Position numbers and translations under genes: made by a program
Assembly (NCBI GenBank): GCA_004212155.1
Contig: RXIG01000001.1
Coordinates: 1-64,000, forward strand
Reading direction: 5' to 3'
Source: an archaeon
GTDB lineage: Archaea; Methanobacteriota_B; Thermococci; Methanofastidiosales; NM3
DNA: 64,000 bases
Shown here: positions 1 through 64,000 of the stretch, one piece after another
How the letters are laid out: each line of letters begins with the position of its first letter
Numbering within the stretch: the first letter of the stretch is position 1
The notes under the pieces: model-generated
Told to the model about the DNA's origin: nothing
Database searches by the model: none
The model's input: the letters and a program-made list of their open reading frames with translations, nothing else

Positions 1-9
1 GTAACCCAT
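1..9 (-). CDS. 5' end (M-G-Y) of a gene running off the left edge of the window
   Basis: Minus strand reads GAGGTGAacatcaATGGGTTAC: archaeal SD then ATG at 9; TATA-like TTTATATA at 132-125. Confidence 0.5.
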
Positions 10-433
10 TGATGTTCACCTCTTTTCTACTATTACCCACATCTTATAACTAGCGAACACCTTGGGAACTCCTCCGGCACTCCTCTACTAAGATAATGAG
101 TATGCGATAATCATTTCATCGAGGTATATAAATCTTTGCATAGTTAAAGCTCATATCTACGCCAAAATTAGACATATAATAAAATAACTCATTATATATT
201 ATTACATATTTTCACGTCAATGACACAATTATTTTAGAATCAGAGATCAGTTGAAACTCGCACGCTTTTGCCATACTATAATATGTTCGTCATTTTCATC
301 TGGCATTGTTATGGCTTACCTGTGGGGATACAGAATCCAGGGACGCTTTTTAGGCACGATGTGACGGATACCATTATAAAACGATGGACACAACAATTCC
401 ATATTCGCATCAGTAGAAGAAGGAGGACAGCGC

Positions 434-919
434 ATGGCTTCAAGGAATCGTGACACGTCGTTATTCGCACCGCTTGGGGTACTGGGACCGCTTATCGTTT
501 CATGCATAAGCATACTGGCTCTTGTCATCGTTGCTTATGTCTTGATCCAGATAGGGGGCATGGAATGGCATTCAGTGCATGTGGAATACGACGTCATTAC
601 AACGGTGGGGCAGTTCCTGTTTGATAACGTGCGTCTATTCTTCGTTGTTTTCCTTCTATCAAATTATACGGACTACTTTCTCAAATACAACGAAGATGTT
701 GACTTTTGGGTACGCCCACTTACCAATGCGGTGTTTGGTGTCATTACACTATGGATAATCGTGAGTCTCCTCGAGCGCATAATTGTAGACATTGAAATCG
801 AGATCATCCATGATGTGGTCGGTGTTTTTGACCTGCTTTACGTGCCTGTGTTCCTTATCGTGCTCGGCGCTGGGTATGTCCATGCCTACTTCGTGCGTTA
901 CAGGGATGGCGAACGTTAA
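434..919 (+). CDS. Hypothetical integral membrane protein (~4 TM)
   Basis: 161 aa with four hydrophobic segments; AGGAGG SD just upstream. Confidence 0.8.
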   Translation: MASRNRDTSLFAPLGVLGPLIVSCISILALVIVAYVLIQIGGMEWHSVHVEYDVITTVGQFLFDNVRLFFVVFLLSNYTDYFLKYNEDVDFWVRPLTNAVFGVITLWIIVSLLERIIVDIEIEIIHDVVGVFDLLYVPVFLIVLGAGYVHAYFVRYRDGER

Positions 920-1157
920 AACAGCGTACATAAAAACCTACAAAACACTATGCTTACGTGGTTTTCGCGAGGAATATTAAATCTTTTTTTAGAAAATCAT
1001 ACGCTTAAAAATCCACAACACTCTTTTCCTACGCCTTGGCGTTATTGGTAGAAAGATGGTACCGATGCCACGTTGCATCGTTTAGTTTATATGGTTGGGG
1101 CATTCTATATGACACAGGGGGAGAGAGCAGACGGTCGCTGCAAAATTCTTAGGCGTC

Positions 1158-1331
1158 ATGCTCGTTTTGTCTGGCGCGCTCATAGGAATCTACTATTACA
1201 GATTCATCGGTCTTCTCCTATTCATCGGCTTCGTTCTCATCATTTCTTTTTCCAGCATTTGCGCAATCGCCGAACACAAGCACAGCCACTATACGAAGCG
1301 AAGCTGGAAACCTCGCATAAAGCGTTGGTAA
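1158..1331 (+). CDS. Small membrane protein, 57 aa (not in ORF track)
   Basis: Manual translation MLVLSGALIGIYYYRFIGLLLFIGFVLIISFSSICAIAEHKHSHYTKRSWKPRIKRW*: hydrophobic helices plus basic tail. Confidence 0.45.
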   Translation: MLVLSGALIGIYYYRFIGLLLFIGFVLIISFSSICAIAEHKHSHYTKRSWKPRIKRW

Positions 1332-1447
1332 ATGAAAAAGAGGATTTACCAGAATGTGTTTACCGCCTCGATCAGGGCATCCTTTCATGCTCTCGCCTCT
1401 CTCGTGCTAATAGGTAATGCTAAATATCTTGGCATTGATATACAGTC

Positions 1448-2422
1448 ATGCGCCATCCACGGCCACGCATCGTGGTAAGCAGATGCCTAGGATTCGAGCA
1501 TTGCCGATACAATGGTGATATCATCTCAAGCGACGTAGTCAATGCGTTATCCGGCCATGTCGAGTATGTCCCAGTATGCGCCGAGGTTGAGATTGGCCTT
1601 GGGGTGCCGCGCAACCCGGTCAGGCTCGTGAGGTCTGATGGAGAGACGCATATGGTCCAACGTGACACGCTAAGGGATGTCACTAAGCTCATGGAGTCGT
1701 TTTCTGAGACATTCGTGGCATCTGTTGGCGATATCGATGGATGCATACTGAAAGGGCGTTCCCCCTCATGCGGTCTCCGTGACGCCAAGGCATACGGAGG
1801 CATCGAAAGTCCTTTCGTGCTGGAAAAGACAAGCGGATTGTTTGCTCGCACACTCCTGGATGCACATCCCACACTGGCGATGGAGGATGAGCTTCGATTG
1901 AAAAACATCCGGATCCGTGAACATTTCCTGACGAAGGTATTCATGCATGCCAGATATCGTGAGATGGCCAAGGCCCACACCCTGAAAGACCTGATCGCGT
2001 TCCATACGCAGAACAAGTATCTTTTCATGGCCTATAATCAGAACGAGCTCAGGGAAATGGGGCGAGTTGTGGCAAATCAGCATCTCTATGATTTCGATGA
2101 GCTGTTAGATATATACAGGGTACACCTCGATACGATGTTCGCATCCCCTCCGCGTCCGGGATCATACATAAACGTAATGGAACACATGTTTGGGTATTTC
2201 TCGCGTGAGCTCTCAGCCAGGGAGCGCGCCCACTTCCTCTCCATAGTCAAGGAGTATCGTGAAGGTCTGGTGCCCCTCAGTGCGCTCAGGGCGCTTATCG
2301 TTACGTGGGCGTTGCGGTTCGAGGACGACTACGTGCTTGAACAGACGGTCATCGAGCCGTATCCTAATCTCTTTATCGATCCCCAAGAGCTCTATCGCCA
2401 GCGGGATTACTGGAAGGAATAG
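1448..2422 (+). CDS. DUF523 (TudS-like 2-thiouracil desulfurase) + DUF1722 protein, YbgA family
   Basis: SRCLGFEHCRYNG, PVCAEVEIGLGVPR and KGRSPSCG motifs; C-terminal FHTQNKYLFMA and HMFGYF. Confidence 0.9.
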   Translation: MRHPRPRIVVSRCLGFEHCRYNGDIISSDVVNALSGHVEYVPVCAEVEIGLGVPRNPVRLVRSDGETHMVQRDTLRDVTKLMESFSETFVASVGDIDGCILKGRSPSCGLRDAKAYGGIESPFVLEKTSGLFARTLLDAHPTLAMEDELRLKNIRIREHFLTKVFMHARYREMAKAHTLKDLIAFHTQNKYLFMAYNQNELREMGRVVANQHLYDFDELLDIYRVHLDTMFASPPRPGSYINVMEHMFGYFSRELSARERAHFLSIVKEYREGLVPLSALRALIVTWALRFEDDYVLEQTVIEPYPNLFIDPQELYRQRDYWKE

Positions 2423-2476
2423 ATACCTCGTGGCTTCGGCATATCTTATTTATGTCCTTATCTCCATCTTGAATAG

Positions 2477-3664
2477 ATGGGAAATGACATACTCAGGCGC
2501 GAGGAGAGGTATCTGCAAAAGATCCGAAATGATATCGAGGAGCGATTGTACGACCTTCTCGTTCTCCACATCCGTGACGCCTACGTCCGCCTGCGTGTTC
2601 ATTGCGAGGAAAACGAGCATCTACGTACCGAATTCTTGTCCTTGCTCGAGGGCGCGCTAAGCTCGATACAGGACACGATGTCTCCCTACAACAAGCGATT
2701 CATGCATCGCTACATGCTGCTCATAAGCAATGTGATCTTGCAGTACGATACCTCGAGACAGGACATCAAGGACCTCAAGAAGCGCATCATCGAGGACTTC
2801 ACCCATGCCGAAGCAGACGAGCACGGCTACATACCACTCAACTACCAGATGAACGAGGTGCGACTCACCTATGATGTAGGTTATCTTGCTTATCTGGTGA
2901 AAAAATATATCGAACAGGAGCAGTGGACGAGGGCACTTTATTGCTTCAAGGCAGTCGAGATGATCGAGCCTGACCACAGGTCCCTTGAGCAATGGCATGG
3001 GGAGATATGGTCTAATCTCGACATGACCGAGCCGTCTGTAAGCCGTCCTGAGCGCCCCATGGGCACGGCGGTCGCACTAGACACCAACGTTGCCTACGGG
3101 CTTATAAGCGATGACATAGGGGAATACCGATTCAAGGACAGGCCACTGCTCGATGCATCGTCCCTTATCAGCGAAAACATCGTCATCATGACTCCCTCAG
3201 TCGTCAACGAGCTGCGCAACCATCTCGAGTTCACCAAGGTGCAGATACGTTCATTTTGCAAACACCACTCGCGATTCGATGCGGATGTGCTGTGCTCCAC
3301 CATCGACAAGCGTTTCAGTGACCTCGTCGATACCTATGCCCTAAAAACGCCCGTGTGCTATGATGAAGACCTCATTGGGTCTATCCGTGCGTTTTACCTT
3401 CGCTACATACCTACACTGGAGCGCCTCTTCGAGGAAAAGACACATCGAATGGCCATATCGCATCGGCTGAGGAAGCTGGCACAGCGTGTTGACCTGCTGC
3501 CCGAACAGGGTGACCTCGAGTTGCTTGCAGAGGTCGTCACGCTTCAGGAGGATCAAGGAAGGGACATCGGGCTCGTATCGCTTGACAAGGACTTCACGTT
3601 GTTTTCCTCCGATATCGAGGATACATTTGGCGTGCGTGTCTATTCTCCAAGCGATATGGGGTAG
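2477..3664 (+). CDS. Helical/TPR-like N-terminus fused to a C-terminal PIN-like nuclease domain
   Basis: VALDTNV, TPSVVNEL, GDLELLAE, VSLDKDF acidic tetrad; TPR-like ALYCFKAVEMIEPDH. Confidence 0.7.
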   Translation: MGNDILRREERYLQKIRNDIEERLYDLLVLHIRDAYVRLRVHCEENEHLRTEFLSLLEGALSSIQDTMSPYNKRFMHRYMLLISNVILQYDTSRQDIKDLKKRIIEDFTHAEADEHGYIPLNYQMNEVRLTYDVGYLAYLVKKYIEQEQWTRALYCFKAVEMIEPDHRSLEQWHGEIWSNLDMTEPSVSRPERPMGTAVALDTNVAYGLISDDIGEYRFKDRPLLDASSLISENIVIMTPSVVNELRNHLEFTKVQIRSFCKHHSRFDADVLCSTIDKRFSDLVDTYALKTPVCYDEDLIGSIRAFYLRYIPTLERLFEEKTHRMAISHRLRKLAQRVDLLPEQGDLELLAEVVTLQEDQGRDIGLVSLDKDFTLFSSDIEDTFGVRVYSPSDMG

Positions 3665-3679
3665 CGCGGCGCGGATGCC

Positions 3680-4303
3680 TTATAGCAGCTTGGAAGAGGC
3701 GATCGATGCAATGATGGCCGGCAGCTCGCCAATCGACGAGATCGTGATGTCTGCCTTCACTCCCACCCCGATGACGGGTATCTTTGCTGTGGACCCCGCT
3801 CTCACGTCGACGTTCGTATCACCAACGAGAACCACCTCGTCAGATGAAATGCCCAGTTCGTCGCATGCGGCAAAGAGGATGTCGGGCGCAGGTTTTCCCT
3901 TGCCTGCCCTGTCGGCCGTCATAATGGTGTCGAACGCATCGCCGATGCCAAACTCCTCGAGTATATGTGCCGTGCAGTCGTAGGCGGTGTTCGTCACGAT
4001 CGCCTTCGGGTAGTCGGAGAGCTCCTTGAGGACCCGTTTCGTATCGGGCATGATGCGTACGCTGCCGAGATGCTCAGGATAGACGTTGGTGCAAAAGTCC
4101 GCTATACCCACGTCAAGGCCCAGCCGCGTAAGTATGTCGCGCAGGTCGTCACCCCAGTAGGTGTCCATGAACTCCTCCATGCTGACTGCTTCATGCCCAT
4201 ACGTATCGAGCGCATGGTTGAACGCCTCGAGCCAGGAGGAGCTCGAGTCGATGAGCACACCATCCATGTCAAAAAGAATCCCTGAAAGCTGCATGGTCAC
4301 CAT
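3680..4303 (-). CDS. HAD-superfamily hydrolase (phosphoglycolate phosphatase-like)
   Basis: FDMDGVL motif I, VTN motif II, KPAP motif III, VGDTNVD motif IV. Confidence 0.92.
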   Translation of the reverse strand: MVTMQLSGILFDMDGVLIDSSSSWLEAFNHALDTYGHEAVSMEEFMDTYWGDDLRDILTRLGLDVGIADFCTNVYPEHLGSVRIMPDTKRVLKELSDYPKAIVTNTAYDCTAHILEEFGIGDAFDTIMTADRAGKGKPAPDILFAACDELGISSDEVVLVGDTNVDVRAGSTAKIPVIGVGVKADITISSIGELPAIIASIASSKLL

Positions 4304-4459
4304 TTCTTTTCATCATTCAAAACAGTTACGCTGAGCGCATGATGTGCCATTGACACCATGACATATTGGAATTGTATCGTGGATTCTTCCTAAGGCCGTA
4401 TTAACCACAAACGAAATGGTTATATGATTAAACGACGCATTCCTTCAAAGGTGCATGCC

Positions 4460-5725
4460 ATGAACGTTGGAGAGATCCATGATAAAGCTTCTAACAGCTC
4501 ACTGCTCTCAGACCCCTATGTCAAGAAGGTCCGTGAGCTCATCGGTCGCAACGACCTTTTCGAGAAATCCCCTGATGCGCTCGAGCGAATGCGCAAGGGG
4601 CTCTTGCGCGATGCGTTGTCGTTTTTTTCAAAGAGAAATGAACAGTTCGCACGGATACTGGATACCTGCGGCATAACGCCCGCTTCAGCCGATTTCGGCG
4701 ACCTTGCAAGCCTGGCCGTCCCCTCGGACATGCTTCGCGGCGAGGGACAGTCGCCGTTTCTTATTGACGGTCTGGACGAGGGGGGCGAGACATTTGCTTC
4801 GAGCGGGACCACCGGGAAGTCCCCTGTCAAGATCTATCGAAGCCCCCTTGACCTCGATATCATGATGAAGGCCAACACCGATCTCTTCGAGTACGTCTAT
4901 GGCGGCATGCTGGAGCAGGGCGAGGGCACGGCACTCTTCATGGCGGCACCCGAGCTTCGCGACAGGCTCTACTTCATAGCGTCGGTGCACCTTACCCTCG
5001 AGAACAAAGGGCTTGAGCTCATCTACGGAATGGACATGGTCGAAAGTGACGACCCCTCCCGGCCGTGGATGCGCCTTGAGCCGAATCGGGGCAACATCGT
5101 GAAGTTCCTTAAGGCCAAATCCGAGCCAAAGCTCTTCTTCACGGCTCCTGCAGGCATACACCTCATGTCTCAGCGCTTCGAGACGATGAACTTTTTGCGC
5201 CGATTAGCGTACAAGCTCGCAACTGGTTCGCCACCTGTCAAGCTCGGCAGGGGCGGTGTCATCGTGACGGGGGGAGGCAACAAGGGCGCAAGCGACCTGC
5301 CCCCATACGAGGCGATAGTGGGTGCCGCCCGCAGGCATTATCGTGCGCACGATCGGGGTGGAAGGGACGTAAAGGTCCCGTTCATGGACGTGCTCGGCAT
5401 GACCGAGACGCTTACCGCGCTCATAGACAACTTCGACACCATGGGAAAGGTGCCGCATCCATTGTCTCACGTCTTCCTTCTCGACCCCAAGACGATGGAG
5501 GTCATAGAAGAGGACGGCAGGGAGGGCATCCTTGGCATCTTCAACCCGTTCGTGACATCGTGGCCCGAGATCTTCTACCCGGGCGACATCATGACGTCCG
5601 TCCCGTCTGAACGGTATTACGGCAAGGAGTTCTCATACGTACGCCGTCTGCGCGTCGAGGAGGGATGGGACCTCCAGCGGGCATGCGGCGGTACGATGGA
5701 AGAGCTCATGGGATCACGGGAGTGA
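4460..5725 (+). CDS. LuxE-like acyl-protein synthetase (ANL/PaaK-LuxE family)
   Basis: SSGTTG, TGGGNKG, DVLGMTE, DPKTMEV, C-terminal RACG with Cys in the position of the LuxE acylated Cys; ATG 4460 chosen after AAGGTG (ORF track starts 4424). Confidence 0.8.
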   Translation: MNVGEIHDKASNSSLLSDPYVKKVRELIGRNDLFEKSPDALERMRKGLLRDALSFFSKRNEQFARILDTCGITPASADFGDLASLAVPSDMLRGEGQSPFLIDGLDEGGETFASSGTTGKSPVKIYRSPLDLDIMMKANTDLFEYVYGGMLEQGEGTALFMAAPELRDRLYFIASVHLTLENKGLELIYGMDMVESDDPSRPWMRLEPNRGNIVKFLKAKSEPKLFFTAPAGIHLMSQRFETMNFLRRLAYKLATGSPPVKLGRGGVIVTGGGNKGASDLPPYEAIVGAARRHYRAHDRGGRDVKVPFMDVLGMTETLTALIDNFDTMGKVPHPLSHVFLLDPKTMEVIEEDGREGILGIFNPFVTSWPEIFYPGDIMTSVPSERYYGKEFSYVRRLRVEEGWDLQRACGGTMEELMGSRE

Positions 5726-5729
5726 GCAT

Positions 5730-7193
5730 ATGACGCTCGATCCGATCTTTTCCCATGAAGCGCCCGTCGTGGTCCGAAAGGAGATGGGCAGAGAGGTGAT
5801 CAACGAACTCTCCCCCGAGTCGCTGGAATCGTACTTGTCACAGGCCCCAACGATGCAGGCCGATATCGCCGGCATATCACTTGACGACCGCATCGAGGTC
5901 TTTGCAAAGGTGGGGGCATTGTGGGAACGGAAGCGCAAGGCAGGCCTGCTCGACGACCTTAAACAACGTCTGGCCGCGTCATCGGGCTATAGTGCGCGAC
6001 TCATCGATGTCGAATTTTCCCTCGTACCCCTCTTGCTCGAACGTGCCACCCTTAGGAGGAACCTCTCTTCATCGCTTCTTGGCGGCGCCGATGGCCTTGA
6101 ACGCTTTACATCTGTCAACGAGGGGGAGTACTTCAGGCACCTGCCTGCCGGACCGGTCCTCATCATTAGCTCCGGCAACTCGATGATACCCCCCCTCATA
6201 CCCACGACGCTTTCCCTCATCACAGGCAACGTGACCGTGCTCAAACCATCGCTTTCCAACTACGAAGGCGTTGCATCCGTGTTTGCCCTTCTACGCGAGG
6301 TCGCAGAAACGGACCCGGCCGCAAAGAGCCTCCTTGAAGCGCTCGTCATCAGTTACTTCTCCCACGACAGCGCATCGCTATCGTACCTGCTCACGGCAGC
6401 ACCGCTTGGCGTGGTGAACTTCTGGGGATCAGAACCTGCCCGCTCGGTCATTGCCAAGATGCTTACCGAGAATCCGTCACATCCTTCGTATGTAGTCAAC
6501 GGACCGCTGACGGGGGTTGCGGTCGTCGATGCCGAGGCGGGAGAGAGAGCAGCGCAGGGGCTTGCCACAAACATCGTGCTCTACGACCAGCAGCTGTGCA
6601 GTTCACCCACTCAGGTTTGTTTCATCGGAGAGCGGGCACAGGCAGAGTCATTCGCACGACTCGTTGGTACGCATCTGGACGGCATGGGTGATGCTTTCGC
6701 GCTCCACCTTCCCGAGGGCGTCAGATTCTCACTCAACAACATCAGGCGAAGCTTGCTCTTCAAGGGTGCCTCCGTCCTTTCATCATCATCCGCGACCAAC
6801 CCATGGACCATCGTCATCACCGAGGACGGCGCCTCGCTCGATGAGCTCATCACCTCCTACCCCGAAATGGGCATTCACAACAGGCGGCGATTCCTCGAGC
6901 TCCATGTCGTCAATGATGTGGCTGAAGTGGGAAGACGTATCAGGGAGCTGCCCCATCGAAAAGCGTACCATGGTATCGATAGGGTGCAGACCGTCGGCGT
7001 CTCCGTTGGAACCGATGTTCACGGTGTGCTCATGGACGAGCTCCTGTCGACGGGCATCTACCGCATCACTCCCATTGATGACATGTACATGCGCAGCGCT
7101 TCAGAACCATACGATGGCGCCCATCTCGCTGCCCTGTTCACGTATACGCTCTACAGGCGTGACACGTCCCATGCTCCCGATGTGATGCCATGA
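5730..7193 (+). CDS. LuxC-like acyl-CoA/acyl-protein reductase (ALDH fold)
   Basis: ISSGN, GNVTVLKPS, FWGS, YDQQLCSSP (LuxC catalytic Cys motif), QTVG, PYDG. Confidence 0.85.
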   Translation: MTLDPIFSHEAPVVVRKEMGREVINELSPESLESYLSQAPTMQADIAGISLDDRIEVFAKVGALWERKRKAGLLDDLKQRLAASSGYSARLIDVEFSLVPLLLERATLRRNLSSSLLGGADGLERFTSVNEGEYFRHLPAGPVLIISSGNSMIPPLIPTTLSLITGNVTVLKPSLSNYEGVASVFALLREVAETDPAAKSLLEALVISYFSHDSASLSYLLTAAPLGVVNFWGSEPARSVIAKMLTENPSHPSYVVNGPLTGVAVVDAEAGERAAQGLATNIVLYDQQLCSSPTQVCFIGERAQAESFARLVGTHLDGMGDAFALHLPEGVRFSLNNIRRSLLFKGASVLSSSSATNPWTIVITEDGASLDELITSYPEMGIHNRRRFLELHVVNDVAEVGRRIRELPHRKAYHGIDRVQTVGVSVGTDVHGVLMDELLSTGIYRITPIDDMYMRSASEPYDGAHLAALFTYTLYRRDTSHAPDVMP

Positions 7194-8188
7194 GGGTCGC
7201 TGTGACGGGAGCTTCCGGGTTTCTCGGAGGGCACGTGTGCGAGGCGCTGCTGGAACGCGGGCATGAGCCCGTGGCGCTCATCCGTCCCACGAGCGACGAT
7301 TCACTCCTTTCGAGCCTCGGTGTCGAGATCCGTCACGCCGACCTTGTCGATGGGCCGAGCCTCAAGGAAGGGCTGCAGGGCGTTGACGCAGTCATGCACC
7401 TGGCGGCATATTATACGTTCTTTGGTTCGTGGGACCTCTACGAGCGTGTGAACGTCACGGGGACGAGGCTCCTGCTCGAAGCGATGTTTGATGCTGGCGT
7501 CGATAGGATCATCCATTGCAGCACGACAGAGGTCATCGGCCCCGTCAACGATCCTCCCGCGGATGAAAAAGCAGAGCCGAACCCCACATACGACTATGGG
7601 CGCTCAAAGCTCATGGCAGAGGAGGTCGTTCGTTCGTATGGAAAAAGAGGCGCAAGCTATACGATCCTTCGCCCCTCCGGCATCTACGGTCCACGCAACG
7701 TCGACGACATCTCGTACTGGACGATCACCTCGTATGCCAACAACGCCCTCGGGACGCGATTCCATGTTGGAAGCGCTCGCAGTCTCATCCAGTTCGTTCA
7801 CGTCCATGACGTTGTTCAAGCATTCATGCTGGCGCTTGAGCAACCTGAGGTATCCTGTGGAAAGACCTACAACGTGAGCGATAGCCGAGCGTACAGTTAC
7901 AAGGAGGTCTACGATATTCTCTCTGAGCTTACGGGACGCCCCCCGCCCTCGCTGCACGTCTCTCGTGCCTTGGCACGATTGATGGTCTCCCCCGTTGAAG
8001 TGGCGATGAGGTTTATAGGGAGGGAGTCGTTCCTCTATCGCCGATCGACCATAGATTCGGTGACGACCGACAGGGCATACAGCATCGAGCGCATATCACG
8101 GGAGCTGGGGTATGAACCACGTTACGACCTGCGAAGCGGATTGGAGGACACCGTAGCGTGGTACAGGGAGCACGGACATATACGCTAA
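7190..8188 (+). CDS. Extended SDR, NAD-dependent epimerase/dehydratase (3beta-HSD-like)
   Basis: TGASGFLG, HLAA, YGRSK, RPSGIYGP; ATGA overlap with the luxC-like gene. Confidence 0.92.
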   Translation: MRVAVTGASGFLGGHVCEALLERGHEPVALIRPTSDDSLLSSLGVEIRHADLVDGPSLKEGLQGVDAVMHLAAYYTFFGSWDLYERVNVTGTRLLLEAMFDAGVDRIIHCSTTEVIGPVNDPPADEKAEPNPTYDYGRSKLMAEEVVRSYGKRGASYTILRPSGIYGPRNVDDISYWTITSYANNALGTRFHVGSARSLIQFVHVHDVVQAFMLALEQPEVSCGKTYNVSDSRAYSYKEVYDILSELTGRPPPSLHVSRALARLMVSPVEVAMRFIGRESFLYRRSTIDSVTTDRAYSIERISRELGYEPRYDLRSGLEDTVAWYREHGHIR

Positions 8189-8200
8189 GAGCACGGCATT

Positions 8201-8782
8201 TCATATCTTGCTGAGCAGCGCATCTCGCTTCGCGCTGTATTCTTCTTGTGAGATGATGTCGGCATCGAGCAGTTCCTTTAGCTTCTTGAGCTGTTCGTAG
8301 GGGTCGGCGTCGTTTGATCGTTTTTCGGGTTCTGTGTGTGAGGGTCGTACAGGTGCAACGCGCGAGACCATCTCCTTTGGTTTGGAGATCTGCCATTCCT
8401 CGCTCATGAGGCCCTTTTTCTTCTTGATCGTCACCTGCTCCACAGCAATGTTGTTGAGGGCGTCGCGTACGGCCTCGATCGCCTCCTTCACCTCATCCTT
8501 GTTCATCCAGCTCATCCTGATATCATGGCCGTCCTCGTGGGTGAGCGTGAATTCGGCCGCGAGCTTGCCCGATTTGAAATGGACAAGCTTGAGCTTTTCA
8601 TACGGGATGTCCTCGATGTTGTATCTACCAAGCACCTTTTGGTCGAGATAGATGATCCTTCTGTCGGTAACGCCCAGGAACTTGGGCTTGAGTTCCGTTT
8701 TCATCCTTTTTTTGATGCAAAAAAGGACATTCTCATTAGAATAGAGATTTTCAGACAATTCCTTGGGTATCTGTTCGGCCAT
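8201..8782 (-). CDS. Bacterial-type PH domain + C-terminal SHOCT domain protein
   Basis: GVTDRRIIY (bPH) and LKKLKELLDADIISQEEYSAKR (SHOCT). Confidence 0.85.
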   Translation of the reverse strand: MAEQIPKELSENLYSNENVLFCIKKRMKTELKPKFLGVTDRRIIYLDQKVLGRYNIEDIPYEKLKLVHFKSGKLAAEFTLTHEDGHDIRMSWMNKDEVKEAIEAVRDALNNIAVEQVTIKKKKGLMSEEWQISKPKEMVSRVAPVRPSHTEPEKRSNDADPYEQLKKLKELLDADIISQEEYSAKRDALLSKI

Positions 8783-8886
8783 GATGTATCATTTCTTATC
8801 TGGTGGTCTACATTGTTAAACATTATGTTCAAATGACGTTGCCATGCGCGCACTACAAGACACGTTTCTCGATTGTCACCTGTTTC

Positions 8887-9405
8887 TCACCTGCGCTTTC
8901 GTGGGGCAGCAAGGTCTGGTCTGACCGTTCTTCGCAGGGTCTCCAGCGCCTCTGCCATTATATGGGCTATTTCAACATCATCATCGTAGTGCTCGATAAT
9001 GGCAAGCAGCACCGCTTCCGTTCGTGGAAGCTCCTTGACTATCTCGTCTGGGGTTGTCGGTTTCATGGATCGTCCATGTTCACCCGTGCTGAACAGGTAG
9101 TAGTCAACGAGCGAGAACAATTCGAGGCCGGACTGATCCTCCACGACGACAATGGGCATGTAGATGCTTTCGCCCATGTCGTTTTTCGTACGCTTGATAT
9201 ATCCTTTCTTGGCAAGGGATGTTAGGGCGCTTCGGACGCTGCTTTCCTTTTCCAATCCCAACACCGCCATGGCGTCATGAGCGATGGTGGCATAGGTCGC
9301 GTTTCGGTTCACCATAAGGTATGCTAGCACCTCCATGTGAAGGTCGTTTTGCACCTTTCTCTTCACTGCCTCCATATCTTTGAAAATCATGGGACTGCCC
9401 TTCAA
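8887..9405 (-). CDS. Winged-helix DNA-binding protein
   Basis: VLAYL...SSVRSALTSLAKKGYIKR wHTH signature; start uncertain. Confidence 0.65.
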   Translation of the reverse strand: MKGSPMIFKDMEAVKRKVQNDLHMEVLAYLMVNRNATYATIAHDAMAVLGLEKESSVRSALTSLAKKGYIKRTKNDMGESIYMPIVVVEDQSGLELFSLVDYYLFSTGEHGRSMKPTTPDEIVKELPRTEAVLLAIIEHYDDDVEIAHIMAEALETLRRTVRPDLAAPRKRR

Positions 9406-9540
9406 CTCTTCTGGAACCCTAGTTGAAACAACATCATTGGAATATTATATGCATACTATATTCTTGCAAGTATAATAAATGCTACCATTGACTACAGTGG
9501 AGGGCTCCAGCTGAGGAGAAAAATCCAGGCAAGCCTCGTT

Positions 9541-9819
9541 TCATTGCCCTTTCGTTTTAAGCGAATAGAGGAAGAGGAAGCAGGCGAGGAGGAAAAGGGC
9601 GCTTCCAGCAGTTATCAGTGTATCGCCGCTACGCACTCCTGAGATCAAGAACAGCACTGCACAGAGCAAGAACAGCATCCAGCCCATCCCTTGGATCGTC
9701 TGTGACCTGGAATCCATGGTAGTTGTATGCATGCCACCGTTTAATGGTTTTCCTTGTCGAAAGGATGTCCCGATATTAACCAAATGTCGAAGCCAAAATA
9801 TATAAGTGAGCACGACCAT
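9541..9819 (-). CDS. Small 2-TM membrane protein
   Basis: GWMLFLLCAVLFLISG...GSALFLLACFLF; true start probably an internal Met. Confidence 0.65.
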   Translation of the reverse strand: MVVLTYIFWLRHLVNIGTSFRQGKPLNGGMHTTTMDSRSQTIQGMGWMLFLLCAVLFLISGVRSGDTLITAGSALFLLACFLFLYSLKTKGQ

Positions 9820-9889
9820 TTCATTCTTTGCAATGTTTTTGTCATGCTAACATTATCATGAGCGAGGGGATAATATCTATAGGGAACGG

Positions 9890-10555
9890 ATGAATCACGA
9901 TGGTCAACACATGCGTCACGTCGAATGCATCGATGATTGTGATTCATCTATGTTGCGTGCCCTCTTCCTGAACAACGGGATCGCCCTTGCGCTCTTCGAC
10001 AGGGACCTGCGGCTCATCGATGCCAATGCGGAGTTTGAAAACATCGTTAAATACGAACGTGGCGACTATATGTTCCATGCATGGAAGCGCATGCTCGATC
10101 CCTCGTCGATGGAAAAGGTGCAATCGTTTGCCAATATGCGTTTTAGGGACCCGCGCTCCGCCCCCAGCCAGTATGAACTGACTATCGTTGACGGCATGGG
10201 ACAACAAAAACACATCATCGTCAATGTTAGCTTCATTTCCAGCAGGGGCGCTTCGCTCGTTTCCATTACCGACATCACAGATATCAAACGAACGCAGGAA
10301 GACCTCAAAAATAGAAATGAGCTACTGAAGGAATTGCTCGAACGTCTCTATCATGATGCCCAAACACCTCTTGTGACGCTCTACTCATACTCGGATCTCC
10401 TGTGCGAGGCTGTCAAGCATGAAGAGAAGGACCAGGCCCACCTCTACCTCAAGGTCATCAAGGATGCATCGATATCACTGTCCGAGGTATTGCGCGACAT
10501 GGCGATCAAGGGCATACATCACCCTCCCCCGGTGACCAAGAAAGAGCGGAAATGA
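9890..10555 (+). CDS. PAS domain + HisKA-like dimerisation domain, no HATPase domain
   Basis: PAS (DANAEF...SITDITDIKR) followed by H-box HDAQTPLVTL; ends shortly after. Confidence 0.8.
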   Translation: MNHDGQHMRHVECIDDCDSSMLRALFLNNGIALALFDRDLRLIDANAEFENIVKYERGDYMFHAWKRMLDPSSMEKVQSFANMRFRDPRSAPSQYELTIVDGMGQQKHIIVNVSFISSRGASLVSITDITDIKRTQEDLKNRNELLKELLERLYHDAQTPLVTLYSYSDLLCEAVKHEEKDQAHLYLKVIKDASISLSEVLRDMAIKGIHHPPPVTKKERK

Positions 10556-10589
10556 TGCGTGCTGGACGTAGGCGACTTTTTATATATCC

Positions 10590-11165
10590 TTGATTCACAT
10601 TTACTATATGGACGATTCAGCTATCGCGACATTGAGGGAATCAGCTTCCCGGTGGGGAGCCACCTCCACAAGGGTCATACCGATAGAGGATGTATGCGTC
10701 GAGGATTGGGTGTTGCTCAAGTGCGAGTATGGGTGCAAGATGTATGGGAAGCGTTTCACATGCCCCCCCTATGCGCCGTCGCCTGACGAAACACGCAAGA
10801 CGTTATCGAACTACAAGAAGGCGCTTCTCCTCGAGTTCAAGGACCTCACTGACAGGGCCCAGTGGCGTGAGATTCAGATAGCAATGTACGAACTGGAACG
10901 TGAAGCGTTTCTCCTGGGATTCTATCGGGCGTTTGCATACACTTGCGGTGCGTGCAAGCTCTGTGAGGACTGTCCATCCGATGACATTGGGGTGCCCACA
11001 CGCTTTGACAAGAGAAAATGCAAGAACAGGCGCCGCGCTCGCCCTTCGATGGAGGCATGTGGCATCGACGTGTTCCAGACGGCCAGGAACGGGGGGTATG
11101 AGATGCGTGTTGTGCATGATGAGAACGGTTGCTTCGACAGTTTCTGTCTTTTGCTCTTGGAATAA
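10590..11165 (+). CDS. DUF2284 family Cys-rich predicted metal-binding protein
   Basis: KCEYGC, TCPP, CGACKLCEDC, RPSMEACGIDV. Confidence 0.88.
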   Translation: MIHIYYMDDSAIATLRESASRWGATSTRVIPIEDVCVEDWVLLKCEYGCKMYGKRFTCPPYAPSPDETRKTLSNYKKALLLEFKDLTDRAQWREIQIAMYELEREAFLLGFYRAFAYTCGACKLCEDCPSDDIGVPTRFDKRKCKNRRRARPSMEACGIDVFQTARNGGYEMRVVHDENGCFDSFCLLLLE

Positions 11166-11294
11166 TGAGAACGCTGCATCGTACCCTTGAAACGCGCTTT
11201 GACCATGGACTGTCGGCGCACAATCCAACGCTATTATAGAGCGCAGATGGCACTTTATGGGTATTGTGATACCTAAAAATCACAATATTTTTAT

Positions 11295-12371
11295 ATGATT
11301 CAACTCTATTGCATTCATGGTGATACAATAAAGCGAAATACTAGTGTTACTCTGTTGGTATTCATGCTCCTGTGTTCGCTTGGGTCTTTCGGACTCATCG
11401 GGGCCCAGGTCATGGAAAGCAATGATGGCGGAGGCTTTGGATACAAGGGCAACGGCATGATGGGCGTCGGAGTTTTAGGAGAAGAAGGAGACGGCGAGGA
11501 AGGCGCAACTGAAAGTGAAGCATCAGCGACCCTAGATGAGGCCCAGTCGCTCCTTGCAGCTTACCTTGAGCAGCATCCTGATGCATCGAGTGAGGCGCTC
11601 ACGAATGTTCAGGCGCTTATCGAGGAAGCCATCACCGCATACGATGAAGGCGACTACGAAACCGCCTTGAGCAAGGCTGAAGAAGCCATTGGCATCCTCG
11701 AGGGCATGATCGAGGAAGCAGGTGAGGAAGAAGCTCTCAAAGAAGCCGCAGCCGAGGCCATAGAACAGGCCGAAGACCTCCTGGCAGGGTTACTCGAGGC
11801 CCAGGAAGAAGGCGAAGAGGACAATAGCGAACTCATAGCGTCAGCCGAGACGCTCATAGAGGAAGCCATCACCGCATACGATGAAGGCGACTACGAGACC
11901 GCCTTGAGCAAGGCTAATGAATCTATCACGCTTATGGGCGGGGAGCCAGTCACCCCAGGCACTGAAGATGATACCGCGGTGATCATGGAAAAGGCCGAGC
12001 AGGCACTCGCCGATGCAGAAGCTGCCGTCTCGGCATTGCAGGAAGCATATGTCGAAGGGTCTCATCCGGCCGTTTCGACTCTCATGGACCTTGCCATTAG
12101 TAAGCTCGAGAGCGCCCAAGCGGCATTCGAGAATGGAGATTATGGGCATGCCAAGGGCCAGGCCACTGCGGCCGCATCGATAGCAGAGAATGCCTTGAGA
12201 AAGCTTGAGCAATCATCCGAAGAGGGTGAAGGGGAGCTTGCTGGCGAAGGAGGCGGCAAGCCAGAGGATGCTGGGCCCCCAGAGGATGCTGGGCCCCCAG
12301 AGGATGCTGGGCCTCCCGAGCATGCTGGACCTCCAGAGAACCCCGGCAATGGGAAAGGAAAGGGCAACTAA
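11295..12371 (+). CDS. Secreted, highly acidic helical-repeat protein with Pro/Gly-rich tail
   Basis: Signal-peptide-like KRNTSVTLLVFMLL; Glu/Ala-rich helical repeats; PEDAGP repeats; start ambiguous. Confidence 0.8.
   Translation: MIQLYCIHGDTIKRNTSVTLLVFMLLCSLGSFGLIGAQVMESNDGGGFGYKGNGMMGVGVLGEEGDGEEGATESEASATLDEAQSLLAAYLEQHPDASSEALTNVQALIEEAITAYDEGDYETALSKAEEAIGILEGMIEEAGEEEALKEAAAEAIEQAEDLLAGLLEAQEEGEEDNSELIASAETLIEEAITAYDEGDYETALSKANESITLMGGEPVTPGTEDDTAVIMEKAEQALADAEAAVSALQEAYVEGSHPAVSTLMDLAISKLESAQAAFENGDYGHAKGQATAAASIAENALRKLEQSSEEGEGELAGEGGGKPEDAGPPEDAGPPEDAGPPEHAGPPENPGNGKGKGN
11622..11915 (+). repeat. 57-bp direct repeat (11622-11678 and 11859-11915) encoding EEAITAYDEGDYETALSKA
   Basis: Two copies differing by one synonymous base (GAA/GAG). 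Confidence 0.9.
12261..12332 (+). repeat. 18-bp tandem repeat x4 (CCAGAGGATGCTGGGCCC), encoding PEDAGP
   Basis: Two exact and two degenerate copies. Confidence 0.9.
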
Positions 12372-12442
12372 TCCCCTTTCTTCACATTTTTCCCCATTCA
12401 TATTCTAGATAATTATTAATACGTCATGATTTACTTTATCTC

Positions 12443-12661
12443 GTGATATCTTTCGTTCGTGGCCTTGTTGCAGGCCTGTTAGCATTTATCATCTTTTTAC
12501 GCATTACGCAGTGGTATTACGATGCTGAGGCCCCATTCGATTTCTTTATCTTGTTCAACTTCGTACTCCCCCTGACCATCGGTGCAGCGACAGGGGTGTT
12601 CTCTTGGCACCATAGACGCCACTCGAAGAAAAGCAAACCTATATTAGTGTGCGATGCATAG
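12443..12661 (+). CDS. Small 2-TM membrane protein
   Basis: Two hydrophobic helices and a basic tail; GTG start. Confidence 0.55.
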   Translation: MISFVRGLVAGLLAFIIFLRITQWYYDAEAPFDFFILFNFVLPLTIGAATGVFSWHHRRHSKKSKPILVCDA

Positions 12662-12698
12662 AATCATCACATACCCATAACGCTTCTGGAGGGATGAA

Positions 12699-13709
12699 AT
12701 GAAATTGTCATATCTCGTGCGGCGCGGCTTCGCACTGCTCATCTTGGCGCTCATACTCTGTACTCTTGTCCCCGTTGTTTCTGCAGACAAGACGTTTGAT
12801 TATCCCATCTACGATGACCTGCTGGTCTCCGATGAGACCATCGTGATCAACGAGTCCGTCTACGGCGACGTGGTCGCGACCGGTGGCTCGGTGACCATCA
12901 ATGGGGACGTCATGGGCGATGTCCTCGTCTTCTCCGGGAGACTCAACGTCAACGGAACAGTGGCTGGCAAGGTGATCGCCATCGGGGGCGACATCACCAT
13001 CCGTGGAAATGTGCGCAAGGTGTATGTCATCGGCGGCACCGTTGAACTCGAGACATCCGCGCACGTGGACACCGATGCCTACATCATCGGAGGGGCGGTG
13101 ACGAACCACGGGGTGATAATCGACAAGTTATCCGTGATCGCTGGCTCGTTGGAGAACAACGGCCGTGTCGGCAGGGTGGAGGAGAAGGAGTTCAGTTGGC
13201 CCGATACTGGCATCCCCGGCTTTATCAAGAACGTGGCGCGGCTGTTCCATGTGCTCTTTGTCATAGGTCTCTTCATCGTTGGCCTCTTCCTTTTCACGAC
13301 GTTTGGGGACAAGTTCACCGCCATCGAGCGGGAGGTGCGCACATCGCCCATCATCAACACGATCGTGGGATTCGTCCTCATCATCGCCACAGCGATCCTC
13401 TGCACCCTTCTCATGGTGACCATCATCGGCATACCGCTCGGTCTGCTCATAGGACTTCTGGCGTTCATCGCCCTCTTGATCTCGACGCTTTTCGTGTCAC
13501 TTGCGCTCGGCCGGACGATAGCCACGACGTTCAAGCTCGAGGCGCGCGACCTCGTGCTCTTCATCGTTGGCTTCGTTATCCTCAACGTGCTCTTCGTCGT
13601 GCCCTATCTTGGCTTCGTTGTCCGCATCGTGGCGGTGTCGCTCGGATTCGGCGCGCTCTTCATGACCGTCAGGGCGCATTGGGACGATATCAAACAGTGC
13701 GCTTCATAG
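12699..13709 (+). CDS. Polymer-forming (bactofilin-like beta-helix) domain membrane protein
   Basis: Signal peptide, repeats of GDVxxxGGxVTINGxV, then several TM helices; GGAGG SD. Confidence 0.85.
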   Translation: MKLSYLVRRGFALLILALILCTLVPVVSADKTFDYPIYDDLLVSDETIVINESVYGDVVATGGSVTINGDVMGDVLVFSGRLNVNGTVAGKVIAIGGDITIRGNVRKVYVIGGTVELETSAHVDTDAYIIGGAVTNHGVIIDKLSVIAGSLENNGRVGRVEEKEFSWPDTGIPGFIKNVARLFHVLFVIGLFIVGLFLFTTFGDKFTAIEREVRTSPIINTIVGFVLIIATAILCTLLMVTIIGIPLGLLIGLLAFIALLISTLFVSLALGRTIATTFKLEARDLVLFIVGFVILNVLFVVPYLGFVVRIVAVSLGFGALFMTVRAHWDDIKQCAS

Positions 13710-13724
13710 CGCACCTCTCCTTTT

Positions 13725-14975
13725 TTACGGCGGCAGGCTCGCATACCTTCGCTTCTCAAGCGCATAGAGTGCGAACATGAGCCCTGCGCCAGCCATACCT
13801 ATCGCGAACATCAGGGGCCAGACAAGGCTGAGCGAATAGGCCTCGATGTAAAATCCTATGAACATGGGGCTGGCGCTAACTCCCATCGTCATGACAGTCC
13901 CTATGAACGCATTGAAGCGCCCCCTGTGCGACATGGGCGTATGGTTCGCTATGTAGACGCCGGAGTTCGTTGCGTTGAGTATCTCTCCCAGCGTCCATAT
14001 CACCGTCGACACGATAAAGTATGTAAACGACGTGGCAATGAATAGTATCCCGTAGCCCACCGCAAACAGCACGCCGGAGAGGGATATGTTGAGGATGGGC
14101 CGCAATGAACGTGTGAGGCGCGTGAGGAACACGGTCATGATGACGACGACGAGGCCGTTGACCGACATGACGATCCCAAACAGCTGAGGGCCCTTCGCCA
14201 TGCCGAAGACATCCTTGAGCTGCAGGGGCAGCGCGAAGTTATTCTGATTGAGAACGAAGATGAGCAGCATGTTGATGAATGTGAACGCCACGAGGAAAGG
14301 GCGTTTTCTCATGATCGAGACGAACGAGCCGACCTCGGGCCTCTCCTCGTGAGGCACATACGTCCCGCAGCTGTCCTCGTCGAGCTTGGGGTATGTCTCG
14401 GGAACGAATCGGTAGATGAGAAAGACCGATATGAACGTGGTGAACGCGTCGCCAAGGAAGATCCACTCGATATAGTTGTTGTAGAGGAATCCGGCGATGA
14501 GAGGACCTAGCGAGAATCCTATGTTTATGCCAAGGTAGATAAGCGAGAACGCCTCCTTGCGATTTTCCCGTGTCGTGAGGTCGGCTATCATGCACTGGCT
14601 GGCGGGATTTCCCACCCCGTTGGAAAACGACGATGCGATGAGCAGCGCCGGTATCACCATGGAGTTGCCAAGGAACGCGCACGGAACGTAGCATGCGGCG
14701 GCGAGCGTGCGTGCGGAAAGGAGCGTCCATCTCCTTCCGATCCTGTCGGAGAGCCAACCGCCGCCGATCGTGCCCGGCATGTTGACTACGATTGCCAGCG
14801 TGACGATGATGCCGGCCTGAGCATCGCTGATGCCGAGATTGCTTGTCAGGAAGATGGCAAGAAACGGCCGTACGAACGCCCCGGTGGTGTTGACGATGCG
14901 TGAGAAGAAGAGGATGTATATGCTTCGAGGCAACCCTCTGTACATCATGAACGGTTCGGTGAGGCGTTCAAGCAT
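13725..14975 (-). CDS. MFS transporter
   Basis: GWLSDRIGRR motif A; 12-TM pattern; NIGFSLGP. Confidence 0.92.
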   Translation of the reverse strand: MLERLTEPFMMYRGLPRSIYILFFSRIVNTTGAFVRPFLAIFLTSNLGISDAQAGIIVTLAIVVNMPGTIGGGWLSDRIGRRWTLLSARTLAAACYVPCAFLGNSMVIPALLIASSFSNGVGNPASQCMIADLTTRENRKEAFSLIYLGINIGFSLGPLIAGFLYNNYIEWIFLGDAFTTFISVFLIYRFVPETYPKLDEDSCGTYVPHEERPEVGSFVSIMRKRPFLVAFTFINMLLIFVLNQNNFALPLQLKDVFGMAKGPQLFGIVMSVNGLVVVIMTVFLTRLTRSLRPILNISLSGVLFAVGYGILFIATSFTYFIVSTVIWTLGEILNATNSGVYIANHTPMSHRGRFNAFIGTVMTMGVSASPMFIGFYIEAYSLSLVWPLMFAIGMAGAGLMFALYALEKRRYASLPP

Positions 14976-15029
14976 CTTTGATGCTCGACGCCCCTCCTTT
15001 TAAAATATATGCCCTTCGCTCGGGCACAC

Positions 15030-16457
15030 CTACGTTTTCTTGTTTTCCGTCCTTTCGTTTTCCCTGTGCGTGCGGTACTCGAGCACGAGATAGAAGAGGA
15101 TGCCCATGAAAAGGGCCCACGTGGCGCCGCGCGTCGCGAGGATGCCCCCCATCATGCCGGATATGCCCCGCTCGATGTTCGAGGTGACGATCTCCATGGC
15201 CAGGTAAGTGCACAGATAGCCCTGTATCGCCATGGTAAGCCCGAATCCGATGGGAAGCGCCGGTTGCACGACGAGAACGAGCGGATAGAGAAACATGATG
15301 AATCCCATGCCCCAGAAGAAACTTGTCGCTCCCCCCCAGAACGAGTATTCCTCCTTTGGCGTCGAGTTCTTGTACCTGCTCACGACGATGGCCTGCGCCC
15401 CCGTCCACAGAGGTCCGGCAAGCGGGAGGAACGGATAGAAAAGCGTCGTGAGATTCCTCACGCCACAGATGAAGTTCTCCCTGTTGGGATCGATCTTTAC
15501 AAGCTCATCCTTTCGCGCTTCGTTGGCCTCGTCGATGAGCGCCTGATTGATGAGGATGTCGCCGAAGGAGAGGATGTATGCGACGATGGCTGTACTGATG
15601 GCACCGGCAAACATCGCGGCAGAAGGCCATCCGATGGAGAAGGGCGAGAGCGCCTCGTAGGTGGCGCCGACCTTGGGAATGAACACCCATCCATGTTCCA
15701 GCACGCCCGAGGGGATCGTTATCTCGCCCAATGCGAGACCGACGATGTAGCCGATGATGAACGTTGGCGCAATGCCGTACTTGGCCACCCATGCGTAGAG
15801 GCTGTGCTCCCTGCGGTAGGCAAGCGAACGCGGAGACCAGAGGATGAAAAAGGAGAGCACGACGGCGATCAAAAACGATATCGAGATCGGCCCTATTCCA
15901 AGGCCAGGCGACCACTTGGCGACGCCGTTCTGGATGCCGCTTGCAGAGTCCTCCCAGACCCTCACGATGGCGGCGATGCCCGCACCGAGCAGTATGCCCG
16001 ACTTGATGGCGGGAGGCACGAGTGAGACGAGGCGCTTCGCCCCGCCGGAGAACGCCATGATGAAGAAGATGGCGGCAACGATGAGCTGCAGTGCTATCAT
16101 GGCCTGTATCGCGCCCGCCTTGCTCGTCTCTGTGGCATATCCGAGGATGAACGTCATGTAGATAGGGATGCCAGCGGTGATCCACCCGGCGACGCTTGGG
16201 TCGCCAAACGCCGTGTGAAGCATTGCAAGGAAATGATAGATGATGACCATGCTCAGCGCGATCTCGTATTCGATGCCGAACGCGGACTGCAGCGCCGCGA
16301 TGATGCTTAGCGGCACCACACACAGTATGATGCCTTGCGCGAAGTCCGGCCACTCGAGGGGATAATGTATGAAGGGGAGACGAAGCCTGAGCGGCCCGCC
16401 CCAGTACGGTTGCTCCGATTCACCTGGTTCACGTTCCTTACCGATATACCATCTCAC
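15030..16457 (-). CDS. Xanthine/uracil/vitamin C permease-like (NCS2-related) transporter
   Basis: Multi-TM; VPPAIKSGILLGAGI, AYILSFGD; GTG start after AGGTGA. Confidence 0.7.
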   Translation of the reverse strand: MRWYIGKEREPGESEQPYWGGPLRLRLPFIHYPLEWPDFAQGIILCVVPLSIIAALQSAFGIEYEIALSMVIIYHFLAMLHTAFGDPSVAGWITAGIPIYMTFILGYATETSKAGAIQAMIALQLIVAAIFFIMAFSGGAKRLVSLVPPAIKSGILLGAGIAAIVRVWEDSASGIQNGVAKWSPGLGIGPISISFLIAVVLSFFILWSPRSLAYRREHSLYAWVAKYGIAPTFIIGYIVGLALGEITIPSGVLEHGWVFIPKVGATYEALSPFSIGWPSAAMFAGAISTAIVAYILSFGDILINQALIDEANEARKDELVKIDPNRENFICGVRNLTTLFYPFLPLAGPLWTGAQAIVVSRYKNSTPKEEYSFWGGATSFFWGMGFIMFLYPLVLVVQPALPIGFGLTMAIQGYLCTYLAMEIVTSNIERGISGMMGGILATRGATWALFMGILFYLVLEYRTHRENERTENKKT

Positions 16458-16593
16458 TGGATCACCTGGTTAATATCCTGATACGGAATAAAATCTGTAC
16501 TATGAAGAATATTGTTCATTTATAAACATTCGCCTACTGTAGAAGTATATATGTCGTATCGTCGAAGATATATGCACACGGACGCATCATTCC

Positions 16594-17127
16594 TCATTCA
16601 ATAAGGCGCATGAACTCTTCCCTCGGCTCCTGGCGCCTGAACGCTCCGGATATGGCCGACGTGACCATCTCGGGACTCTGGGTCTTGACGCCGCGCATCT
16701 CCATGCAGAGATGCCTGGCCTTGACGACGACCATGACGTCCTCGGTGTAGAGCGCATCGGTGAGGCCGTTGAGGATCTGCTGTGTCATGTTCTCCTGGAG
16801 CTGCGGCTGTGAGGCATATTTGATGACGAGGCGCGCAAGCTTTGATATGCCGCATATCTTGGTCTGTGGGATGTATCCAACCGCCACCCTGCCAAAGAAG
16901 GGGAGGAGGTGGTGTGAGCACATCGAATAGAAGTTTGGCACCTTGAGAACGACCATCTGGTCGTAATGCTCGCTGTTTTCAAAGACGGTAAAGGAGTAGT
17001 CCCTGTTGCGTTCCCACTCCTCCCAGAATCGTTCGATGCGCTTGGGCGTGTTCTCTATTTCCTCATCGTTGAAGAATCCGTATCGCCTCTGCAGCGCTTT
17101 CATATATTCGCGTATCATCTCTTCCAT
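16594..17127 (-). CDS. folE: GTP cyclohydrolase I (type IA)
   Basis: TPKR, SMCSHHLLPFFG, GISKLAR, QLQE, HLCMEMRGV. Confidence 0.95.
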   Translation of the reverse strand: MEEMIREYMKALQRRYGFFNDEEIENTPKRIERFWEEWERNRDYSFTVFENSEHYDQMVVLKVPNFYSMCSHHLLPFFGRVAVGYIPQTKICGISKLARLVIKYASQPQLQENMTQQILNGLTDALYTEDVMVVVKARHLCMEMRGVKTQSPEMVTSAISGAFRRQEPREEFMRLIE

Positions 17128-17783
17128 TGTCGTTCACCAGGGTCGTTTAATCCTGCGTTTCGAAACGCCCCCTTCCTCTCGCGGCACGTGCCGCACCTTC
17201 CACACGGCGCGTCATGCCCCTTGTAGCAGCTCCACGTATGCTCGAACGGGACGCCGAGTGCGTGCCCGCGCATCACGATGTCAGTCTTCGACCATGTCAT
17301 GAAGGGCGCCAGGAGCTCGACCTGATTATAGGTGCCGGAGCGTGCCGCCGTGCCAAGGGCTTCGATGAACTCGGGACGGCAGTCGGGGTACACGGCCCGA
17401 TCATTGCGGTGCGCACCGTAGTAGACGCGCTTTAGGCCCCGGTCCTCGGCGACGCCAACGGCGTATGAGAGGAGGATCATGTTCCTGTTCGGCACGACCG
17501 TGCTCTTCTGGTTCTCGATCGAGTAGTCGCCCTCGGGGATATCCTCGCCCCCGTGCAACAGGGAGCTTGACGAGAAGATCGTGTCGAGGGGCACCGTGAG
17601 CACCACGTGCGGGATGCCAAGCTCCTTGGCGCTCAAGCGCGCCATCGCTATCTCCCTGCCGTGCTTCTGGCCGTAGTCAAACGTCAGCGCGAGCGGGAAG
17701 CGGCCCTCGTCGACCAGATGGTAGAGGAGTACGGTGCTATCGAGCCCGCCGCTGAGTATCATCACGCAGTCCTCGTTCATCAT
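17115..17783 (-). CDS. queC: 7-cyano-7-deazaguanine synthase
   Basis: SGGLDS, YGQKH, VPNRN, YPDCR, TWSCY...CGRCGTC; start at ATG overlapping queE stop. Confidence 0.95.
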   Translation of the reverse strand: MMNEDCVMILSGGLDSTVLLYHLVDEGRFPLALTFDYGQKHGREIAMARLSAKELGIPHVVLTVPLDTIFSSSSLLHGGEDIPEGDYSIENQKSTVVPNRNMILLSYAVGVAEDRGLKRVYYGAHRNDRAVYPDCRPEFIEALGTAARSGTYNQVELLAPFMTWSKTDIVMRGHALGVPFEHTWSCYKGHDAPCGRCGTCRERKGAFRNAGLNDPGERQWKR

Positions 17784-18376
17784 ACGCCCCTCCTGTCGTC
17801 GAAGACGAGCACATGGAGTCGTGGCGACAGGGCATAGCCGCGCGCCACGCATGCAGACCAGAGGGGAGCAAGGAGTCGTGTCGCCTCGTCCTTGGTGGTG
17901 CACATAGGTTGGATATAGACGCGTTCCCTGGCAATCCCCGTCCTTAAGACATAGCGGTCGACCTCTTCAAGATCCCCCTTTCCACCCACGACGAACTTGT
18001 AGCAGTCCGCCAGCGGGGGCATGCCTGCAAGGGACTTTGGTGAGACGGTCACGTGGTCGAAGAGGCCTGAAGGCACGGGGATCGTGCCGTTGGTCTCCAC
18101 CGTATGCCGGTATCCTCTGACGGACGCGACTACGTCCTCGATGGCCGAGCGCTGCAGCAGCGGTTCTCCGCCCGTCCAGCATACCCATGATAGGTGCGAG
18201 GAGCGTATGCGCATTGCGACGTCCTCTGCGCTCATCTCACGTCCTTCGTCGCGCGCATAGGGCGTGTCGCACCATTCGCAGGACAGGTTGCATCCAGCAA
18301 GTCGTATGAAGAGCATGGGGCGCCCCATGAGCGCGCCCTCGCCTTGAATGCTCTCGAATATCTCAGTGACCCTCAC
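17780..18376 (-). CDS. queE: 7-carboxy-7-deazaguanine synthase (radical SAM)
   Basis: EIFESIQGEG, CNLSCEWCDT, TGGEP, ETNG, VSPK, PRLH. Confidence 0.95.
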   Translation of the reverse strand: MRVTEIFESIQGEGALMGRPMLFIRLAGCNLSCEWCDTPYARDEGREMSAEDVAMRIRSSHLSWVCWTGGEPLLQRSAIEDVVASVRGYRHTVETNGTIPVPSGLFDHVTVSPKSLAGMPPLADCYKFVVGGKGDLEEVDRYVLRTGIARERVYIQPMCTTKDEATRLLAPLWSACVARGYALSPRLHVLVFDDRRGV

Positions 18377-18719
18377 GGACCCACCTTACCTCTGCGTAGC
18401 TGTCGCGGTCCTCCCAGACGCGTACGGTAAGCTCGGTCACGTTGGGCACTCGCAACGATTCGTTGATGGCGCCGGCCATCTGTTCTGCGGTCGGCTGCTC
18501 AAGCATATCGTTGAGGAATGCATGGTCATAGCGCGATACCGAGCGTTTGATCTCTGCGTAATCGATAATCATCCCCGTTTCGTCGAGCTCTCCCGTTGCC
18601 CAGATCTCGATGAGGTAGTTATGGCCGTGCAGGTCCGTGCATTTCGAAGGATATGGGAGCTCGAGCCTGTGTGCGGCCGACACCTCTCCCCTCCAGTAGA
18701 TGCGTCGTGAGATCATCAT
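18363..18719 (-). CDS. queD: 6-carboxy-5,6,7,8-tetrahydropterin synthase
   Basis: AAHRL, CxxLHGHNY, DHAFLN, PTAE, VWE; AGGTGA SD overlapping the polB stop. Confidence 0.93.
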   Translation of the reverse strand: MMISRRIYWRGEVSAAHRLELPYPSKCTDLHGHNYLIEIWATGELDETGMIIDYAEIKRSVSRYDHAFLNDMLEQPTAEQMAGAINESLRVPNVTELTVRVWEDRDSYAEVRWVREGH

Positions 18720-18724
18720 ATCAC

Positions 18725-21061
18725 CTAAAACCATCCCTCAAGGCTCGATTGTCGCGTCCTTTGGTACTCGAGCTCCTCTTTGGAATATCCGAGCGGCTGC
18801 AAGATGCGCGCCACCGAGGGAATGACCTGATTTTGTATGTAGTAGTTGGCATCGATCTCCTCCCCGTTGTACTCGTCGACGGGGATCACCTTGTCGCGTA
18901 TGCGTCCCTGCCCCTTTAGTACGAGATAGGAGATGATCGTGCCCACGCGCACGTCGTCGCCGCGTTCCTTGAGACGCTTGGCGATCTGTACGTGCGGTCC
19001 GATGGCCTTGTATTGCGAGAGTGCCATGGTAAGCTGCGTATCTATGACGAGGTCGTCTATCGGTACCCTGTTCTCCTTGAGTGAGAGTGTCACCTGCTGC
19101 ACGTGCGCTATGGCGCCTTGGATGTCGGCGTCCCGGAGGATCTTTTCAAGCACGGTGCGCTGGGTCTTCTTGGCGATGCCTGTCCAATCGCGCCGCACGA
19201 CCTCGAGCCCCTTCGTGATGATCTTGTCGTCGTCATCGATGAGCGCATACTTCTTCTTCGTCACGAACAGCCCCCTGCGATAGTATCCCTCGAGCTCGAG
19301 CTCCATGCGCTCTGGCATGCGCTCGTTGACGGATGCGAGGAACTCCTGGGCACGGTCGAGGTCCTTGGTCGGCGTGCATACGAAAAGGGAGTCGGTATCT
19401 CCGTAGACGACGGAGAGGCCCTCGGACTGGGCCTGGTCGATGACGCTGTTGATATACTTTCGTCCCCATGCCGTTATCGACTCGGCCGCCTCCTTCGAGT
19501 ACCACCGCGAGCGCGGATATCCGAGATACCCGTAAAACGAGTTCGCAAGGATCTTGAGAGCCCATTGCTGGCTGTAGAGCGATTTGTGCTCAAACCCCGT
19601 GGCCTTGCCCATGCGTTCCTTGATGCGCATGCGCTCGCTGAGCAGGCTGTCGAGTATCGCGGGGATGAATCCCTTCTCCTTGAGGCAGAAGCAATGACCC
19701 GTCGGCGCCATGTTGTCGGTGCAGCACTCGCAATCGAGCGTGTACGGGTCAACGTTGTGGCTGATGATGATCGATGGGTACAGCGAACGGAAATCAAAGT
19801 AGAAGATATGCTCATGCAGCCCCTTTATCGGTTCGACGACATACGCGCCCTCGTAGGTCTCGGCGAAACGACGCGAGAGGTCAGCAGAGCTTGGTGGGCT
19901 GGGTATGAGTGCATTGAGCTCGTGGCTGTGGCGCATGAGGAGCCATTCGACAAGGGCCGACGACGAAGCGCGCGCAACGTCAAAGGGGCGCTGATTGACG
20001 ATCTTTGTCATCTCATACTGGAGCGGCAGCATCTGCTCGCCTATCTCGAATGTGGAAACGGCGTCGTCGCGTGAGTATTCGACAAGCTCCTCGAGCAGGG
20101 ACTCGTCGTCCCAGTACTGCCATATCTTCGAGCCGTCAAGGTCCGACTTCTCGCGCCCCATATACTCGGCGTAGACGGCCTCGAGCGTGTAGCGGGAGAC
20201 GTTCACGTTCTTTTTCACGATGGGGTAGAGGTCGACATGGACCATGCCAGGGACCTCCGCGCTCGTGTTCGACCCACGTCCTTTTAGCTTCATATGGGAC
20301 ACGAAGGGGTGGGAGATGCCATTGACCTCGCAGCGTTTCTTGATGTAGGGGAGGTCGAAGTTGTCGCCGTTGTAGGTAACGAAGACCTCTGGCGAGAGGC
20401 GGTCGAGGAAGGCGAAGAACCCCTCGAGCATCGACGCCTCGTCGTCAAAGTGGTCGACACCCTTGCACGCCTTCCAGCAAAAGACGTGCGACTCCTCGCC
20501 CGTTGCAGCCGATATCATGATGATCGGGTCCGTAGCGGCATCAGGCATCGACTTGTTGACGCTGTATGTCTCGATGTCAAGGCTCATTGACGTAAGCTCC
20601 TCAGGCGCATCCTGGGAGGGAACAGCGTCAACGAGGTACTCCCTGCCGTTACGCAGTTCGGTCGTCATGTCGAGCGGCATGAGGGGTCGAAGCCCTGTGT
20701 CGATGAGGTAGCGGCGGACATAGGGAATGTCATACTCGAATATCGTCGCGTACTGCGCAATGTCTTCGCGAAGTTCGGGCACGTCGAAGGGGTATCTGAA
20801 AAATACCTTGAGGACAGTGACGTCCTCATGGTCGTAGCGTTTGGTGACCTCCTCGGTGCGAAGCACCTGGACGACCTTTTCCTTTGAGACCTTCACAAGA
20901 TCCTCGATTTTCTCGCGCGCCCCTTCCTCCGAGGGGATCGCGTATATGTAGGGATCGTGCCTGTCATCGTAGATGATGCGGGCGGAATCGCCCTCCTTGA
21001 CGAAGAGCCGCACTGCCGTTTTTTCGTCCATCGCGACATAATCGCAGTCATAGATGATCAT
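18725..21061 (-). CDS. polB: Family B DNA polymerase (PolB3-type), no intein
   Basis: DIET, YNGDNFD, DFRSLYPSII, KILANSFYGY, YGDTDS, KKYA; uracil-pocket EYDIP; C-terminal PIP box QSSLEGWF. Confidence 0.97.
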   Translation of the reverse strand: MIIYDCDYVAMDEKTAVRLFVKEGDSARIIYDDRHDPYIYAIPSEEGAREKIEDLVKVSKEKVVQVLRTEEVTKRYDHEDVTVLKVFFRYPFDVPELREDIAQYATIFEYDIPYVRRYLIDTGLRPLMPLDMTTELRNGREYLVDAVPSQDAPEELTSMSLDIETYSVNKSMPDAATDPIIMISAATGEESHVFCWKACKGVDHFDDEASMLEGFFAFLDRLSPEVFVTYNGDNFDLPYIKKRCEVNGISHPFVSHMKLKGRGSNTSAEVPGMVHVDLYPIVKKNVNVSRYTLEAVYAEYMGREKSDLDGSKIWQYWDDESLLEELVEYSRDDAVSTFEIGEQMLPLQYEMTKIVNQRPFDVARASSSALVEWLLMRHSHELNALIPSPPSSADLSRRFAETYEGAYVVEPIKGLHEHIFYFDFRSLYPSIIISHNVDPYTLDCECCTDNMAPTGHCFCLKEKGFIPAILDSLLSERMRIKERMGKATGFEHKSLYSQQWALKILANSFYGYLGYPRSRWYSKEAAESITAWGRKYINSVIDQAQSEGLSVVYGDTDSLFVCTPTKDLDRAQEFLASVNERMPERMELELEGYYRRGLFVTKKKYALIDDDDKIITKGLEVVRRDWTGIAKKTQRTVLEKILRDADIQGAIAHVQQVTLSLKENRVPIDDLVIDTQLTMALSQYKAIGPHVQIAKRLKERGDDVRVGTIISYLVLKGQGRIRDKVIPVDEYNGEEIDANYYIQNQVIPSVARILQPLGYSKEELEYQRTRQSSLEGWF

Positions 21062-21108
21062 TGAGATAAGATATTTATACCACGTATTTAAAGGTATAGA
21101 TAGGTGAT

Positions 21109-21780
21109 ATGATGAAGATTGAGTTCCTTGGACACTCCGCTTTCAGGATCGCTGCACAAAAGACGGTGCTTATCGATCCGTTCCTTTCTAACAATCCGCG
21201 CTCGTCGGTCAAGCCCGGCGATCTAACCGATATCGACATGGTGCTCGTCACCCACGGGCATGGCGACCATCTTGGCGATGCCATCGAGATTGCCAAGAAC
21301 AACGATGCCGTATTCGTAGCCATGTACGAGCTTGCGCACTATGCGGCCTCTAAAGGGGTAAAACAGTTCGAACCGATGAACATCGGCGGCACCATCGATG
21401 TTGGGGGTATCAAGATCACGATGACCAACGCGACCCATTCGTCCGACTTCGAGGGCGGCGCCGGGCATTCTGCAGGATTTGTCGTTAACTTCGGAGACCA
21501 TTCGGTCTACCACACGGGCGACACGGGCGTCTTCTACGACATGAAGCTTATCAGCGAGCTCTACAATCCCGAGGTCGCGTTGCTTCCCATCGGGTCACGA
21601 TTCACGATGGGTGTCAAGGAGGCGATAAAGGCTGTCGAGCTGTTGGACCCGCAGGTCGTCATCCCGATGCATTACAGCACGTACCCCGCCATAGAACAGG
21701 ACCCCCAGGAGCTCAAGCGCGCCGTTGGCGACTCCACCCACGTCGTGATACTCGCACCCGGGGAATCATTCACGTTTTAG
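21109..21780 (+). CDS. Metal-dependent hydrolase, metallo-beta-lactamase fold (UPF0173)
   Basis: LGHSAF, IDPF, THGHGDH, HTGDT, PMHY. Confidence 0.93.
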   Translation: MMKIEFLGHSAFRIAAQKTVLIDPFLSNNPRSSVKPGDLTDIDMVLVTHGHGDHLGDAIEIAKNNDAVFVAMYELAHYAASKGVKQFEPMNIGGTIDVGGIKITMTNATHSSDFEGGAGHSAGFVVNFGDHSVYHTGDTGVFYDMKLISELYNPEVALLPIGSRFTMGVKEAIKAVELLDPQVVIPMHYSTYPAIEQDPQELKRAVGDSTHVVILAPGESFTF

Positions 21781-23031
21781 CCGCTTGACGATCCCTTTTC
21801 GTTTCGTCCAGGTGCCATAGACCGCGCAGAGCCCGAGCGCGCCATACAGGGCACCTTGCATTATCTCATACTTGTAGAGTTCATCCTCGCACGACTGCAC
21901 CTTTGTTCGCACCTCGGCCACTTTCTTGGAATTGCCGAGTTGCGCGTAGATGTCTAGTGACAGCTCATAGAACTTCTTCGCCTCACGATAGTTCTTTCCT
22001 TCGAACTCCCTGTCCCCCTGGACATAGTAGTTTCGTGCCTGCAGATAGGTCTTTGCGAGTTGGATCTTCGACCTGCTCCCTTCCGCCAACTCGTCATAGC
22101 CAAGGCGTTCGTAGAGCTCGATGGCACGTTCGAGATACGATATGGCCGTGGTGTAGTCGCTTACCGCATATGCGTTCTCTCCAAGCTCGCGGAGCTGCTC
22201 CGCCTGGAGGAACGCCTCCTGGACGGCAGTCCCTTTGATCTTTACCTCTATCGACCCTGTCTTTTCATGCACGCCGCCGTACTTGTCCTCATACGTAAGT
22301 GTGAAGAAGATGGTGTGGTACCCGGGCGTGACATCGGCCGTATCGAATCGTGCGATGGCGACGATGCTTCCCGTCACGCCGAGCTCGGGTGGGTCGAAGG
22401 CAGAAAGATATGTGATCTCCTCGAGTGGTATATTGACCGTGCTCTCCGTTGAGAGTTGGATGTTTTGTGCGATGCCCGTACCGAAGTTTTTCATCTCGAG
22501 CTTCACCTCGATAGGGTCGCCGGGCATGACCTCTCCGGTGGACTCCCTCACAGAGAATGCGAGCTTGGGGTCCTGCCGGAAGATCTGCACCGAGATGTCT
22601 GTGGAAAACTGCTCCCATTGGCATCCACCCTCGCATGCCCCGCTGCGGTAGCGCATGACAAGCGTGAGCTGGTGCTTCTGGGCCGGGCACGTCGCCGTGG
22701 GCACGATGCGAAGCGCCGTCACTACCGATTCATTGGGTGACAGGTAGCGCTCGCCCTGGAGGTCGACCTCCACCTCACCCTCCTCTACTATTGTGAAGTA
22801 TTCCTTCTGTGCATTCGTGAGCTCGATGTGCACGAGCGGTCGCCACATGTCCTGCGAGGTCGTGTTGCTGATTAGTAGATTGAGCGTTATCTCCTCGAGC
22901 GGGTCGGGCCGCTCGGGGGACATGGAGCTTAGGACGACGGTCGGTTCCGCCGCTTGGGAGAAGGGGAGAAGCGCGCCTGCAAGGAGCGTCAGCGCGAGGA
23001 GTGTCACGATAGTTCGTTTCATGGTGGTCAT
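21766..23031 (-). CDS. Secreted/membrane-anchored protein with Ig-like (COG1361-like) domains and TPRs
   Basis: Signal peptide MKRTIVTLL, KNFGTGIA beta-sandwich motif, TPR helices, C-terminal TM; start reassigned to 23031 or 23022. Confidence 0.75.
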   Translation of the reverse strand: MTTMKRTIVTLLALTLLAGALLPFSQAAEPTVVLSSMSPERPDPLEEITLNLLISNTTSQDMWRPLVHIELTNAQKEYFTIVEEGEVEVDLQGERYLSPNESVVTALRIVPTATCPAQKHQLTLVMRYRSGACEGGCQWEQFSTDISVQIFRQDPKLAFSVRESTGEVMPGDPIEVKLEMKNFGTGIAQNIQLSTESTVNIPLEEITYLSAFDPPELGVTGSIVAIARFDTADVTPGYHTIFFTLTYEDKYGGVHEKTGSIEVKIKGTAVQEAFLQAEQLRELGENAYAVSDYTTAISYLERAIELYERLGYDELAEGSRSKIQLAKTYLQARNYYVQGDREFEGKNYREAKKFYELSLDIYAQLGNSKKVAEVRTKVQSCEDELYKYEIMQGALYGALGLCAVYGTWTKRKGIVKRLKRE

Positions 23032-23033
23032 CC

Positions 23034-23906
23034 CTATGCGCCCATGAGTATGGTCGACATGTTGCGGATGCCTGGGGCCAGGCCAAGTACTACTATCACG
23101 AGCTTCAATAAATTCTTTATGTTGGTCGTGGTCGCATCGTCCTCTGGCGCCACCCATTCGAGCAGGTAGAGGCTGAGCGTGATGAATACGATCTTTAACG
23201 GGAACATGACCGCGGGACCGGCAATATCGATGAAGAATCCCGTGAGCACGTGCTGTTCGACGTAGTTGTAAAAGTATATGCCAGTAAACGTCGTTGCTGC
23301 ATCGAAGATGTGGGCGCCGACGATGTATTCGTTCCCCCGCAGGAACGTCGAGGGAAATCGGGACGAGGCGAGCAGCAGGGGCACATAGAACACGGCAAAG
23401 AGCACCAGTATGTAGACAATGGCGAGCGTCCGTTCGATGTTGATGGCAACGAGCCCGATCTGGAGCATCGCCACGACGATGCCGATGAGGGAAAGTGTCT
23501 TGTGATACGGTATATGCCTCATGCGCTCAAGCTGCTTTGAGAAGCCAAGCGAGACGAGCGTGAACGCGGTGATGGAGACGTAGATGCCCGGGGTGATGAG
23601 CAGGAACGTGTCGGGATAGACATGGGCATCGACAAGCGCGCGTGCCGTGCCCCCCACGACCATGAACGGCAGCAGGGAGCGTATGAACGTCTGGTCGATC
23701 GTCACAGAGAAATGTTCCAGCAGGCGCAGGATGATGTAGACGCCCACAACGAGCACGAGAGCGTATGCCAGCGTGTTGAATATGTTGTAACCCGAATGCT
23801 GTGTGATCGGTTCGATGAAGTACTTCGTGAAGAAGTCAACGATCGTGTCAGTGGCATTGGCCATGATATCACTGCCCCGAACGATATTTAAATTTAATCT
23901 AGCCAT
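23034..23906 (-). CDS. DUF63 family archaeal membrane protein
   Basis: GYNIFNTLAY, LITPGIY, HIFDAATT, YVEQHV, LGLAPGIRN; true start probably MANATD. Confidence 0.85.
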   Translation of the reverse strand: MARLNLNIVRGSDIMANATDTIVDFFTKYFIEPITQHSGYNIFNTLAYALVLVVGVYIILRLLEHFSVTIDQTFIRSLLPFMVVGGTARALVDAHVYPDTFLLITPGIYVSITAFTLVSLGFSKQLERMRHIPYHKTLSLIGIVVAMLQIGLVAINIERTLAIVYILVLFAVFYVPLLLASSRFPSTFLRGNEYIVGAHIFDAATTFTGIYFYNYVEQHVLTGFFIDIAGPAVMFPLKIVFITLSLYLLEWVAPEDDATTTNIKNLLKLVIVVLGLAPGIRNMSTILMGA

Positions 23907-23991
23907 AATGCCACATTCGGGCCCATCGCGAACGGCCCGCTAAAACAAAAATTAAAAAAAATATTTAAGGGCACGTCTTCTCTTCTTATCC

Positions 23992-25023
23992 ATGACAACT
24001 TTGATGCACACCATGGAGATGCCCCGCAAGGTGGCGCTCGGGAGCCGAATACTCAAAGAGGTCCCCTCCATCGTCGGGGAACTGGGTTACCGACATCCCA
24101 TGGTGCTGTGTGACGAAATTACCTACGACATCGCAGGAAAGACAGTTTCCGAAAGCCTTGGATGCCCTTATCTGTGCATCGACGGCGCGACGTCAGGGGA
24201 GGTCGAACGGGTCCGCAACGAGCTTGCGCCCGAGACTGACGTCGTGATCGGCGCCGGCGGAGGCACGGTCATCGATGTCGCAAAGCTCGCATCCCGGTAT
24301 CGGTCGCTTCCCTTCATATCCATCCCAACCGCCGCATCGCATGACGGCATCGCGTCTTCGCGTGCTTCGATCAAGGCAAGGGACCAGAAGACGTCGATCA
24401 AGGCGCTCCCCCCCGTCGCCATCATCGCCGACACCAGCGTCATCGTCAACGCGCCGTACCGCTTCCTCGCCGCGGGGTGTGCCGATCTGATATCCAACTA
24501 TACGGCGGTCAAGGACTGGGAGCTTGCGCACCGCCTCAAGGGTGAGTACTTCTCGGAGTATGCGGCGCAGCTCTCGCTGCTCTCGGCAAAGCTCATGATC
24601 AAGAACGCGTCCGTTATCAGGGAGGGTTCTGAGAGAAGCGTACGCAAGGTGCTCAAGGGACTCATCTCATCAGGCATCGCCATGAGCATAGCGGGCTCCT
24701 CGCGCCCCGCCTCGGGGTCGGAACACCTGTTCTCCCATGCCCTTGACGTCATCGCACCTAAGCCAGCCATGCATGGCGAACAGTGCGGCATCGGATCCAC
24801 CATGATGATGTACCTCCACGGTGGCTCGTGGCGTTCCATACGCAAGGCGCTCAAGACGGTCAACGCCCCCACGACCTCCCACGACCTGCAGATATCTGAC
24901 GAGCACATCATCGAGGCGCTCATGACCGCACACAAGATACGTGACAGATATACAATACTCGGCGACAAGGGTCTTACGAGGGAGGCCGCCGAGTCTCTGG
25001 CCAGGACCACGGGGGTGATATGA
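23992..25023 (+). CDS. egsA: sn-glycerol-1-phosphate dehydrogenase
   Basis: GGGTVIDVAK, PTAASHDG, SRPASGSEHLFSHALD, HGEQCG. Confidence 0.96.
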   Translation: MTTLMHTMEMPRKVALGSRILKEVPSIVGELGYRHPMVLCDEITYDIAGKTVSESLGCPYLCIDGATSGEVERVRNELAPETDVVIGAGGGTVIDVAKLASRYRSLPFISIPTAASHDGIASSRASIKARDQKTSIKALPPVAIIADTSVIVNAPYRFLAAGCADLISNYTAVKDWELAHRLKGEYFSEYAAQLSLLSAKLMIKNASVIREGSERSVRKVLKGLISSGIAMSIAGSSRPASGSEHLFSHALDVIAPKPAMHGEQCGIGSTMMMYLHGGSWRSIRKALKTVNAPTTSHDLQISDEHIIEALMTAHKIRDRYTILGDKGLTREAAESLARTTGVI

Positions 25024-25024
25024 G

Positions 25025-25450
25025 ATGCTTACCCTCATTGGCGAGAGCATGGCGAAAAAGGGCATGAAGTTCATCTTCGAGGGCGCAGACAATGAGAACT
25101 GTGTGAAGTGCAAGCTCCGCTTCACATGCTCGACGAATCTTGAGAAGGGTCGCGTCTACGAGGTCATCGACGTGAAGAAGACCAAGCACTACTGTCCGAA
25201 GGAGGACGCCTACGTGCAACTCGTCGAGATCGTCGAACCGACGCTCGAGATGGCTGTTGCATCCCGGCGGGCCATCGAGGGAATGACGTTCGAGTACGAA
25301 CCGCCGTGTTCCCGGGCGCGCTGCAGGTATCGCGACGAATGCGTACCCCCGGGCGTTGCCCGCGGCGAGAAGGTCCGTATCACGCGGATACTGGGACCCC
25401 TCGAATGCCCCGAGGGACCAAAGAAACGTGTCGAGATCGTGCGAATCTAG
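25025..25450 (+). CDS. UPF0179 family protein
   Basis: TLIG start, CxxC...C, LEKGRVYEV, HYCP; usual neighbour of egsA. Confidence 0.88.
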   Translation: MLTLIGESMAKKGMKFIFEGADNENCVKCKLRFTCSTNLEKGRVYEVIDVKKTKHYCPKEDAYVQLVEIVEPTLEMAVASRRAIEGMTFEYEPPCSRARCRYRDECVPPGVARGEKVRITRILGPLECPEGPKKRVEIVRI

Positions 25451-26727
25451 GGATAGATGCGCGACGGCGTTCGGGGAAAGAGGCAAGCATCACGTATATG
25501 CTCGAGCTTGAGTATCCACCTCACCAGGCGTTCGATGCCAAGACCGAATCCTGAGTGTGGCACGCTTCCGTACTTTCTTAGGTCGAGATACCACTGGTAG
25601 TTGTCTATCTCCTCTCCTTCCTTCAACAATCGTTCGACGAGGAGCTGGTAGTCGTCCTCGCGCTGGCTTCCGCCGATGATCTCGCCGTAGCCGGCCGGCG
25701 CCTCGAGGTCCGCACACACTGCCCTGTCCCCCTTTTGCTTCATATAAAAGGCCTTGATATCCTTGGGGAAGTTCTTCACGAAGAAGGGATGTTCGAAGTC
25801 CTCGGTGAGCACCTTTTCCTCCTCATAGCCCAGATCGTTTCCGAACTCGATGGGCAACCCCTTCGCGTTGATGATCGATATGGCCTCGTCGTAGGTGATG
25901 CGTTCGAACTTCGGTTCCATGTCACGAAAATAGGCTGCGTCCTGGCCGAACTCCTCGAGGATGTCGGCGTGCCGTGAACCGACCGCGTTGCAGATCGACG
26001 CCACGAGCCCTTCCTCGACCTTCTCGTTGCACTCCTCGTCACACCAGGCCATCTCCCCCTCGATGTGGCTGAACTCGGTGAGGTGTCTGCGCGTCCTTGA
26101 TTTTTCAGCCCTGAACGAGGGGGTAAGCGAATAGACGTTCTCGAGGGAGAAGATCGCCGCCTCGAGATGGAGCTGTGCCGTCTGCGAGAGATACGCAGTC
26201 TGTCCAAAGTACTCGAGCGGGAACAGCGTGCTCCCGCCTTCGCCAGCGACACTCATGAGGATCGGCGGGAAGACCTCGTGGAATCCATGCTTGTCAAAGT
26301 AATCTCGCGCCGCCTGTATGACGCTTGACTTGATCTTCATGATCTTTTGTGTCTTCGTTGAACGAAGCGCAAGGTGCCTGATATCAAGCAGCGCCTCGGT
26401 GCCCGTGTCCTCCTGGATGGGGAAGTCGGGTGCCGGTGAGACGAGCGCGAACTCGTCGCAGCGCACCTCGACGCCTCCCGGCGCCCTCTCATCCTCGGCA
26501 ACGGTGCCATGGGCCACGATCGATGCCTCAATGTCGGCATCGCGCGCTGCGGCGAATCCGTTCTCATCAACGTTTTGCTTCTTCACAGAGAGCTGTATGA
26601 TGCCGGTGGAGTCCCGTGCGACAACGAAAATGAGCTTTCCATGCCGCCGCTTGCGGTAGACCCACCCCATAATGGTCACTTCCTCTCCTACTCGTTCTCG
26701 TGCATCCTTGATGTAAAAATCCTTCAT
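25447..26727 (-). CDS. asnS: Asparagine--tRNA ligase
   Basis: GWVYRKR OB domain, FRAEKSRTRRHLTEF, EIIGGSQRE, YGSVPHSGFGLGIERL; start at MKDFY. Confidence 0.9.
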   Translation of the reverse strand: MKDFYIKDARERVGEEVTIMGWVYRKRRHGKLIFVVARDSTGIIQLSVKKQNVDENGFAAARDADIEASIVAHGTVAEDERAPGGVEVRCDEFALVSPAPDFPIQEDTGTEALLDIRHLALRSTKTQKIMKIKSSVIQAARDYFDKHGFHEVFPPILMSVAGEGGSTLFPLEYFGQTAYLSQTAQLHLEAAIFSLENVYSLTPSFRAEKSRTRRHLTEFSHIEGEMAWCDEECNEKVEEGLVASICNAVGSRHADILEEFGQDAAYFRDMEPKFERITYDEAISIINAKGLPIEFGNDLGYEEEKVLTEDFEHPFFVKNFPKDIKAFYMKQKGDRAVCADLEAPAGYGEIIGGSQREDDYQLLVERLLKEGEEIDNYQWYLDLRKYGSVPHSGFGLGIERLVRWILKLEHIRDACLFPRTPSRIYP

Positions 26728-26776
26728 GTGAATCACCTTATCTCGTACAACGAACATATAAAAAAGATGCGCATCC

Positions 26777-27709
26777 CTAGAACCAGCGCTTCATCTGCAG
26801 GATGAACACGCCGATAAGGGAGAGCACCCCGGATATGAAAAGAACGTAGAGGAACGCATTCTCCGAATTCTGGAACGGGAGCGCGACGTTCATGCCATAG
26901 AGGCTTGCCACGATCATCGGAAGCGTGAGGATGATCGTTACCGATGTGAGGAACTTCATGACGATGTTGAGGTTGTTCGATATCACCGAGGCATACGCAT
27001 CCATCGTCCCTGAGAGTATGTTCGTGTAGATGTTGGCCATCTCGATGGCCTGCCTGTTCTCGATGATGACGTCCTCGAGGATGTCTTCATCCTCTGGGTA
27101 GACGTGTCTGAAGACGCTTCGCTGCAATCGTTCCACCATGAGCTCGTTGGCCCTGAGCGCCGTGGTGAAAAAGACCAGGCTCTTTTCAAGATTCAAGAGC
27201 TTGATGAGCTCTTCGTTTTTCATCGACTTGTGCAGTTCGCTCTGGATCGCTGCCAGCCGCACGTTGATGCGCTTGAGGTAGTCAAGGTAGGTAAGGGCGG
27301 TATGGTAGAATATCTGCAATACGAATCGGCTCTTCTTTGCCGTGTTGATGTTCTTTATCCGCCCCGCGACGATCTTGTCAACGATGTCGTTTTGCTTCAC
27401 GGTGACGGTGATGATCGTGCTCTCGCAGATGATGATGCCAAGCGGCAGCGTGCTAAACGGCACGCTTTCCTCCTCCTCGCTGTAGTGGGGGGTGCGCAAC
27501 ACGATGAGCGTGACGATGCCCTCGCTCTCGGTACGGGGGCGCTCGTTTATGTCGAGAGGGTCCTTTATGAACTCCACTGGTATGTCGTATGCCTGGCATG
27601 TCTGGGCCACCTCTTCCTCCGTCGGGGACAGGAGGTGTATCCAGCATCCTTTCTCGAACTCGTTAATCCGTTGCAGCTTTCCTTCCTCGGTCTTGTATAT
27701 AGTAAGCAT
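26777..27709 (-). CDS. corA: CorA family Mg2+ transporter
   Basis: ERPRTE, SNNLNIVMKFLT, YGMNV signature; start MLTIYKT after GGTGA. Confidence 0.95.
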   Translation of the reverse strand: MLTIYKTEEGKLQRINEFEKGCWIHLLSPTEEEVAQTCQAYDIPVEFIKDPLDINERPRTESEGIVTLIVLRTPHYSEEEESVPFSTLPLGIIICESTIITVTVKQNDIVDKIVAGRIKNINTAKKSRFVLQIFYHTALTYLDYLKRINVRLAAIQSELHKSMKNEELIKLLNLEKSLVFFTTALRANELMVERLQRSVFRHVYPEDEDILEDVIIENRQAIEMANIYTNILSGTMDAYASVISNNLNIVMKFLTSVTIILTLPMIVASLYGMNVALPFQNSENAFLYVLFISGVLSLIGVFILQMKRWF

Positions 27710-27933
27710 ATCCTTCACCCCCTACCCTTCGCTGCCTCCATTACGGCTTGTCAGGGCACGTGCGTAATTAAGGTAGTTGTACATACATTTATAAATTAAT
27801 GGGAGGGCGTTTGGCTGTTGGAGGAGCTGCTGATACATCTCCCCTCTGCCGTACCCAGACGCACGTGCGCAACAAAAACTTTTTAAGCGTGCTGTTTATA
27901 CTTTCGCTACCATACGCATTAGGAGGTGCATTT

Positions 27934-28137
27934 TTGGGAAGAATAAGACCACGATTCATCAAACGTGCGGCAACCGAGGTCGTCGAGAAGTACAGGCATG
28001 ACCTTTCGACAAACTACGAGGAGAACAGGGAATTCTTGCGAGAGGTGCTTGAGGTCCCGAGCCAAACGGTGAAGAATCGTATCGTAGGGTACGTAACGAC
28101 CATCATGAAAAAGGAAGAGCGCGCTAAACTAGCTTGA
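27934..28137 (+). CDS. rps17e: 30S ribosomal protein S17e
   Basis: TTG start after AGGAGGTG; GRIRPRFIKR...NRIVGYVT. Confidence 0.95.
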   Translation: MGRIRPRFIKRAATEVVEKYRHDLSTNYEENREFLREVLEVPSQTVKNRIVGYVTTIMKKEERAKLA

Positions 28138-29122
28138 TATCATATACCCTCATATGCGAGAGAGGGGCATACGGCTTGACACGCCGTGTGTTTCGTATGA
28201 TGGCTCGCTTTCCCTTCGCTTCTGCCTTCTCGTTTATAACTTGTTCATGCATCTCTTCTTGTCCGTCGTTCACGATGGCGTAGTAGTGTATCGTCCCTTC
28301 GGGCGCAAGAGCGTCAAACGCCGTGTCGAGGAACGCATGCGCTTCGTGGGGAAGGTTCATCACGATCCGGTCGGCAGCCGGAAGCTTGCGTACCATCTCG
28401 GCGGCATCACCGCATAGCGGTTCTATGCATGTTACCTTGTTTCGCAGTATATTTGCATTGAGCAGGTCGATGGCGTCTGGATTAAGGTCGATGGCGTAGA
28501 CGATCTCGGGATGCGCGCGTTTTGCGATAAAGAGTGCAAACGGTCCCACGCCGCAAAACATGTCGATTACCACCTCCCCTTCCCTCACCTGTTCTGCCAC
28601 ACGCTTTCGCTCCGTTGCGAGCCTGGGCGAGAAGAACACCTTGGCGAGGTCGACCTCGAGTTCGAGGCCGTGCTCCTTGTGGACCGTGTACGTCCGCTCC
28701 TCACCCGCGAGGTGGATGAATCTCCGAGTACGGTAGTCTCCCTCGAGGGCGCCTCCCTTGCCGAGCACCACATTGAAGTGCTTGTGGGATGCAAGGAGCG
28801 CAGCTCCTATATCCTGCGCAAAGGGCAGCAGCTCGTCCTGTATGTCCAGCACCGCTATGTCACCTATCGCATCGAATGTGTGGACCTCATCGACGAGCGC
28901 CTCGGGGAGCACGCTTTTGAGCTGTTCGCGGTATGTACGTTCTCGCGGGAGCGGTTCGAACTCCACGTCGACCATCTCGAGTCCCTCGACATCTTCGAAG
29001 ACGGGCATGTAGAGGTGGCCGTCGTCGGCAAAGATGCGGTATCCGGTCCTGAGGACGCCTTCCTCGAGGAGCCGCAGGCGGATATGTTCCCCCTGGGCCC
29101 TGGGCACGCGCACGCCCTTCAT
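28124..29122 (-). CDS. trm5: tRNA (guanine37-N1)-methyltransferase Trm5/Met-10+ family
   Basis: IGDIA, VFFSPRLATER, DMFCGVGPF, DLNP, MNLP. Confidence 0.88.
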   Translation of the reverse strand: MKGVRVPRAQGEHIRLRLLEEGVLRTGYRIFADDGHLYMPVFEDVEGLEMVDVEFEPLPRERTYREQLKSVLPEALVDEVHTFDAIGDIAVLDIQDELLPFAQDIGAALLASHKHFNVVLGKGGALEGDYRTRRFIHLAGEERTYTVHKEHGLELEVDLAKVFFSPRLATERKRVAEQVREGEVVIDMFCGVGPFALFIAKRAHPEIVYAIDLNPDAIDLLNANILRNKVTCIEPLCGDAAEMVRKLPAADRIVMNLPHEAHAFLDTAFDALAPEGTIHYYAIVNDGQEEMHEQVINEKAEAKGKRAIIRNTRRVKPYAPLSHMRVYDIKLV

Positions 29123-29709
29123 CGCCTCACCGCCTCGAACACCTTGTATCCGGCGCTGCGCGCGATGATGGTAACGTTGCCAAAGACGCGCTCCACCTCG
29201 GCGGAGAAGCTCTTTGCCCCCTGCTTCGACCGCACCACCGCATAGAACGCCCCGCCGGCCGCAAGATGCTCATGGCTCTGTTTCACCATGGCGTAGACGA
29301 CGTCCTTACCTGCACGTATGGGGGGATTGGTCACGATGACATCGAACGTCTCGTCGATGGCCTCGAGGATGTCGCTTCGGTGCACCATCACGTCGACATC
29401 GTTCTTACGGGCGTTTTTCTTAGCAATCGCCACGGCCCGCGGATTGATGTCTGAGAGATGCACGCGCGCCCCGGGATGGCGCTTCGCGATTATTATCCCT
29501 ATGGCGCCCCATCCGCATCCAAGGTCAAGCACGCTCTTGTCTTCCATCGGCGGGAGTGCGTCGATGAGGATGGCCGTACCCTTGTCGAGCTTGCCCTTGG
29601 AGAAGACGCCGGCATCGGTGTCGAAGCTGAGCGCGTGGCCGTCGATGGAAAGGTCGACTGATACGATGTCGTGTGCACCCTTGTCGTCCTGGGAGAAGTA
29701 GTGCCCCAT
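29119..29709 (-). CDS. Class I SAM methyltransferase, MTS/RsmC-like
   Basis: HYFS, GVFSKGKLDKGT, LDLGCGWG, TNPPIRAG. Confidence 0.9.
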   Translation of the reverse strand: MGHYFSQDDKGAHDIVSVDLSIDGHALSFDTDAGVFSKGKLDKGTAILIDALPPMEDKSVLDLGCGWGAIGIIIAKRHPGARVHLSDINPRAVAIAKKNARKNDVDVMVHRSDILEAIDETFDVIVTNPPIRAGKDVVYAMVKQSHEHLAAGGAFYAVVRSKQGAKSFSAEVERVFGNVTIIARSAGYKVFEAVRR

Positions 29710-29793
29710 GCTCCTTTTTTAGAATAGAAAGCTTTTTAAACGTTGGGACATTGACCTAATAAGAATCGTTTATATACTTATCAGGTGTTAACA

Positions 29794-30168
29794 ATGGGTT
29801 TTTGGCAAGGTAGGTCAAAGCGGAAGAACACTGGTGGCCGTCTCAAGACAGCGAGAACCAAGAAAAAGCGAGAGATGGGCAGTGAGTTCATCGAACCCCG
29901 CGTGGGTGACTACAGGAAGAAAGTGACACGTGGCTTCGGCGGACATAGGAAGCTCAAGATCAAGAGCGCCGAGTTCGTTAACGTGGTCACGCCCGACGGA
30001 GCCAAGCGCGTCGCCATCAGCGGCGTGGTGGAGAATCCGGCAAACATCCACTACGTGCGACGAAATGTTCTCACGAAGGGCGCCATCATCGACACCGAGG
30101 TGGGCAAGGCGCGCATCACGTCGCGTCCTGGCCAGCACGGTGTGCTCAACGCAGTGCTCATCGAGTGA
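29794..30168 (+). CDS. rps8e: 30S ribosomal protein S8e
   Basis: WQGRSKRKNTGG, RRNVLTKGAII, TSRPGQHGVLNA. Confidence 0.97.
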   Translation: MGFWQGRSKRKNTGGRLKTARTKKKREMGSEFIEPRVGDYRKKVTRGFGGHRKLKIKSAEFVNVVTPDGAKRVAISGVVENPANIHYVRRNVLTKGAIIDTEVGKARITSRPGQHGVLNAVLIE

Positions 30169-31075
30169 GCACTACGATTTCTTTTCTTCTATTCTTTATA
30201 TATTTCATATTTCGCAGTTGTACGAGCAGTACCCCTACGAACACGCACGCTATCCCCGCGGCCTTGAGCGCGTCTATCGCCTCGCCAAGAAAGATGACCG
30301 AGAGGAACGCTATTTGTATGAGCATCGTGTTTTGCAGGATGCACTGCTCATAGGCGCGTATGGACTGGAGCGCATGGTTCCACAGGTAGAACGCGAGTGC
30401 CGTGTTCACGAAGGCGAGCCAAGCGATGATCACCACCCCCTCGCGGTTTGGCGTTTGCATGTTCCCCGTGGCGCCTGTCGCTGCAAGGAGCATGAGCGAG
30501 GCAATCATCATGGGATAGCCGGTAAACGAGTAGATGTTCTCCCTATATCCCCTGAGCACGCGTCTTGAGAGCACCATGTACGTTGCCCAACCGATGCCGG
30601 AGACAATCGTTATCGCTATGCCTCGTGCATCGTTCATGGCGAGGCCCGCGTCGTTGAAGAAGAGACGGATGCCAATGAGCGTTATCGCTATGCCAACACC
30701 CTGCATCTTCGTCGGACGCTCATCAAGGAATGCGATGCCAAGCATGAGCACGAGCAGGGGATTGAAGTTGAGGATGAACGAGACGGTCACCGCAGGCAGG
30801 AAGTAGAGGCCAAAGACCTGCAACCCCTGCGCTACGGCATAGCCTGTGATGCCAAGCACGGCCAGCACGAGCAGCTTTTTTCGCCCAATTCTTCCCAGGC
30901 CATGCGCCCGGGCGGCAAGGGCGCACAAGACGACGGATGCCAACACGTAGCGGTATGTCACGAGGGCGAGCGGGTTGAGGTCCCGCAATCCCCACTTGAC
31001 CAGGATGAATGAGGATGACCACAAAAACGTCACGACCATCGACACGGCGATCGCCCGCACCCTCGCATCTCGCAT
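30158..31075 (-). CDS. DMT/EamA family transporter
   Basis: LWSSSFILVK; two EamA repeats; FLGE. Confidence 0.9.
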   Translation of the reverse strand: MRDARVRAIAVSMVVTFLWSSSFILVKWGLRDLNPLALVTYRYVLASVVLCALAARAHGLGRIGRKKLLVLAVLGITGYAVAQGLQVFGLYFLPAVTVSFILNFNPLLVLMLGIAFLDERPTKMQGVGIAITLIGIRLFFNDAGLAMNDARGIAITIVSGIGWATYMVLSRRVLRGYRENIYSFTGYPMMIASLMLLAATGATGNMQTPNREGVVIIAWLAFVNTALAFYLWNHALQSIRAYEQCILQNTMLIQIAFLSVIFLGEAIDALKAAGIACVFVGVLLVQLRNMKYIKNRRKEIVVLTR

Positions 31076-31239
31076 GTCTTACGTTCTGCCTCGCTGCATT
31101 TAAATCCTTTTTACATCGACAGGGTTAACACATAAATGCAATATCGAACATATAGCACTGGTCTTCTTTCCCCGATTGTTATACTCCTTTCCTTACCTAT
31201 TCTCTATATGCGTCTTTGTCTTATTCTCTTTGGTGTACG

Positions 31240-31490
31240 TGTATCGAACGAGCCAGGACGGACCGCACACGAGCAAGCACTTGTTCCTTGGCAGGAAGCT
31301 GGTGGAGAGCCACGAGCGCTATCAGGGACGGCGCGTAGCTGGTGGCCTGTTCATGGCAGGGGGCGGCAGCGTTGTCAACGCGGACGTGAACGCCGCATAT
31401 AACATAGTCAGAAAAGCATTCCCCAATGTGCTCGCGGAGGGGATAGAGGATGCCGGCGTGCATCCGGTACGTATGTCGCTAGGCATTGCG
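31240..31490 (+). pseudogene. IS200/IS605-family TnpB C-terminal remnant
   Basis: HTSKHLFL...YQGRRVAGGLF...VVNADVNAAYNIVRKAFPN...GVHPVR resembles the TnpB YTSK...RGLF...NADVNGAYNI RuvC-III tail; N-terminal part absent. Confidence 0.8.
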
Positions 31491-31529
31491 TGCGAATGCA
31501 CATGGAGATATAGGGCTTTTTGTGCAACG

Positions 31530-32387
31530 TTACGTTGAAAGAATGATGACGCCGCAAACCAGGGCCGCGATGCCGGCCTTTTGATTGGTCGCCATACGCT
31601 CTCCGAGGAATCGCTGCGACAGCACCACCGTCACCATCGGGAACGCTGCGCAGATCGGCGCGACGATGGAGGAGTAGTGCGCATAGACGCCGCAGCTGAA
31701 CGCAAGGTATGCGATGACCTCGAGCACGCCCACCAGCAAAATCGATGTTACGCTGCTGCGGGGAAATGACAGGGAACGCTTGCCAATGGGCGCATACGCA
31801 AGGAGCGTGAGCGTTCCGAAGGCCTTCACGCACACGACGGGAAGGAACCATCCCATTCTCCCTGTGAGAGCATCAAGCGAACTGTAGAAGATGCCTGCAA
31901 TGACGACCGTCGAAACGGCGTAATGCACACCGCGCGCAAGCCTCCGCGTCGATGAGAGGTCGGAGAGTCGAAATGAGGTGGCAATCGCCCCAGCAACAGC
32001 GAGGCAGACCCCTGCAGCCTGCACCGTCGTGAGTGATTGGCCAAAGACTAGGATACTTATCAGGAGCGTGACAATGACCCAACATGCCGAGATAGGGGTG
32101 ATGACAGAGGTCTCTCCCACTTCGAGCCCACGGTAGAACATCAGATACGCAAGGATGCCAAGCACGCCGACACCGCCGGCCTTGAGGAGAGAGACTGGGG
32201 TGACCGTCATGTCGCCCACCATCACGATATATGCCGATATGCACAGGACCATGCTGATCACATGGCTCCAAAGGAGGGTATTGAACGTGCCCTCCCTCCG
32301 GATCGCCTGTGTGGCGATGAAGTCGGCGGTACCCCAACTCACCATGGCCATGAGACCGAACATGATCCCTAGCGACATCCGTGTCAC
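31530..32387 (-). CDS. DMT/EamA family transporter
   Basis: SWGTADF, FYRGLEVG, VITPIS, FLGER; GTG start after GGAGG. Confidence 0.88.
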   Translation of the reverse strand: MTRMSLGIMFGLMAMVSWGTADFIATQAIRREGTFNTLLWSHVISMVLCISAYIVMVGDMTVTPVSLLKAGGVGVLGILAYLMFYRGLEVGETSVITPISACWVIVTLLISILVFGQSLTTVQAAGVCLAVAGAIATSFRLSDLSSTRRLARGVHYAVSTVVIAGIFYSSLDALTGRMGWFLPVVCVKAFGTLTLLAYAPIGKRSLSFPRSSVTSILLVGVLEVIAYLAFSCGVYAHYSSIVAPICAAFPMVTVVLSQRFLGERMATNQKAGIAALVCGVIILST

Positions 32388-32456
32388 CTCCTTCCATCAG
32401 TTTATCCCCCATTATAATGGCTTCAAGCGCTGGCTGGGCACGTCCCCCATACATGG

Positions 32457-32651
32457 TCATTTTTTCCCATATGGGATGGTCTCTATCGTTCGTCGTGAGG
32501 CGGAAGTGTCGTATTTTCTTACCAAGACTCCCCTTCCACAGTAGGGGCAGATGTGCTGTTCGTAGACCTCGCCTTTGCTCCCATGGTATGACCTATGGGG
32601 CACCATCTGCACGAGACATAGTTCACAGTAGGGAATGTAGCTTTCAAACAT
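32457..32651 (-). CDS. Small zinc-ribbon protein (CxxC...CxxCG), 64 aa
   Basis: CELC and CPYCG; strong GGAGGTGA SD. Confidence 0.7.
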   Translation of the reverse strand: MFESYIPYCELCLVQMVPHRSYHGSKGEVYEQHICPYCGRGVLVRKYDTSASRRTIETIPYGKK

Positions 32652-32681
32652 CTATTTCACCTCCACGCATGAAGGTCTGGG

Positions 32682-33086
32682 TCAGCGAAGGTCAACATGC
32701 CTTCGTTCCCTTTTTGGGACGGAAAGAGTGGCGATGCCATTGTTGAACGTGGCTTTAACGTGTTCGCCGGCGGCTGGTTCGTCAAGGTGGATGGTACAGG
32801 CATATCCCTTCCTTTTCTCGTCCAATGCGCCCGGCGCGGCAGCGGTCACTTCGATGTCGTCCCCTCGGACACGTATCGATACGTCGTCCTTACCTACGCC
32901 AGGAAGTTCGATCATGATGCAGTACTGGTCTCCCTCGTCGAGCACGTCATAGACAGGCGTCTCATAGCGCTCCTCGGGCACAAGCGGCCGCCTTCGCATC
33001 CTGCGCTCACCATAACGGTCCTGGAAGTACCGATCGAGCTCCTCTTCCATCTTCCTGAACTCTTCCCATGGGTCGTCCCACAGCAT
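32682..33086 (-). CDS. Hsp20/alpha-crystallin small heat shock protein
   Basis: DPWEEF, IELPGV, ATFNNGIATLSVPK; ATG after GAGGTGA. Confidence 0.9.
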   Translation of the reverse strand: MLWDDPWEEFRKMEEELDRYFQDRYGERRMRRRPLVPEERYETPVYDVLDEGDQYCIMIELPGVGKDDVSIRVRGDDIEVTAAAPGALDEKRKGYACTIHLDEPAAGEHVKATFNNGIATLSVPKRERRHVDLR

Positions 33087-33276
33087 GGCTTTCACCTCGC
33101 TTTATGGGTTATTATCCTTACTTATAGTTAAGTTAAGGAAGTATTTATATTTTTTGCCTTCCCTCATCACCGATCCGTTGATGATATCTCCCTGAAGTGT
33201 GTGCATGCACATATTAAACGCCATTTCGGAATCTTTATATTGCATCCAGACGATACTCTATCGGTGATTCACGATC

Positions 33277-33957
33277 ATGCATCCTATCATTGAGAACGCT
33301 CGAAAGGAGGGACGTCAGCTCCTCGAGTCAGAGGCAAAGGACCTCTTGTCGGAGTACGGGGTGTCGATCCCCCCTTACCGACTTGCAACGTCCGAGAACG
33401 AGGCCGCCTCCTATGCCCATGAGCTGGGATATCCCGTGGCGATGAAGATCGCATCGCCCGACATCCTTCACAAGACGGATGCAGGCGGAGTGAGGCTCAA
33501 CATCAAGAATGCGGCCGAGGCGCGCTCGGCGTTTTGCGGCCTTTACGACAGCGCTCATGACTACGATCCCGATGCGCGCGTTTCGGGAGTTCTTGTCACG
33601 CCGATGGTCCCACAAGGGGTGGAGGTCATCGTCGGCATGACGCGCGATCCCCAGTTCGGCCCCGTGGTCATGTTCGGCCTTGGGGGCATATTCGTGGAGA
33701 TATTCAAGGATGTCTCTTTTCGCGTGACCCCCTTTGAAAGGGAAGAGGCACGCTCGATGATCGAGGAGATCAAGGCCTACCCGATACTGAAGGGCGTGCG
33801 CGGCGAGAAATCAAAGGACATAGGGGCGATCAGCGAGCTCATCATGAAGGTCGCATCGTTTTCCGACGCATTCGACGAGGTGAGGGAGCTTGACCTCAAT
33901 CCCGTATTCGTCTACGAGGCCGGCGTGGCCGTGGTCGATGCCCGGATAGTCATATAG
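33277..33957 (+). CDS. acdB: Acetate/acyl-CoA ligase (ADP-forming) beta subunit
   Basis: GYPVAMKIASPDILHKTDAGGV, DPQFGPVVMFGLGG, ELDLNP, VDAR. Confidence 0.92.
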   Translation: MHPIIENARKEGRQLLESEAKDLLSEYGVSIPPYRLATSENEAASYAHELGYPVAMKIASPDILHKTDAGGVRLNIKNAAEARSAFCGLYDSAHDYDPDARVSGVLVTPMVPQGVEVIVGMTRDPQFGPVVMFGLGGIFVEIFKDVSFRVTPFEREEARSMIEEIKAYPILKGVRGEKSKDIGAISELIMKVASFSDAFDEVRELDLNPVFVYEAGVAVVDARIVI

Positions 33958-33966
33958 CGACTGCAC

Positions 33967-34281
33967 TCACTTTTCCCTAAGGAAGTGCCACGTCATGATG
34001 CGGTAGTCATCCTCGCCCTTGATGTTGGTGGCTATCGCAATCTTGACATGGTCTGGCGATTCTGTATAGGCGCTTGCGAACTTGCCGATCTCGTGCCCTT
34101 CGAGATAGATCGATCCGTCCTCTCCGAATTCCTTCAGGATGGTGTGCCCGTCCTTGGTCGTAATCTCTATGCGCGGCTGGGCCGAGAGCATGAACTTGAG
34201 CACCTCGTCCATCTGGTCTTTTTCAAGCTGAAATCCAATGTTGTTGATCTTGTCGTACTGTTTTCGTGACATCTCCTTCAT
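33967..34281 (-). CDS. Hypothetical protein
   Basis: 104 aa ORF filling the gap with typical codon usage. Confidence 0.65.
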   Translation of the reverse strand: MKEMSRKQYDKINNIGFQLEKDQMDEVLKFMLSAQPRIEITTKDGHTILKEFGEDGSIYLEGHEIGKFASAYTESPDHVKIAIATNIKGEDDYRIMTWHFLREK

Positions 34282-34496
34282 ACGGAGTCACTCGGTTTGG
34301 TAATATTTAAACTTCATGTTGTCGGAACGGTGTGCTTCGCGCGCATGTGACCTGCCCTATACAATCGCATGCCAAAATCAGTTTTTTTTTAAATAAATTG
34401 ATTATAAAGCCATATTCTTCCTTTTTCATTGAAAAGATTTTTATTGTGCGCCATTAATATATAGTAATACATCTCAAAGCATATGGGAGGATTTAT

Positions 34497-35876
34497 ATGA
34501 GATTGGATTTAGTAGTAAAAAACGGAAAAGTGGTCACAGAATCGGATACGTTCACTGCTGACATAGGGATCAAGGGCAAGAAGATAGTGAAGATAGCACA
34601 GGAGATAGATGACGACGCAGAGGAGACGATCGATGCCAAGGGCAAGTACGTTATGCCTGGCGTCATTGACGCCCATACGCACCTTCACATGCCATTCATG
34701 GGCTCGCACTCTGTCGACAACTACAAGACAGGCACCATCGCGGCGGCATGCGGCGGCGTTACATCGGTCATTGACTACGATGTGCAACAGGAAGGCGAGA
34801 CTCTCCATGAAGCCGTTGAGCGCAAGAAAAAGACCGCGTTCGACCAGGGTGTCGCCATCGACTTCTCGCTTCACCCCGGAGTCACGCAATGGGGACAGGA
34901 GACCATCGATGAGATCCCCGACCTTATCAAGAACGGCGTTCCGTCGTTCAAGGTGTTTACCGTCTACGGCGCATGGCAGGTCAAAAACGAAACGCTGCTC
35001 AAGCTGCTCGATGTCACCAAGCGTTACGGCGGGCTCGTGAACGTCCATGCTGAAAACGACGATATCATACAGATGCTCAACAAGAAGTTCGAGGAGGAAG
35101 GCACCCTCGATCCGCTGCACCATGCGCTCTCCCACCCGCCCGAGGCGGAAAAGGAGGCCGTAGAGCGGCTCATCAATCTGACAAACTACATGGACTCGCG
35201 GCTATACATCGTACACCTCTCGTCGAAGATGGGCCTCGAGGCGATCAAGCACGCCCAGACACAGGGCACAAACATCATGTGCGAGACATGCCCGCAATAC
35301 CTGTTCCTCTCGACAGACAACTTCAAGGAACCAAACTTCGAGGGAGCGAAGTACGTTATGTCACCGCCACCACGCGAAAAGGAGGACCAGGAAGCCTTGT
35401 GGACCGGGCTCAAGTTCGGATTCGTCAAGACTATCGCCACCGACCACTGCCCCTTCAACTTCAACAAGGAAAAGCAAAACGGCAAGGACGACTACAAGAA
35501 GATACCCAACGGTGCGCCGGGCATCGAGACTTCGCTGATGCTGATGTACTCGGAAGGTGTCGCAAAGGGCAGGATAACGATCAACGACCTCGTTCGCATC
35601 ATGTGTACCAACCCCGCCAAGATATTTGGCATGCAGGACAAGGGAAGCATAGCCATAGGCAAGGATGCGGATATCGTGGTCTACGACCCCGATGCGAAGT
35701 GGACCATGTCGATCGACAAGCTCCATATGAACGTGGACTACACGCCGTATGAGGGCATGCCCATCACCGGCAAGCCAGAGGTCACCATCTCGAAGGGCCG
35801 CGTCGTCGCACGCGACGGCGAGTTCGTCGGCGACACGAAGTGGGGCGAGTTTGTCAAGCGCCACCTCGACTATTGA
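34497..35876 (+). CDS. hydA: Dihydropyrimidinase / D-hydantoinase
   Basis: PGVIDAHTH, SFK, VHAEN, VHLS, ETCPQYL, TDHCPF, IPNGAPGIE. Confidence 0.93.
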   Translation: MRLDLVVKNGKVVTESDTFTADIGIKGKKIVKIAQEIDDDAEETIDAKGKYVMPGVIDAHTHLHMPFMGSHSVDNYKTGTIAAACGGVTSVIDYDVQQEGETLHEAVERKKKTAFDQGVAIDFSLHPGVTQWGQETIDEIPDLIKNGVPSFKVFTVYGAWQVKNETLLKLLDVTKRYGGLVNVHAENDDIIQMLNKKFEEEGTLDPLHHALSHPPEAEKEAVERLINLTNYMDSRLYIVHLSSKMGLEAIKHAQTQGTNIMCETCPQYLFLSTDNFKEPNFEGAKYVMSPPPREKEDQEALWTGLKFGFVKTIATDHCPFNFNKEKQNGKDDYKKIPNGAPGIETSLMLMYSEGVAKGRITINDLVRIMCTNPAKIFGMQDKGSIAIGKDADIVVYDPDAKWTMSIDKLHMNVDYTPYEGMPITGKPEVTISKGRVVARDGEFVGDTKWGEFVKRHLDY

Positions 35877-35883
35877 TCACCAC

Positions 35884-35940
35884 CCCTCTTTTTCTTTTCT
35901 TATTTTCCTTGTTCATTTTTGCAAACCATTTTCTTTTCAG
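35884..35940 (+). terminator. T-rich archaeal terminator region after hydA
   Basis: Several oligo-T tracts immediately after the stop codon. Confidence 0.55.
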
Positions 35941-36088
35941 TCTAAACTATGCTAATTTTTTAAAAAATAAAAAAATAACCAAATTTTTTTATTTTTTAGC
36001 AAAATAAATTAAAAATTATCAAGAAAAGCTTAAATAGACCTCATATCATATAGTGTATCAAGTCATTATCACGATGAGGTGAACAAGA

Positions 36089-36253
36089 ATGAACGCTGTG
36101 AAGAACTTCGGAAACGCCTTTGGCGGATTTGCATTTGTGAGAAAGGCCATTGGGCTGGCCAGTGAAAAGGACGAGAGGGACGAGCTTGGCAACTGCCAGG
36201 AACGCCTCGAGCCTTGCTACTGCGACAGGAACGTATTCAACGTATTGCATTAA
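36089..36253 (+). CDS. Small Cys-containing peptide A, 54 aa (not in ORF track)
   Basis: GAGGTGA SD; MNAVKNFGNAFGGFAFVRKAIGLASEKDERDELGNCQERLEPCYCDRNVFNVLH*. Confidence 0.7.
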   Translation: MNAVKNFGNAFGGFAFVRKAIGLASEKDERDELGNCQERLEPCYCDRNVFNVLH

Positions 36254-36267
36254 GGAGGTACAGACAC

Positions 36268-36369
36268 ATGATACACTTTAGAAGGGACACATCACTCTCT
36301 GAGTCGGTCAACAACGACTTTGTCGACTGTTCGTTTTCCGGCCGCGCCACCTTCAACGCGGTCTTCTAG
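36268..36369 (+). CDS. Small peptide B, 33 aa (not in ORF track)
   Basis: AAGGAGGT SD overlapping the stop of peptide A; MIHFRRDTSLSESVNNDFVDCSFSGRATFNAVF*. Confidence 0.65.
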   Translation: MIHFRRDTSLSESVNNDFVDCSFSGRATFNAVF

Positions 36370-36440
36370 ACCGGACGAAGGATTAACTGTCACCACGCAC
36401 GGGAGGGGGCCCTCCCCTCCCACCATTCCCGCTACATGGT

Positions 36441-37706
36441 GTGTACATGGAAGAACGGAAGGTCACATTTCGCGAAGTGTTGGGGATACCATCCTTCAGG
36501 CTGCTCTGGGTGGGTCAGCTCATATCGAACTTCGGGGACCGATTCAGCTACATGGCCGTCATGGGGCTCATTCTATTCAGGTGGGAAGGCTCTGCGCTCG
36601 ACGCGGGGATGATGTTTGTCATCATGGCCCTTCCCTCGATCTTCATAGGCCCTGTTGCCGGCGTCTTCGTGGACAGGTATGACAAGAAGAAGGTCATGAT
36701 CGTTTCCGACCTTGTGCGGGCAGCCCTCATTGCGCTGCTATCGCAGGCACAGACGCTCATGCAGGTCTATGTTCTCATATTCCTCGTCGCCGTCGTATCT
36801 CGCTTCTTCTACCCTTCGCGCAGCGCTATGATACCCGCCCTCGTGGAGAAACGCCAGCTCATCGTGGCCAACTCGCTATCGCAGTCCACCTATCAGACAT
36901 CAGCCATCCTGGGGTATGCGCTTGGTGGCATGCTCGTTGCGCTCATCGGCCCTGTGGCGGTATTTTACCTTGACAGCGTCTCATTTCTCGTTTCAGCAGT
37001 GCTCATCGCCATGATATCGTACACGGCTGTCACATCCGCCGTTGCCGATATCGGCCTGTCCCCCCTCATGCGCATACGACGCGAGTTCGTCGATGGACTC
37101 GCATACGTATACAACGACAAGCGCATCCTGTTCATCACGACGCTTTTTTCCTCCGTTCTCCTCTTCTTCGGGGGGTTAAACGTCGTATGGCTCATCCTCG
37201 TGCGCGACGTGATGGGCCTCGGTGTTGAAGGCATGGGCATCGTCGAATCCGTGCTCGGCGGCGGCATGCTGGCAGGGACGTTTTTTGTGGGAATCATCGG
37301 CCAGCGCATGGGCATACGCCCGATGCTGCTTGGCGGCACCATCGTATTCTCGCTCGCGTTCTTCGCGATTGCGGCGTTCACTGTGCTCCCGAACGTCATC
37401 ATATGGCTCTTCATAGCCGGCATCTCCAACGAGGTCATCGTGGTGCCATGCATCACGCTGCTACAGGAGATCACGCCCGAGCATATGCTTGGTCGCGTAT
37501 TCAGTGCCTTTGGAACGGCGCTTGAATCAGCAAGCCTTATCTCCATGGGCGTTCTTGGATACCTTGCGAGCACTGTCCCCGTACACTCTTTGCTCTTTGC
37601 CATGTCGGCCTGTATCCTCATGGTCGTCCTTGTTGCCTCGCTTGTCCCCGTCTCGCTCGAACGGGTGCCCCTGGAAGATGCCGCTCCTGCGCCGGCGACG
37701 GGGTAG
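36441..37706 (+). CDS. MFS transporter (DHA3/macrolide-efflux-like)
   Basis: FRLLWVGQLISNFGD, GVFVDRYDKKKVMIVSD, ANSL, LGRVFS. Confidence 0.92.
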   Translation: MYMEERKVTFREVLGIPSFRLLWVGQLISNFGDRFSYMAVMGLILFRWEGSALDAGMMFVIMALPSIFIGPVAGVFVDRYDKKKVMIVSDLVRAALIALLSQAQTLMQVYVLIFLVAVVSRFFYPSRSAMIPALVEKRQLIVANSLSQSTYQTSAILGYALGGMLVALIGPVAVFYLDSVSFLVSAVLIAMISYTAVTSAVADIGLSPLMRIRREFVDGLAYVYNDKRILFITTLFSSVLLFFGGLNVVWLILVRDVMGLGVEGMGIVESVLGGGMLAGTFFVGIIGQRMGIRPMLLGGTIVFSLAFFAIAAFTVLPNVIIWLFIAGISNEVIVVPCITLLQEITPEHMLGRVFSAFGTALESASLISMGVLGYLASTVPVHSLLFAMSACILMVVLVASLVPVSLERVPLEDAAPAPATG

Positions 37707-37738
37707 CTTTAATAAGAATTGCTGCTAAGAGGACCTAT

Positions 37739-38722
37739 ATGCTGCAATTGCACCTTGATGACCTTGCAGAGAAGGTCGTTGCCCGTGGCGCTCGCCGAGT
37801 CGGCGTACAGCTTCCGTTCGGCCTGAGGCGCAGGGCGCGCGAGATCGCCAAGATATTCGGCGATCGAGGTATCGAGGTCGTGTTCTCGGGCACGCCGAGC
37901 TACGGAGCATGCGACGTTGCCGATGCCCAGATGGCCCGTGCCGATGTCGATCTGCTCGTTCATTTTGGCCACAGCGCCATGCTTCCCGACAGCTCGATAC
38001 CCGTGCTTTACTGGGAGGTCGTCGATGATGTCGACATCATCAAGACAATCAGGCAGCATCGAGACGAGCTCCGTTCTCGCGGGCGTTCGGTGGGTCTCGT
38101 AACGACCGTTCAGCACGTCCACCAGCTGCCCTCCGTTCGTGACTATCTCGTCTCCGAGGGATTCAACGCGCGTATCGGCGATGCATCGATACGGGTCTCA
38201 TATCCTGGACAGGTGCTGGGATGCTCGTTCGAGACTGCATCATCGCTTGACGTCGACTTCTTCCTTTATGTCGGAACCGGTTACTTTCACCCTGTGGGGA
38301 TATCGCTTGCCACCGATCGCCCTGTGATGTATTGCGACCCCTATACGGAACAGTGCATCGATGTGACCCCTGTGCGCGACAGGATCGTAAGGAAACGTTA
38401 TGCCGTCATCGAGAAGGCGCGCGCTGCAACGCACTTTGCCGTTGTCGTATCGACGCGAAGGGGCCAGTATCGCATCGACGAGGCCTTGAACATCAAAAAG
38501 CTTTTAAGAGAGCACGGAAAAACATGCCACATCATAGTAGCAGAGGCTGTCGATGCGGCACTCGTGCAGGACTTTGGATTCGATGCATATGTCGTGGCAG
38601 CATGCCCGCGCATTGCGATCGACGATGCACCCTCTTTTGAGAAACCGGTGCTCACAGTCACCGAGGTGCCCCTTCTCTTTGATGATGGACCGTATCAGTT
38701 CGATGAGATACATAAACTTTAA
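37739..38722 (+). CDS. dph2: Diphthamide biosynthesis enzyme Dph2
   Basis: QLPFGL, YGACD, VHFGH, GQVLGC, ACPRIAIDD. Confidence 0.95.
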   Translation: MLQLHLDDLAEKVVARGARRVGVQLPFGLRRRAREIAKIFGDRGIEVVFSGTPSYGACDVADAQMARADVDLLVHFGHSAMLPDSSIPVLYWEVVDDVDIIKTIRQHRDELRSRGRSVGLVTTVQHVHQLPSVRDYLVSEGFNARIGDASIRVSYPGQVLGCSFETASSLDVDFFLYVGTGYFHPVGISLATDRPVMYCDPYTEQCIDVTPVRDRIVRKRYAVIEKARAATHFAVVVSTRRGQYRIDEALNIKKLLREHGKTCHIIVAEAVDAALVQDFGFDAYVVAACPRIAIDDAPSFEKPVLTVTEVPLLFDDGPYQFDEIHKL

Positions 38723-38759
38723 AAGAATATTTATTGCATGATAAAATGGAGTTGGAACA

Positions 38760-39344
38760 ATGAATAACGAAGGAGTTAAGTCTGGAGACTTCGTGATCCC
38801 GGGCGATGTGTTGGGAGTTGGCGAGGAGTTCATGCCCGGCATAGGTGCGTATGAGGAGGATGGAATCATCTACTCGTCGGTCGCGGGCATCGTTGATCTG
38901 GACATGCAGAAGAGAAAGGCCTCGGTCGAGGCACGAACAGACCTTCCCCCCGTACCGAGGGAGGGCGATGCAGTGATATGCGAGGTCGTTGACCTTCGCT
39001 CACAGATGGCGATGGTCGAGTTGCTCGCAAAGAGCGGCCAGTTGGATCGCGCGCTTTCTATCCCTACGAAGGGACGTGTCTACATATCTCAGTCGAGCAA
39101 GCGCTACGTGACGAATCTGCAAAACGAGTTCCGCATCGGCGACATCATACGAGCACGCGTACGCGATACCCGGAAATACCCTGTGGAGCTCTCGACAGTG
39201 GATGCCGATCTTGGAGTCATACTGGGCCTCTGCACGAAATGCAGGCACGTTCTCAAGAAGAAGGGATCCAAGCTTACCTGTCCGAACTGCGGTAGCGTTG
39301 AGACGCGCAAGATGGCCTCAGACTACGGAGAAGGGTCAATTTAG
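38760..39344 (+). CDS. csl4: Exosome RNA-binding protein Csl4
   Basis: PGDVLGVGEEF, FRIGDIIRARV, LGVI, C-terminal CxxC...CPNCG and ETRK. Confidence 0.95.
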   Translation: MNNEGVKSGDFVIPGDVLGVGEEFMPGIGAYEEDGIIYSSVAGIVDLDMQKRKASVEARTDLPPVPREGDAVICEVVDLRSQMAMVELLAKSGQLDRALSIPTKGRVYISQSSKRYVTNLQNEFRIGDIIRARVRDTRKYPVELSTVDADLGVILGLCTKCRHVLKKKGSKLTCPNCGSVETRKMASDYGEGSI

Positions 39345-39354
39345 GTGAAGGCGC

Positions 39355-39624
39355 ATGGAAATTGAGGTGCTCACGGAAACGGAAACTCAGATGGAGCTCA
39401 TCATTCATGGAGAAGGCCATTCGCTCGTCAATTTGCTCAGGAGCTACCTCGAGGAGGATGAGCATGTGACCTTTGCAGCATACAACATAGCGCATCCGCT
39501 GCTTGACAATACGCGCCCTCGCCTTGAGATTCGTACGGACGGGACAAAGACACCTCGTCAGGCGCTTATCGAGGCAAACGAGCTCCTTCACACTCAGGTC
39601 ACCGAATTCAAGCAGGCGATCTGA
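39355..39624 (+). CDS. rpoL: RNA polymerase subunit L (Rpo11)
   Basis: GEGHSLVNLL, FAAYNIAHPL. Confidence 0.95.
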   Translation: MEIEVLTETETQMELIIHGEGHSLVNLLRSYLEEDEHVTFAAYNIAHPLLDNTRPRLEIRTDGTKTPRQALIEANELLHTQVTEFKQAI

Positions 39625-39627
39625 ACA

Positions 39628-40002
39628 ATGGGTGGCCACTCCACGTTTGGCGATGTGCTCGTCAACTATGTATGTTCAGTAGCCAAGCTGCGAGTAACGG
39701 GCCTGTATGACGGCATTAAGGTATCAAATCATGTACTCATGCAGGCGCTCAATCATTCCAAGGTGGCATCGCCGCCACGGACCGACAAACACCAGAAGGG
39801 CGACTTCGTCGAGGCGCTCATCGCAGGTGCATGGGGTTCACTCTTTTCTACCGACGATATGATCGACATCATCAGCTCTTCGTTTGAGGGCAAAGACCTT
39901 TCCACGCGCGAATCGTTCATTGATGCCCAGATCAAGGCATTCAGCGTTCTTTTGGACCGGATACATGACTCCGGGCTCGATACAGAGCAGCGCAGGCTAT
40001 GA
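39628..40002 (+). CDS. Archaeal ribonuclease III-like family protein
   Basis: FGDVLVNY...PRTDKHQKGDFVEALIA; follows rpoL. Confidence 0.75.
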   Translation: MGGHSTFGDVLVNYVCSVAKLRVTGLYDGIKVSNHVLMQALNHSKVASPPRTDKHQKGDFVEALIAGAWGSLFSTDDMIDIISSSFEGKDLSTRESFIDAQIKAFSVLLDRIHDSGLDTEQRRL

Positions 40003-40729
40003 TGGCAAACGTTATTCCCACCATCGCATAAAGGGGTAGCTCCCGCTCGTCCTCCTCTTTCATAGCATTGGCGTCCACCCATGCTGAATAGAGCAATGAT
40101 GCTAGCAGGTCTACGTACGACCCCAGCTGCAACGTAACGACCGGCCTGAGCGCATCCCACTCCTTTTCCTCGCCCAAGCGGATGGTCTCGTCATAGAGCG
40201 CGCTTGCCTCGAGGGAGCGTTCGGCTACGGCCTGTTGGACATCTTCGATATATGAAGTGTGCTGGCACGAAAGCTCCAGAGAGGCGACGATCTCATTGAC
40301 CCATGTCTCGACCGTTCCATGCGCCGGGACGTAGGGACCCGTATGGAGCGCGCAGAGCGCATCGCCCACATAGTGGCTCACGACGCCCGCATCAAAGGCT
40401 GCCTCATCATATTTCCCCTCTGCCAGGTCCTCGACGAGACGGTCATACCAGTAAGCGGCGGCCTGTGGCGCCTTGCCGTATCCGGAAGGGTATGAGAGAT
40501 GGTAGATGAGATCTCCTCGCGGATCGTCGCATGCGCGCCATAGGTCTGGCAGCGTCGACGTGTGCACGATCTCGTCGTGGTGCTGGAAATAGGCATCGCA
40601 TCCAACCCCATCGAGCGCAAGAATGGCCTCATGCGTCACCACCTCATGCGTGTGGCTGCCCCACGCAGAGGCCGGCGCGGCAAGCATGACCATCAAAAGT
40701 GGGACAATGGTCAGGTATATTCGATTCAT
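39941..40729 (-). CDS. Secreted Zn-dependent phospholipase C / S1-P1 nuclease family protein with C-terminal TM
   Basis: Signal peptide ending ASA followed by WGSHTH; PD, HYVGD, LH, H...E Zn ligands. Confidence 0.85.
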   Translation of the reverse strand: MNRIYLTIVPLLMVMLAAPASAWGSHTHEVVTHEAILALDGVGCDAYFQHHDEIVHTSTLPDLWRACDDPRGDLIYHLSYPSGYGKAPQAAAYWYDRLVEDLAEGKYDEAAFDAGVVSHYVGDALCALHTGPYVPAHGTVETWVNEIVASLELSCQHTSYIEDVQQAVAERSLEASALYDETIRLGEEKEWDALRPVVTLQLGSYVDLLASLLYSAWVDANAMKEEDERELPLYAMVGITFAIIACAALYRARSHVSGPKER

Positions 40730-40831
40730 ACATATTTTCGTTAATGTGCATATTTATTTTTTTATGCAATAATATGGTATTTTCTTGCCATATTCACTTT
40801 ATTGATTCACTTCGCAGTGCTCTTTGATACC

Positions 40832-41488
40832 ATGAAACAGATATTTTGTCTATGCATATGCATAATGGTCGTGGCAGCGCCTTATGCATTCGCGCTGGAA
40901 GCCGAACCAGAGGAGCCCATCATCGTGATCAATGAGGTCATGGTCAACCCCGATGCGGTATCGGACTCGCGAGGTGAGTGGATCGAGCTCTACAATACGA
41001 GCTCAAATCCCGTCTCGCTCCTAGGATGGACCGTGACAGATGGAAAACGGGACATGTTCATCATCGATGAGGATATTGCCATATCCCCTGATGGATACGT
41101 TGTCTTGGCCCGTTGCGGCGACCCATTGAGGAACGGAGGGGTGCATGCAGACTTCGAGTATAGTGGCATGTACCTTGCCAACGGGGGCGATGCCATCATG
41201 TTGTTCGATAAGATGGGCGCAGTTCATGATGCGCTCTTCTACTCGGAGGAACGCGGGTTCACAATCCCTTGCGGCGCATCGCTTGAGGTAAAGGACCCCT
41301 TCAAGACCAATACTCCTAGTTCCCAGTGGGCGCCAAGCACGAGCGTATTCGGTGATGGCGATTTTTGCACACCGGGAACTTGCAATAGCTGGTACGTCCC
41401 CCCGGACCCTGTTCAGAAACCTCCTCGCGGTGCGCTCTTTTTCCTGTTCAAGAAGGGTATCCTGCCTGTTGATGGGTTCCTGGAATGA
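40832..41488 (+). CDS. Secreted lamin-tail-domain (LTD) protein
   Basis: IVINEVMVNP, EWIELYN, LANGGD, TPG. Confidence 0.88.
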   Translation: MKQIFCLCICIMVVAAPYAFALEAEPEEPIIVINEVMVNPDAVSDSRGEWIELYNTSSNPVSLLGWTVTDGKRDMFIIDEDIAISPDGYVVLARCGDPLRNGGVHADFEYSGMYLANGGDAIMLFDKMGAVHDALFYSEERGFTIPCGASLEVKDPFKTNTPSSQWAPSTSVFGDGDFCTPGTCNSWYVPPDPVQKPPRGALFFLFKKGILPVDGFLE

Positions 41489-41824
41489 ACCGGCATGAAA
41501 AGGGGCATTGTCGTTCGTATCTTCCCACGGTGAATGGAATACGAACGGCAACAGACCGAAAGGTTTATATATGAGCCTAAATTTACTGGTATTAGCTGAT
41601 TTTAAGGCCTTTATAGGTCGCTTCCTCCGCATACGATGTGTAAATATCCAATACAGTTGTATTCATAAGGCGCTATCCCATGCCGTCTTCGTTTACTCTG
41701 TAGCTTTTGTCGGGGGGATGATAGAACCAGCTCGATCTTTAGAAAATATCGTATATGAAAGGAAATTATTTTCTAAAAAACATTATGGTCTTGATTCATC
41801 AAATGACTACGTAAGGGTGATGAA

Positions 41825-43750
41825 TTGTCTTCAGAAGAAATTTTAAAAAGTATTGAAAAGGTGGTCAATGAAACGATCCCTTCAGGTGCTACCATTACTC
41901 ACATCGACTTCGAGGGTCCCGAAGTAGTCATATACACTCGCAATCCTTCACTACTCGTTAGTGACGCGGATCTGATAAAGGATCTTGCCAAGAAGTTGCG
42001 CAAGCGTGTTGTCATTCGGCCCGACTCATCGATCATCATGCCTGAAGAGAAGGCAATAGAGAAAATCAAGGAACTCGTACCAAAGGAAGCGGAGATAACT
42101 GATATCACATTCGACCCGGGGATCTCGGAGGTCATCATAGAGGCAAAGAAGCCCGGGCTTGCGATTGGGAAGTCGGGGAGCACGCTGCGTGAGATCACAA
42201 AGAACGTCCGATGGGCGCCACGTATCGTCCGCACGCCGCCGATGTCGTCCACAACGGTCCAGGCCATACGTTCCACGCTCCACAGGGAGCACAATGAACG
42301 CAAACGCATCATGCGTGCGGTCGGACACAAGATCTATCGTGACGAGAACATACGTTCCGACTGGATCCGCATCACATCGCTTGGCGGATTCCGCGAGGTG
42401 GGGCGGTCCTGCCTGCTTCTTCAGACCAATGAGAGCAACATTATGCTCGACTGTGGCGTCAACATCGCCTCGGATGATCCCGCAAAGGCGTATCCCTTCC
42501 TCAGCGCTCCTGAGTTCAAGTATATCCTCTCCTCAAACGAGCTCGATGCGATCATCATAACTCACGCACACCTTGACCACTCGGGGTTCGTGCCCTATCT
42601 CTTCAAGTCACTTTATGATGGTCCCGTCTACTGCACGCCAGCGACACGTGACCTGATGATGCTTTTGCAAAAGGATTTCGTCGAGATCGCAAAACGAGAG
42701 GGAAAGCCTTGTCCCTACGGCATGAAGGAGATCAAGGATACGATCACACATACGATACCGCTTGATTACAAGGAAGTGCGCGATATCGCCCCCGATGTGC
42801 GCCTTACATTGCACAATGCGGGACACATACTCGGTTCTTCGATTGTGCATTTGCATGTGGGCAACGGTCTTCACAATGTCGCATATACGGGCGACCTCAA
42901 GTTCTCGAAGACACGCCTTCTCGAACCGGCAAACGTGCGATTCCCACGGCTTGAGACACTCATCCTTGAGAGCACGTATGGGGGTTCGAAAAACATCCAA
43001 CCTACCCGTGAGGATGCTGAACGCGACCTTCTAAAGACGATACGGCGCACCATAGAGCGAAAGGGAAAGGTACTCATACCTGTGCTCGCAGTGGGTCGTG
43101 CGCAGGAGCTCATGCTCGTGCTCGAGGAGGCCATGCGCCACAAAAAGCTCCCAGAGGTGCCCATCTACCTTGACGGCATGATATGGGAGGCAACGGCCAT
43201 CCACACTGCATATCCCGAGTATCTCTCAAAATCCGTTCGAGACCAGATATTCCATCAGGAACACAACCCCTTCCTCTCCAAGGTGTTTGACAGCGTGCCA
43301 AACTCTAACAGGAGGAAAGAGATTATGGAGGGCGACCCTGCCATCATCCTTGCAACGTCTGGCATGCTCGTCGGTGGTTCGTCGGTCGAATACTTCAAGA
43401 ACTTCGCTCCCGACAAGCGAAATAGCATCATTTTCGTGAGTTACCAGGCCGAGGGTTCGATGGGTTCGCGCGTCCAGAAAGGCTGGAACGAGGTCACCAT
43501 GAAGAACGAACTCGGGAGGACCGAGGCGATCAACATCAACATGGAGATTCGGACCATAGAAGGATTTTCGGGCCATTCGGACCGCAATCAGCTCATCAAC
43601 TTCGTGCGCAAGGTAAGCAATGGCACAGAAAAGGTGTTTACCAACCATGGCGAGAGCGGAAAATGCATAGACCTTGCATCATCGATCTACAAGATGTTCA
43701 AGGTCGAGACGCGGTCACCACTCAACCTTGAGACGATGCGCGTCTATTAG
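41825..43750 (+). CDS. fttA: beta-CASP ribonuclease aCPSF1 / transcription termination factor FttA
   Basis: Two KH domains, GGFREVGRS, THAHLDH, AGHILGS, GFSGHSD, NHGE; TTG start after GGGTGA. Confidence 0.96.
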   Translation: MSSEEILKSIEKVVNETIPSGATITHIDFEGPEVVIYTRNPSLLVSDADLIKDLAKKLRKRVVIRPDSSIIMPEEKAIEKIKELVPKEAEITDITFDPGISEVIIEAKKPGLAIGKSGSTLREITKNVRWAPRIVRTPPMSSTTVQAIRSTLHREHNERKRIMRAVGHKIYRDENIRSDWIRITSLGGFREVGRSCLLLQTNESNIMLDCGVNIASDDPAKAYPFLSAPEFKYILSSNELDAIIITHAHLDHSGFVPYLFKSLYDGPVYCTPATRDLMMLLQKDFVEIAKREGKPCPYGMKEIKDTITHTIPLDYKEVRDIAPDVRLTLHNAGHILGSSIVHLHVGNGLHNVAYTGDLKFSKTRLLEPANVRFPRLETLILESTYGGSKNIQPTREDAERDLLKTIRRTIERKGKVLIPVLAVGRAQELMLVLEEAMRHKKLPEVPIYLDGMIWEATAIHTAYPEYLSKSVRDQIFHQEHNPFLSKVFDSVPNSNRRKEIMEGDPAIILATSGMLVGGSSVEYFKNFAPDKRNSIIFVSYQAEGSMGSRVQKGWNEVTMKNELGRTEAININMEIRTIEGFSGHSDRNQLINFVRKVSNGTEKVFTNHGESGKCIDLASSIYKMFKVETRSPLNLETMRVY

Positions 43751-43781
43751 AATCCAAAAATAAAGGGGAGTAACCATACGG

Positions 43782-44048
43782 TTACTCTATCACATCCTTT
43801 CTGTCGACGACCTTGCCACAGTTCATGCACTTGGCAATCTCCGTTCCGACAAGGTAGTCTCCAAATCCGCAGTCGCACGTAGGGCCGTTTTCTACGTATT
43901 CGACGACAGGCTCTTCCAGTTGAACCGAACCTCCGCAATGCTCGCATGTAAGGCTATCGTCGCCCACAAGCCAGTCTGCAAATCCGCAGTCGCACTTATG
44001 TGCGCCGGTGATGCGATCGTTTTTCTTGATTTTCCTAATCGTTCCCAT
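43782..44048 (-). CDS. Small double zinc-ribbon protein
   Basis: Duplicated CDCGFxDxLVG...CxxCG; GAGGTG SD before MGTIRK. Confidence 0.8.
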   Translation of the reverse strand: MGTIRKIKKNDRITGAHKCDCGFADWLVGDDSLTCEHCGGSVQLEEPVVEYVENGPTCDCGFGDYLVGTEIAKCMNCGKVVDRKDVIE

Positions 44049-44117
44049 TGTTTCCACCTCATACACTATTTCTCGAAGAGATATTAAAATATTCCCTATT
44101 ATCGGGATTGAAAAGGC

Positions 44118-45068
44118 TTAATCGAGGATATCCCAGAGCGCATCGTGCTCGGGCATGTCAAGCGTACGTCCACTTTCAACGATCGAGCCTATGAACGCAT
44201 GTTCTATGTGGGCGCCTGCGAGGACATCGTGAACTGCGTTCACATGTGCAGGAGGCACGGTGGCGATGAGCGCACCTGAGCTGATGAGCTTCAGGGGATC
44301 GCATTCGAAATGCCTGCACAGCTTCTTCGTGACATCTGGTACGGGTATGGCCGCCGGGTCGACATCAAAACCGTATCCCGATGCCTCTGCCATCTCGTTG
44401 AGCGCCCCTGCGATCCCACCCTCTGTAGGGTCGTGCATGCTCGTTACGTACGATCGGATGAGGCGTGCTTCTGGAACGACGGATATGAGCGACGAGAATC
44501 CCTTTGCTATCGAGAGCTCATGCGTTGTGAGCACGCCTGCGAGCTCATCCTCACGTTCACTGGCCAGTATGGACGTTCCCTCAAGGGCGGCACCCTTCGT
44601 AAGCACGATGGCATCCCCTGGGCAGGCCCCGGACGTGGGTATGTACCGTGACGTGTAGCCAAACATCGTTCCGGCAATGATTGTCATGTCGATGGATGAT
44701 ACGAACTCGGTATGTCCGCCGACGACCGTCGCTCCGACCTCCTTGCAGGCCTTGCCGATCTGGCCCACGATGTCTCGTAGACCCTCTTCGCCAACCGAGC
44801 TCTTGAGCAGTATGGTCGGCATGAAGAACTGGGGGTCTGCACCCGTCACGGCCACGTCGTTGGCGTTCACGTGGACCGCGATATGTCCTATGTTCTTTTT
44901 GGCTCCCGTCACGGGATCGCTTGCCACGACGTGGTACGAATCGTCTATCTGCAATACGGCCGCATCCTCTCCAACTCCGGGACCCACCTTCACAAGAGAT
45001 GATGCGGGTCCGAGCGAGGAGAAGACGATCTTTTTCAGCATTGCTGGAGGGATCTTACCTGCATACAT
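44118..45068 (-). CDS. AIR synthase-related (PurM/HypE-like) protein
   Basis: GVGEDAA, DPVTG, NANDVA, GGHTE, HDPTEGG. Confidence 0.9.
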   Translation of the reverse strand: MYAGKIPPAMLKKIVFSSLGPASSLVKVGPGVGEDAAVLQIDDSYHVVASDPVTGAKKNIGHIAVHVNANDVAVTGADPQFFMPTILLKSSVGEEGLRDIVGQIGKACKEVGATVVGGHTEFVSSIDMTIIAGTMFGYTSRYIPTSGACPGDAIVLTKGAALEGTSILASEREDELAGVLTTHELSIAKGFSSLISVVPEARLIRSYVTSMHDPTEGGIAGALNEMAEASGYGFDVDPAAIPVPDVTKKLCRHFECDPLKLISSGALIATVPPAHVNAVHDVLAGAHIEHAFIGSIVESGRTLDMPEHDALWDILD

Positions 45069-45172
45069 GGTCTCATCTACCGGTGTCTCTTAAAAGGGGA
45101 CTACAACAACCTAAAAATACTTTTCTCATAAACGGGCGCTTCTACCGCGGGTACAAGGAATCCTTACCTCAT

Positions 45173-46774
45173 TTACCCCTCTAAATCATCGGTCAATTGG
45201 TCGACGAGATGTCCGAACGGTTCGGTGGACCCTTTCATGGCGCCCTTGACAATATAAGGCATATGGGCGCGCACCATCTCGTAGAGCCTCTCGGCCTGTT
45301 CCTTGTTCGTTGAATGGATGTGTTTTGCTTTACGGTCTGCCGACACCATGTCGCCGCGTATCGTCATCTTGAAATCCGGAGTTCGCACCAGGGCGCGCCG
45401 TTCCTTGCGCATCCTGACCTCATGCTCGGGCATCTGCAAATGCTCTTTCTTGTCGTTTAGCACGTATGAGACTTCGCCAAGCTTGATCGAGACGCTGTTC
45501 TTGTCTATTGAGATGTCGCGAGCAGGCCCGTTTGCAACGGTCTTGTCATCGTCCTGTCGGATCACCGTCGTTCCCTCGGTGGTGAGAATGGATATTTCTA
45601 AACCCTCAGGCAACTCCAAGGCCGGGTATTCCTTGTCAACGAACTCCCGGGCCCCTATGCGCACGCGGGCTTGCTTTCCCTTCCGGTCCATGACTTCTAT
45701 GGGACCGAACTTTACATATTCCCCCTCCTCACCCTCAAAGACCTTGATGAACGGAAGGGATATGCGATTACCCCTTTCCTCAAGACGCGCCCGCAGCTGT
45801 TCGATCTCCTCTGCGGATGCATCCTTGTTCGTCGCAAGGATCCTTGCAAGTTCGCGAACCTCCTCCTTGTCGAGGCCGATGCGCTCAAAGTCGCTTGCCG
45901 TTGCTGCGGTGGCAAATTGTGTCGCTGCGACACTCGGCCACTCTGTTCCATAACAATAGCAGTAGCCCATGAATGGTACGTTCTCACGCTGCTTCCCCAT
46001 AGGTACCTCATACGAACCTTGCCCGAAGTAGACGGTGCCGACCATCACATCATCATCAAGGACATCGACGCAGATCGTGCCTTCCTCGATGGTAAGCGGC
46101 ATACGGCCGTCGACTACGAGGTCGTCCTCGATCACCTTCACTTCCTCTGCCACATCGAGTCGCCTCGTCGTGACCTCACGCATCGAATCTGTGATATGGT
46201 ATATTTTCTCCTCTATGAAGTCGAAGTCCTGGGTCTTGGTGAAGACGCCCGATACGTATCCCACAGCAAATGCGATGATGCCGGATATCAGCATCGTGTC
46301 CTGATAGTCCGGGTAGAGGCCAAGCAGTTTGAAGGTGCCCCATAGGACCACGATGACGATGCCCAATCCGTATAGTGTCGAGCGCGCTTGCCAGTATCCC
46401 CTTCTCGTCTTCATGGCTCTGACGGCAAATCCTACTGACACCGATATGATGGAGAGCGCGAGCGCGTAGATGATGTACTGGTCCCACCAAGGCTCCAACC
46501 ACCCCACCAGATCGAAGAAGAGAAGCAGTATCCACACGCCAAAGAGTGTGGTGCCAAGTTTCCTGAAGGCCGTTGAGATCTGCTTGTCGATGGGGTAGAT
46601 CTCCCTGAAACCATCGATGAAAGAACCGATTGCCCACAGGGCGAACATGATAAATAGAAACTGAACCTTGTATTCATACGACCCCAGCACGTCTGAGACG
46701 AGGCTCAGGGCCCACAAGAGGAAGAATACCACTCCTGCTTTGTGCATGATGTCCTTGATCGTATTGACGCTCAT
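45173..46774 (-). CDS. Hypothetical membrane protein (N-terminal ~6 TM, beta-rich C-terminus)
   Basis: 533 aa; directly downstream of the ArsR gene. Confidence 0.8.
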   Translation of the reverse strand: MSVNTIKDIMHKAGVVFFLLWALSLVSDVLGSYEYKVQFLFIMFALWAIGSFIDGFREIYPIDKQISTAFRKLGTTLFGVWILLLFFDLVGWLEPWWDQYIIYALALSIISVSVGFAVRAMKTRRGYWQARSTLYGLGIVIVVLWGTFKLLGLYPDYQDTMLISGIIAFAVGYVSGVFTKTQDFDFIEEKIYHITDSMREVTTRRLDVAEEVKVIEDDLVVDGRMPLTIEEGTICVDVLDDDVMVGTVYFGQGSYEVPMGKQRENVPFMGYCYCYGTEWPSVAATQFATAATASDFERIGLDKEEVRELARILATNKDASAEEIEQLRARLEERGNRISLPFIKVFEGEEGEYVKFGPIEVMDRKGKQARVRIGAREFVDKEYPALELPEGLEISILTTEGTTVIRQDDDKTVANGPARDISIDKNSVSIKLGEVSYVLNDKKEHLQMPEHEVRMRKERRALVRTPDFKMTIRGDMVSADRKAKHIHSTNKEQAERLYEMVRAHMPYIVKGAMKGSTEPFGHLVDQLTDDLEG

Positions 46775-46778
46775 GATA

Positions 46779-47183
46779 TCACTCCTTCTCAGGGTACATT
46801 ACATTATAAAAGTACGATGCCATCTCGAGGGCACGCTTTCCCAGGTCCGTTATCCCGTATTTTCCTCTAAACCGTTCTTGTGATATGAGGCCCACATCCC
46901 TCAGCACGGTCAGATGAAATCGCAAGGGGCTGTGGTCAAGGGTCGTTGCCTCTACGAGTTGGGAAAAATACAGATCGTCGCTTTCAAGAACGACGAGAAG
47001 TTTAAGGCGCTCCTCGTTGGCGAGCGCCTTGAAGAGGTCAGCGCACGTACCGATGTCAAATGACGTAGGCTGGGCTGGTATATGCTGGACCTGGTGCACG
47101 TCGGTCACGACATGGCGTTTGATCTCCTCAATGTCCTTTTTCAATTCGGTGATCTGCACGTGTATGTCTTCATGAGATTCCAT
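46779..47183 (-). CDS. ArsR/SmtB family transcriptional regulator
   Basis: FKALANEERLKLL, FHLTVLRDVGLI, YGITDLG. Confidence 0.9.
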   Translation of the reverse strand: MESHEDIHVQITELKKDIEEIKRHVVTDVHQVQHIPAQPTSFDIGTCADLFKALANEERLKLLVVLESDDLYFSQLVEATTLDHSPLRFHLTVLRDVGLISQERFRGKYGITDLGKRALEMASYFYNVMYPEKE

Positions 47184-47245
47184 GCTTTCACTATATATTA
47201 GTGCATTTGAAGTATATATAAATGTTTCTGAAAAGTAGAATAATG

Positions 47246-49321
47246 TTACCAGACTGCAGCCTGGTATACCCTCTTCGTTATCGGGTCCTGAACGAAGACC
47301 ACGACACCGCCATCCTCGGGAATGGTAAGCGCAAGCGACACGCTGCCCGTGGGATCGAACTGGCTTACGGTGCGCCTATGGCCCTCGATCGCGACGTGAT
47401 AGAACACCTTGGACGAGCCTGGCGGGGACAATCCGTTCTCATACACGACAAAGAAGACATTAAGTTCGGACGGCACGGTGTTGTCCAACGGTTTGATAAA
47501 CGCCTCGACATTCATCTTGCTTGGATCCATGACGGATGGAGTTACCGAAAGGTCGAGGCGCACCTTGAGCGTATCATCGAGAAGCGATTCGGTGGCGGCT
47601 TCGTACTGAGCATAGGTGGACCCGGAACCCCCCTTAATGTTCCTAATACCATCAAACATCGATTGTGGTGTGCCACCCATCGTGTAAAAGCTTGCCCTCT
47701 CATTTGAAAAGATGTTGTTGAACGAGTCGTTCAGATGATACTCGATCGCGACGACATCATCGGGATAGTTGTCCAAAAGGTCGTGTAGGGCGCTTTCAGC
47801 AGCGGGGCAGTACGTGCAATTCGCAGAAGTGAAGAGCTCAACGAACACCCTCTTCTGCTGGCGCTGTGCCGTCATGAGCTCAAACGATGCGTTCTGGGAA
47901 CGTTGGCTGCCCGATGAGATGACGGTCACGTTCACGACGCCTCTCTGATTGGGCTGGGCGCCTTCAGGTACGATGATCGTAACGCCGACGGTGACGTTGC
48001 CACCCGGAGAGACCGTTACCTCTCGTTTTGATATCTCATAGGTCCACCCTGATGGTAGCGAGGGAACAGGCTGTAGAGCATACGTATCGGCAGCATTTCC
48101 GTTGTTTTGGACCTGGAATAGATAGGTAGTGCTTGAGCCTGGCAAGACCACTTTGGAACGCTCTTCGATATTGAGCTCGAATCCGTACGTAGGGCTCACG
48201 ATAAGGGTGAATCGCTGTGTCTTGACATCTCCGGTGTCGTTTTGCGAGGTGACCTGAAGTATCGTTTCTCCCTGGGCATTCCCTTGGGCAGATGATGGGG
48301 ACTTGAGCGTGAGCACGATGTTTTTCGAACCGTTCGGTTCGACCGTTACCTTCTCGTGCAGGAGCGAACCAGACCAGCCCGCTGTGGTGTTTTTCAATTG
48401 AAAGTAATACGTATCCGTGCTCGAGCCGTTATTTTGCACCGTCGCGTTGAACGTCGCCGTTTCTCCGGCAGTCACGAACTTCTCAGTCGTTGCAGCGATG
48501 AGCTCATACGATGCAGTGGCCTCGGATGTGACATTGACCGTCAGCGAGTCGCGGTACTTACCGTCACTCGAGCGTGCCTCGATGCGGATCGTGGCCTCGC
48601 CCGGACCCGCGCTGGCCGATGTCGACACGCGAAGCACGAGCGACTCGTCTTGCTCCGGTTCTACAGATCCCGTATACTTATGCCCATAATCCGTCGTGGC
48701 ATCAAGCAGTGAGACGCTCCACCCCTGTGGCATCGACGTGCCTCCAGCAGCAACGGTAACATCGTAACGTGAGAGGATGTTGCCTGTGTTTTTTAGTGCG
48801 ACCGTGAAGTCTGTGGTCTGACCAGGTAACACGCTCTTTTGCGTCGTGTCGACCGATAGGTCCGGCGCATATCCGACATAGAGCGTCGATGCATAGAGCG
48901 TCGAAGCGAGCAAAAGGAGCACGATCACGAAGTTGAGCAACAAAAGCACCTTTCCACCACGCGGCCGCTTCGACGGCCCCCTCGGCGGATCCTCTTTATC
49001 TGGCCTCTCTGGAGGGGCACGCGGTGGCGGACGTTGTGTCGCCGCCGGCTTTTGCCTCATGGTTGGTGGCGGGGCAGAGGCACGAACGGGCGCTGAGGGC
49101 GTATACGATAAAGGGGGTGATTGGCGCACGCTGCGGCCACCTGGCGGAGCGCCGCGTTGGTAGTCAAACATCGATGTAGGATGGTAACAGTGAGGGCACG
49201 TCTTGTGCGAATAAAGGTGCTCGCGGACGCATTGCTGGTGAAATGGTGTCTTGCAATAGGTGCAGTGTACCATGTCCCGTTGTGTAATGGGTGCGTTGCA
49301 CAATTCACACGTATGCGCCAT
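47246..49321 (-). CDS. Multidomain membrane protein: C4HC3 RING/PHD-like finger, Pro-rich linker, TM, Ig-like (COG1470/NEW3-type) repeats, thioredoxin-like CxxC domain
   Basis: CELC...CTYCKTPFHQQC...CPHC; TM VLLLLNFVIVLLLL; three NxG..D/xY...GW repeats; VELFTSANCTYCP. Confidence 0.85.
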   Translation of the reverse strand: MAHTCELCNAPITQRDMVHCTYCKTPFHQQCVREHLYSHKTCPHCYHPTSMFDYQRGAPPGGRSVRQSPPLSYTPSAPVRASAPPPTMRQKPAATQRPPPRAPPERPDKEDPPRGPSKRPRGGKVLLLLNFVIVLLLLASTLYASTLYVGYAPDLSVDTTQKSVLPGQTTDFTVALKNTGNILSRYDVTVAAGGTSMPQGWSVSLLDATTDYGHKYTGSVEPEQDESLVLRVSTSASAGPGEATIRIEARSSDGKYRDSLTVNVTSEATASYELIAATTEKFVTAGETATFNATVQNNGSSTDTYYFQLKNTTAGWSGSLLHEKVTVEPNGSKNIVLTLKSPSSAQGNAQGETILQVTSQNDTGDVKTQRFTLIVSPTYGFELNIEERSKVVLPGSSTTYLFQVQNNGNAADTYALQPVPSLPSGWTYEISKREVTVSPGGNVTVGVTIIVPEGAQPNQRGVVNVTVISSGSQRSQNASFELMTAQRQQKRVFVELFTSANCTYCPAAESALHDLLDNYPDDVVAIEYHLNDSFNNIFSNERASFYTMGGTPQSMFDGIRNIKGGSGSTYAQYEAATESLLDDTLKVRLDLSVTPSVMDPSKMNVEAFIKPLDNTVPSELNVFFVVYENGLSPPGSSKVFYHVAIEGHRRTVSQFDPTGSVSLALTIPEDGGVVVFVQDPITKRVYQAAVW

Positions 49322-49407
49322 AACCGTTCACTTTGTTTCCCTATACATAAAAGTTTATTTATAAATATATAAATCATTGCACTACGTGTGGCGCCCTATT
49401 GCATCCT

Positions 49408-50025
49408 TCACTGCTGAGAGTTCACGTATTGTTCAAATGTCATTTCCTTGTACGAACCAGTGGACACATATTCGAGCATCAGTCTGAACTCGTACGGGGG
49501 TTTGTACCCCGGCACCACGTCATACCCGGGCACTACCTTGATCAACGAACCATCGGGCGAAAGGAAAACGGAGCTTGGCGTGCCCGGGACCCGATACTTG
49601 CTTTCGATGTATAGTCCTGTGATCTCCGGATTCTCATCAGATATCGGGTCTGATGACCATATGTTCACAGACACCGATTCGAAGTGCTCCCCGAGATAGG
49701 TTGTCACATCCTCGTCCATGAACGTGTCGCTTTGCATGAGGTCACAGTAGGGGCAGTTGCGCCTCCATAAGTAGATGTAGACGTATGTGTCGTTCTCTTG
49801 TGCCGCTCTGAGGGCGTCATCGTACGATTGCCACCCGATAGGCGACACCGGTGCTGCAGTCGTTGTCGGCGCCTGCGTCGTTGGGGGCGACGTGGTAGTG
49901 GGGGACTGCGTCGTTGGCGCCGCGGTTGTCGTTGGAGGGGGCGTCGTGGTGGACGTATCGTCTCCACCGACACATCCCGCGAGTAGCACCATCACTAGTA
50001 GGATCAATAATGCCTTGTATCGCAT
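49408..50025 (-). CDS. Thioredoxin-fold (SoxW-like) lipoprotein
   Basis: Lipobox LLAGC, Thr/Pro linker, CPYC, cis-Pro motif GTP; start reassigned to MRYKALL. Confidence 0.88.
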   Translation of the reverse strand: MRYKALLILLVMVLLAGCVGGDDTSTTTPPPTTTAAPTTQSPTTTSPPTTQAPTTTAAPVSPIGWQSYDDALRAAQENDTYVYIYLWRRNCPYCDLMQSDTFMDEDVTTYLGEHFESVSVNIWSSDPISDENPEITGLYIESKYRVPGTPSSVFLSPDGSLIKVVPGYDVVPGYKPPYEFRLMLEYVSTGSYKEMTFEQYVNSQQ

Positions 50026-50042
50026 GGGAACACCGTGGAGCA

Positions 50043-50954
50043 TCAGTGGCGCTTCAGGTACCGAGCCACGTTGAGCGCCGCCTTGCATCCGTCGCCTACG
50101 GCAGTGGTCACCTGTTTGTACTTTTCGTTCGTGACATCACCGACTGCATAGACTCCCTTGATCGATGTCTCCTGCTTGTCGTTCACTCGAATATAGCCGC
50201 TCTTTGTAAGGTCGATGCCGGTCCCTGCAAGGAACTCCGTGTTCGGTTTCTTGCCTATGTTCACAAAGATCCCATCGGCCTCCAACACTTGTTCGGAGCC
50301 ACCATCGCCGTTGTATTCGATGACCACTCTTTCGAGCTTGTCGGATCCCTCGAGGCGCTTTACCTCCGCACTGGTAATGACCTCGACAGAACTGTCAAAA
50401 ATCTTGTCGAGATAGATGTCTTCCTTCGCCTCGAGCTCGTCCGTCGGTGTGACGAGCACGACGCTCTCGGCGATCTCCTCAAGGTAAAGTGCGGCGGTGA
50501 TACCAGGGATGCCCTTGCCCGCGACGACCGTCTTCTTGCCCCTGTAGAGCGGGCCGTCGCATGTCGTGCAGTACACGACGCCACGACCCTGGAATGTGTC
50601 CTCTCCTTCCACCTCGAGCTTCTTGTGGGTCAGTCCAAGTGAGAGTATGATGGTCTTGGCATCTACCTGTTCATCGCCCATATCGATCTTCATCGAATCG
50701 AAGTCGACGCTTTTTACCGTTGCGTATTTGATATCGACATCCGTTCTTTGCACCTGCTCGGCGATCCTCTGGGCAAGCTCCATGCCCTTGATGCCGTCGG
50801 GGAATCCCGGATAGTTCTCAATGACGCTCGCATACGCCATATACCCTCCGAGCATCTCCTTTTCTATGAGCAGTGTCTTGAGATTGGAACGGACGCAGTA
50901 GAGGGCGGCGGTCATCCCTCCCGGTCCACCGCCTATGATCACAACATCGTACAT
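50043..50954 (-). CDS. trxB: Thioredoxin reductase-like flavoprotein
   Basis: GGGPGG, IENYPG, GRGVVYCTTCDG, TSIKGVYAVGD. Confidence 0.9.
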   Translation of the reverse strand: MYDVVIIGGGPGGMTAALYCVRSNLKTLLIEKEMLGGYMAYASVIENYPGFPDGIKGMELAQRIAEQVQRTDVDIKYATVKSVDFDSMKIDMGDEQVDAKTIILSLGLTHKKLEVEGEDTFQGRGVVYCTTCDGPLYRGKKTVVAGKGIPGITAALYLEEIAESVVLVTPTDELEAKEDIYLDKIFDSSVEVITSAEVKRLEGSDKLERVVIEYNGDGGSEQVLEADGIFVNIGKKPNTEFLAGTGIDLTKSGYIRVNDKQETSIKGVYAVGDVTNEKYKQVTTAVGDGCKAALNVARYLKRH

Positions 50955-51023
50955 ATATCAAGTTCTTTGGAGGATGTTAAAAAAGATTTTGGAAAGGTGT
51001 GCCACATCAATTCATGCCTATTA

Positions 51024-53849
51024 TCACTCTATGTATATGGCCACCCTTCCCGGTTGGGCATGCTCCCTTTTGCTCTCGGGATCGTAGTCGGAGTCGATGG
51101 TCACGGGTGCTCCGACCTCCGTCTCGATGAACTGTTTGGCTTCGTTGAGGATGCCACATTCGTCGATGTCGTGGGCCGCTGACTTGTGTTTCATGACCGA
51201 CGCGAGGAACTTGGAGACCTTCTTGCCGTGCTTGCGCATGTCCTCGTCTTGCATGAGGCGCGCCATGGCACTTTTCATGTCGCCCTCTTCCTGGGCGACC
51301 CTCGCCGCTTCCCACTTCCACTGGGGGCTCGTGTAGATGTAGACGTTGCTTGGCTGTTCTATCTTTGCCACACGTATGATCTCCTTGATGTCATCGATGA
51401 CGCTTTTCAGGAATTCCTCGGCATATATCATCGTCTCGTCAGGTGCCTTCCACGGGGAGGTCCACTCGGAGACCGAGATGAATCCATCCATGCCGATTGC
51501 TTCCCAGATCTCCTCTGCGACATGGGGGCAAAAGAGCGAGAGTATTTGCGTCTGCACCTCTATGAAGCGGTCCATGAGCTCGCAGTGGTGGTCTGCCGTT
51601 CGGCGCTGATACCACTTCAGCGCGCGGTGGAGGTCGAAGTAACCGCGCTGTATGGCGCTGCGATACATCATGCCCTCGAGCGCCTCTTCCACGTCCTTCA
51701 TGATCGATAGCATCACCGTCTCGAACCAGAGGTCGATAAACTGCATCTCCCCTCGTCTTCCCGTGCCGTACATCGTCGTAGCGAAATGATACCACGACGA
51801 GAGCTTCTCACCCATCGTCTCGACGAAGCTGGTCTCCCAGTTGGGGTCGTCGACGCCTTCGCCGCTGTACATAAGCCCGATGCGCACGACGTCGGTGCCG
51901 TATCTCTCGCACACGTCGCAGGAGGTGTAGACGTTGCCCTTTGAGGAGCTCATCTTCTCCTTGTCGATCATGAGCCACCCGTTGACGCCCATGGCGCGCG
52001 GCCAGTGATGAGGCGGAAAGATGGCGGTATGATTGAAGAGGCAGAACGTAAGGTGGTTTTGGATAAGGTCCTTGCCCGATGTCCTCAGGTCAAACGGATA
52101 CCAGTAGTTGAACTCATCCCGCAGTCCCTCGACGAACGAGGCGTCCTTTTTAATACGTGAAGCGACGTCCTTGGCAGAGCCTATGCCAAGGAATACGTAG
52201 TCGAAGAACGCATCGTCCACGTCAGCAGGATCGATCTCATCGATCTTATGCGCTATGGTATAGTATGCCATGTATATGGTCGAGTCCGAGAGTGATTCTA
52301 TCATCCATTCCTCGTCCCAGGGAAGCGTCGTGCCAAGGCCAACCTTCCTGGTGCATGCCCAGTTGTTGAGCCAGTCGATGACATATTCGAACTGCTTGCG
52401 TATGAGGGGAGGGTAGAGTTCCATCCTGTCGAGAGCCTGATGCGTTTTCTCCTTCCATTCAGGGTCCCCATACGCGAGGAAGTATTGGTCCCTGACTATC
52501 TTGACCGTACAGGGCGAGAGGCATCTGCAGACGACCTCGCCCGACGGTTCGTACATCTTGTCCGCCCTGCCCTGGTCGATAAGCATTTGCTTGATCGCCT
52601 CCTTGGCATCCTCGACGCTCATGCCGGCGTACTCCCCGCAATTGTCGTTCATGACGCCCGTGTAGAATCCTGATTTGTATATTTCCTTCTTGGCCTTGGT
52701 GAGCTTCTCGCGATCGAGTTGCGACTCGATGCCCATCTTCTCGCATATCTCCTTGGCGGGCAGAGGCCCCCATCCCTTCGAACGGATGATCGCTATTGGT
52801 TCGATGGAAGCTATGTCCTCATGGCTCAGTCCGTATTTTTCCAGTTCCTCAGGATCGTTTTGGAGATCGTGCAGCCCTATCCAGTCGTCAGGCGCGTCGG
52901 AGGGGACACTCGTCACGATCCCCGTGCCCTTGCAGGGGTCGCAGAATGCCGATGGAAGGATGATGATGTTCTTTTCGATGGCAGGGGCGCGCGCAGTATG
53001 TCCGATGAGTTCGCGTCCTTTGACGGACCCTATCACCTCGACATCCTTTTCCTGGTCTGAGAGCTTCTCTGCGCATTCCCTGGAAATGATCCATTCCTCC
53101 CCGCCGACACGTGCGCGCACGTATTCGTAGTCCGGATCGACCCAGATATTCGTCTGGCCGTATACCGTTTCGGGCCGGAGCGTGGCAGCGATGATATACC
53201 CATCACCGAAGGCGAACTTGAGGAGCGTGAACTCCTGCGGCGTCTCACCTTCCCCCTCCAGGCGGCTGTGGTCGCTCACCGCATTCTGGCACTCCTTGCA
53301 CCATATGACCGGGTGGGCCCCTTTGATCACGAAGTTGCCCTCCTTTAGCTTCCTGAACTGCCACTTTATGAATGCATCATAGTGGGGATTGAGAGATGTG
53401 GTGATAAACGAGCGGCGCCAGTCTATGGACATGCCCATGGACTTGAGGTGTTCGGTGGTCTTTTCAGGAAAGTATTGGGTCCAGAACTCCGGGTCTGCGA
53501 ACCGGGGTATAAGCTCGTCTTCAACGCCCATGTTGCGCAGGATGGCGATCTGCTTTTGTTCACCGTTTGCTATCCTGCGTGCAGCGTTGACGATGGGGCT
53601 GCCAGTGCAGTGGAACGCGAAGGGGAAGAGCACGTTGTAACCCTTCATGCGCTTGTAGCGTGCAAGGACCTCCCCTCGAAGGTAGGTGAAGAGGCGTCCT
53701 ATATGAAGAAATCCGTTCATGTACGGATACGGGATGTTGAGAAAGAACTTTTCCCTTTCGTCCGGGGTTGCATCAAATACGTGCTCTTTTTCCCATTTTT
53801 CCTGCCATTTTTTCTCAATACGTTCAAAATCAAGTGGTTCTACGCTCAT
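51024..53849 (-). CDS. leuS: Leucine--tRNA ligase (archaeal type)
   Basis: PYPYMNGFLHIG, ATLRPET, GTGIVTSVPSDAP, ESLSDSTIY, KMSSS. Confidence 0.97.
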   Translation of the reverse strand: MSVEPLDFERIEKKWQEKWEKEHVFDATPDEREKFFLNIPYPYMNGFLHIGRLFTYLRGEVLARYKRMKGYNVLFPFAFHCTGSPIVNAARRIANGEQKQIAILRNMGVEDELIPRFADPEFWTQYFPEKTTEHLKSMGMSIDWRRSFITTSLNPHYDAFIKWQFRKLKEGNFVIKGAHPVIWCKECQNAVSDHSRLEGEGETPQEFTLLKFAFGDGYIIAATLRPETVYGQTNIWVDPDYEYVRARVGGEEWIISRECAEKLSDQEKDVEVIGSVKGRELIGHTARAPAIEKNIIILPSAFCDPCKGTGIVTSVPSDAPDDWIGLHDLQNDPEELEKYGLSHEDIASIEPIAIIRSKGWGPLPAKEICEKMGIESQLDREKLTKAKKEIYKSGFYTGVMNDNCGEYAGMSVEDAKEAIKQMLIDQGRADKMYEPSGEVVCRCLSPCTVKIVRDQYFLAYGDPEWKEKTHQALDRMELYPPLIRKQFEYVIDWLNNWACTRKVGLGTTLPWDEEWMIESLSDSTIYMAYYTIAHKIDEIDPADVDDAFFDYVFLGIGSAKDVASRIKKDASFVEGLRDEFNYWYPFDLRTSGKDLIQNHLTFCLFNHTAIFPPHHWPRAMGVNGWLMIDKEKMSSSKGNVYTSCDVCERYGTDVVRIGLMYSGEGVDDPNWETSFVETMGEKLSSWYHFATTMYGTGRRGEMQFIDLWFETVMLSIMKDVEEALEGMMYRSAIQRGYFDLHRALKWYQRRTADHHCELMDRFIEVQTQILSLFCPHVAEEIWEAIGMDGFISVSEWTSPWKAPDETMIYAEEFLKSVIDDIKEIIRVAKIEQPSNVYIYTSPQWKWEAARVAQEEGDMKSAMARLMQDEDMRKHGKKVSKFLASVMKHKSAAHDIDECGILNEAKQFIETEVGAPVTIDSDYDPESKREHAQPGRVAIYIE

Positions 53850-54115
53850 TTAACCCCACCATTTACAAGGAATAGAATATAGAATAGACGGTACTATAAG
53901 AAGATTGCTATCGTCGTGCCAAAAAGCATTCACCAGCATTGCTACTCGAACACATTGTACCAAGAAAATGGGGCTGTGTGTTTTATATATACTTTTCGGT
54001 TTTTTTGCGGGTGTGTTCGGAACGATGGGGCATCATATCAGCCCCATATAGCCCTATTTCACTATGGTCGTTGGCACGACATTATTTTTATACTACCCAC
54101 ATTCAATATCATACG

Positions 54116-54709
54116 ATGGAATCTCTGAATCGTTGTTGGGATACGGACAATCAGTTCTATATCAACTACCATGATAACGAGTGGGGCGTACCCACCACTG
54201 ATGACCGCACGTTGTTCGAGTTCCTCATACTTGAGGGGGCCCAGGCAGGACTCAGTTGGGAAACGATTCTCAACAAGCGCGAGGCCTACCGTGCAGCGTA
54301 CAAGGGATTCGACCCAAAGACGGTCGCTTCGTTTGGTGATGAAGACGTATCGCGCCTGCTAGCAGACAGCGGCATAGTCCGCAACCGCAGGAAGATTGCC
54401 TCGTCGATCCGCAATGCACGTTGTTTCCTTGACATACAAGAAGAGTTCGGATCGTTCTCGAAGTTCATATGGCAGTTCGTCGGAGGCAACCCCATCAATC
54501 ACGCGTGTTCGAGCATCGAGGGGGTGCCCGTGTTCACACCTGAGGCGGAGCGCATGAGCGCAGAACTCAAGCGCAGGGGATTCTCGTTTGTCGGCCCCAC
54601 CATATGCTACTCTTTCATGCAAGCAGTCGGCATGGTAAACGATCATCTGACGTATTGTTTCAGATACAATGAAATACGTACGCAATTTCATGACTTCAAA
54701 GCATTTTGA
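54116..54709 (+). CDS. tag: DNA-3-methyladenine glycosylase I
   Basis: RCW...YHDNEWG, LEGAQAGLSW, GPTICYSFMQAVG, NDH...C; start reassigned to MESLNRC. Confidence 0.93.
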   Translation: MESLNRCWDTDNQFYINYHDNEWGVPTTDDRTLFEFLILEGAQAGLSWETILNKREAYRAAYKGFDPKTVASFGDEDVSRLLADSGIVRNRRKIASSIRNARCFLDIQEEFGSFSKFIWQFVGGNPINHACSSIEGVPVFTPEAERMSAELKRRGFSFVGPTICYSFMQAVGMVNDHLTYCFRYNEIRTQFHDFKAF

Positions 54710-54764
54710 AGCATCTCAAAACGTTTAATAACCCTTTGCTGCAAAGCCCCTAACGGTGATATAC

Positions 54765-55634
54765 ATGCAAAAACAGCATTACATAGGAGTTGGTCTTGTT
54801 TGCATCGTCCTCATCGGAGTCGTAGGATTCTGGATGACGAGTGGCGACGAGAACAAGACCCTGCAATTCTCTTTCGACTTCTCAGAGGACGACGCAGGAT
54901 GGGAACATCTGTTTGTCGACTACCCGGTAGGGGAAGAAGAGGACTATGAGCTCGAAGGAGGGCGCATGCTCCTCCCCGACACGTTAGGGCACGAATATGG
55001 ATACTACCTTTCGGGAGAGAACCACAGCGACGATCTCTCGATGTTGATCAAACGTTCGTTTGGGCCCGAGGACGGCCTCGATCCCAACACGACGTATCGC
55101 GTAAAGTTCTTCATTGAGATCGCCTCCAACGCGCCCTCTGGATGCGTTGGCGTCGGCGGTGCTCCCGGTGAGAGCGTATACTTCAAGGCAGGAGCGGCGG
55201 TAGCGGAGCCAACGGCCATCGTTGAGGGTGCGGGCGGCAATGAATACTATCGCTTGAGCATTGACAAGGGCAATCAGGCATCTGGCGGCAACGACTCCGT
55301 CGTGCTTGGTCACATCGGCACATCGAACAACGACTGTCATAATTGGGAGTTCCTCTTCAAGACGTTCCAGAGCACCGAGGGAGATTCTGATGCAACAAGC
55401 GACCAGAACATGTCCCCGGATGAGGCAGACGACATGACCAAGGAAACGCTTGACGGCTCTGTCAACGGAAGCGACGATTCCAATCTCCCACCACAGAACC
55501 CATCCACCATCATGGAGGTCACGACCGATGACTCGGGCCAGCTGTGGATCTTCATGGGGACCGACTCAGGATTCGAGGCGACAAGCAGCATCTACATCAA
55601 CGAGATACAGATCACCTTCGAACCTGTTGAGTGA
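54765..55634 (+). CDS. Membrane-anchored extracellular hypothetical protein
   Basis: N-terminal TM; beta-rich acidic body with NHSDDL, GVGGAPGESV, GTDSGFE motifs. Confidence 0.75.
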   Translation: MQKQHYIGVGLVCIVLIGVVGFWMTSGDENKTLQFSFDFSEDDAGWEHLFVDYPVGEEEDYELEGGRMLLPDTLGHEYGYYLSGENHSDDLSMLIKRSFGPEDGLDPNTTYRVKFFIEIASNAPSGCVGVGGAPGESVYFKAGAAVAEPTAIVEGAGGNEYYRLSIDKGNQASGGNDSVVLGHIGTSNNDCHNWEFLFKTFQSTEGDSDATSDQNMSPDEADDMTKETLDGSVNGSDDSNLPPQNPSTIMEVTTDDSGQLWIFMGTDSGFEATSSIYINEIQITFEPVE

Positions 55635-55689
55635 AATTACTTACTTCGTTTCAGCGCACATCTTTTTATAGTGCGCTTTCTATCCTTTT

Positions 55690-56757
55690 TTGATGAAGAT
55701 CATAACTGTCGGCGCAGGCCCATCCGGGCTCTACGTTTCACAGCTGCTTTCAAGACGGGGTCACGAGGTGCTCGTGATCGAGGAACACGACACAATTGGT
55801 GAACCGGTGCAATGCGCTGGGCTCGTCAGCAGCACGTTCGCCGACACGTATGGGTCATCGTCCGTGCTCAATGTCATCGATGGGGCACATGTGCACTGTT
55901 GCAATGTCTCGTTTGACCTGGTGCGACCGGGCGTGGCGAGCGTCCTTGACAGGGCAGCCTTCGATGCCTCATTTTCCGACGGCATCGACATCGAACGCGG
56001 CAACAGGGCAGATGAGATACGGGTAGCGAGGGGATCGTACCTCGTGTCAACGCCGGCGGCGACCCACGAGGCGGATATCGTTATCGGGGCTGACGGACCT
56101 TCATCCTTCGTGCGGCGCACCTTGGGATTCCCATCCGAGATATCGTTTTACGGTGCATGTCAGCAACGAGTTCGTGTCAAAGGCGACGTGGACGATACTA
56201 TGGTCACGGTGGACCTCAAGCGTCCTTTCTTCTCATGGGCCATCCCCGAGGGGGACGGTGTCGTTCGCATCGGCACCGTCGGCACCGTGTCGTCCCTCGA
56301 ACGATTCAAGACTCGGTTTGGATTTGAGGGTTCCATCCTCGGCCGCACAGGGGGCATCATCCCCGTGGGAACGTGTTCGCTCATCCGCGGGGGTGCGTTT
56401 CTCCTGGGCGACGCTGCCGCGCAGACAAAGCCGCTCACTGGTGGTGGCCTTTCGTTCGGGCTGCGCGCCGCAGAGCTCCTTGCAGAGGCCATCGATCAGG
56501 GGGATCCGTGCCGTTACCACCACCGATGGAACGCCGAGTTCGGCAGGGAGATGTCGTTTGGTCGTTCGATACGGAAGATGTATGAGAACATGTCGGAACG
56601 CGACCTTGTCAAGGTCATGTCGATACTAGCCGAGAAGCGGGAGCGATTGGAACAGGAAGCGGACTTCGACATGCATGCCACGATTGCACGCATCCTCTTC
56701 TCGACACCACGGTTCTATCCCGTATTCGGAAAGGCGATGGCCACGCTCGTGGGTTAG
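55690..56757 (+). CDS. Geranylgeranyl reductase family FAD oxidoreductase
   Basis: GAGPSG, CAGLVS, GADG, SWAIP, GDAAAQTKPLTGGG. Confidence 0.88.
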   Translation: MMKIITVGAGPSGLYVSQLLSRRGHEVLVIEEHDTIGEPVQCAGLVSSTFADTYGSSSVLNVIDGAHVHCCNVSFDLVRPGVASVLDRAAFDASFSDGIDIERGNRADEIRVARGSYLVSTPAATHEADIVIGADGPSSFVRRTLGFPSEISFYGACQQRVRVKGDVDDTMVTVDLKRPFFSWAIPEGDGVVRIGTVGTVSSLERFKTRFGFEGSILGRTGGIIPVGTCSLIRGGAFLLGDAAAQTKPLTGGGLSFGLRAAELLAEAIDQGDPCRYHHRWNAEFGREMSFGRSIRKMYENMSERDLVKVMSILAEKRERLEQEADFDMHATIARILFSTPRFYPVFGKAMATLVG

Positions 56758-58094
56758 AACTGGAAAAGCGACGTTTGCGAGTCCTTATCGTTTTTCGTGG
56801 ACTGCTTTTTTTGTGTTTGCTTCGTCGTTTGCTTACCTTCATCGTCACTCTTCACACGCTTGCTCTGTTTCTTTTTCGTCTCCTCTTCCCTTTTCATCAG
56901 TGTGACGATGGCCTTTGCGTTGTCGGGGCAGAGCACCTCGATCTCCTCGGGCTCGAGGTCGAAGTACCGCGCGACCGCGCGACCCTGCTCGGGATCCCTA
57001 CATGCATTGAGTATGAGCGTGTGATACTGGCGTGCGTCATAGCGTGACGTATGTGTCTTCCTTCCTACCTTCATCCACGCTTCCTTGAGCTTCTTGCGCT
57101 TCGCCTTGGTCCTCCCAAGGTGTTTGAAGTAGCTTGGCGCCTCGTAGCGCGTGAACGAGGCATGGTACCGGTGGCATATCGAGACCCCTCCTATCATGAG
57201 GTCTGTTGCATATGCCCAGAATCGGTAATACTGTCTGCGCTGCACCCGTCCGAGGAAGACGTCGGCGCGGGAGAGGTAGTTGTATGCGCAGGGCACGTCG
57301 CGGGGATCGTAGATCTTTGGCATGTTCTCGTCGATCCAGAACATGATCTCCTCGGGAGGTTTGTCAACATCGTAGAACGTCTTCCTGCACTCGGTGCTCT
57401 TTGACTTGAAGACGGCAGTAAGCCCTTCGAATATCGAGCGCTCGCTATCGCGCGGCTTGAGTCGTTTGACGTCATCGCCTCGCACAGTGTCGCCGAGTGA
57501 CTCGAGGTCGTTGATCGCCGCGCGCATGTCGCCTCCCGCCTGTCCGGCCAGCTGCTCAAGCGTGTCGTCGTCGACATCGATGCCTTCGGCATCGGCGATC
57601 TCCCTGAGCCTGTTTCGGATGCTCGCGGGGCGCAGCGTGTTGAACCGGATGGTATCGACCCTCCTTCGTATCGAATCGGGGAGCTTGTAGGGGTCGTTCG
57701 CAATGAGGATGATGGGGTTGTTCGTGTCATCGAGTATGCTGGCAAGAGCCTTCGTTCCGCCCATGTCGGACCTACCACCGATGTTGTCTGCCTCATCGAT
57801 GAGGATGAGCTTGCGACCCTGGAAGAGCGCAGAGGATCGCGCAGCGTTCCCGACCACCTTGTTGATGGCATCGGCATTACGCACGTCCGAGGTGTTGAGC
57901 TCGATGAGGTCATAGTTCATCTCAGACTTCACGACGTAGACGGCCGCCGTCTTTCCCGAACCCGGTGGCCCGTGTATGAGCAGCGCCCTGTTGTCTCCAG
58001 GCCACGTGTTGAGCCATGCGATGACTTCCTTCAATGGTTTGTTCTGGCCATGGATCTCCTTGAATCGCCGTGGCTTGTACGCTTCGTTGAACAT
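56754..58094 (-). CDS. rfcL: Replication factor C large subunit
   Basis: GPPGSGKT, ELNTSD, IDEAD, GDMRAAINDL, PIP box QTSLFQF. Confidence 0.96.
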   Translation of the reverse strand: MFNEAYKPRRFKEIHGQNKPLKEVIAWLNTWPGDNRALLIHGPPGSGKTAAVYVVKSEMNYDLIELNTSDVRNADAINKVVGNAARSSALFQGRKLILIDEADNIGGRSDMGGTKALASILDDTNNPIILIANDPYKLPDSIRRRVDTIRFNTLRPASIRNRLREIADAEGIDVDDDTLEQLAGQAGGDMRAAINDLESLGDTVRGDDVKRLKPRDSERSIFEGLTAVFKSKSTECRKTFYDVDKPPEEIMFWIDENMPKIYDPRDVPCAYNYLSRADVFLGRVQRRQYYRFWAYATDLMIGGVSICHRYHASFTRYEAPSYFKHLGRTKAKRKKLKEAWMKVGRKTHTSRYDARQYHTLILNACRDPEQGRAVARYFDLEPEEIEVLCPDNAKAIVTLMKREEETKKKQSKRVKSDDEGKQTTKQTQKKQSTKNDKDSQTSLFQF

Positions 58095-58099
58095 GTCAG

Positions 58100-59056
58100 C
58101 TACCTGCTGGCCTTTGCTATACGCGCGAGGAGCGCTTCTAACTGTATGCGCTCGTTGGCACCCTCGACGAGCCTGAACTCGTGTTCTCCTATCTTGTCCA
58201 CGAGGTCGACCTTTACCGTCTCCGAGATGTCCTCGTGATTGAGTATCTCCTTGTGCAGCTGCGTGATGATGTCATCGCCGGATAGGCCCTTCTCGATGAG
58301 CAAGGAGTCTAGCAGCTTTCTCGAAGCGAGGAAGTTGCCGCCAAGCGCTGCAGAGATCATGTCGCCTATCTCCTCGGGTTTGGCGCGCGAGGAAACCTGG
58401 TAGACAAGGTCTTCATTTACCTCCTTTCCCAGGAACGCTGCGGCCTGCAGCGTGTTTTCCGCCTTGCGCATGTCGCCGTCGGCGATGTATTTGATGGCCT
58501 CCATGCCGTCCTTGGTGATGGTGAGGTCCTCGTTGCCGATGATGCGCCTGAGCTTCTCCTCGATCGCATCGTCGTCCAAGGGCCCGAACCTGAATATGGC
58601 GCAGCGCGACTGTATCGGGGCGATGATCTTCGATGAATAGTTGCACGAGAGGATGAATCTGCACGTAGACGTGTATATCTCCATCGTTCGCCGCAGGGCG
58701 TTTTGCGCATCGGGGGTCAATGCGTCCGATTCGTCGAGGAAGATGATCTTGAAGTTCCCGCCGATCGCCATGGTGCGCGCAAAGTCCTTGATGCGTTCCC
58801 GAACGACGTTGATGCCACGTTCGTCCGAGGCGTTGGTCTCTTGGAAGTTCTGCCTCCACGACTCGCCGAACATGTCCTTTGCCAGTGCGATCGCCGATGT
58901 CGTCTTTCCCACACCCGCCGGCCCGGCAAACAGGAGATGGGGCATGTTTTGTCGCTCTACGTATGAGCGGAGGCGTTCGATGATGTATGGCCGTCCCACC
59001 ACGTCTTCCAGTGTTTGCGGACGATACTTCTCAGTCCATGGTTTCTCAAAGTTCAT
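58100..59056 (-). CDS. rfcS: Replication factor C small subunit, no intein
   Basis: PWTEKYRP, GPAGVGKT, NASDERG, LDESD, SRC. Confidence 0.97.
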   Translation of the reverse strand: MNFEKPWTEKYRPQTLEDVVGRPYIIERLRSYVERQNMPHLLFAGPAGVGKTTSAIALAKDMFGESWRQNFQETNASDERGINVVRERIKDFARTMAIGGNFKIIFLDESDALTPDAQNALRRTMEIYTSTCRFILSCNYSSKIIAPIQSRCAIFRFGPLDDDAIEEKLRRIIGNEDLTITKDGMEAIKYIADGDMRKAENTLQAAAFLGKEVNEDLVYQVSSRAKPEEIGDMISAALGGNFLASRKLLDSLLIEKGLSGDDIITQLHKEILNHEDISETVKVDLVDKIGEHEFRLVEGANERIQLEALLARIAKASR

Positions 59057-59072
59057 AACATTGCCCTCTTGA

Positions 59073-59468
59073 TCAGTGGAGTTTTCTCATGTGCGTCTCT
59101 ACCTTCCCAGGGAACGTATCATTGAGCGATGTGAGTATCTTCGATACCACCTCGTCCTCAAAGTCGTTACGTGAGACGCGCACCTTGTAGACGTACTTGA
59201 GTCCGCCGCGACCCTTCTCGATGTTCTTCTCGATGAGGTTGCGCTCGCAGAGCCTGTTCATCATGATCGAAATAGTGGAGCGGCGAATGTTCTTTTTTTC
59301 GTCCCTGAGTATGTCATAGACACCACGCGCAGTGGTGGTGCCCTCGTTCCAGAGTATTTCCATGATGTCTGTCTCAAGCGGTCCAAGTATCTTTCGATAC
59401 CCCCTTTCAAAGGGCCTGTACTCATGCCAAACAAACACGACATCACCTGTAAAGTGATTTACACGCAC
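59073..59468 (-). CDS. BlaI/MecI/CopY family transcriptional regulator
   Basis: LGPLETDIMEILW, STISIMMNRL, KYVY. Confidence 0.85.
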   Translation of the reverse strand: MRVNHFTGDVVFVWHEYRPFERGYRKILGPLETDIMEILWNEGTTTARGVYDILRDEKKNIRRSTISIMMNRLCERNLIEKNIEKGRGGLKYVYKVRVSRNDFEDEVVSKILTSLNDTFPGKVETHMRKLH

Positions 59469-59505
59469 ACTTTGTTTTTCATGCTACTAATATGTTACGT
59501 AGCCA

Positions 59506-60921
59506 TTAACCCTTAACAACGCCGAGTGGACGCAGGCGTGCGACCTTCTTCCCGATGCCAAGCGCATCTGAGACGTCTGCGACGCTGTCGATGTCCTTGT
59601 AGGCCCCGGGCGCCTCCTCGGCCACGGTCTTCATGCTTGCCGCACGGATAGAGATGTTCTTCTTGGCAAGTTCGTCGCGTATGGTCTCGCCGCGATAGCT
59701 CTTTGTTGCCTTGGATCGCGAGAGAAGCCGTCCGGCACCATGCGCCGTCGAGCCGAACGTGAGCGCCGATCGTTCCGTGCCGCAGAGAACGTAGGATGCC
59801 GTGCCCATGCTTCCAGGCAGGATAACGGGCTGGCCTATGTCGCGGTAACATGATGGCAACTCCTTGCGACCCTTCCACAATGCTCGCGTCGCCCCTTTGC
59901 GGTGCACGTAGTAATGTTTCTTCCGGTGTTCCTCAAGCTTTGCGATGTTGTGGGCCACATCGTAGAGGATATCGAGCTCCTCGTCACCATAGGTGTCCTG
60001 GAACGATTCCCTGCACCAGTGCGTGATCATCTGACGATTCGCCCAAGCGAAGTTTGCGGCGCACCCCATGGCCTGGATGTATGACTGCCCTTCCGTTGAC
60101 TGCACAGGGGCGCATGTGAGCTCCCTGTCGGGGATGGCGATGTGATACTTCTTCGTCGCCTTGTCCATCACCCGCAGGTAGTCGGAACAGATCTGGTGTC
60201 CGCATCCTCTTGAACCCGTGTGTACCATGATGGCGGCCTGCCCTTCATGGATGCCAAACGAGCGTGCGATACGCTCGTCATATACCTCCTCGACGTACTG
60301 GAGCTCAAGGAAATGGTTGCCAGAACCGAGGCTGCCAAGTTGTGTCGAGCCGCGTTTCTTCGCTGTTGTGCTCACAAGCGATGCATCAGCGGGCATGCGT
60401 CCCCCCTCCTCAAGGTGTTTGAGGTCGTTTTTTTCGCCATAATCGTTCTCACATGCCCATTCGGCGCCACGTTCGAGCATGGCATCCATCTCGCTTGACG
60501 AGAGACGAGCCATCTTGCCCTTTGAACCGAGACCCGAGGGAATGTTCTTGTAGAGGGCATCAAGCAGTACGTCGCGCCTTTCGATGATCTCGTCCCTCAC
60601 AAGCGATGAGAGCAAAAGGCGCACCCCGCAGTTGATGTCATACCCCACGCCGCCGGGAGATATGATGCCGTCGGTGGCGCTAAACGCTGCCACACCGCCG
60701 ATGGGAAATCCGTACCCCTGGTGGCCGTCAGGCATGACGAAGCTCGCATCGGCGATGCCTGGAAGCTTCGCTACGTTTACCGCCTGTTCGAGAGTCTTGT
60801 CCTGCTTCATCGATTCCAAGAGCGACTCGTTCGAACATATGCGCACAGGGACCTGCATGCCCGCTTCCTGGGATATCTCCCATAGGTAATCATCTATCTT
60901 TCGTATCTTCATATGATCCAA
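59506..60921 (-). CDS. rtcB: tRNA-splicing ligase RtcB, no intein
   Basis: MPDGHQGYGFPIGG, GYDINCG, GNHF, HTGSRG, HRKGAT, PGSMG, HGAGR. Confidence 0.97.
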   Translation of the reverse strand: MDHMKIRKIDDYLWEISQEAGMQVPVRICSNESLLESMKQDKTLEQAVNVAKLPGIADASFVMPDGHQGYGFPIGGVAAFSATDGIISPGGVGYDINCGVRLLLSSLVRDEIIERRDVLLDALYKNIPSGLGSKGKMARLSSSEMDAMLERGAEWACENDYGEKNDLKHLEEGGRMPADASLVSTTAKKRGSTQLGSLGSGNHFLELQYVEEVYDERIARSFGIHEGQAAIMVHTGSRGCGHQICSDYLRVMDKATKKYHIAIPDRELTCAPVQSTEGQSYIQAMGCAANFAWANRQMITHWCRESFQDTYGDEELDILYDVAHNIAKLEEHRKKHYYVHRKGATRALWKGRKELPSCYRDIGQPVILPGSMGTASYVLCGTERSALTFGSTAHGAGRLLSRSKATKSYRGETIRDELAKKNISIRAASMKTVAEEAPGAYKDIDSVADVSDALGIGKKVARLRPLGVVKG

Positions 60922-61441
60922 TCTCGCTCAAGCATAGCTGTGCCTGGCGCTGGAATGTGGCTATGCCGTTATCGTTGATCATCATGACGTCTGCGAGGGC
61001 GATCGCGTCACCGATGCCGAATCCCAGTTCCCGCCGATCCCGCTTTTCGAACTCTTCACGTGTCGACGGGTCGTCTTCCCGCCCTCGCGTGCGAAGTCTT
61101 TCGAATCGCGATGCGGGAGAGGAATGAATCGCGATGACGATACTGTCAAAATGCTGTTTAAACGTATCGACCTCGCTTATGCCTCGTATGCCGTCTATTA
61201 TATATCGTCGCCCCTTTTTTATCTTTGGGATTGTAAGATGTGCAATGGCATCGATACCGCTCTCCTTGCGGAGCTCCTGGGCGACTTCCCCAGACTTGGT
61301 GATGGGAAGCCCCCGTGCACGCGTTTGTTCGCGTATGATGTCGCCCATCGAGATCGATGCGTATCCGAAGCGCAATGCCTCCTCGATGAACGTGCTCTTG
61401 CCACACCCCGGCATGCCGACGACGAGGATGATCGGCGTCAT
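60890..61441 (-). CDS. P-loop NMP kinase-like protein (UPF0200 / dephospho-CoA kinase-like)
   Basis: VGMPGCGKS, SMGDIIRE, DGIR, RGREDD; start MTPII overlapping the upstream stop. Confidence 0.88.
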   Translation of the reverse strand: MTPIILVVGMPGCGKSTFIEEALRFGYASISMGDIIREQTRARGLPITKSGEVAQELRKESGIDAIAHLTIPKIKKGRRYIIDGIRGISEVDTFKQHFDSIVIAIHSSPASRFERLRTRGREDDPSTREEFEKRDRRELGFGIGDAIALADVMMINDNGIATFQRQAQLCLSEIGSYEDTKDR

Positions 61442-62145
61442 CGTGTCCCCTCTGTGTAGTCCCTTATCGTTGAGCATATGCGATCGGCGATGAGCCCATA
61501 GAGGGCACTACCCTTCTCTGCCGTCGCCCGTCGCGCATCCCCCGTCATGGCACCGGGCACGATGGCCCTGCGCGCTATGTGGGATATCTCGGCATACTCT
61601 GGCCACTCGGGACCCGCACCCGCCTTTTGCATCTCTACGATGTCGGCATCATGTGCGAGCACAAGCGACGTCTCATCCTCGCCCCCGTGTCCAGTGCCTG
61701 GCGTGACATGTTTGATATCTGATGCATACTCATCCCACCAGCTTATTACGCGCGTGCGCACACCCTCGTATGAGGCCGTCTCCCCCACCTCGTTGAGCGC
61801 CGCCGTGTTGCCGCCATGGCCGTTAAGAAAGATGATCGTCGTGATGCCGTTTCGCACGAGCTCACGTGCGATCGCGCACATATACTCCCTGAACGCGGGA
61901 AGGGGTATGTTGACACTTCCCGGCCACTCCTCGAGATAGTACGTGTGCCCGTATGCGACATGAGGGCATACGAGGAGCGAGTCGTGCATCCTCTCCTCGA
62001 TCATCGCGACGAGGCGGGCGGGGATGATGTTGTCGGTCCCTAGGGGAAGGTGTCGTCCGTGGGCCTCGATGGTGCCAACGGGTACGAGCGCCACTTTCAA
62101 CGCACGATCCCTGAAAAGATCGGTGGTCATATGTTCGAGATACAT
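61438..62145 (-). CDS. Creatininase family amidohydrolase
   Basis: PVGTIEAHGRHLPLGTD, NGHGGN, HGGEDETS. Confidence 0.92.
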   Translation of the reverse strand: MYLEHMTTDLFRDRALKVALVPVGTIEAHGRHLPLGTDNIIPARLVAMIEERMHDSLLVCPHVAYGHTYYLEEWPGSVNIPLPAFREYMCAIARELVRNGITTIIFLNGHGGNTAALNEVGETASYEGVRTRVISWWDEYASDIKHVTPGTGHGGEDETSLVLAHDADIVEMQKAGAGPEWPEYAEISHIARRAIVPGAMTGDARRATAEKGSALYGLIADRICSTIRDYTEGTR

Positions 62146-62198
62146 GACCTATCATCGTAGCAGACGTTATAATAATCTTATGATGTGGCGCTGGTCCC

Positions 62199-63854
62199 TC
62201 ACATGCTGACGGTGTTGTCAGTTTTTCGTATTCCGGAGATGTAGAGCGTGTAGAGGAAGGCGAATCCAAAGAGCATGAGCACCTCGTAGTCGACAAGGCC
62301 CGTCTCGATGCCAAGGATGAGGTAGGCAAGCGTGAGGGCATAAAGTGTGGTAGCATAGCAGCGCCTCCGTCCGGTCGTGGTGCGGGTATGGACGTGCATC
62401 CGGCTCATGAAGAATCCAACGATGCCCAGAGCGACGATGCTCCCGACGAATCCGAAGTCGACGGCTATCGGACCGAGCAGTGTCGATGTCATCGAGATGC
62501 CCCCCGCGCCGGCAAAGACGGCGATGTAGCGTCGCGGTGAGTAGGCGATCCCCGGCATGAGCGTGGCAAACTCCCGGATCGTTGCCATGTGCACCTGCCC
62601 TTTGGTGAATCCGAGATAGCCGCCAAGATGGGCCATCATGTCGTATATGTCAAGGGTAAGCCCTGCGCGCACTGTGAGCGATTCGATGAATCCCACATGC
62701 GCTCCGGTGGTGTATGTCCTAAGCACCGTCATGACGAGGAACACGCCGGCGATGGCGCCTGCCGCGAGGCCGACCTCCGTGATCGTTATGAGGTCCCACA
62801 TCAGTGCTACGAGCACTGCTGCAAGCAACGTGAGCAGCACCTGCGTACGGTAGCCGAGCAATGCCATGAGCACTGCAGATACGGCGATGGCCACCATGGC
62901 AAGCAACCGTGCCTTCCGGTACGATGCACCCTCTTGCGTTCTGAGGCCGAGCAGGGAGATGAGCAGCACCGTACCGATTGGCAGCATATGCGAGCGCATC
63001 GTGTACGTGGGGTCAAGCCCTTCCCTGTCGGTAAGGAGGGGTATCTTTCCCACGAGCGCTATGGAAAGCACCCAGTAAAGCGCGCCAAAGGCCATGAGGA
63101 GCACTGCGATGGTCGTTGCGTTGCGCTCGAGTATCAGGGCTATGCGCGGCGTGCGCAGTGTCATTGCCAAGCTTACCGTTCCGACGGCGAGGAAGGGAAG
63201 TCCCAGCGTCCACTGCGCCTGGCGGAAGAGCAAGGCTCCGGCCACGACCACGATTATAGAGACTGGCAGCCCCCATCGCGATGACGTGATGAACAAGAAA
63301 AGCGGTATGAGGCCGATGATGGCGGCATGCATGGATATGGGTGAAAGTGCGAACCCGGCGAGGGCGGCAACGAGGAGGGCACGACCCGTTCTTGTTCCGA
63401 TCGAGGGGAACCTCATGCGCCCTATAAGAACGCCAATGCCATATGCGAACAGCGATACGGTGATAGATAAGAAGGCGAACGTCGAGATGCCGTGGTCGCT
63501 CAGTCCTATGAAGGCGATGAATCCGACGATGAACATGAACGGGGATGTGAGGCGGCGAGCGTCCTCCTGGCGCAGACCCCGTACCGAGATGGTCGGGAGC
63601 CATGCAGGCGCCCTTTCGAGCATTGCATCGAAGATGCGTCCGCACAAGCGGCCCACACGGCTGTTGTATATCTCGTCGTTGACTGCGTCTAGAAGCCGGG
63701 CGAACAATGAGGCGAGAAGGCGCGCCGAGGTGGTAATGTCATACGGCGCTAGGATTGAGGCGTCCGCTGGGGTATGGGTTGTACCCCGTATCCGCGCAAT
63801 GCCTTTGCGCACAGCGTTGTAGGTCCATACCACCGCTTTATCGAGCATGATCAC
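62199..63854 (-). CDS. Multi-TM membrane protein, archaeal oligosaccharide repeat-unit polymerase-like
   Basis: More than 10 TM; LLGYRT, TSTLLGP...DFG, IETG. Confidence 0.7.
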   Translation of the reverse strand: MIMLDKAVVWTYNAVRKGIARIRGTTHTPADASILAPYDITTSARLLASLFARLLDAVNDEIYNSRVGRLCGRIFDAMLERAPAWLPTISVRGLRQEDARRLTSPFMFIVGFIAFIGLSDHGISTFAFLSITVSLFAYGIGVLIGRMRFPSIGTRTGRALLVAALAGFALSPISMHAAIIGLIPLFLFITSSRWGLPVSIIVVVAGALLFRQAQWTLGLPFLAVGTVSLAMTLRTPRIALILERNATTIAVLLMAFGALYWVLSIALVGKIPLLTDREGLDPTYTMRSHMLPIGTVLLISLLGLRTQEGASYRKARLLAMVAIAVSAVLMALLGYRTQVLLTLLAAVLVALMWDLITITEVGLAAGAIAGVFLVMTVLRTYTTGAHVGFIESLTVRAGLTLDIYDMMAHLGGYLGFTKGQVHMATIREFATLMPGIAYSPRRYIAVFAGAGGISMTSTLLGPIAVDFGFVGSIVALGIVGFFMSRMHVHTRTTTGRRRCYATTLYALTLAYLILGIETGLVDYEVLMLFGFAFLYTLYISGIRKTDNTVSM

Positions 63855-64000
63855 AACCTGATATGTATGGCGTTCTCCTCGGCGTCGACGACATCTGAAA
63901 GGTGGTCCCTGACGTGTTCCTTGATCCAGTACTTGTCAAGCTCCCCTATCTCCGTTCCCGTGCGCACGAAGACGATGAGGTCGGAGGAGAAGACATTCCC
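63851..64000 (-). CDS. 3' end of a gene entering from the right edge
   Basis: Open frame GNVFSSDLIVFVRTG...NAIHIRL*; stop overlaps the next gene's start (GTGA). Confidence 0.65.
   Translation of the reverse strand, partial: GNVFSSDLIVFVRTGTEIGELDKYWIKEHVRDHLSDVVDAEENAIHIRL

Follow-up and report, generated by a model that had tools for sequence, protein, structure and literature searches.

The window analysed here, the first 64,000 nucleotides of contig RXIG01000001.1 (assembly GCA_004212155.1), belongs to the small genome of a methanogen of the Methanofastidiosales and carries three intact, co-directional genes whose products resemble LuxE, LuxC and an extended SDR. The features on which the analysis is based are as follows.

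4460 to 5725, forward strand: gene for a LuxE-like acyl-protein synthetase, assigned by homology (longest open reading frame 4424 to 5725, 433 aa)
5730 to 7193, forward strand: gene for a LuxC-like acyl-thioester reductase, 487 aa, assigned by Pfam, a PDB profile match and a structure model
7190 to 8188, forward strand: gene for an extended SDR of the 3beta-HSD/HpnA/aldehyde-reductase type, 332 aa, assigned by Pfam, NCBIfam and PDB matches
3680 to 4303, reverse strand: divergent gene for a HAD-IA hydrolase, 207 aa (HAD_2, E value 2.4e-35)
4420 to 4427, forward strand: TATA-like box TTATATGA, about 33 nt upstream of the ATG at 4460, read from the sequence
before the TATA-like box, forward strand: BRE-like element CGAAATGG, read from the sequence

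Organization of the locus

The tight coupling of the three genes reported in the first-pass annotation can be read at both junctions. The LuxE-like and LuxC-like genes are separated by a 4-nt gap (GAG TGA gcat ATG), and the LuxC-like and SDR genes share a start/stop overlap (cc ATGA ggg). The motifs listed in that annotation are present as well, FASSGTTGK and QRACGG in the first gene product and YDQQLCSSP in the second, and the divergent gene that it called a HAD phosphatase does encode a HAD-IA hydrolase. Homologues of the LuxE-like protein begin at the position of Met13 of the window reading frame, as does the Atlas record, and the true start is therefore probably the ATG at 4460 rather than that at 4424.

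The TATA-like box together with the BRE-like element would constitute a candidate archaeal promoter for the operon. The leader was also scanned for sigma-70 promoters, a consensus that is uninformative for archaea, and Rfam returned no element in the leader, its single sub-threshold chance match being located inside the SDR gene. A blastn search of PLSDB gave no plasmid match. Among public sequencing runs, no RNA run is listed, and with the DNA runs listed no more than 0.33 of the sampled words are in common.

The LuxE-like protein

The first-pass annotation had proposed a search with the Pfam LuxE and LuxC models, and the outcome was divided, with LuxC recognized in the second gene product (E value 1.4e-31) and LuxE failing to match the first. 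The LuxE-like protein of the window (P0001) has no match in Pfam, even at an E value of 10, or in NCBIfam, the LuxE models PF04443 and NF052244 and the Pfam AMP-binding and AMP-binding_C models included. A family representative (P0125) is barely above the Pfam LuxE threshold (27.4 versus 24.9 bits), over its C-terminal third only, and falls below the NCBIfam LuxE equivalog cut-off (NF052244; 20.9 versus 550).

The relationship to LuxE emerges from comparison of whole families. In hhalign, the family alignment (A1) matches an alignment of nine Pfam-certified LuxE proteins (A2) with a probability of 99.9 (E value 7.8e-34) over 358 columns, corresponding to residues 28–430, and places GGGxK on GGWK, RR on R, and QRACGG on RGCA with its invariant Cys. 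A representative search of 1.84 billion sequences yielded 79 hits; among the 25 that were picked for full or near-full length and scanned with Pfam, LuxE was above threshold in 10 and PaaK/AMP-binding in none. In the Atlas search, 27 of 30 hits fall in the set that carries LuxE. The best single-sequence PDB match of the window protein is LuxE itself (7xc6_E; E value 0.0055), with VRRL aligned on VRRL.

The primary structure of P0001 contains the P-loop S126-SGTTG, G325-MTE and D388, as well as the catalytic-type residues K287 in the loop T282-GGGxKG, the pair R407/R408, and C421 in a disordered tail. Residues T282, G284, K287, G288, R407 and R408 are invariant in an alignment of 23 sequences, G283 and G285 nearly so, and QRACGG with C421 is kept in at least 90% of them. 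A C-terminal Cys is also present in every more distant LuxE-like subfamily inspected.

The structure model of P0001 has an overall pLDDT of 82.3, with values below 50 in the tail (residues 419–433), and its nearest solved folds are the PaaK-family CoA ligases (Z about 26). These ligases (PDB: 2Y27, 2Y4O, 6HE0, 4R1L) share the large adenylating domain (Z 25–26.6; rmsd about 3 Å over 315–335 residues) and the P-loop SSGTTG. The N-domain of PaaK1 alone (chain residues 7–330) spans residues 42–412 of the model, after which only a 21-residue disordered tail is left, so that the ANL C-subdomain is absent. Foldseek and further fold searches with the model listed PaaK-family ligases and never 7xc6_E; since the 7XC6 structure covers just 118 of LuxE's 373 residues (PMC9157457), a fold search is unable to rank LuxE for this protein. 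According to PMC9157457, a missing C-subdomain and a flexible tail, both seen in P0001, distinguish LuxE from PaaK. The end-to-end profile alignment, the LuxE-specific residues and the missing PaaK C-subdomain thus support the view that the family of the first gene is LuxE-like over its whole length; the first-pass annotation had called the protein LuxE-like.

The LuxC-like protein

The second gene product belongs to the LuxC family (PF05893; E value 1.4e-31) at 110.3 bits, the cut-off being 21, and Aldedh reaches 29.3 bits. PaaK/F390 synthetase and a generic aldehyde dehydrogenase, the profiles that the first-pass annotation had set against its own reading, are hence not the best ones (LuxC 110 versus Aldedh 29 bits). 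The NCBIfam equivalog LCFA_red_LuxC is missed (46.9 bits, cut-off 750), and by these scores the protein is a member of the LuxC family and not an orthologue of LuxC from lux operons.

The sole PDB sequence match of the family profile is LuxC (7xc6_A; E value 1.3e-17), in which YDQQAC aligns to YDQQLC of the archaeal protein, with C290 opposite Cys296. The segment from Y285 to T294 (Y285-DQQLCSSPT, including C290) is invariant except for S291, which is kept in at least 90% of rows. The structure model (pLDDT 91.3) is nearest to 7xc6_A (Z 37.7; rmsd 2.7 Å over 443 residues), and the second-nearest chain is GAPN (1uxn; Z 29.0). The LuxC cleft residues L107, W111, M114, S118 and A121 correspond to V94, L98, L101, R105 and L108, respectively; these are the five mappable positions, the HMM alignment to 7xc6_A reaching residue 363 only, and as a guide to the substrate they appear mixed and are not decisive.

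Evidence on a proposed LuxE-LuxC partnership

A natural fusion protein of 884 aa (P0135) joins LuxE-like and LuxC domains. In addition, the modelled complex of the two window proteins has an ipSAE of 0.71, the best of three controls being 0.00; of the solved complexes 116 of 157 attain this mark, as do 2 of 215 mismatched pairs. Agreement between the model runs is 68% or more of the contacts, and the pLDDT of the partner is at least 83. The model thus supports binding as a prediction, although, since a like complex has already been solved, it may in part reflect that structure. The modelled interface on the LuxE-like side comprises residues 74–108, 355–387 and 409–412, the last stretch following directly after R407/R408, which align with Arg354/355 of LuxE.

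The SDR

The first-pass annotation's identification of the third product as an extended SDR agrees with its Pfam match to Epimerase (E value 1.1e-44); the thioester-reductase and male-sterility NAD-binding models are matched too. The sequence includes the motifs T6-GxxGFxG, R32, S111 and Y136-xxx-K140, and an alignment of 14 sequences shows no variation at T6, G7, G10, F11, G13, R32, S111, Y136 or K140. The best NCBIfam models are HpnA (4e-47), SdmB (2.9e-43) and OleD (2.2e-39), all of them below their equivalog cut-offs (160.7 versus 367.65, 148.9 versus 600, and 135.8 versus 580 bits, respectively). Matches to sugar epimerases and dehydratases are weaker than those to 3wj7 and the HpnA-type proteins. 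The enzyme is probably an NADPH-dependent aldehyde reductase.

Conservation, gene neighbours and distribution

For synteny, 80 archaeal loci were fetched, of which 9 were too short, leaving 71 informative ones whose downstream DNA measures 2.6 kb or more. The three genes are consecutive, in identical order and on the same strand, in 64 of the 71, a conservation that places the arrangement beyond chance and bears out across archaea what the first-pass annotation had seen in one locus. The LuxE-like and LuxC-like genes occur without an adjacent SDR gene in two loci, and the LuxE-like gene stands alone in five. In a sister subfamily from metagenomes (loci L084–L086), a radical SAM/SPASM gene is found with the LuxE-like and LuxC-like genes and no SDR gene; its LuxE-like tail reads RPGCG and its reductase FEQKLCSSP, and in L085 a carbamoyltransferase gene lies upstream. 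Given that the SDR gene is missing in some loci and that a radical SAM/SPASM gene occurs instead in others, the alcohol step is not obligatory to the module, which suggests that the LuxE-LuxC pair is a portable unit plugged into various pathways.

No fourth conserved gene was found when the 1124 open reading frames of the 80 loci and the window were clustered and 28 flank representatives were scanned with Pfam. The HAD phosphatase was considered as a member of the cassette and rejected, being conserved in one of the 80 loci only, that of the same genus (L001). The flanks differ by lineage: UbiA and radical SAM genes in Methanomassiliicoccaceae, a ComB-like phosphatase gene in the Brockarchaeota-type group, and Trx, Grx and FTR-rubredoxin genes in Methanosuratincola.

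The cassette is present in at least six hard-to-grow archaeal lineages, among them Asgard (Odin) archaea and methanogens of the Thermoproteota, with about 55–70% identity between LuxE-like proteins across phyla. Methanosuratincola LCB70 and LWZ-6, which carry it according to the record titles, are presumably cultured or enriched strains. In the tree, members of a class group together, with 8 label changes where shuffling gives a mean of 23.3, and the 28 Thermoplasmata rows make up a single clade (support 93); the backbone is without resolution. Recent horizontal spread is not what this tree shows. A close relative has lost the cassette, which is therefore dispensable. As an accessory trait, it is passed on within several lineages of anaerobic archaea and is frequently lost.

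Proposed pathway

We consider it likely that the three genes form one operon for a self-sufficient machine that reduces carboxylates in the LuxE/LuxC manner and would provide an aldehyde and then an alcohol. The LuxE-like enzyme would adenylate a free carboxylic acid using ATP, with K287 and R407/R408 in the roles of Lys238 and Arg354/355 of LuxE, and would pass the acyl group to its own C-terminal Cys421 on the flexible tail. The acylated tail might then swing into the bound LuxC-like partner and hand the acyl group to Cys290, where reduction of the thioester by NAD(P)H would free the aldehyde. The SDR, probably with NADPH, would turn the aldehyde into a primary alcohol. The computation shows homology, conservation of catalytic residues, linkage, the natural fusion and a modelled complex; every chemical step, the cofactor, the SDR role and above all the substrate are inferred. 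A hydrophobic acid as substrate is a guess drawn solely from the LuxC fold, and the products named in the first-pass annotation, i.e., chains for non-isoprenoid ether lipids, recycled isoprenoid acids or a small molecule, are guesses likewise.

Production of light was discounted in the first-pass annotation on the grounds that luxAB is absent from the window; luxD was noted there as missing too. The absence extends to the whole 1.49-Mb genome (89.8% complete), in which neither the luciferase family (PF00296) nor LuxD (PF02273) has a match, and this supports a function other than bioluminescence.

It is also conceivable, though unlikely, that the aldehyde is the real product, to be used for example in condensation or transamination, and that the SDR acts on a different group of that molecule (keto or hydroxyl) in the manner of HpnA, SdmB and OleD. 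In NCBIfam these three rank highest for the SDR and none is named an aldehyde reductase, and the loci that lack the SDR gene, 2 of 71, or have a radical SAM gene instead (L084–L086) fit such a scheme. The HpnA, SdmB and OleD scores are nevertheless far under the cut-offs, thioester-reductase and male-sterility models are matched too, and, free aldehydes being reactive, a reductase tightly coupled through an ATGA overlap is the simplest reading.

Less probable still is an acyl-CoA route, in which the first enzyme would be a PaaK-type acid:CoA ligase and the second a CoA-acylating aldehyde dehydrogenase, with no acyl-protein relay. Homologues of the first gene product are mostly annotated as "hypothetical" or "phenylacetate-CoA ligase", the latter being the JGI name for several of them; the best PDB match of the family profile is PaaK2 (E value 0.059), over the N-terminal part, rather than LuxE, and the nearest solved folds are those of PaaK-family CoA ligases. 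The archaeal protein, though, is without the C-subdomain, which in PaaK1 holds the catalytic Lys422 and drives formation of the CoA thioester, and thus without the conformation for this half-reaction; it has the LuxE-type GGGxK loop and the conserved C-terminal Cys instead. The natural fusion and the modelled complex also speak against this route.

The luxE and luxC genes of Aeromonas, which like the archaeal pair are luciferase-less and lie outside light production, are among the conserved genes of Group II flagellin glycosylation islands, for which PMC7874193 proposes a liposugar. By analogy, the archaeal cassette might furnish a surface glycan or lipoglycan with an acyl-derived group, with the SDR acting on a nucleotide sugar, and the SDR does match sugar epimerase and dehydratase models. 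We regard this as very improbable: those matches are weaker than the ones to 3wj7 and HpnA-type proteins, and neither glycosyltransferase nor sugar-nucleotide genes are found repeatedly next to the archaeal cassette, whose flanks vary by lineage. The Aeromonas genes, as described in the same paper, are located amid genes for ACP, a ketoacyl-ACP reductase, an AMP-ligase and glycosyltransferases, whereas the archaeal pair is accompanied by the SDR gene only. Finally, operation in the oxidative, catabolic direction from alcohol through aldehyde to acid is scarcely credible, for although the reactions of SDRs and aldehyde dehydrogenases can in principle run either way and LuxC has an aldehyde dehydrogenase fold, a partner that breaks ATP down to AMP would serve no purpose there, and LuxC, as stated in a review (PMC12041015), has kept the catalytic Cys but nothing else of the hydrolytic ALDH active site.

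Comparison with known systems

In CAR/FAR chemistry an ATP-activated acid is converted through a thioester to the aldehyde with NADPH, and often further to the alcohol by an SDR-type reductase. In CAR the acyl group is carried on a phosphopantetheine arm and the SDR-type R domain performs the reduction; in the archaeal cassette a protein Cys is the predicted carrier, and the predicted reductase has the ALDH fold. The sister subfamily with radical SAM/SPASM and the P0135 fusion share with the archaeal cassette the LuxE-LuxC pair and its catalytic motifs, and have no SDR.

A close parallel to the carboxylate-reducing machine favoured here is LuxC-LuxE of Photobacterium phosphoreum (7XC6; PMC9157457), likewise a two-protein system from acid to aldehyde, the archaeal activity being predicted. 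As in luminous LuxE (PMC9157457), the archaeal protein has no ANL C-subdomain, a GGGxK-type Lys loop, an RR pair, and a Cys near the C-terminus, the residue that carries the acyl group in LuxE. As in luminous LuxC, the reductase has an ALDH fold and a Cys in YDQQxC, and the genes of the pair are adjacent. The modelled archaeal interface includes the flank of the Arg pair, where the solved 7XC6 complex has a salt bridge that links R354 of LuxE to D335 of LuxC (PMC9157457). The differences are substantial. Sequence identity to the luminous pair is only about 18%; the archaeal LuxE-like protein exceeds its luminous counterpart by about 50 residues, carries a conserved extension at the N-terminus, has 13 rather than 9 residues between Arg and Cys in its tail, and, unlike luminous LuxE, misses the Pfam LuxE model. 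The archaeal genome has no luxA, luxB or luxD, the third gene of the operon is that of an SDR, and the host is anaerobic.

Implications

The chemistry of LuxC and LuxE has already been worked out in luminous bacteria, and our search of the literature found no account of an archaeal LuxE/LuxC cassette. What is added here is that a divergent version constitutes a conserved three-gene archaeal unit, which would also offer biotechnology a compact, CoA-independent carboxylate reductase. We put forward, as a rather doubtful extension, that the cassette opens an undescribed archaeal pathway in which a long, hydrophobic fatty or isoprenoid acid is converted to an aldehyde or alcohol for an unusual lipid of the membrane, for a compound resembling wax or for a new cofactor. 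If this were true, the pathway would be common to methyl-reducing methanogens, Odinarchaeia, and archaea of the Brockarchaeota and Thermofilales/Zestosphaera types, and the identity of about 55–70% together with the class-wise clades would indicate an old, strongly constrained function rather than a recent transfer. With its substrate identified, the cassette would give archaeal metabolism a new route from acid to alcohol, one that could bear on unusual lipids or cofactors.

Gene organization

The cassette is bordered on either side by a gene of the opposite strand, and comprises three open reading frames (ORFs) on the forward strand.

3680-4303, reverse strand: HAD-IA hydrolase (ORF)
4424-5725, forward strand: gene 1, LuxE-like (longest ORF)
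5730-7193, forward strand: gene 2, LuxC-like (ORF)
7190-8188, forward strand: gene 3, extended SDR (ORF)
8201-8782, reverse strand: protein with bPH_3 (bacterial-PH) and SHOCT domains, directly after the operon

Read from the sequence, the junction of genes 1 and 2 is TGA-gcat-ATG, with a gap of 4 nt, and that of genes 2 and 3 is an ATGA overlap. Both agree with the first-pass annotation, and the motifs that it had listed were all found (FASSGTTGK and QRACGG in gene 1, YDQQLCSSP in gene 2). Since homologues of gene 1, as well as its Atlas record, begin at its Met13, the true start is probably the ATG at position 4460; the TATA-like TTATATGA located about 33 nt upstream of this ATG is a candidate promoter.

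Elsewhere in the window, the product of a forward-strand gene at 1448-2422 combines a 2-thiouracil desulfurase domain with DUF1722 in one chain (Pfam E values 2.9e-33 and 4.1e-38). Translation of 11295-12371 (forward strand) gives a very acidic, probably secreted protein of 358 aa that contains internal duplications and, towards its C-terminus, consecutive PEDAGPPEDAGPPEDAGPPEHAGPPENPG repeats. On the reverse strand at 16594-21061, translations judged by eye resemble GTP cyclohydrolase I, QueC, QueE and QueD (preQ0/archaeosine pathway), and a gene resembling that of a family B DNA polymerase adjoins them.

Gene 2, a LuxC-family reductase

The product of gene 2 (C) matches the Pfam LuxC model with an E value of 1.4e-31, as against 4.3e-07 for Aldedh, and the reading as a LuxC relative rather than a generic aldehyde dehydrogenase holds. 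A profile of 14 orthologues found a single sequence match in the PDB, the LuxC chain of the solved complex 7XC6 (7xc6_A; E value 1.3e-17), in which YDQQAC, the site of Cys296, is aligned with the invariant YDQQLC of the gene 2 family. The AlphaFold model (pLDDT 91.3) has the same chain as its nearest structure (Z 37.7, rmsd 2.7 Å, 443 residues), while the remaining aldehyde dehydrogenases reach Z values of at most 29.0. Five positions of the LuxC cleft could be mapped, with a mixed result. Because the score against the NCBIfam LuxC equivalog is 46.9, for a cut-off of 750, gene 2 is not an orthologue of the lux-operon LuxC. Based on sequence and model, it is a LuxC-family reductase.

Gene 1, a relative of LuxE

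The proposal that the product of gene 1 (E) is LuxE-like stands on profile comparison and LuxE traits, but not on direct searches of the Pfam and NCBIfam models, which gave no match even at an E value of 10. The best PDB match of the single sequence was LuxE (7xc6_E; E value 0.0055), with VRRL aligned, and that of the family profile was the N-terminus of PaaK2 (E value 0.059). Among solved folds, the gene 1 model (pLDDT 82.3, pTM 0.85) matches PaaK-family CoA ligases at Z values of 25-26.6. LuxE was never among these fold matches, an absence which is meaningless because only 118 of its 373 residues are resolved in 7XC6, according to PMC9157457.

The kinship with LuxE is settled by a Pfam scan of relatives, by alignment of profiles and by LuxE-specific traits. 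When 1.84 billion representatives were searched with the profile, 79 relatives came up, from which 25 of full or near-full length were picked for scanning. Ten carry LuxE above threshold, one of them (P0182) with an additional sub-threshold AMP-binding match, and one is a LuxC-carrying fusion. Twelve had no Pfam match whatever; of the other two, P0131 matched AMP-binding only, below threshold, and P0197 had only scattered matches to unrelated families. When an alignment of 23 archaeal sequences was compared by hhalign with one of nine Pfam-certified LuxE proteins, the probability was 99.9 (E value 7.8e-34) over 358 columns, covering residues 28-430.

The traits distinguishing LuxE from PaaK were taken from PMC9157457 and, judged by sequence and model, the gene 1 family has every one listed there. 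The C-terminal ANL subdomain is missing, the PaaK1 N-domain (residues 7-330) covering model residues 42-412. The invariant K287, in the TGGGxKG loop, corresponds to Lys238 of the LuxE GGGWK motif, and the invariant pair R407/R408 to R354/R355. The conserved C421 (QRACGG) is part of a tail whose pLDDT is below 50 and has 12 residues after it; a C-terminal Cys is kept by all of the more distant subfamilies (ERACGG, DRACGG, RPGCG, RSGC, REGCG).

Gene 3, an extended SDR

Gene 3 was described as an extended SDR, and this is borne out by the Pfam Epimerase match (E value 1.1e-44) and by residues invariant in the family (TGxxGFxG, R32, S111, Y136, and K140). Its best named relatives, HpnA, SdmB and OleD, each score far under the cut-off; thioester-reductase and male-sterility models are also matched, and the best PDB match is 3wj7, a 'putative oxidoreductase' (E value 6.9e-38). 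By analogy with SDRs in general, the Arg that follows strand 2 makes NADPH the probable cofactor.

Conservation of the cassette

Eighty archaeal loci were fetched, nine of which had too little downstream DNA. In the 71 judged, E-C-SDR occurs in the same order and strand in 64, in keeping with the proposed operon, E-C without the SDR in two, and E by itself in five. A LuxC-like gene lies elsewhere in two of the five lone-E genomes (those of L049 and L052), and none was seen in the other three. At L049 and L052 (genomes G136 and G133, labelled Zestosphaera/Sulfolobales), the lone luxE-like gene is located between GH57/DUF3536 and DUF58 genes; in G133 a separate luxC-like gene is on the same contig (C6).

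Clustering of 1124 nearby ORFs and Pfam scanning of 28 flank representatives revealed no further conserved neighbour, only lineage-specific ones. Among the 80 loci, the HAD gene recurs only in the same-genus locus L001, and the bPH_3/SHOCT gene is not kept next to the cassette in other loci. In the Methanosuratincola-type loci L006, L008 and L026, a thioredoxin gene lies upstream, and glutaredoxin, ferredoxin-thioredoxin-reductase/rubredoxin fusion and DUF169 genes lie downstream. These thiol-redox flanks might be linked to the two catalytic cysteines of the cassette.

Both a natural fusion and a modelled complex support a physical E-C pair. P0135, an 884-aa protein of the representative library, consists of a LuxE-like domain that closes with RPGCGAS and, immediately after it, a LuxC domain containing FEQKLCSSP. 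The modelled complex has an ipSAE of 0.71, with none of three controls above 0.00, a pass that indicates likeness rather than proof of binding because a similar complex has already been solved; 116 of 157 solved complexes attain the ipSAE mark, as do 2 of 215 mismatched pairs. Contact agreement among runs is at least 68% and partner pLDDT at least 83, and the predicted interface takes in E residues 409-412, directly after the RR pair.

A different arrangement is found on three metagenome contigs (L084:240-4044, L085:3730-6650, and L086:3-3670) carrying a LuxE-like protein of a sister subfamily (P0133 type), with the tail RPGCG. Here the genes overlap and are ordered radical SAM/SPASM, LuxE-like and LuxC-like, an SDR being absent; upstream of them, L085 has a carbamoyltransferase gene and two genes of unknown kind. 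The acid-to-aldehyde pair thus seems to be a portable module.

Distribution

The genome (1.49 Mb, 28 contigs, 89.8% complete) encodes McrA and has a single copy of the cassette. The nearest named loci have the record titles Methanomicrobia and Methanofastidiosia archaeon. Within its class the gene is confined to its own family, being present in four of six other genomes there versus none of 126 in the five other families; in the order of L010 (labelled Methanomassiliicoccus), it is found in 43 of 261 species genomes. Carriers, by record title, include Methanomassiliicoccales, Methanomethylicia/Methanosuratincola, Odinarchaeia, Brockarchaeota, Thermofilales, Zestosphaera/Sulfolobales, Archaeoglobales, Conexivisphaerales, and 'Nitrososphaeria'.

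A quick maximum-likelihood tree was built from two outgroups and 71 LuxE-like proteins, with rows shorter than 380 aa left out. In it, classes cluster (8 label changes versus a shuffled mean of 23.3), the backbone being unresolved, and 28 Thermoplasmata rows form one clade (support 93). This clustering, together with the distribution, points to long residence within lineages and frequent loss, with no recent sweep.

In the same-genus genome of L001 (region L001:2571-3859, junction at 3663-3677; 95.5% nucleotide identity), collinearity extends over window 1853-5531 and resumes at 9666-11291. The missing 4.1 kb (window 5532-9665) holds the last part (3') of the luxE-like gene, the whole luxC-like gene, the SDR and two neighbour genes; the luxE-like remnant is broken into two frames, and the junction has a short imperfect microhomology (GCA..GCATCC). 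Either the cassette has genuinely been lost here, or the junction was made in the assembly.

Proposed pathway

Among known systems, the LuxC-LuxE fatty acid reductase comes closest. In contrast to it, the archaeal sequence is about 18% identical and under the Pfam LuxE threshold, the hosts are archaea, the SDR is a constant third gene, and lux partners are missing, as had been claimed for luciferase and luxD. Pairs of luxE and luxC without luciferase are known from Aeromonas flagellin glycosylation islands, with a putative function, according to PMC7874193. Our literature search found no paper on an archaeal LuxE/LuxC cassette.

By homology, from which the whole chemistry is drawn, E would form an acyl-AMP from an acid and ATP and transfer the acyl group to its Cys421, from which it would be passed on to Cys290 of C. 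The thioester would then be reduced to the aldehyde by NAD(P)H, and the aldehyde to the alcohol by the SDR. The mechanism class is well supported, and we conclude that the cassette is a real, conserved and uncharacterised acid-reducing operon of the LuxE/LuxC type.

Follow-up and report, generated by a model that had tools for sequence, protein, structure and literature searches.

An archaeal surface protein pairing an external thioredoxin-type domain with an internal RING zinc finger

What would a membrane protein do with a zinc finger inside the cell and a thiol-reactive, thioredoxin-type domain outside it? The question is raised by a gene in a 64,000-nucleotide stretch of DNA (the window; contig RXIG01000001.1, assembly GCA_004212155.1) from an uncultured oil-field archaeon. 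Its 691-aa product consists of a C4HC3 finger, a Pro/Arg linker, one transmembrane (TM) helix, three Ig-like domains, and a terminal CxxC domain (Table 1), and it represents a new pairing of two known domains. A first-pass annotation had already described this order of parts, all of which were confirmed. Near-full-length members of the family are few, as a word-index search of 5.8 billion proteins returned five, including the window's own protein.

Table 1. Features of the RING gene and its neighbours in the window
Feature	Position	Strand	Basis
trxB, low-Mr thioredoxin reductase, 303 aa, active site CTTC	50043-50954	-	ORF and profile matches
Predicted thioredoxin lipoprotein	49408-50043	-	ORF and profile matches
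CPYC active-site motif of the lipoprotein	49744-49755	-	Sequence; ORF Cys 112 and 115
TATA-like box TTTATATA of the RING gene	49366-49373	-	45-52 nt upstream of ATG
RING-TM-Ig x3-thioredoxin gene	47246-49321	-	ORF, 691 aa plus stop
Predicted cytoplasmic C4HC3 RING finger, residues 1-49	49175-49321	-	Alignment, AF2, structural and profile matches
Post-RING strand with conserved R/K-G-x-P, residues 50-60	49142-49174	-	Alignment and AF2
Pro/Arg-rich cytoplasmic linker, residues 61-123	48953-49141	-	Composition
Single TM helix, residues about 124-147	48881-48952	-	Sole Kyte-Doolittle peak
Ig-like domain 1 (CARDB type)	48536-48874	-	CARDB at 152-232, 25.9 bits; repeat z-scores 9.4-10.8
Ig-like domain 2	48197-48535	-	FixG_C and choice_anch_T matches; z = 17.7 vs domain 3
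Ig-like domain 3	47870-48196	-	FixG_C at 399-479, NPCBM_assoc at 394-459
Thioredoxin-fold subdomain (HBP35/DUF1223/Omp28-type module)	47567-47869	-	CTYC at 47807-47818; invariant residues, PDB matches
Beta-sandwich subdomain of the same module	47249-47566	-	AF2 model and Foldseek
ArsR/SmtB-type regulator gene	46779-47183	-	HTH_5 30.1 bits; NF033788 42.1 bits (cut-off 55)

The protein is predicted to be a type-II, single-pass surface protein with its N-terminus in the cytoplasm. Lys and Arg number eight in the 30-aa N-terminal flank of the TM helix and two in the C-terminal flank, and 11 N-x-S/T sequons occur in the C-terminal part. The positive-inside rule, the single helix, and the sequons thus support the earlier proposal that the membrane separates the finger from the thioredoxin domain. 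Between finger and helix, 20 Pro and 11 Arg are found among 74 residues (50-123), and the linker differs in length and composition between relatives. The Ig-like repeats (about 150-262, 263-375, and 376-484) are mutually homologous, with local alignment z-scores of 9.4-17.7 and observed scores matched by none of 300 shuffles, and their CARDB, NPCBM_assoc, and FixG_C Pfam matches exceed the cut-offs.

Structural prediction assigns the finger to the RING-type cross-brace fold. The ligand spacing is C5-x2-C8-x11-C20-x2-C23-x4-H28-x2-C31-x10-C42-x2-C45, and all eight ligands as well as P43 are invariant in the 14 aligned module copies, in which the post-RING residues G57 and P59 are nearly so. A review (PMC11354881) gives C4HC3 as the prokaryotic RING arrangement. 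The AF2 model of the module (pLDDT 88) has a strand at 54-56 (block pLDDT 87), and every match listed by Foldseek for the 65-residue model was a RING/U-box structure, with TMq of 0.58-0.76 and E-values all above 1e-3 (best 2.3e-3). In a VIA structure comparison, all 50 matches listed were RING/U-box/SP-RING or spliceosome entries with Z from 5.9 to 8.9, where values below 8 can reflect a common arrangement; the spliceosome entries are presumably the Prp19 U-box. The RING profile retrieves 4281 proteins at E <= 1e-3, and zf-RING_2 was found at E <= 1e-5 in 32 of the 48 scanned. A PHD finger and a generic zinc ribbon, the other identities left open at first pass, were rejected, the best structural matches being RING/U-box. 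Prok-RING_1 (PF14446) and the srfp E3 of Caldiarchaeum subterraneum share the C4HC3 order, the predicted RING/U-box fold, and a hydrophobic first-loop residue with this finger, which differs from them in its position at the N-terminus of a type-II membrane protein, in its clade-specific C-terminal strand with R/K-G-x-P, and in scoring below the cut-offs of Prok-RING_1 (22.4 vs 29.1) and zf-RING_2 (19.9 vs 27.3).

The C-terminal 207 aa most likely form an extracytoplasmic thiol-disulfide oxidoreductase. Their profile matched M. jannaschii thioredoxin 1fo5 (2.6e-7), HBP35 5y1a (3.9e-7), and the DUF1223 protein 2axo (9.4e-6) in the PDB, and the alignment places the CxxC onto the HBP35 stretch holding C48/C51. 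The AF2 model (pLDDT 93.4) is all-beta beyond model residue about 103, and Foldseek retrieved 2axo (E = 2.2e-13), 5y1a (E = 2.2e-11, TMq 0.80), and Omp28 2r2c (3e-4). Outside the finger, the protein's only cysteines are C502 and C505 of the CTYC pair, which as C18 and C21 of the module alignment are invariant in 15 of 15 homologues from three families at 25-51% identity, as are E11, T14, E25, H45, and D48. The same two-part build is seen in HBP35 of P. gingivalis, the DUF1223 protein Atu2684 (2axo), and Omp28-related (seleno)proteins, which are likewise extracytoplasmic and share an E-x-F-T-x3-C-x2-C-P and H-x-N-D signature with the module. In contrast to these, the module belongs to an archaeon, sits on a TM-anchored Ig stalk instead of in an outer-membrane or T9SS-secreted protein, shares its polypeptide chain with a cytoplasmic RING, and scores under the curated cut-offs (DUF1223, 30.1 vs 30.7; Omp28_seleno, 63.4 vs 200). 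According to a study of HBP35 (PMC2907840), C48/C51 are needed for insulin reduction in vitro, and HBP35 complements an E. coli dsbA mutant; the chemistry of the module could therefore run in either direction, as oxidase or reductase.

Upstream and co-oriented are the genes for a CPYC lipoprotein and TrxB, as noted at first pass and borne out by ORFs and profile matches. TrxB scores 161.9 bits with Pyr_redox_2 and 312.7 bits with TIGR01292, below the latter's cut-off of 343.45, and its best PDB relative is TrxR 2q7v (E = 9e-60). The longest lipoprotein ORF (226 aa) extends to 50088, and its likely start codon (ATG, 50041-50043) shares bases with the trxB stop (TGATG), so that the two genes appear translationally coupled. 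A lipobox (LLAGC, Cys codon 49972-49974) is followed by a Thr/Pro-rich stalk. The lipoprotein scores 53.1 bits with Thioredoxin_2, 41.4 with Thioredox_DsbH, and 27.4 with Thioredoxin_7, and its PDB relatives are 2lst (1.1e-9), 4fyb, and DsbH 2ju5. The RING gene is probably its own transcription unit, read from its own TATA-like box; TTTAWATA has 12 matches in the window against 0.87 expected, a count reached in none of 100 shuffles.

The order trxB, thioredoxin lipoprotein, RING gene recurs in all four assessable genomes of the host family, which cover three genera; in one of them (G027) three genes are inserted between the lipoprotein and RING genes. The three-gene linkage pointed out earlier is thus not unique to this genome. 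Its weight is reduced by the RING gene's own TATA-like box and by synteny with housekeeping genes: because synteny in the family extends to the LeuRS, ArsR, AIRS, and CPSF genes, the linkage reflects shared ancestry as much as function.

External thioredoxins normally need CcdA/DsbD, and CcdA was not found within the window, as the first-pass annotation had stated. That concern is void, since contig C8 of the same genome has a DsbD_TM match (58.4 bits, G000:C8:15239-15889) within an ORF of 487 aa that includes another two CxxC domains. In all three genomes of genus g8, which represents a sister family, the gene of a RING-less homologue is followed immediately by those of a Thioredoxin-domain protein with a membrane anchor (55.6 bits) and of a DsbD_TM protein (61.7 bits). 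These Trx and CcdA operons support an independent link of the homologues to an extracytoplasmic reducing pathway. The homologues of family f2 and genus g7 had no Trx or CcdA neighbour in the gene contexts examined.

On this basis we think it rather probable that the protein works at the cell surface as a thiol-disulfide oxidoreductase, receives its electrons through a Trx/CcdA pathway, and bears a cytoplasmic RING handle. The cytoplasmic TrxR/Trx system would be the electron source, the CcdA-fusion protein of contig C8 would carry electrons across the membrane to the neighbouring DsbH/DsbD-gamma-like thioredoxin lipoprotein, and from there they would pass to the CxxC module, held out by the three Ig-like domains, and on to surface substrates. 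CcdA/DsbD pathways of the TlpA/ResA/DsbH type have in common with this scheme an external anchored or lipoprotein thioredoxin, a DsbD_TM conduit in the genome, and, in g8, operon linkage. They differ from it in their terminal acceptor, a cytochrome-maturation or Msr enzyme in place of the large Ig-stalked HBP35-type protein proposed here, and in that the gene coupled to the lipoprotein in the window is that of the cytoplasmic TrxR and not ccdA.

The protein might instead be mainly structural or ligand-binding: the Ig stalk would carry a head that, like HBP35, binds haem or a metal, the CxxC would have a structural part, and the proximity of the trxB and lipoprotein genes would be coincidental. 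HBP35, to which the top TM-score (0.80) belongs, binds hemin through region 135-344 independently of its CxxC (PMC2907840); three CARDB/NEW3-type domains and the sequons are archaeal surface-protein traits, and the separate TATA-like box and the f2 and g7 homologues lacking redox neighbours fit as well. The invariance of the CxxC together with the E-x2-T/H-x2-D signature across all 15 divergent homologues, the g8 operons, and the adjacency to the Trx-lipoprotein gene in the host family nevertheless make this unlikely.

The first-pass annotation had proposed a transmembrane redox sensing or relay system that links the external thiol state to the cytoplasmic finger, possibly E3-like. Spelled out as a ligase model, the redox state of the CxxC outside the cell would control a cytoplasmic RING ligase that attaches a ubiquitin-like modifier of the SAMP/ThiS type to targets. 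Eukaryotic PA-TM-RING/ATL ligases combine a lumenal or extracellular domain, a single TM helix, and a cytoplasmic RING-H2. The archaeal protein resembles them in having an ectodomain, one TM helix, and a RING-H2-like cytoplasmic RING whose profile retrieves zf-RING_2 proteins, although the lineage is unrelated, the RING is N-terminal, in the opposite orientation, and neither ubiquitin nor an E2 was found in the organism. A true RING on the other side of the membrane from the CxxC fits such a ligase, and the hydrophobic equivalent of srfp I30 is kept in all 14 RING copies. In one genome of the same order, G030, a related RING forms the C-terminus of a receptor-like TM protein whose gene comes immediately before those of a UQ_con E2 and a ThiF E1, and a GG-ended 109-aa protein adjoins a second E2 in a Ub-E2 operon. 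Every genome of the host family has exactly one RING copy, on the ectodomain protein and with all ligands conserved over three genera, which could indicate a specific rather than a generic role. In the archaeon's own genome, which is 89.8% complete, one ThiF E1-like and four ThiS/MoaD-like genes are present, but UQ_con, Prok-JAB, and JAB all lack a match at E <= 0.1, and tblastn with the E2 and Ub proteins of G030 gave nothing better than E = 1.4. Furthermore, an E2 occurs in one of 34 genomes of the order and the RING module in 23; the residues aligned with srfp W58 and the linchpin R69 are H35 and Y46, so that two of the three positions with a demonstrated role in the srfp E3 differ (the linchpin position is K/R in 4 of 14 copies); RING-less orthologues and ABC-permease fusions speak against redox-specific coupling; and there is no obvious route for a thiol state through one helix and a roughly 70-residue disordered linker. 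The redox-controlled ligase is improbable, and a link of the RING protein to ubiquitin-like tagging is unproven.

In ZAS anti-sigma factors, a single TM helix joins a zinc domain at the cytoplasmic N-terminus to a sensor outside the cell. That the RING might likewise tether a cytoplasmic regulator, such as the product of the downstream ArsR-type gene, and set it free in response to an external signal is suggested by this similar layout and by an arsR gene after the RING gene in five of five host-family contexts (window included), but it is very improbable: the RING fold is unlike the helical one of ZAS, a separate TATA-like box (47215-47222) precedes arsR, which is tightly coupled to the gene of another membrane protein only 4 nt away, its adjacency carries little weight because the entire neighbourhood is syntenic, and cassettes in other families have no adjoining regulator. 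Beside the Methanofastidiosum cassette lie one downstream ORF of 563-591 aa and two upstream ORFs in divergent orientation, which read from sequence as housekeeping genes. The ArsR/SmtB-type gene is treated as a neighbour and not counted as part of the system.

What the RING contributes to the favoured oxidoreductase is indicated by its distribution. Of the 133 genomes of the class, 23 carry the module, and these all belong to the host's order; the 13 named matches among 42 are all labelled Methanofastidiosia, Methanofastidiosum, or Theionarchaea. The cassette is thus restricted to the Methanofastidiosia/Theionarchaea clade. The membrane proteins that have it at their N-terminus in sister lineages are many and unrelated, and include small TM proteins, OppC-type ABC permeases, and proteins with a beta-propeller-like ectodomain. 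Since the ectodomain protein also has orthologues that lack a RING, the RING is not tied to the redox function. Of the proposed transmembrane relay, the RING fold, the opposite-side topology, and the Trx/CcdA links stand, whereas RING cassettes on unrelated proteins and RING-less orthologues argue against the relay itself. Because the cassette occurs on unrelated membrane proteins, the RING is best read as a general cytoplasmic handle that recruits partners to membrane proteins in this clade and not as a dedicated redox transducer; on its flexible Pro/Arg linker it may serve, for example, the turnover, clustering, or E3-like tagging of the proteins that carry it.

Translation of the RING gene (coordinates of this and the other features are collected in the table) yields a 691-aa protein whose N-terminal finger has exactly the ligand spacing read in the first-pass annotation, C-x2-C-x11-C-x2-C-x4-H-x2-C-x10-C-x2-C. 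The finger is followed by a proline- and arginine-rich stretch (20 Pro and 11 Arg among the 74 residues 50-123) and by a single hydrophobic segment at approximately residues 124-147, with eight K and R residues in its N-side flank and two in its C-side flank. Apart from the seven cysteines of the finger, the protein has only C502 and C505, and 11 N-x-S/T sequons lie in the C-terminal part. Taken together, the charge flanks, the lone hydrophobic segment, the cysteine positions and the sequons support a topology in which the finger is cytoplasmic and the remainder of the protein extracellular. The three Ig-like repeats are mutually homologous (z = 9.4-17.7, with 0/300 shuffles scoring as high) and match the Pfam families CARDB, NPCBM_assoc and FixG_C, as well as NCBIfam choice_anch_T at 85.1 bits (cut-off 70). 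The architecture is real, and only a few MAG proteins are known to combine these domains in this way.

According to its predicted structure, the finger has the RING cross-brace fold. An alignment of 14 copies of the RING module (the finger and the following strand with its R/K-G-x-P motif) from the order to which the genome belongs shows that the eight ligands C5, C8, C20, C23, H28, C31, C42 and C45 are invariant in 14/14, as is P43, and that G57 and P59 are nearly so. The AlphaFold2 model built on this alignment (pLDDT 88) contains a beta-hairpin, a helix and an extra strand at 54-56. The top Foldseek matches in the PDB were all RING or U-box entries, such as 3lrq, Rad18 (2y43), RING1B/BMI1 and TRAF6 (TMq 0.58-0.76 and rmsd 1.0-2.2 for domain entries), every E-value being above 1e-3 for this small, 65-residue model. 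VIA-align against 48,161 representative chains returned 88 chains at Z >= 5, of which the best 50 were all RING, U-box, SP-RING or spliceosome entries with Z values of 5.9-8.9, those below 8 being of a size that may reflect a common arrangement.

Profile searches point to the same fold. At E <= 1e-3 the finger profile retrieved 4281 of 1.84 billion representative proteins, and when 48 of the 150 listed matches were scanned, 32 carried zf-RING_2 (E <= 1e-5), 13 had no family and 3 had other families only. The finger itself lies below the Pfam cut-offs for zf-RING_2 (19.9 vs 27.3 bits) and Prok-RING_1 (22.4 vs 29.1, and still under the latter at 27.4 bits in a six-frame search); relatives sharing its N-terminal layout exceed the zf-RING_2 cut-off (P0095, 32.2; P0114, 33.5; P0097, 50.9). 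A C4HC3 arrangement is described for prokaryotic RINGs in a review (PMC11354881). A PHD finger or a generic zinc ribbon, the first of which gains a Pfam PHD match of 18.5 bits, was rejected, as this score is under that for RING and PHD is absent among the structural matches listed; the choice between RING, PHD and ribbon posed in the first-pass annotation thus falls to RING on the predicted model and both structural searches.

A weak Prok-RING_1 match at ~39.2 kb of the window was considered as a second RING and set aside, its sequence reading as a C-terminal zinc ribbon instead, presumably the C-terminus of a Csl4-like exosome-subunit protein. Elsewhere in the window, a 94-aa protein consists of two CxxC...CxxC zinc-ribbon-like halves with sub-threshold Pfam matches only (e.g., DZR).

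The RING is genuine but behaves as a movable, clade-specific cassette. Finger-bearing full-length orthologues of the 691-aa protein occur only in the window's own family, f1 (five genomes end-to-end and two more cut by contig ends), and in families f2 and f4 the homologues have no finger, their N-terminus being a signal anchor or a short tail of charged residues. In other parts of the order, the same finger, strand and R/K-G-x-P motif form the N-terminus of unrelated membrane proteins. These include OppC-type ABC permeases at three loci (L039, L041 and L044), with matches to BPD_transp_1 (61.6 bits) and OppC_N, 625-aa ectodomain proteins, TM proteins of 188-404 aa and, in genus g6, a protein of ~195 aa made up of the finger, an acidic linker and a TM helix. 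Among the 133 species genomes of the class that were searched, 23 carry the module (E <= 1e-5), all within the window's order: 5/6 genomes in f1 plus the window's own, 13/17 in f3 and 4/4 in f4. At the same threshold the module was absent from f2 (0/6), f5 (0/2) and f6, a single family of 97 species (0/97). Each f1 genome has one copy.

A word-index search gave 42 proteins at E <= 1e-6, and 13/13 of those with a named source are labeled Methanofastidiosia, Methanofastidiosum or Theionarchaea, two being annotated as "RING finger protein" or "PHD finger domain-containing protein". A related-locus search with alignment A1 returned only four close loci. Close relatives of the window's genome are labeled "Methanomicrobia archaeon", "Candidatus Methanofastidiosia archaeon" and "uncultured Thermococci archaeon", and metagenome DNA contigs from crude oil and oil fields hold 25-70% of the sampled words. 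Two RNA-library contigs match the RING gene with 0 differences and give a weak hint of its expression, being too short to inform on starts, strand or co-transcription and possibly representing DNA carry-over.

At the opposite end of the protein, the last ~207 residues are conserved in 15 sequences from three families, with E11, T14, C18, C21, E25, H45, D48 and eight more positions invariant and the CxxC thus retained in 15/15. Profile comparison with the PDB recovered a thioredoxin (1fo5, 2.6e-7), HBP35 (5y1a, 3.9e-7) and a DUF1223 protein (2axo, 9.4e-6), and the alignment to residues 34-87 of 5y1a spans the HBP35 CxxC stretch W-C-G-Y-C-P. In the AF2 model (pLDDT 93.4, pTM 0.90) a beta-sandwich follows the thioredoxin fold, and the Foldseek matches of the model were 2axo (2.2e-13, TMq 0.70), HBP35 5y1a (2.2e-11, TMq 0.80) and the Omp28 domain 2r2c (3e-4). 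Curated cut-offs were missed for DUF1223 (PF06764, 30.1 vs 30.7 bits) and also for the NCBIfam models Omp28_seleno (63.4 vs 200) and lipoprot_Omp28 (38.4 vs 150) (NF045500, NF033782). The domain shares with the HBP35/DUF1223/Omp28 family the succession of thioredoxin fold and beta-sandwich, with its CxxC aligned on the catalytic cysteines of HBP35. PMC2907840 reports that HBP35 reduces insulin in vitro, for which C48 and C51 are needed, and that it binds hemin through residues 135-344. The most probable role of the ectodomain is that of a surface thiol-disulfide oxidoreductase, which a Trx/CcdA route would serve.

Coordinates of the features discussed (window positions unless a contig or locus is named)
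Feature	Location	Strand	Remarks
RING gene	47246-49321	(-)	691 aa
TATA-like TTTATATA	49366-49373	(-)	in the spacer before the RING gene
Second TATA-like copy	47215-47222	(-)	before arsR
trxB	50043-50954	(-)	TIGR01292, 312.7 bits
ArsR/SmtB-type gene and 533-aa membrane protein gene	45173-47183	(-)	coupled, 4-nt gap
94-aa protein	43782-44066	(-)	zinc-ribbon-like halves
RNA-library contig X20	49081-49328		on the RING gene
RNA-library contig X21	48286-48453		on the RING gene
DsbD-like fusion, 487 aa	C8:14579-16042	(+)	signal sequence, two Trx/Grx-like CxxC domains, DsbD_TM (family-tested part)
Repeat-rich surface protein, C-terminal anchor	C8:13452-14582	(+)	directly before the DsbD-like fusion; read from sequence
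Protein with signal sequence, CxxC thioredoxin-like domain, TPR-like repeats and TM	C8:3727-5064	(+)	read from sequence
Three inserted genes, genome G027	L022:5352-7771	(+)	between lipoprotein and RING gene
RING-OppC fusions	L039:2307-3518, L041:2147-3388, L044:1751-2986	all (-)	genomes with relatives labeled Theionarchaea
RING-E2-E1 locus L061	G030:C41:1002-4259		434-aa RING protein first
GG-ended protein and E2, locus L060	G030:C133:1959-5363		second E2

The genes around the RING gene bear on this route. The trxB stop overlaps an ATG of the thioredoxin lipoprotein ORF (TGATG), and the two are thus probably translationally coupled. The RING gene is preceded by an 86-nt spacer with a TATA-like box of its own; the trio is therefore clustered but unlikely to form a single operon. 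Matches to the archaeal TATA consensus TTTAWATA number 12 in the window, compared with a chance expectation of 0.87. All three genes are co-oriented neighbors in 4/4 assessable f1 genomes (the window's own, G028, G029 and G027), which answers the concern that their linkage might be confined to one genome. In f1 the synteny also takes in LeuRS, ArsR, the 533-aa membrane protein, AIRS and CPSF, and in G027 three inserted genes, which by eye we take to resemble cobalamin lower-ligand genes, separate lipoprotein and RING gene. The ArsR/SmtB-type gene and its coupled partner, a multi-pass membrane protein with no matching Pfam family, are kept downstream of the RING gene in 5/5 f1 contexts.

In genus g8 (3/3 genomes) a RING-less homologue lies directly before a membrane-anchored thioredoxin and CcdA, both identities being confirmed by Pfam at locus L028; these operons support the Trx/CcdA link independently of the window's family. 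The first-pass annotation found no CcdA or DsbD; this holds for the window but not for its genome, where contig C8 encodes a DsbD_TM/CcdA match (58.4 bits), unlinked to the RING gene in f1. The three contig C8 proteins in the table are related. TrxB falls under the TIGR01292 equivalog cut-off of 343.45, and the HRR-type motif, which marks NADPH 2'-phosphate binding, was not seen after its G-K-G-I-P-G stretch on reading the sequence; its electron donor may thus not be NADPH.

Partners for a ubiquitin-type function were sought in the window's genome, a 1.49-Mb archaeal MAG in which the window lies on a 207-kb contig. UQ_con (E2) gave no match at E <= 0.1, a result that at 89.8% completeness does not prove absence, and neither Prok-JAB nor JAB matched in this genome; the UQ_con search is able to detect E2s, as it recovers one in genome G030. 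With tblastn the best E against the window's genome was 2.2 for two same-order E2s, and 1.4 overall for the E2 and Ub proteins of G030. One ThiF E1-like gene and four ThiS/MoaD-like genes are present. Beside the only ThiF gene no modifier, E2 or ubiquitin-type operon was seen among ORFs read by eye, its neighbors being, as we take them, a helicase-like gene, a membrane metalloprotease-like gene and others.

G030 is the single genome among the 34 of the order with a UQ_con match, and the ubiquitin machinery that it encodes is of the eukaryote type. There, a receptor-like protein of 434 aa combines a CarboxypepD_reg/PEGA ectodomain with one TM and a C-terminal C4HC3 RING; directly after it come an E2 (UQ_con, 44.4 bits) and an E1 (ThiF, 162.2 bits). 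A different contig encodes a second E2 (UQ_con, 50.8 bits), preceded by a 109-aa protein that ends in GG. These contigs look native rather than contaminant, as their GC content is the same as at other G030 loci and a flanking gene has its best relatives within the same family.

For the Caldiarchaeum RING protein srfp, I30, W58 and R69 were shown to matter (PMC5654768). With positions equated by eye on the motif rather than through structural superposition, I30 corresponds to L7 of the window RING (hydrophobic in 14/14 copies), W58 to H35 (W in 0/14) and the linchpin R69 to Y46 (K/R in 4/14). A place in the srfp-like E3 class is thus not borne out, the equivalents of W58 and R69 not being kept and no cognate E2 being detected in the 89.8%-complete genome. 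The transmembrane relay proposed in the first-pass annotation, from the external thioredoxin to a possibly E3-like cytoplasmic finger, keeps its genuine RING but has no E2 partner detected in its own genome, and redox-to-RING signaling is speculation. Very improbable, in our judgment, is an extended scenario in which Methanofastidiosia and Theionarchaea evolved their own membrane-anchored RING ligases, once paired with a eukaryote-type Ub/E1/E2 set left in one genome, and the single surviving RING of f1 would act without E2, directly with a UbaA-like E1 and SAMP-type modifiers, coupling extracellular thiol-redox state to cytoplasmic tagging.

RING fingers are a hallmark of eukaryotic ubiquitin ligases. 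Work on archaeal RINGs has dealt with operons of Aigarchaeota and Asgard archaea (PMC5654768); the present cassette occurs on membrane proteins across a euryarchaeal order far from both. A literature search found no paper linking Methanofastidiosia or Theionarchaea to ubiquitin or RING, a key 2011 survey being outside its reach. Most genomes of the order lack any E2, whereas one keeps RING-E2-E1 and Ub-E2 gene pairs; the order thus offers a natural test set for what a RING does without E2, and for whether membrane-tethered RINGs came before or after ubiquitin machinery. With the ectodomain, the HBP35/DUF1223/Omp28 thioredoxin-like family, itself poorly understood, now reaches archaeal cell surfaces, and the operons with Trx and CcdA connect proteins of this type with a reducing pathway, pointing to a biochemical role that can be tested.
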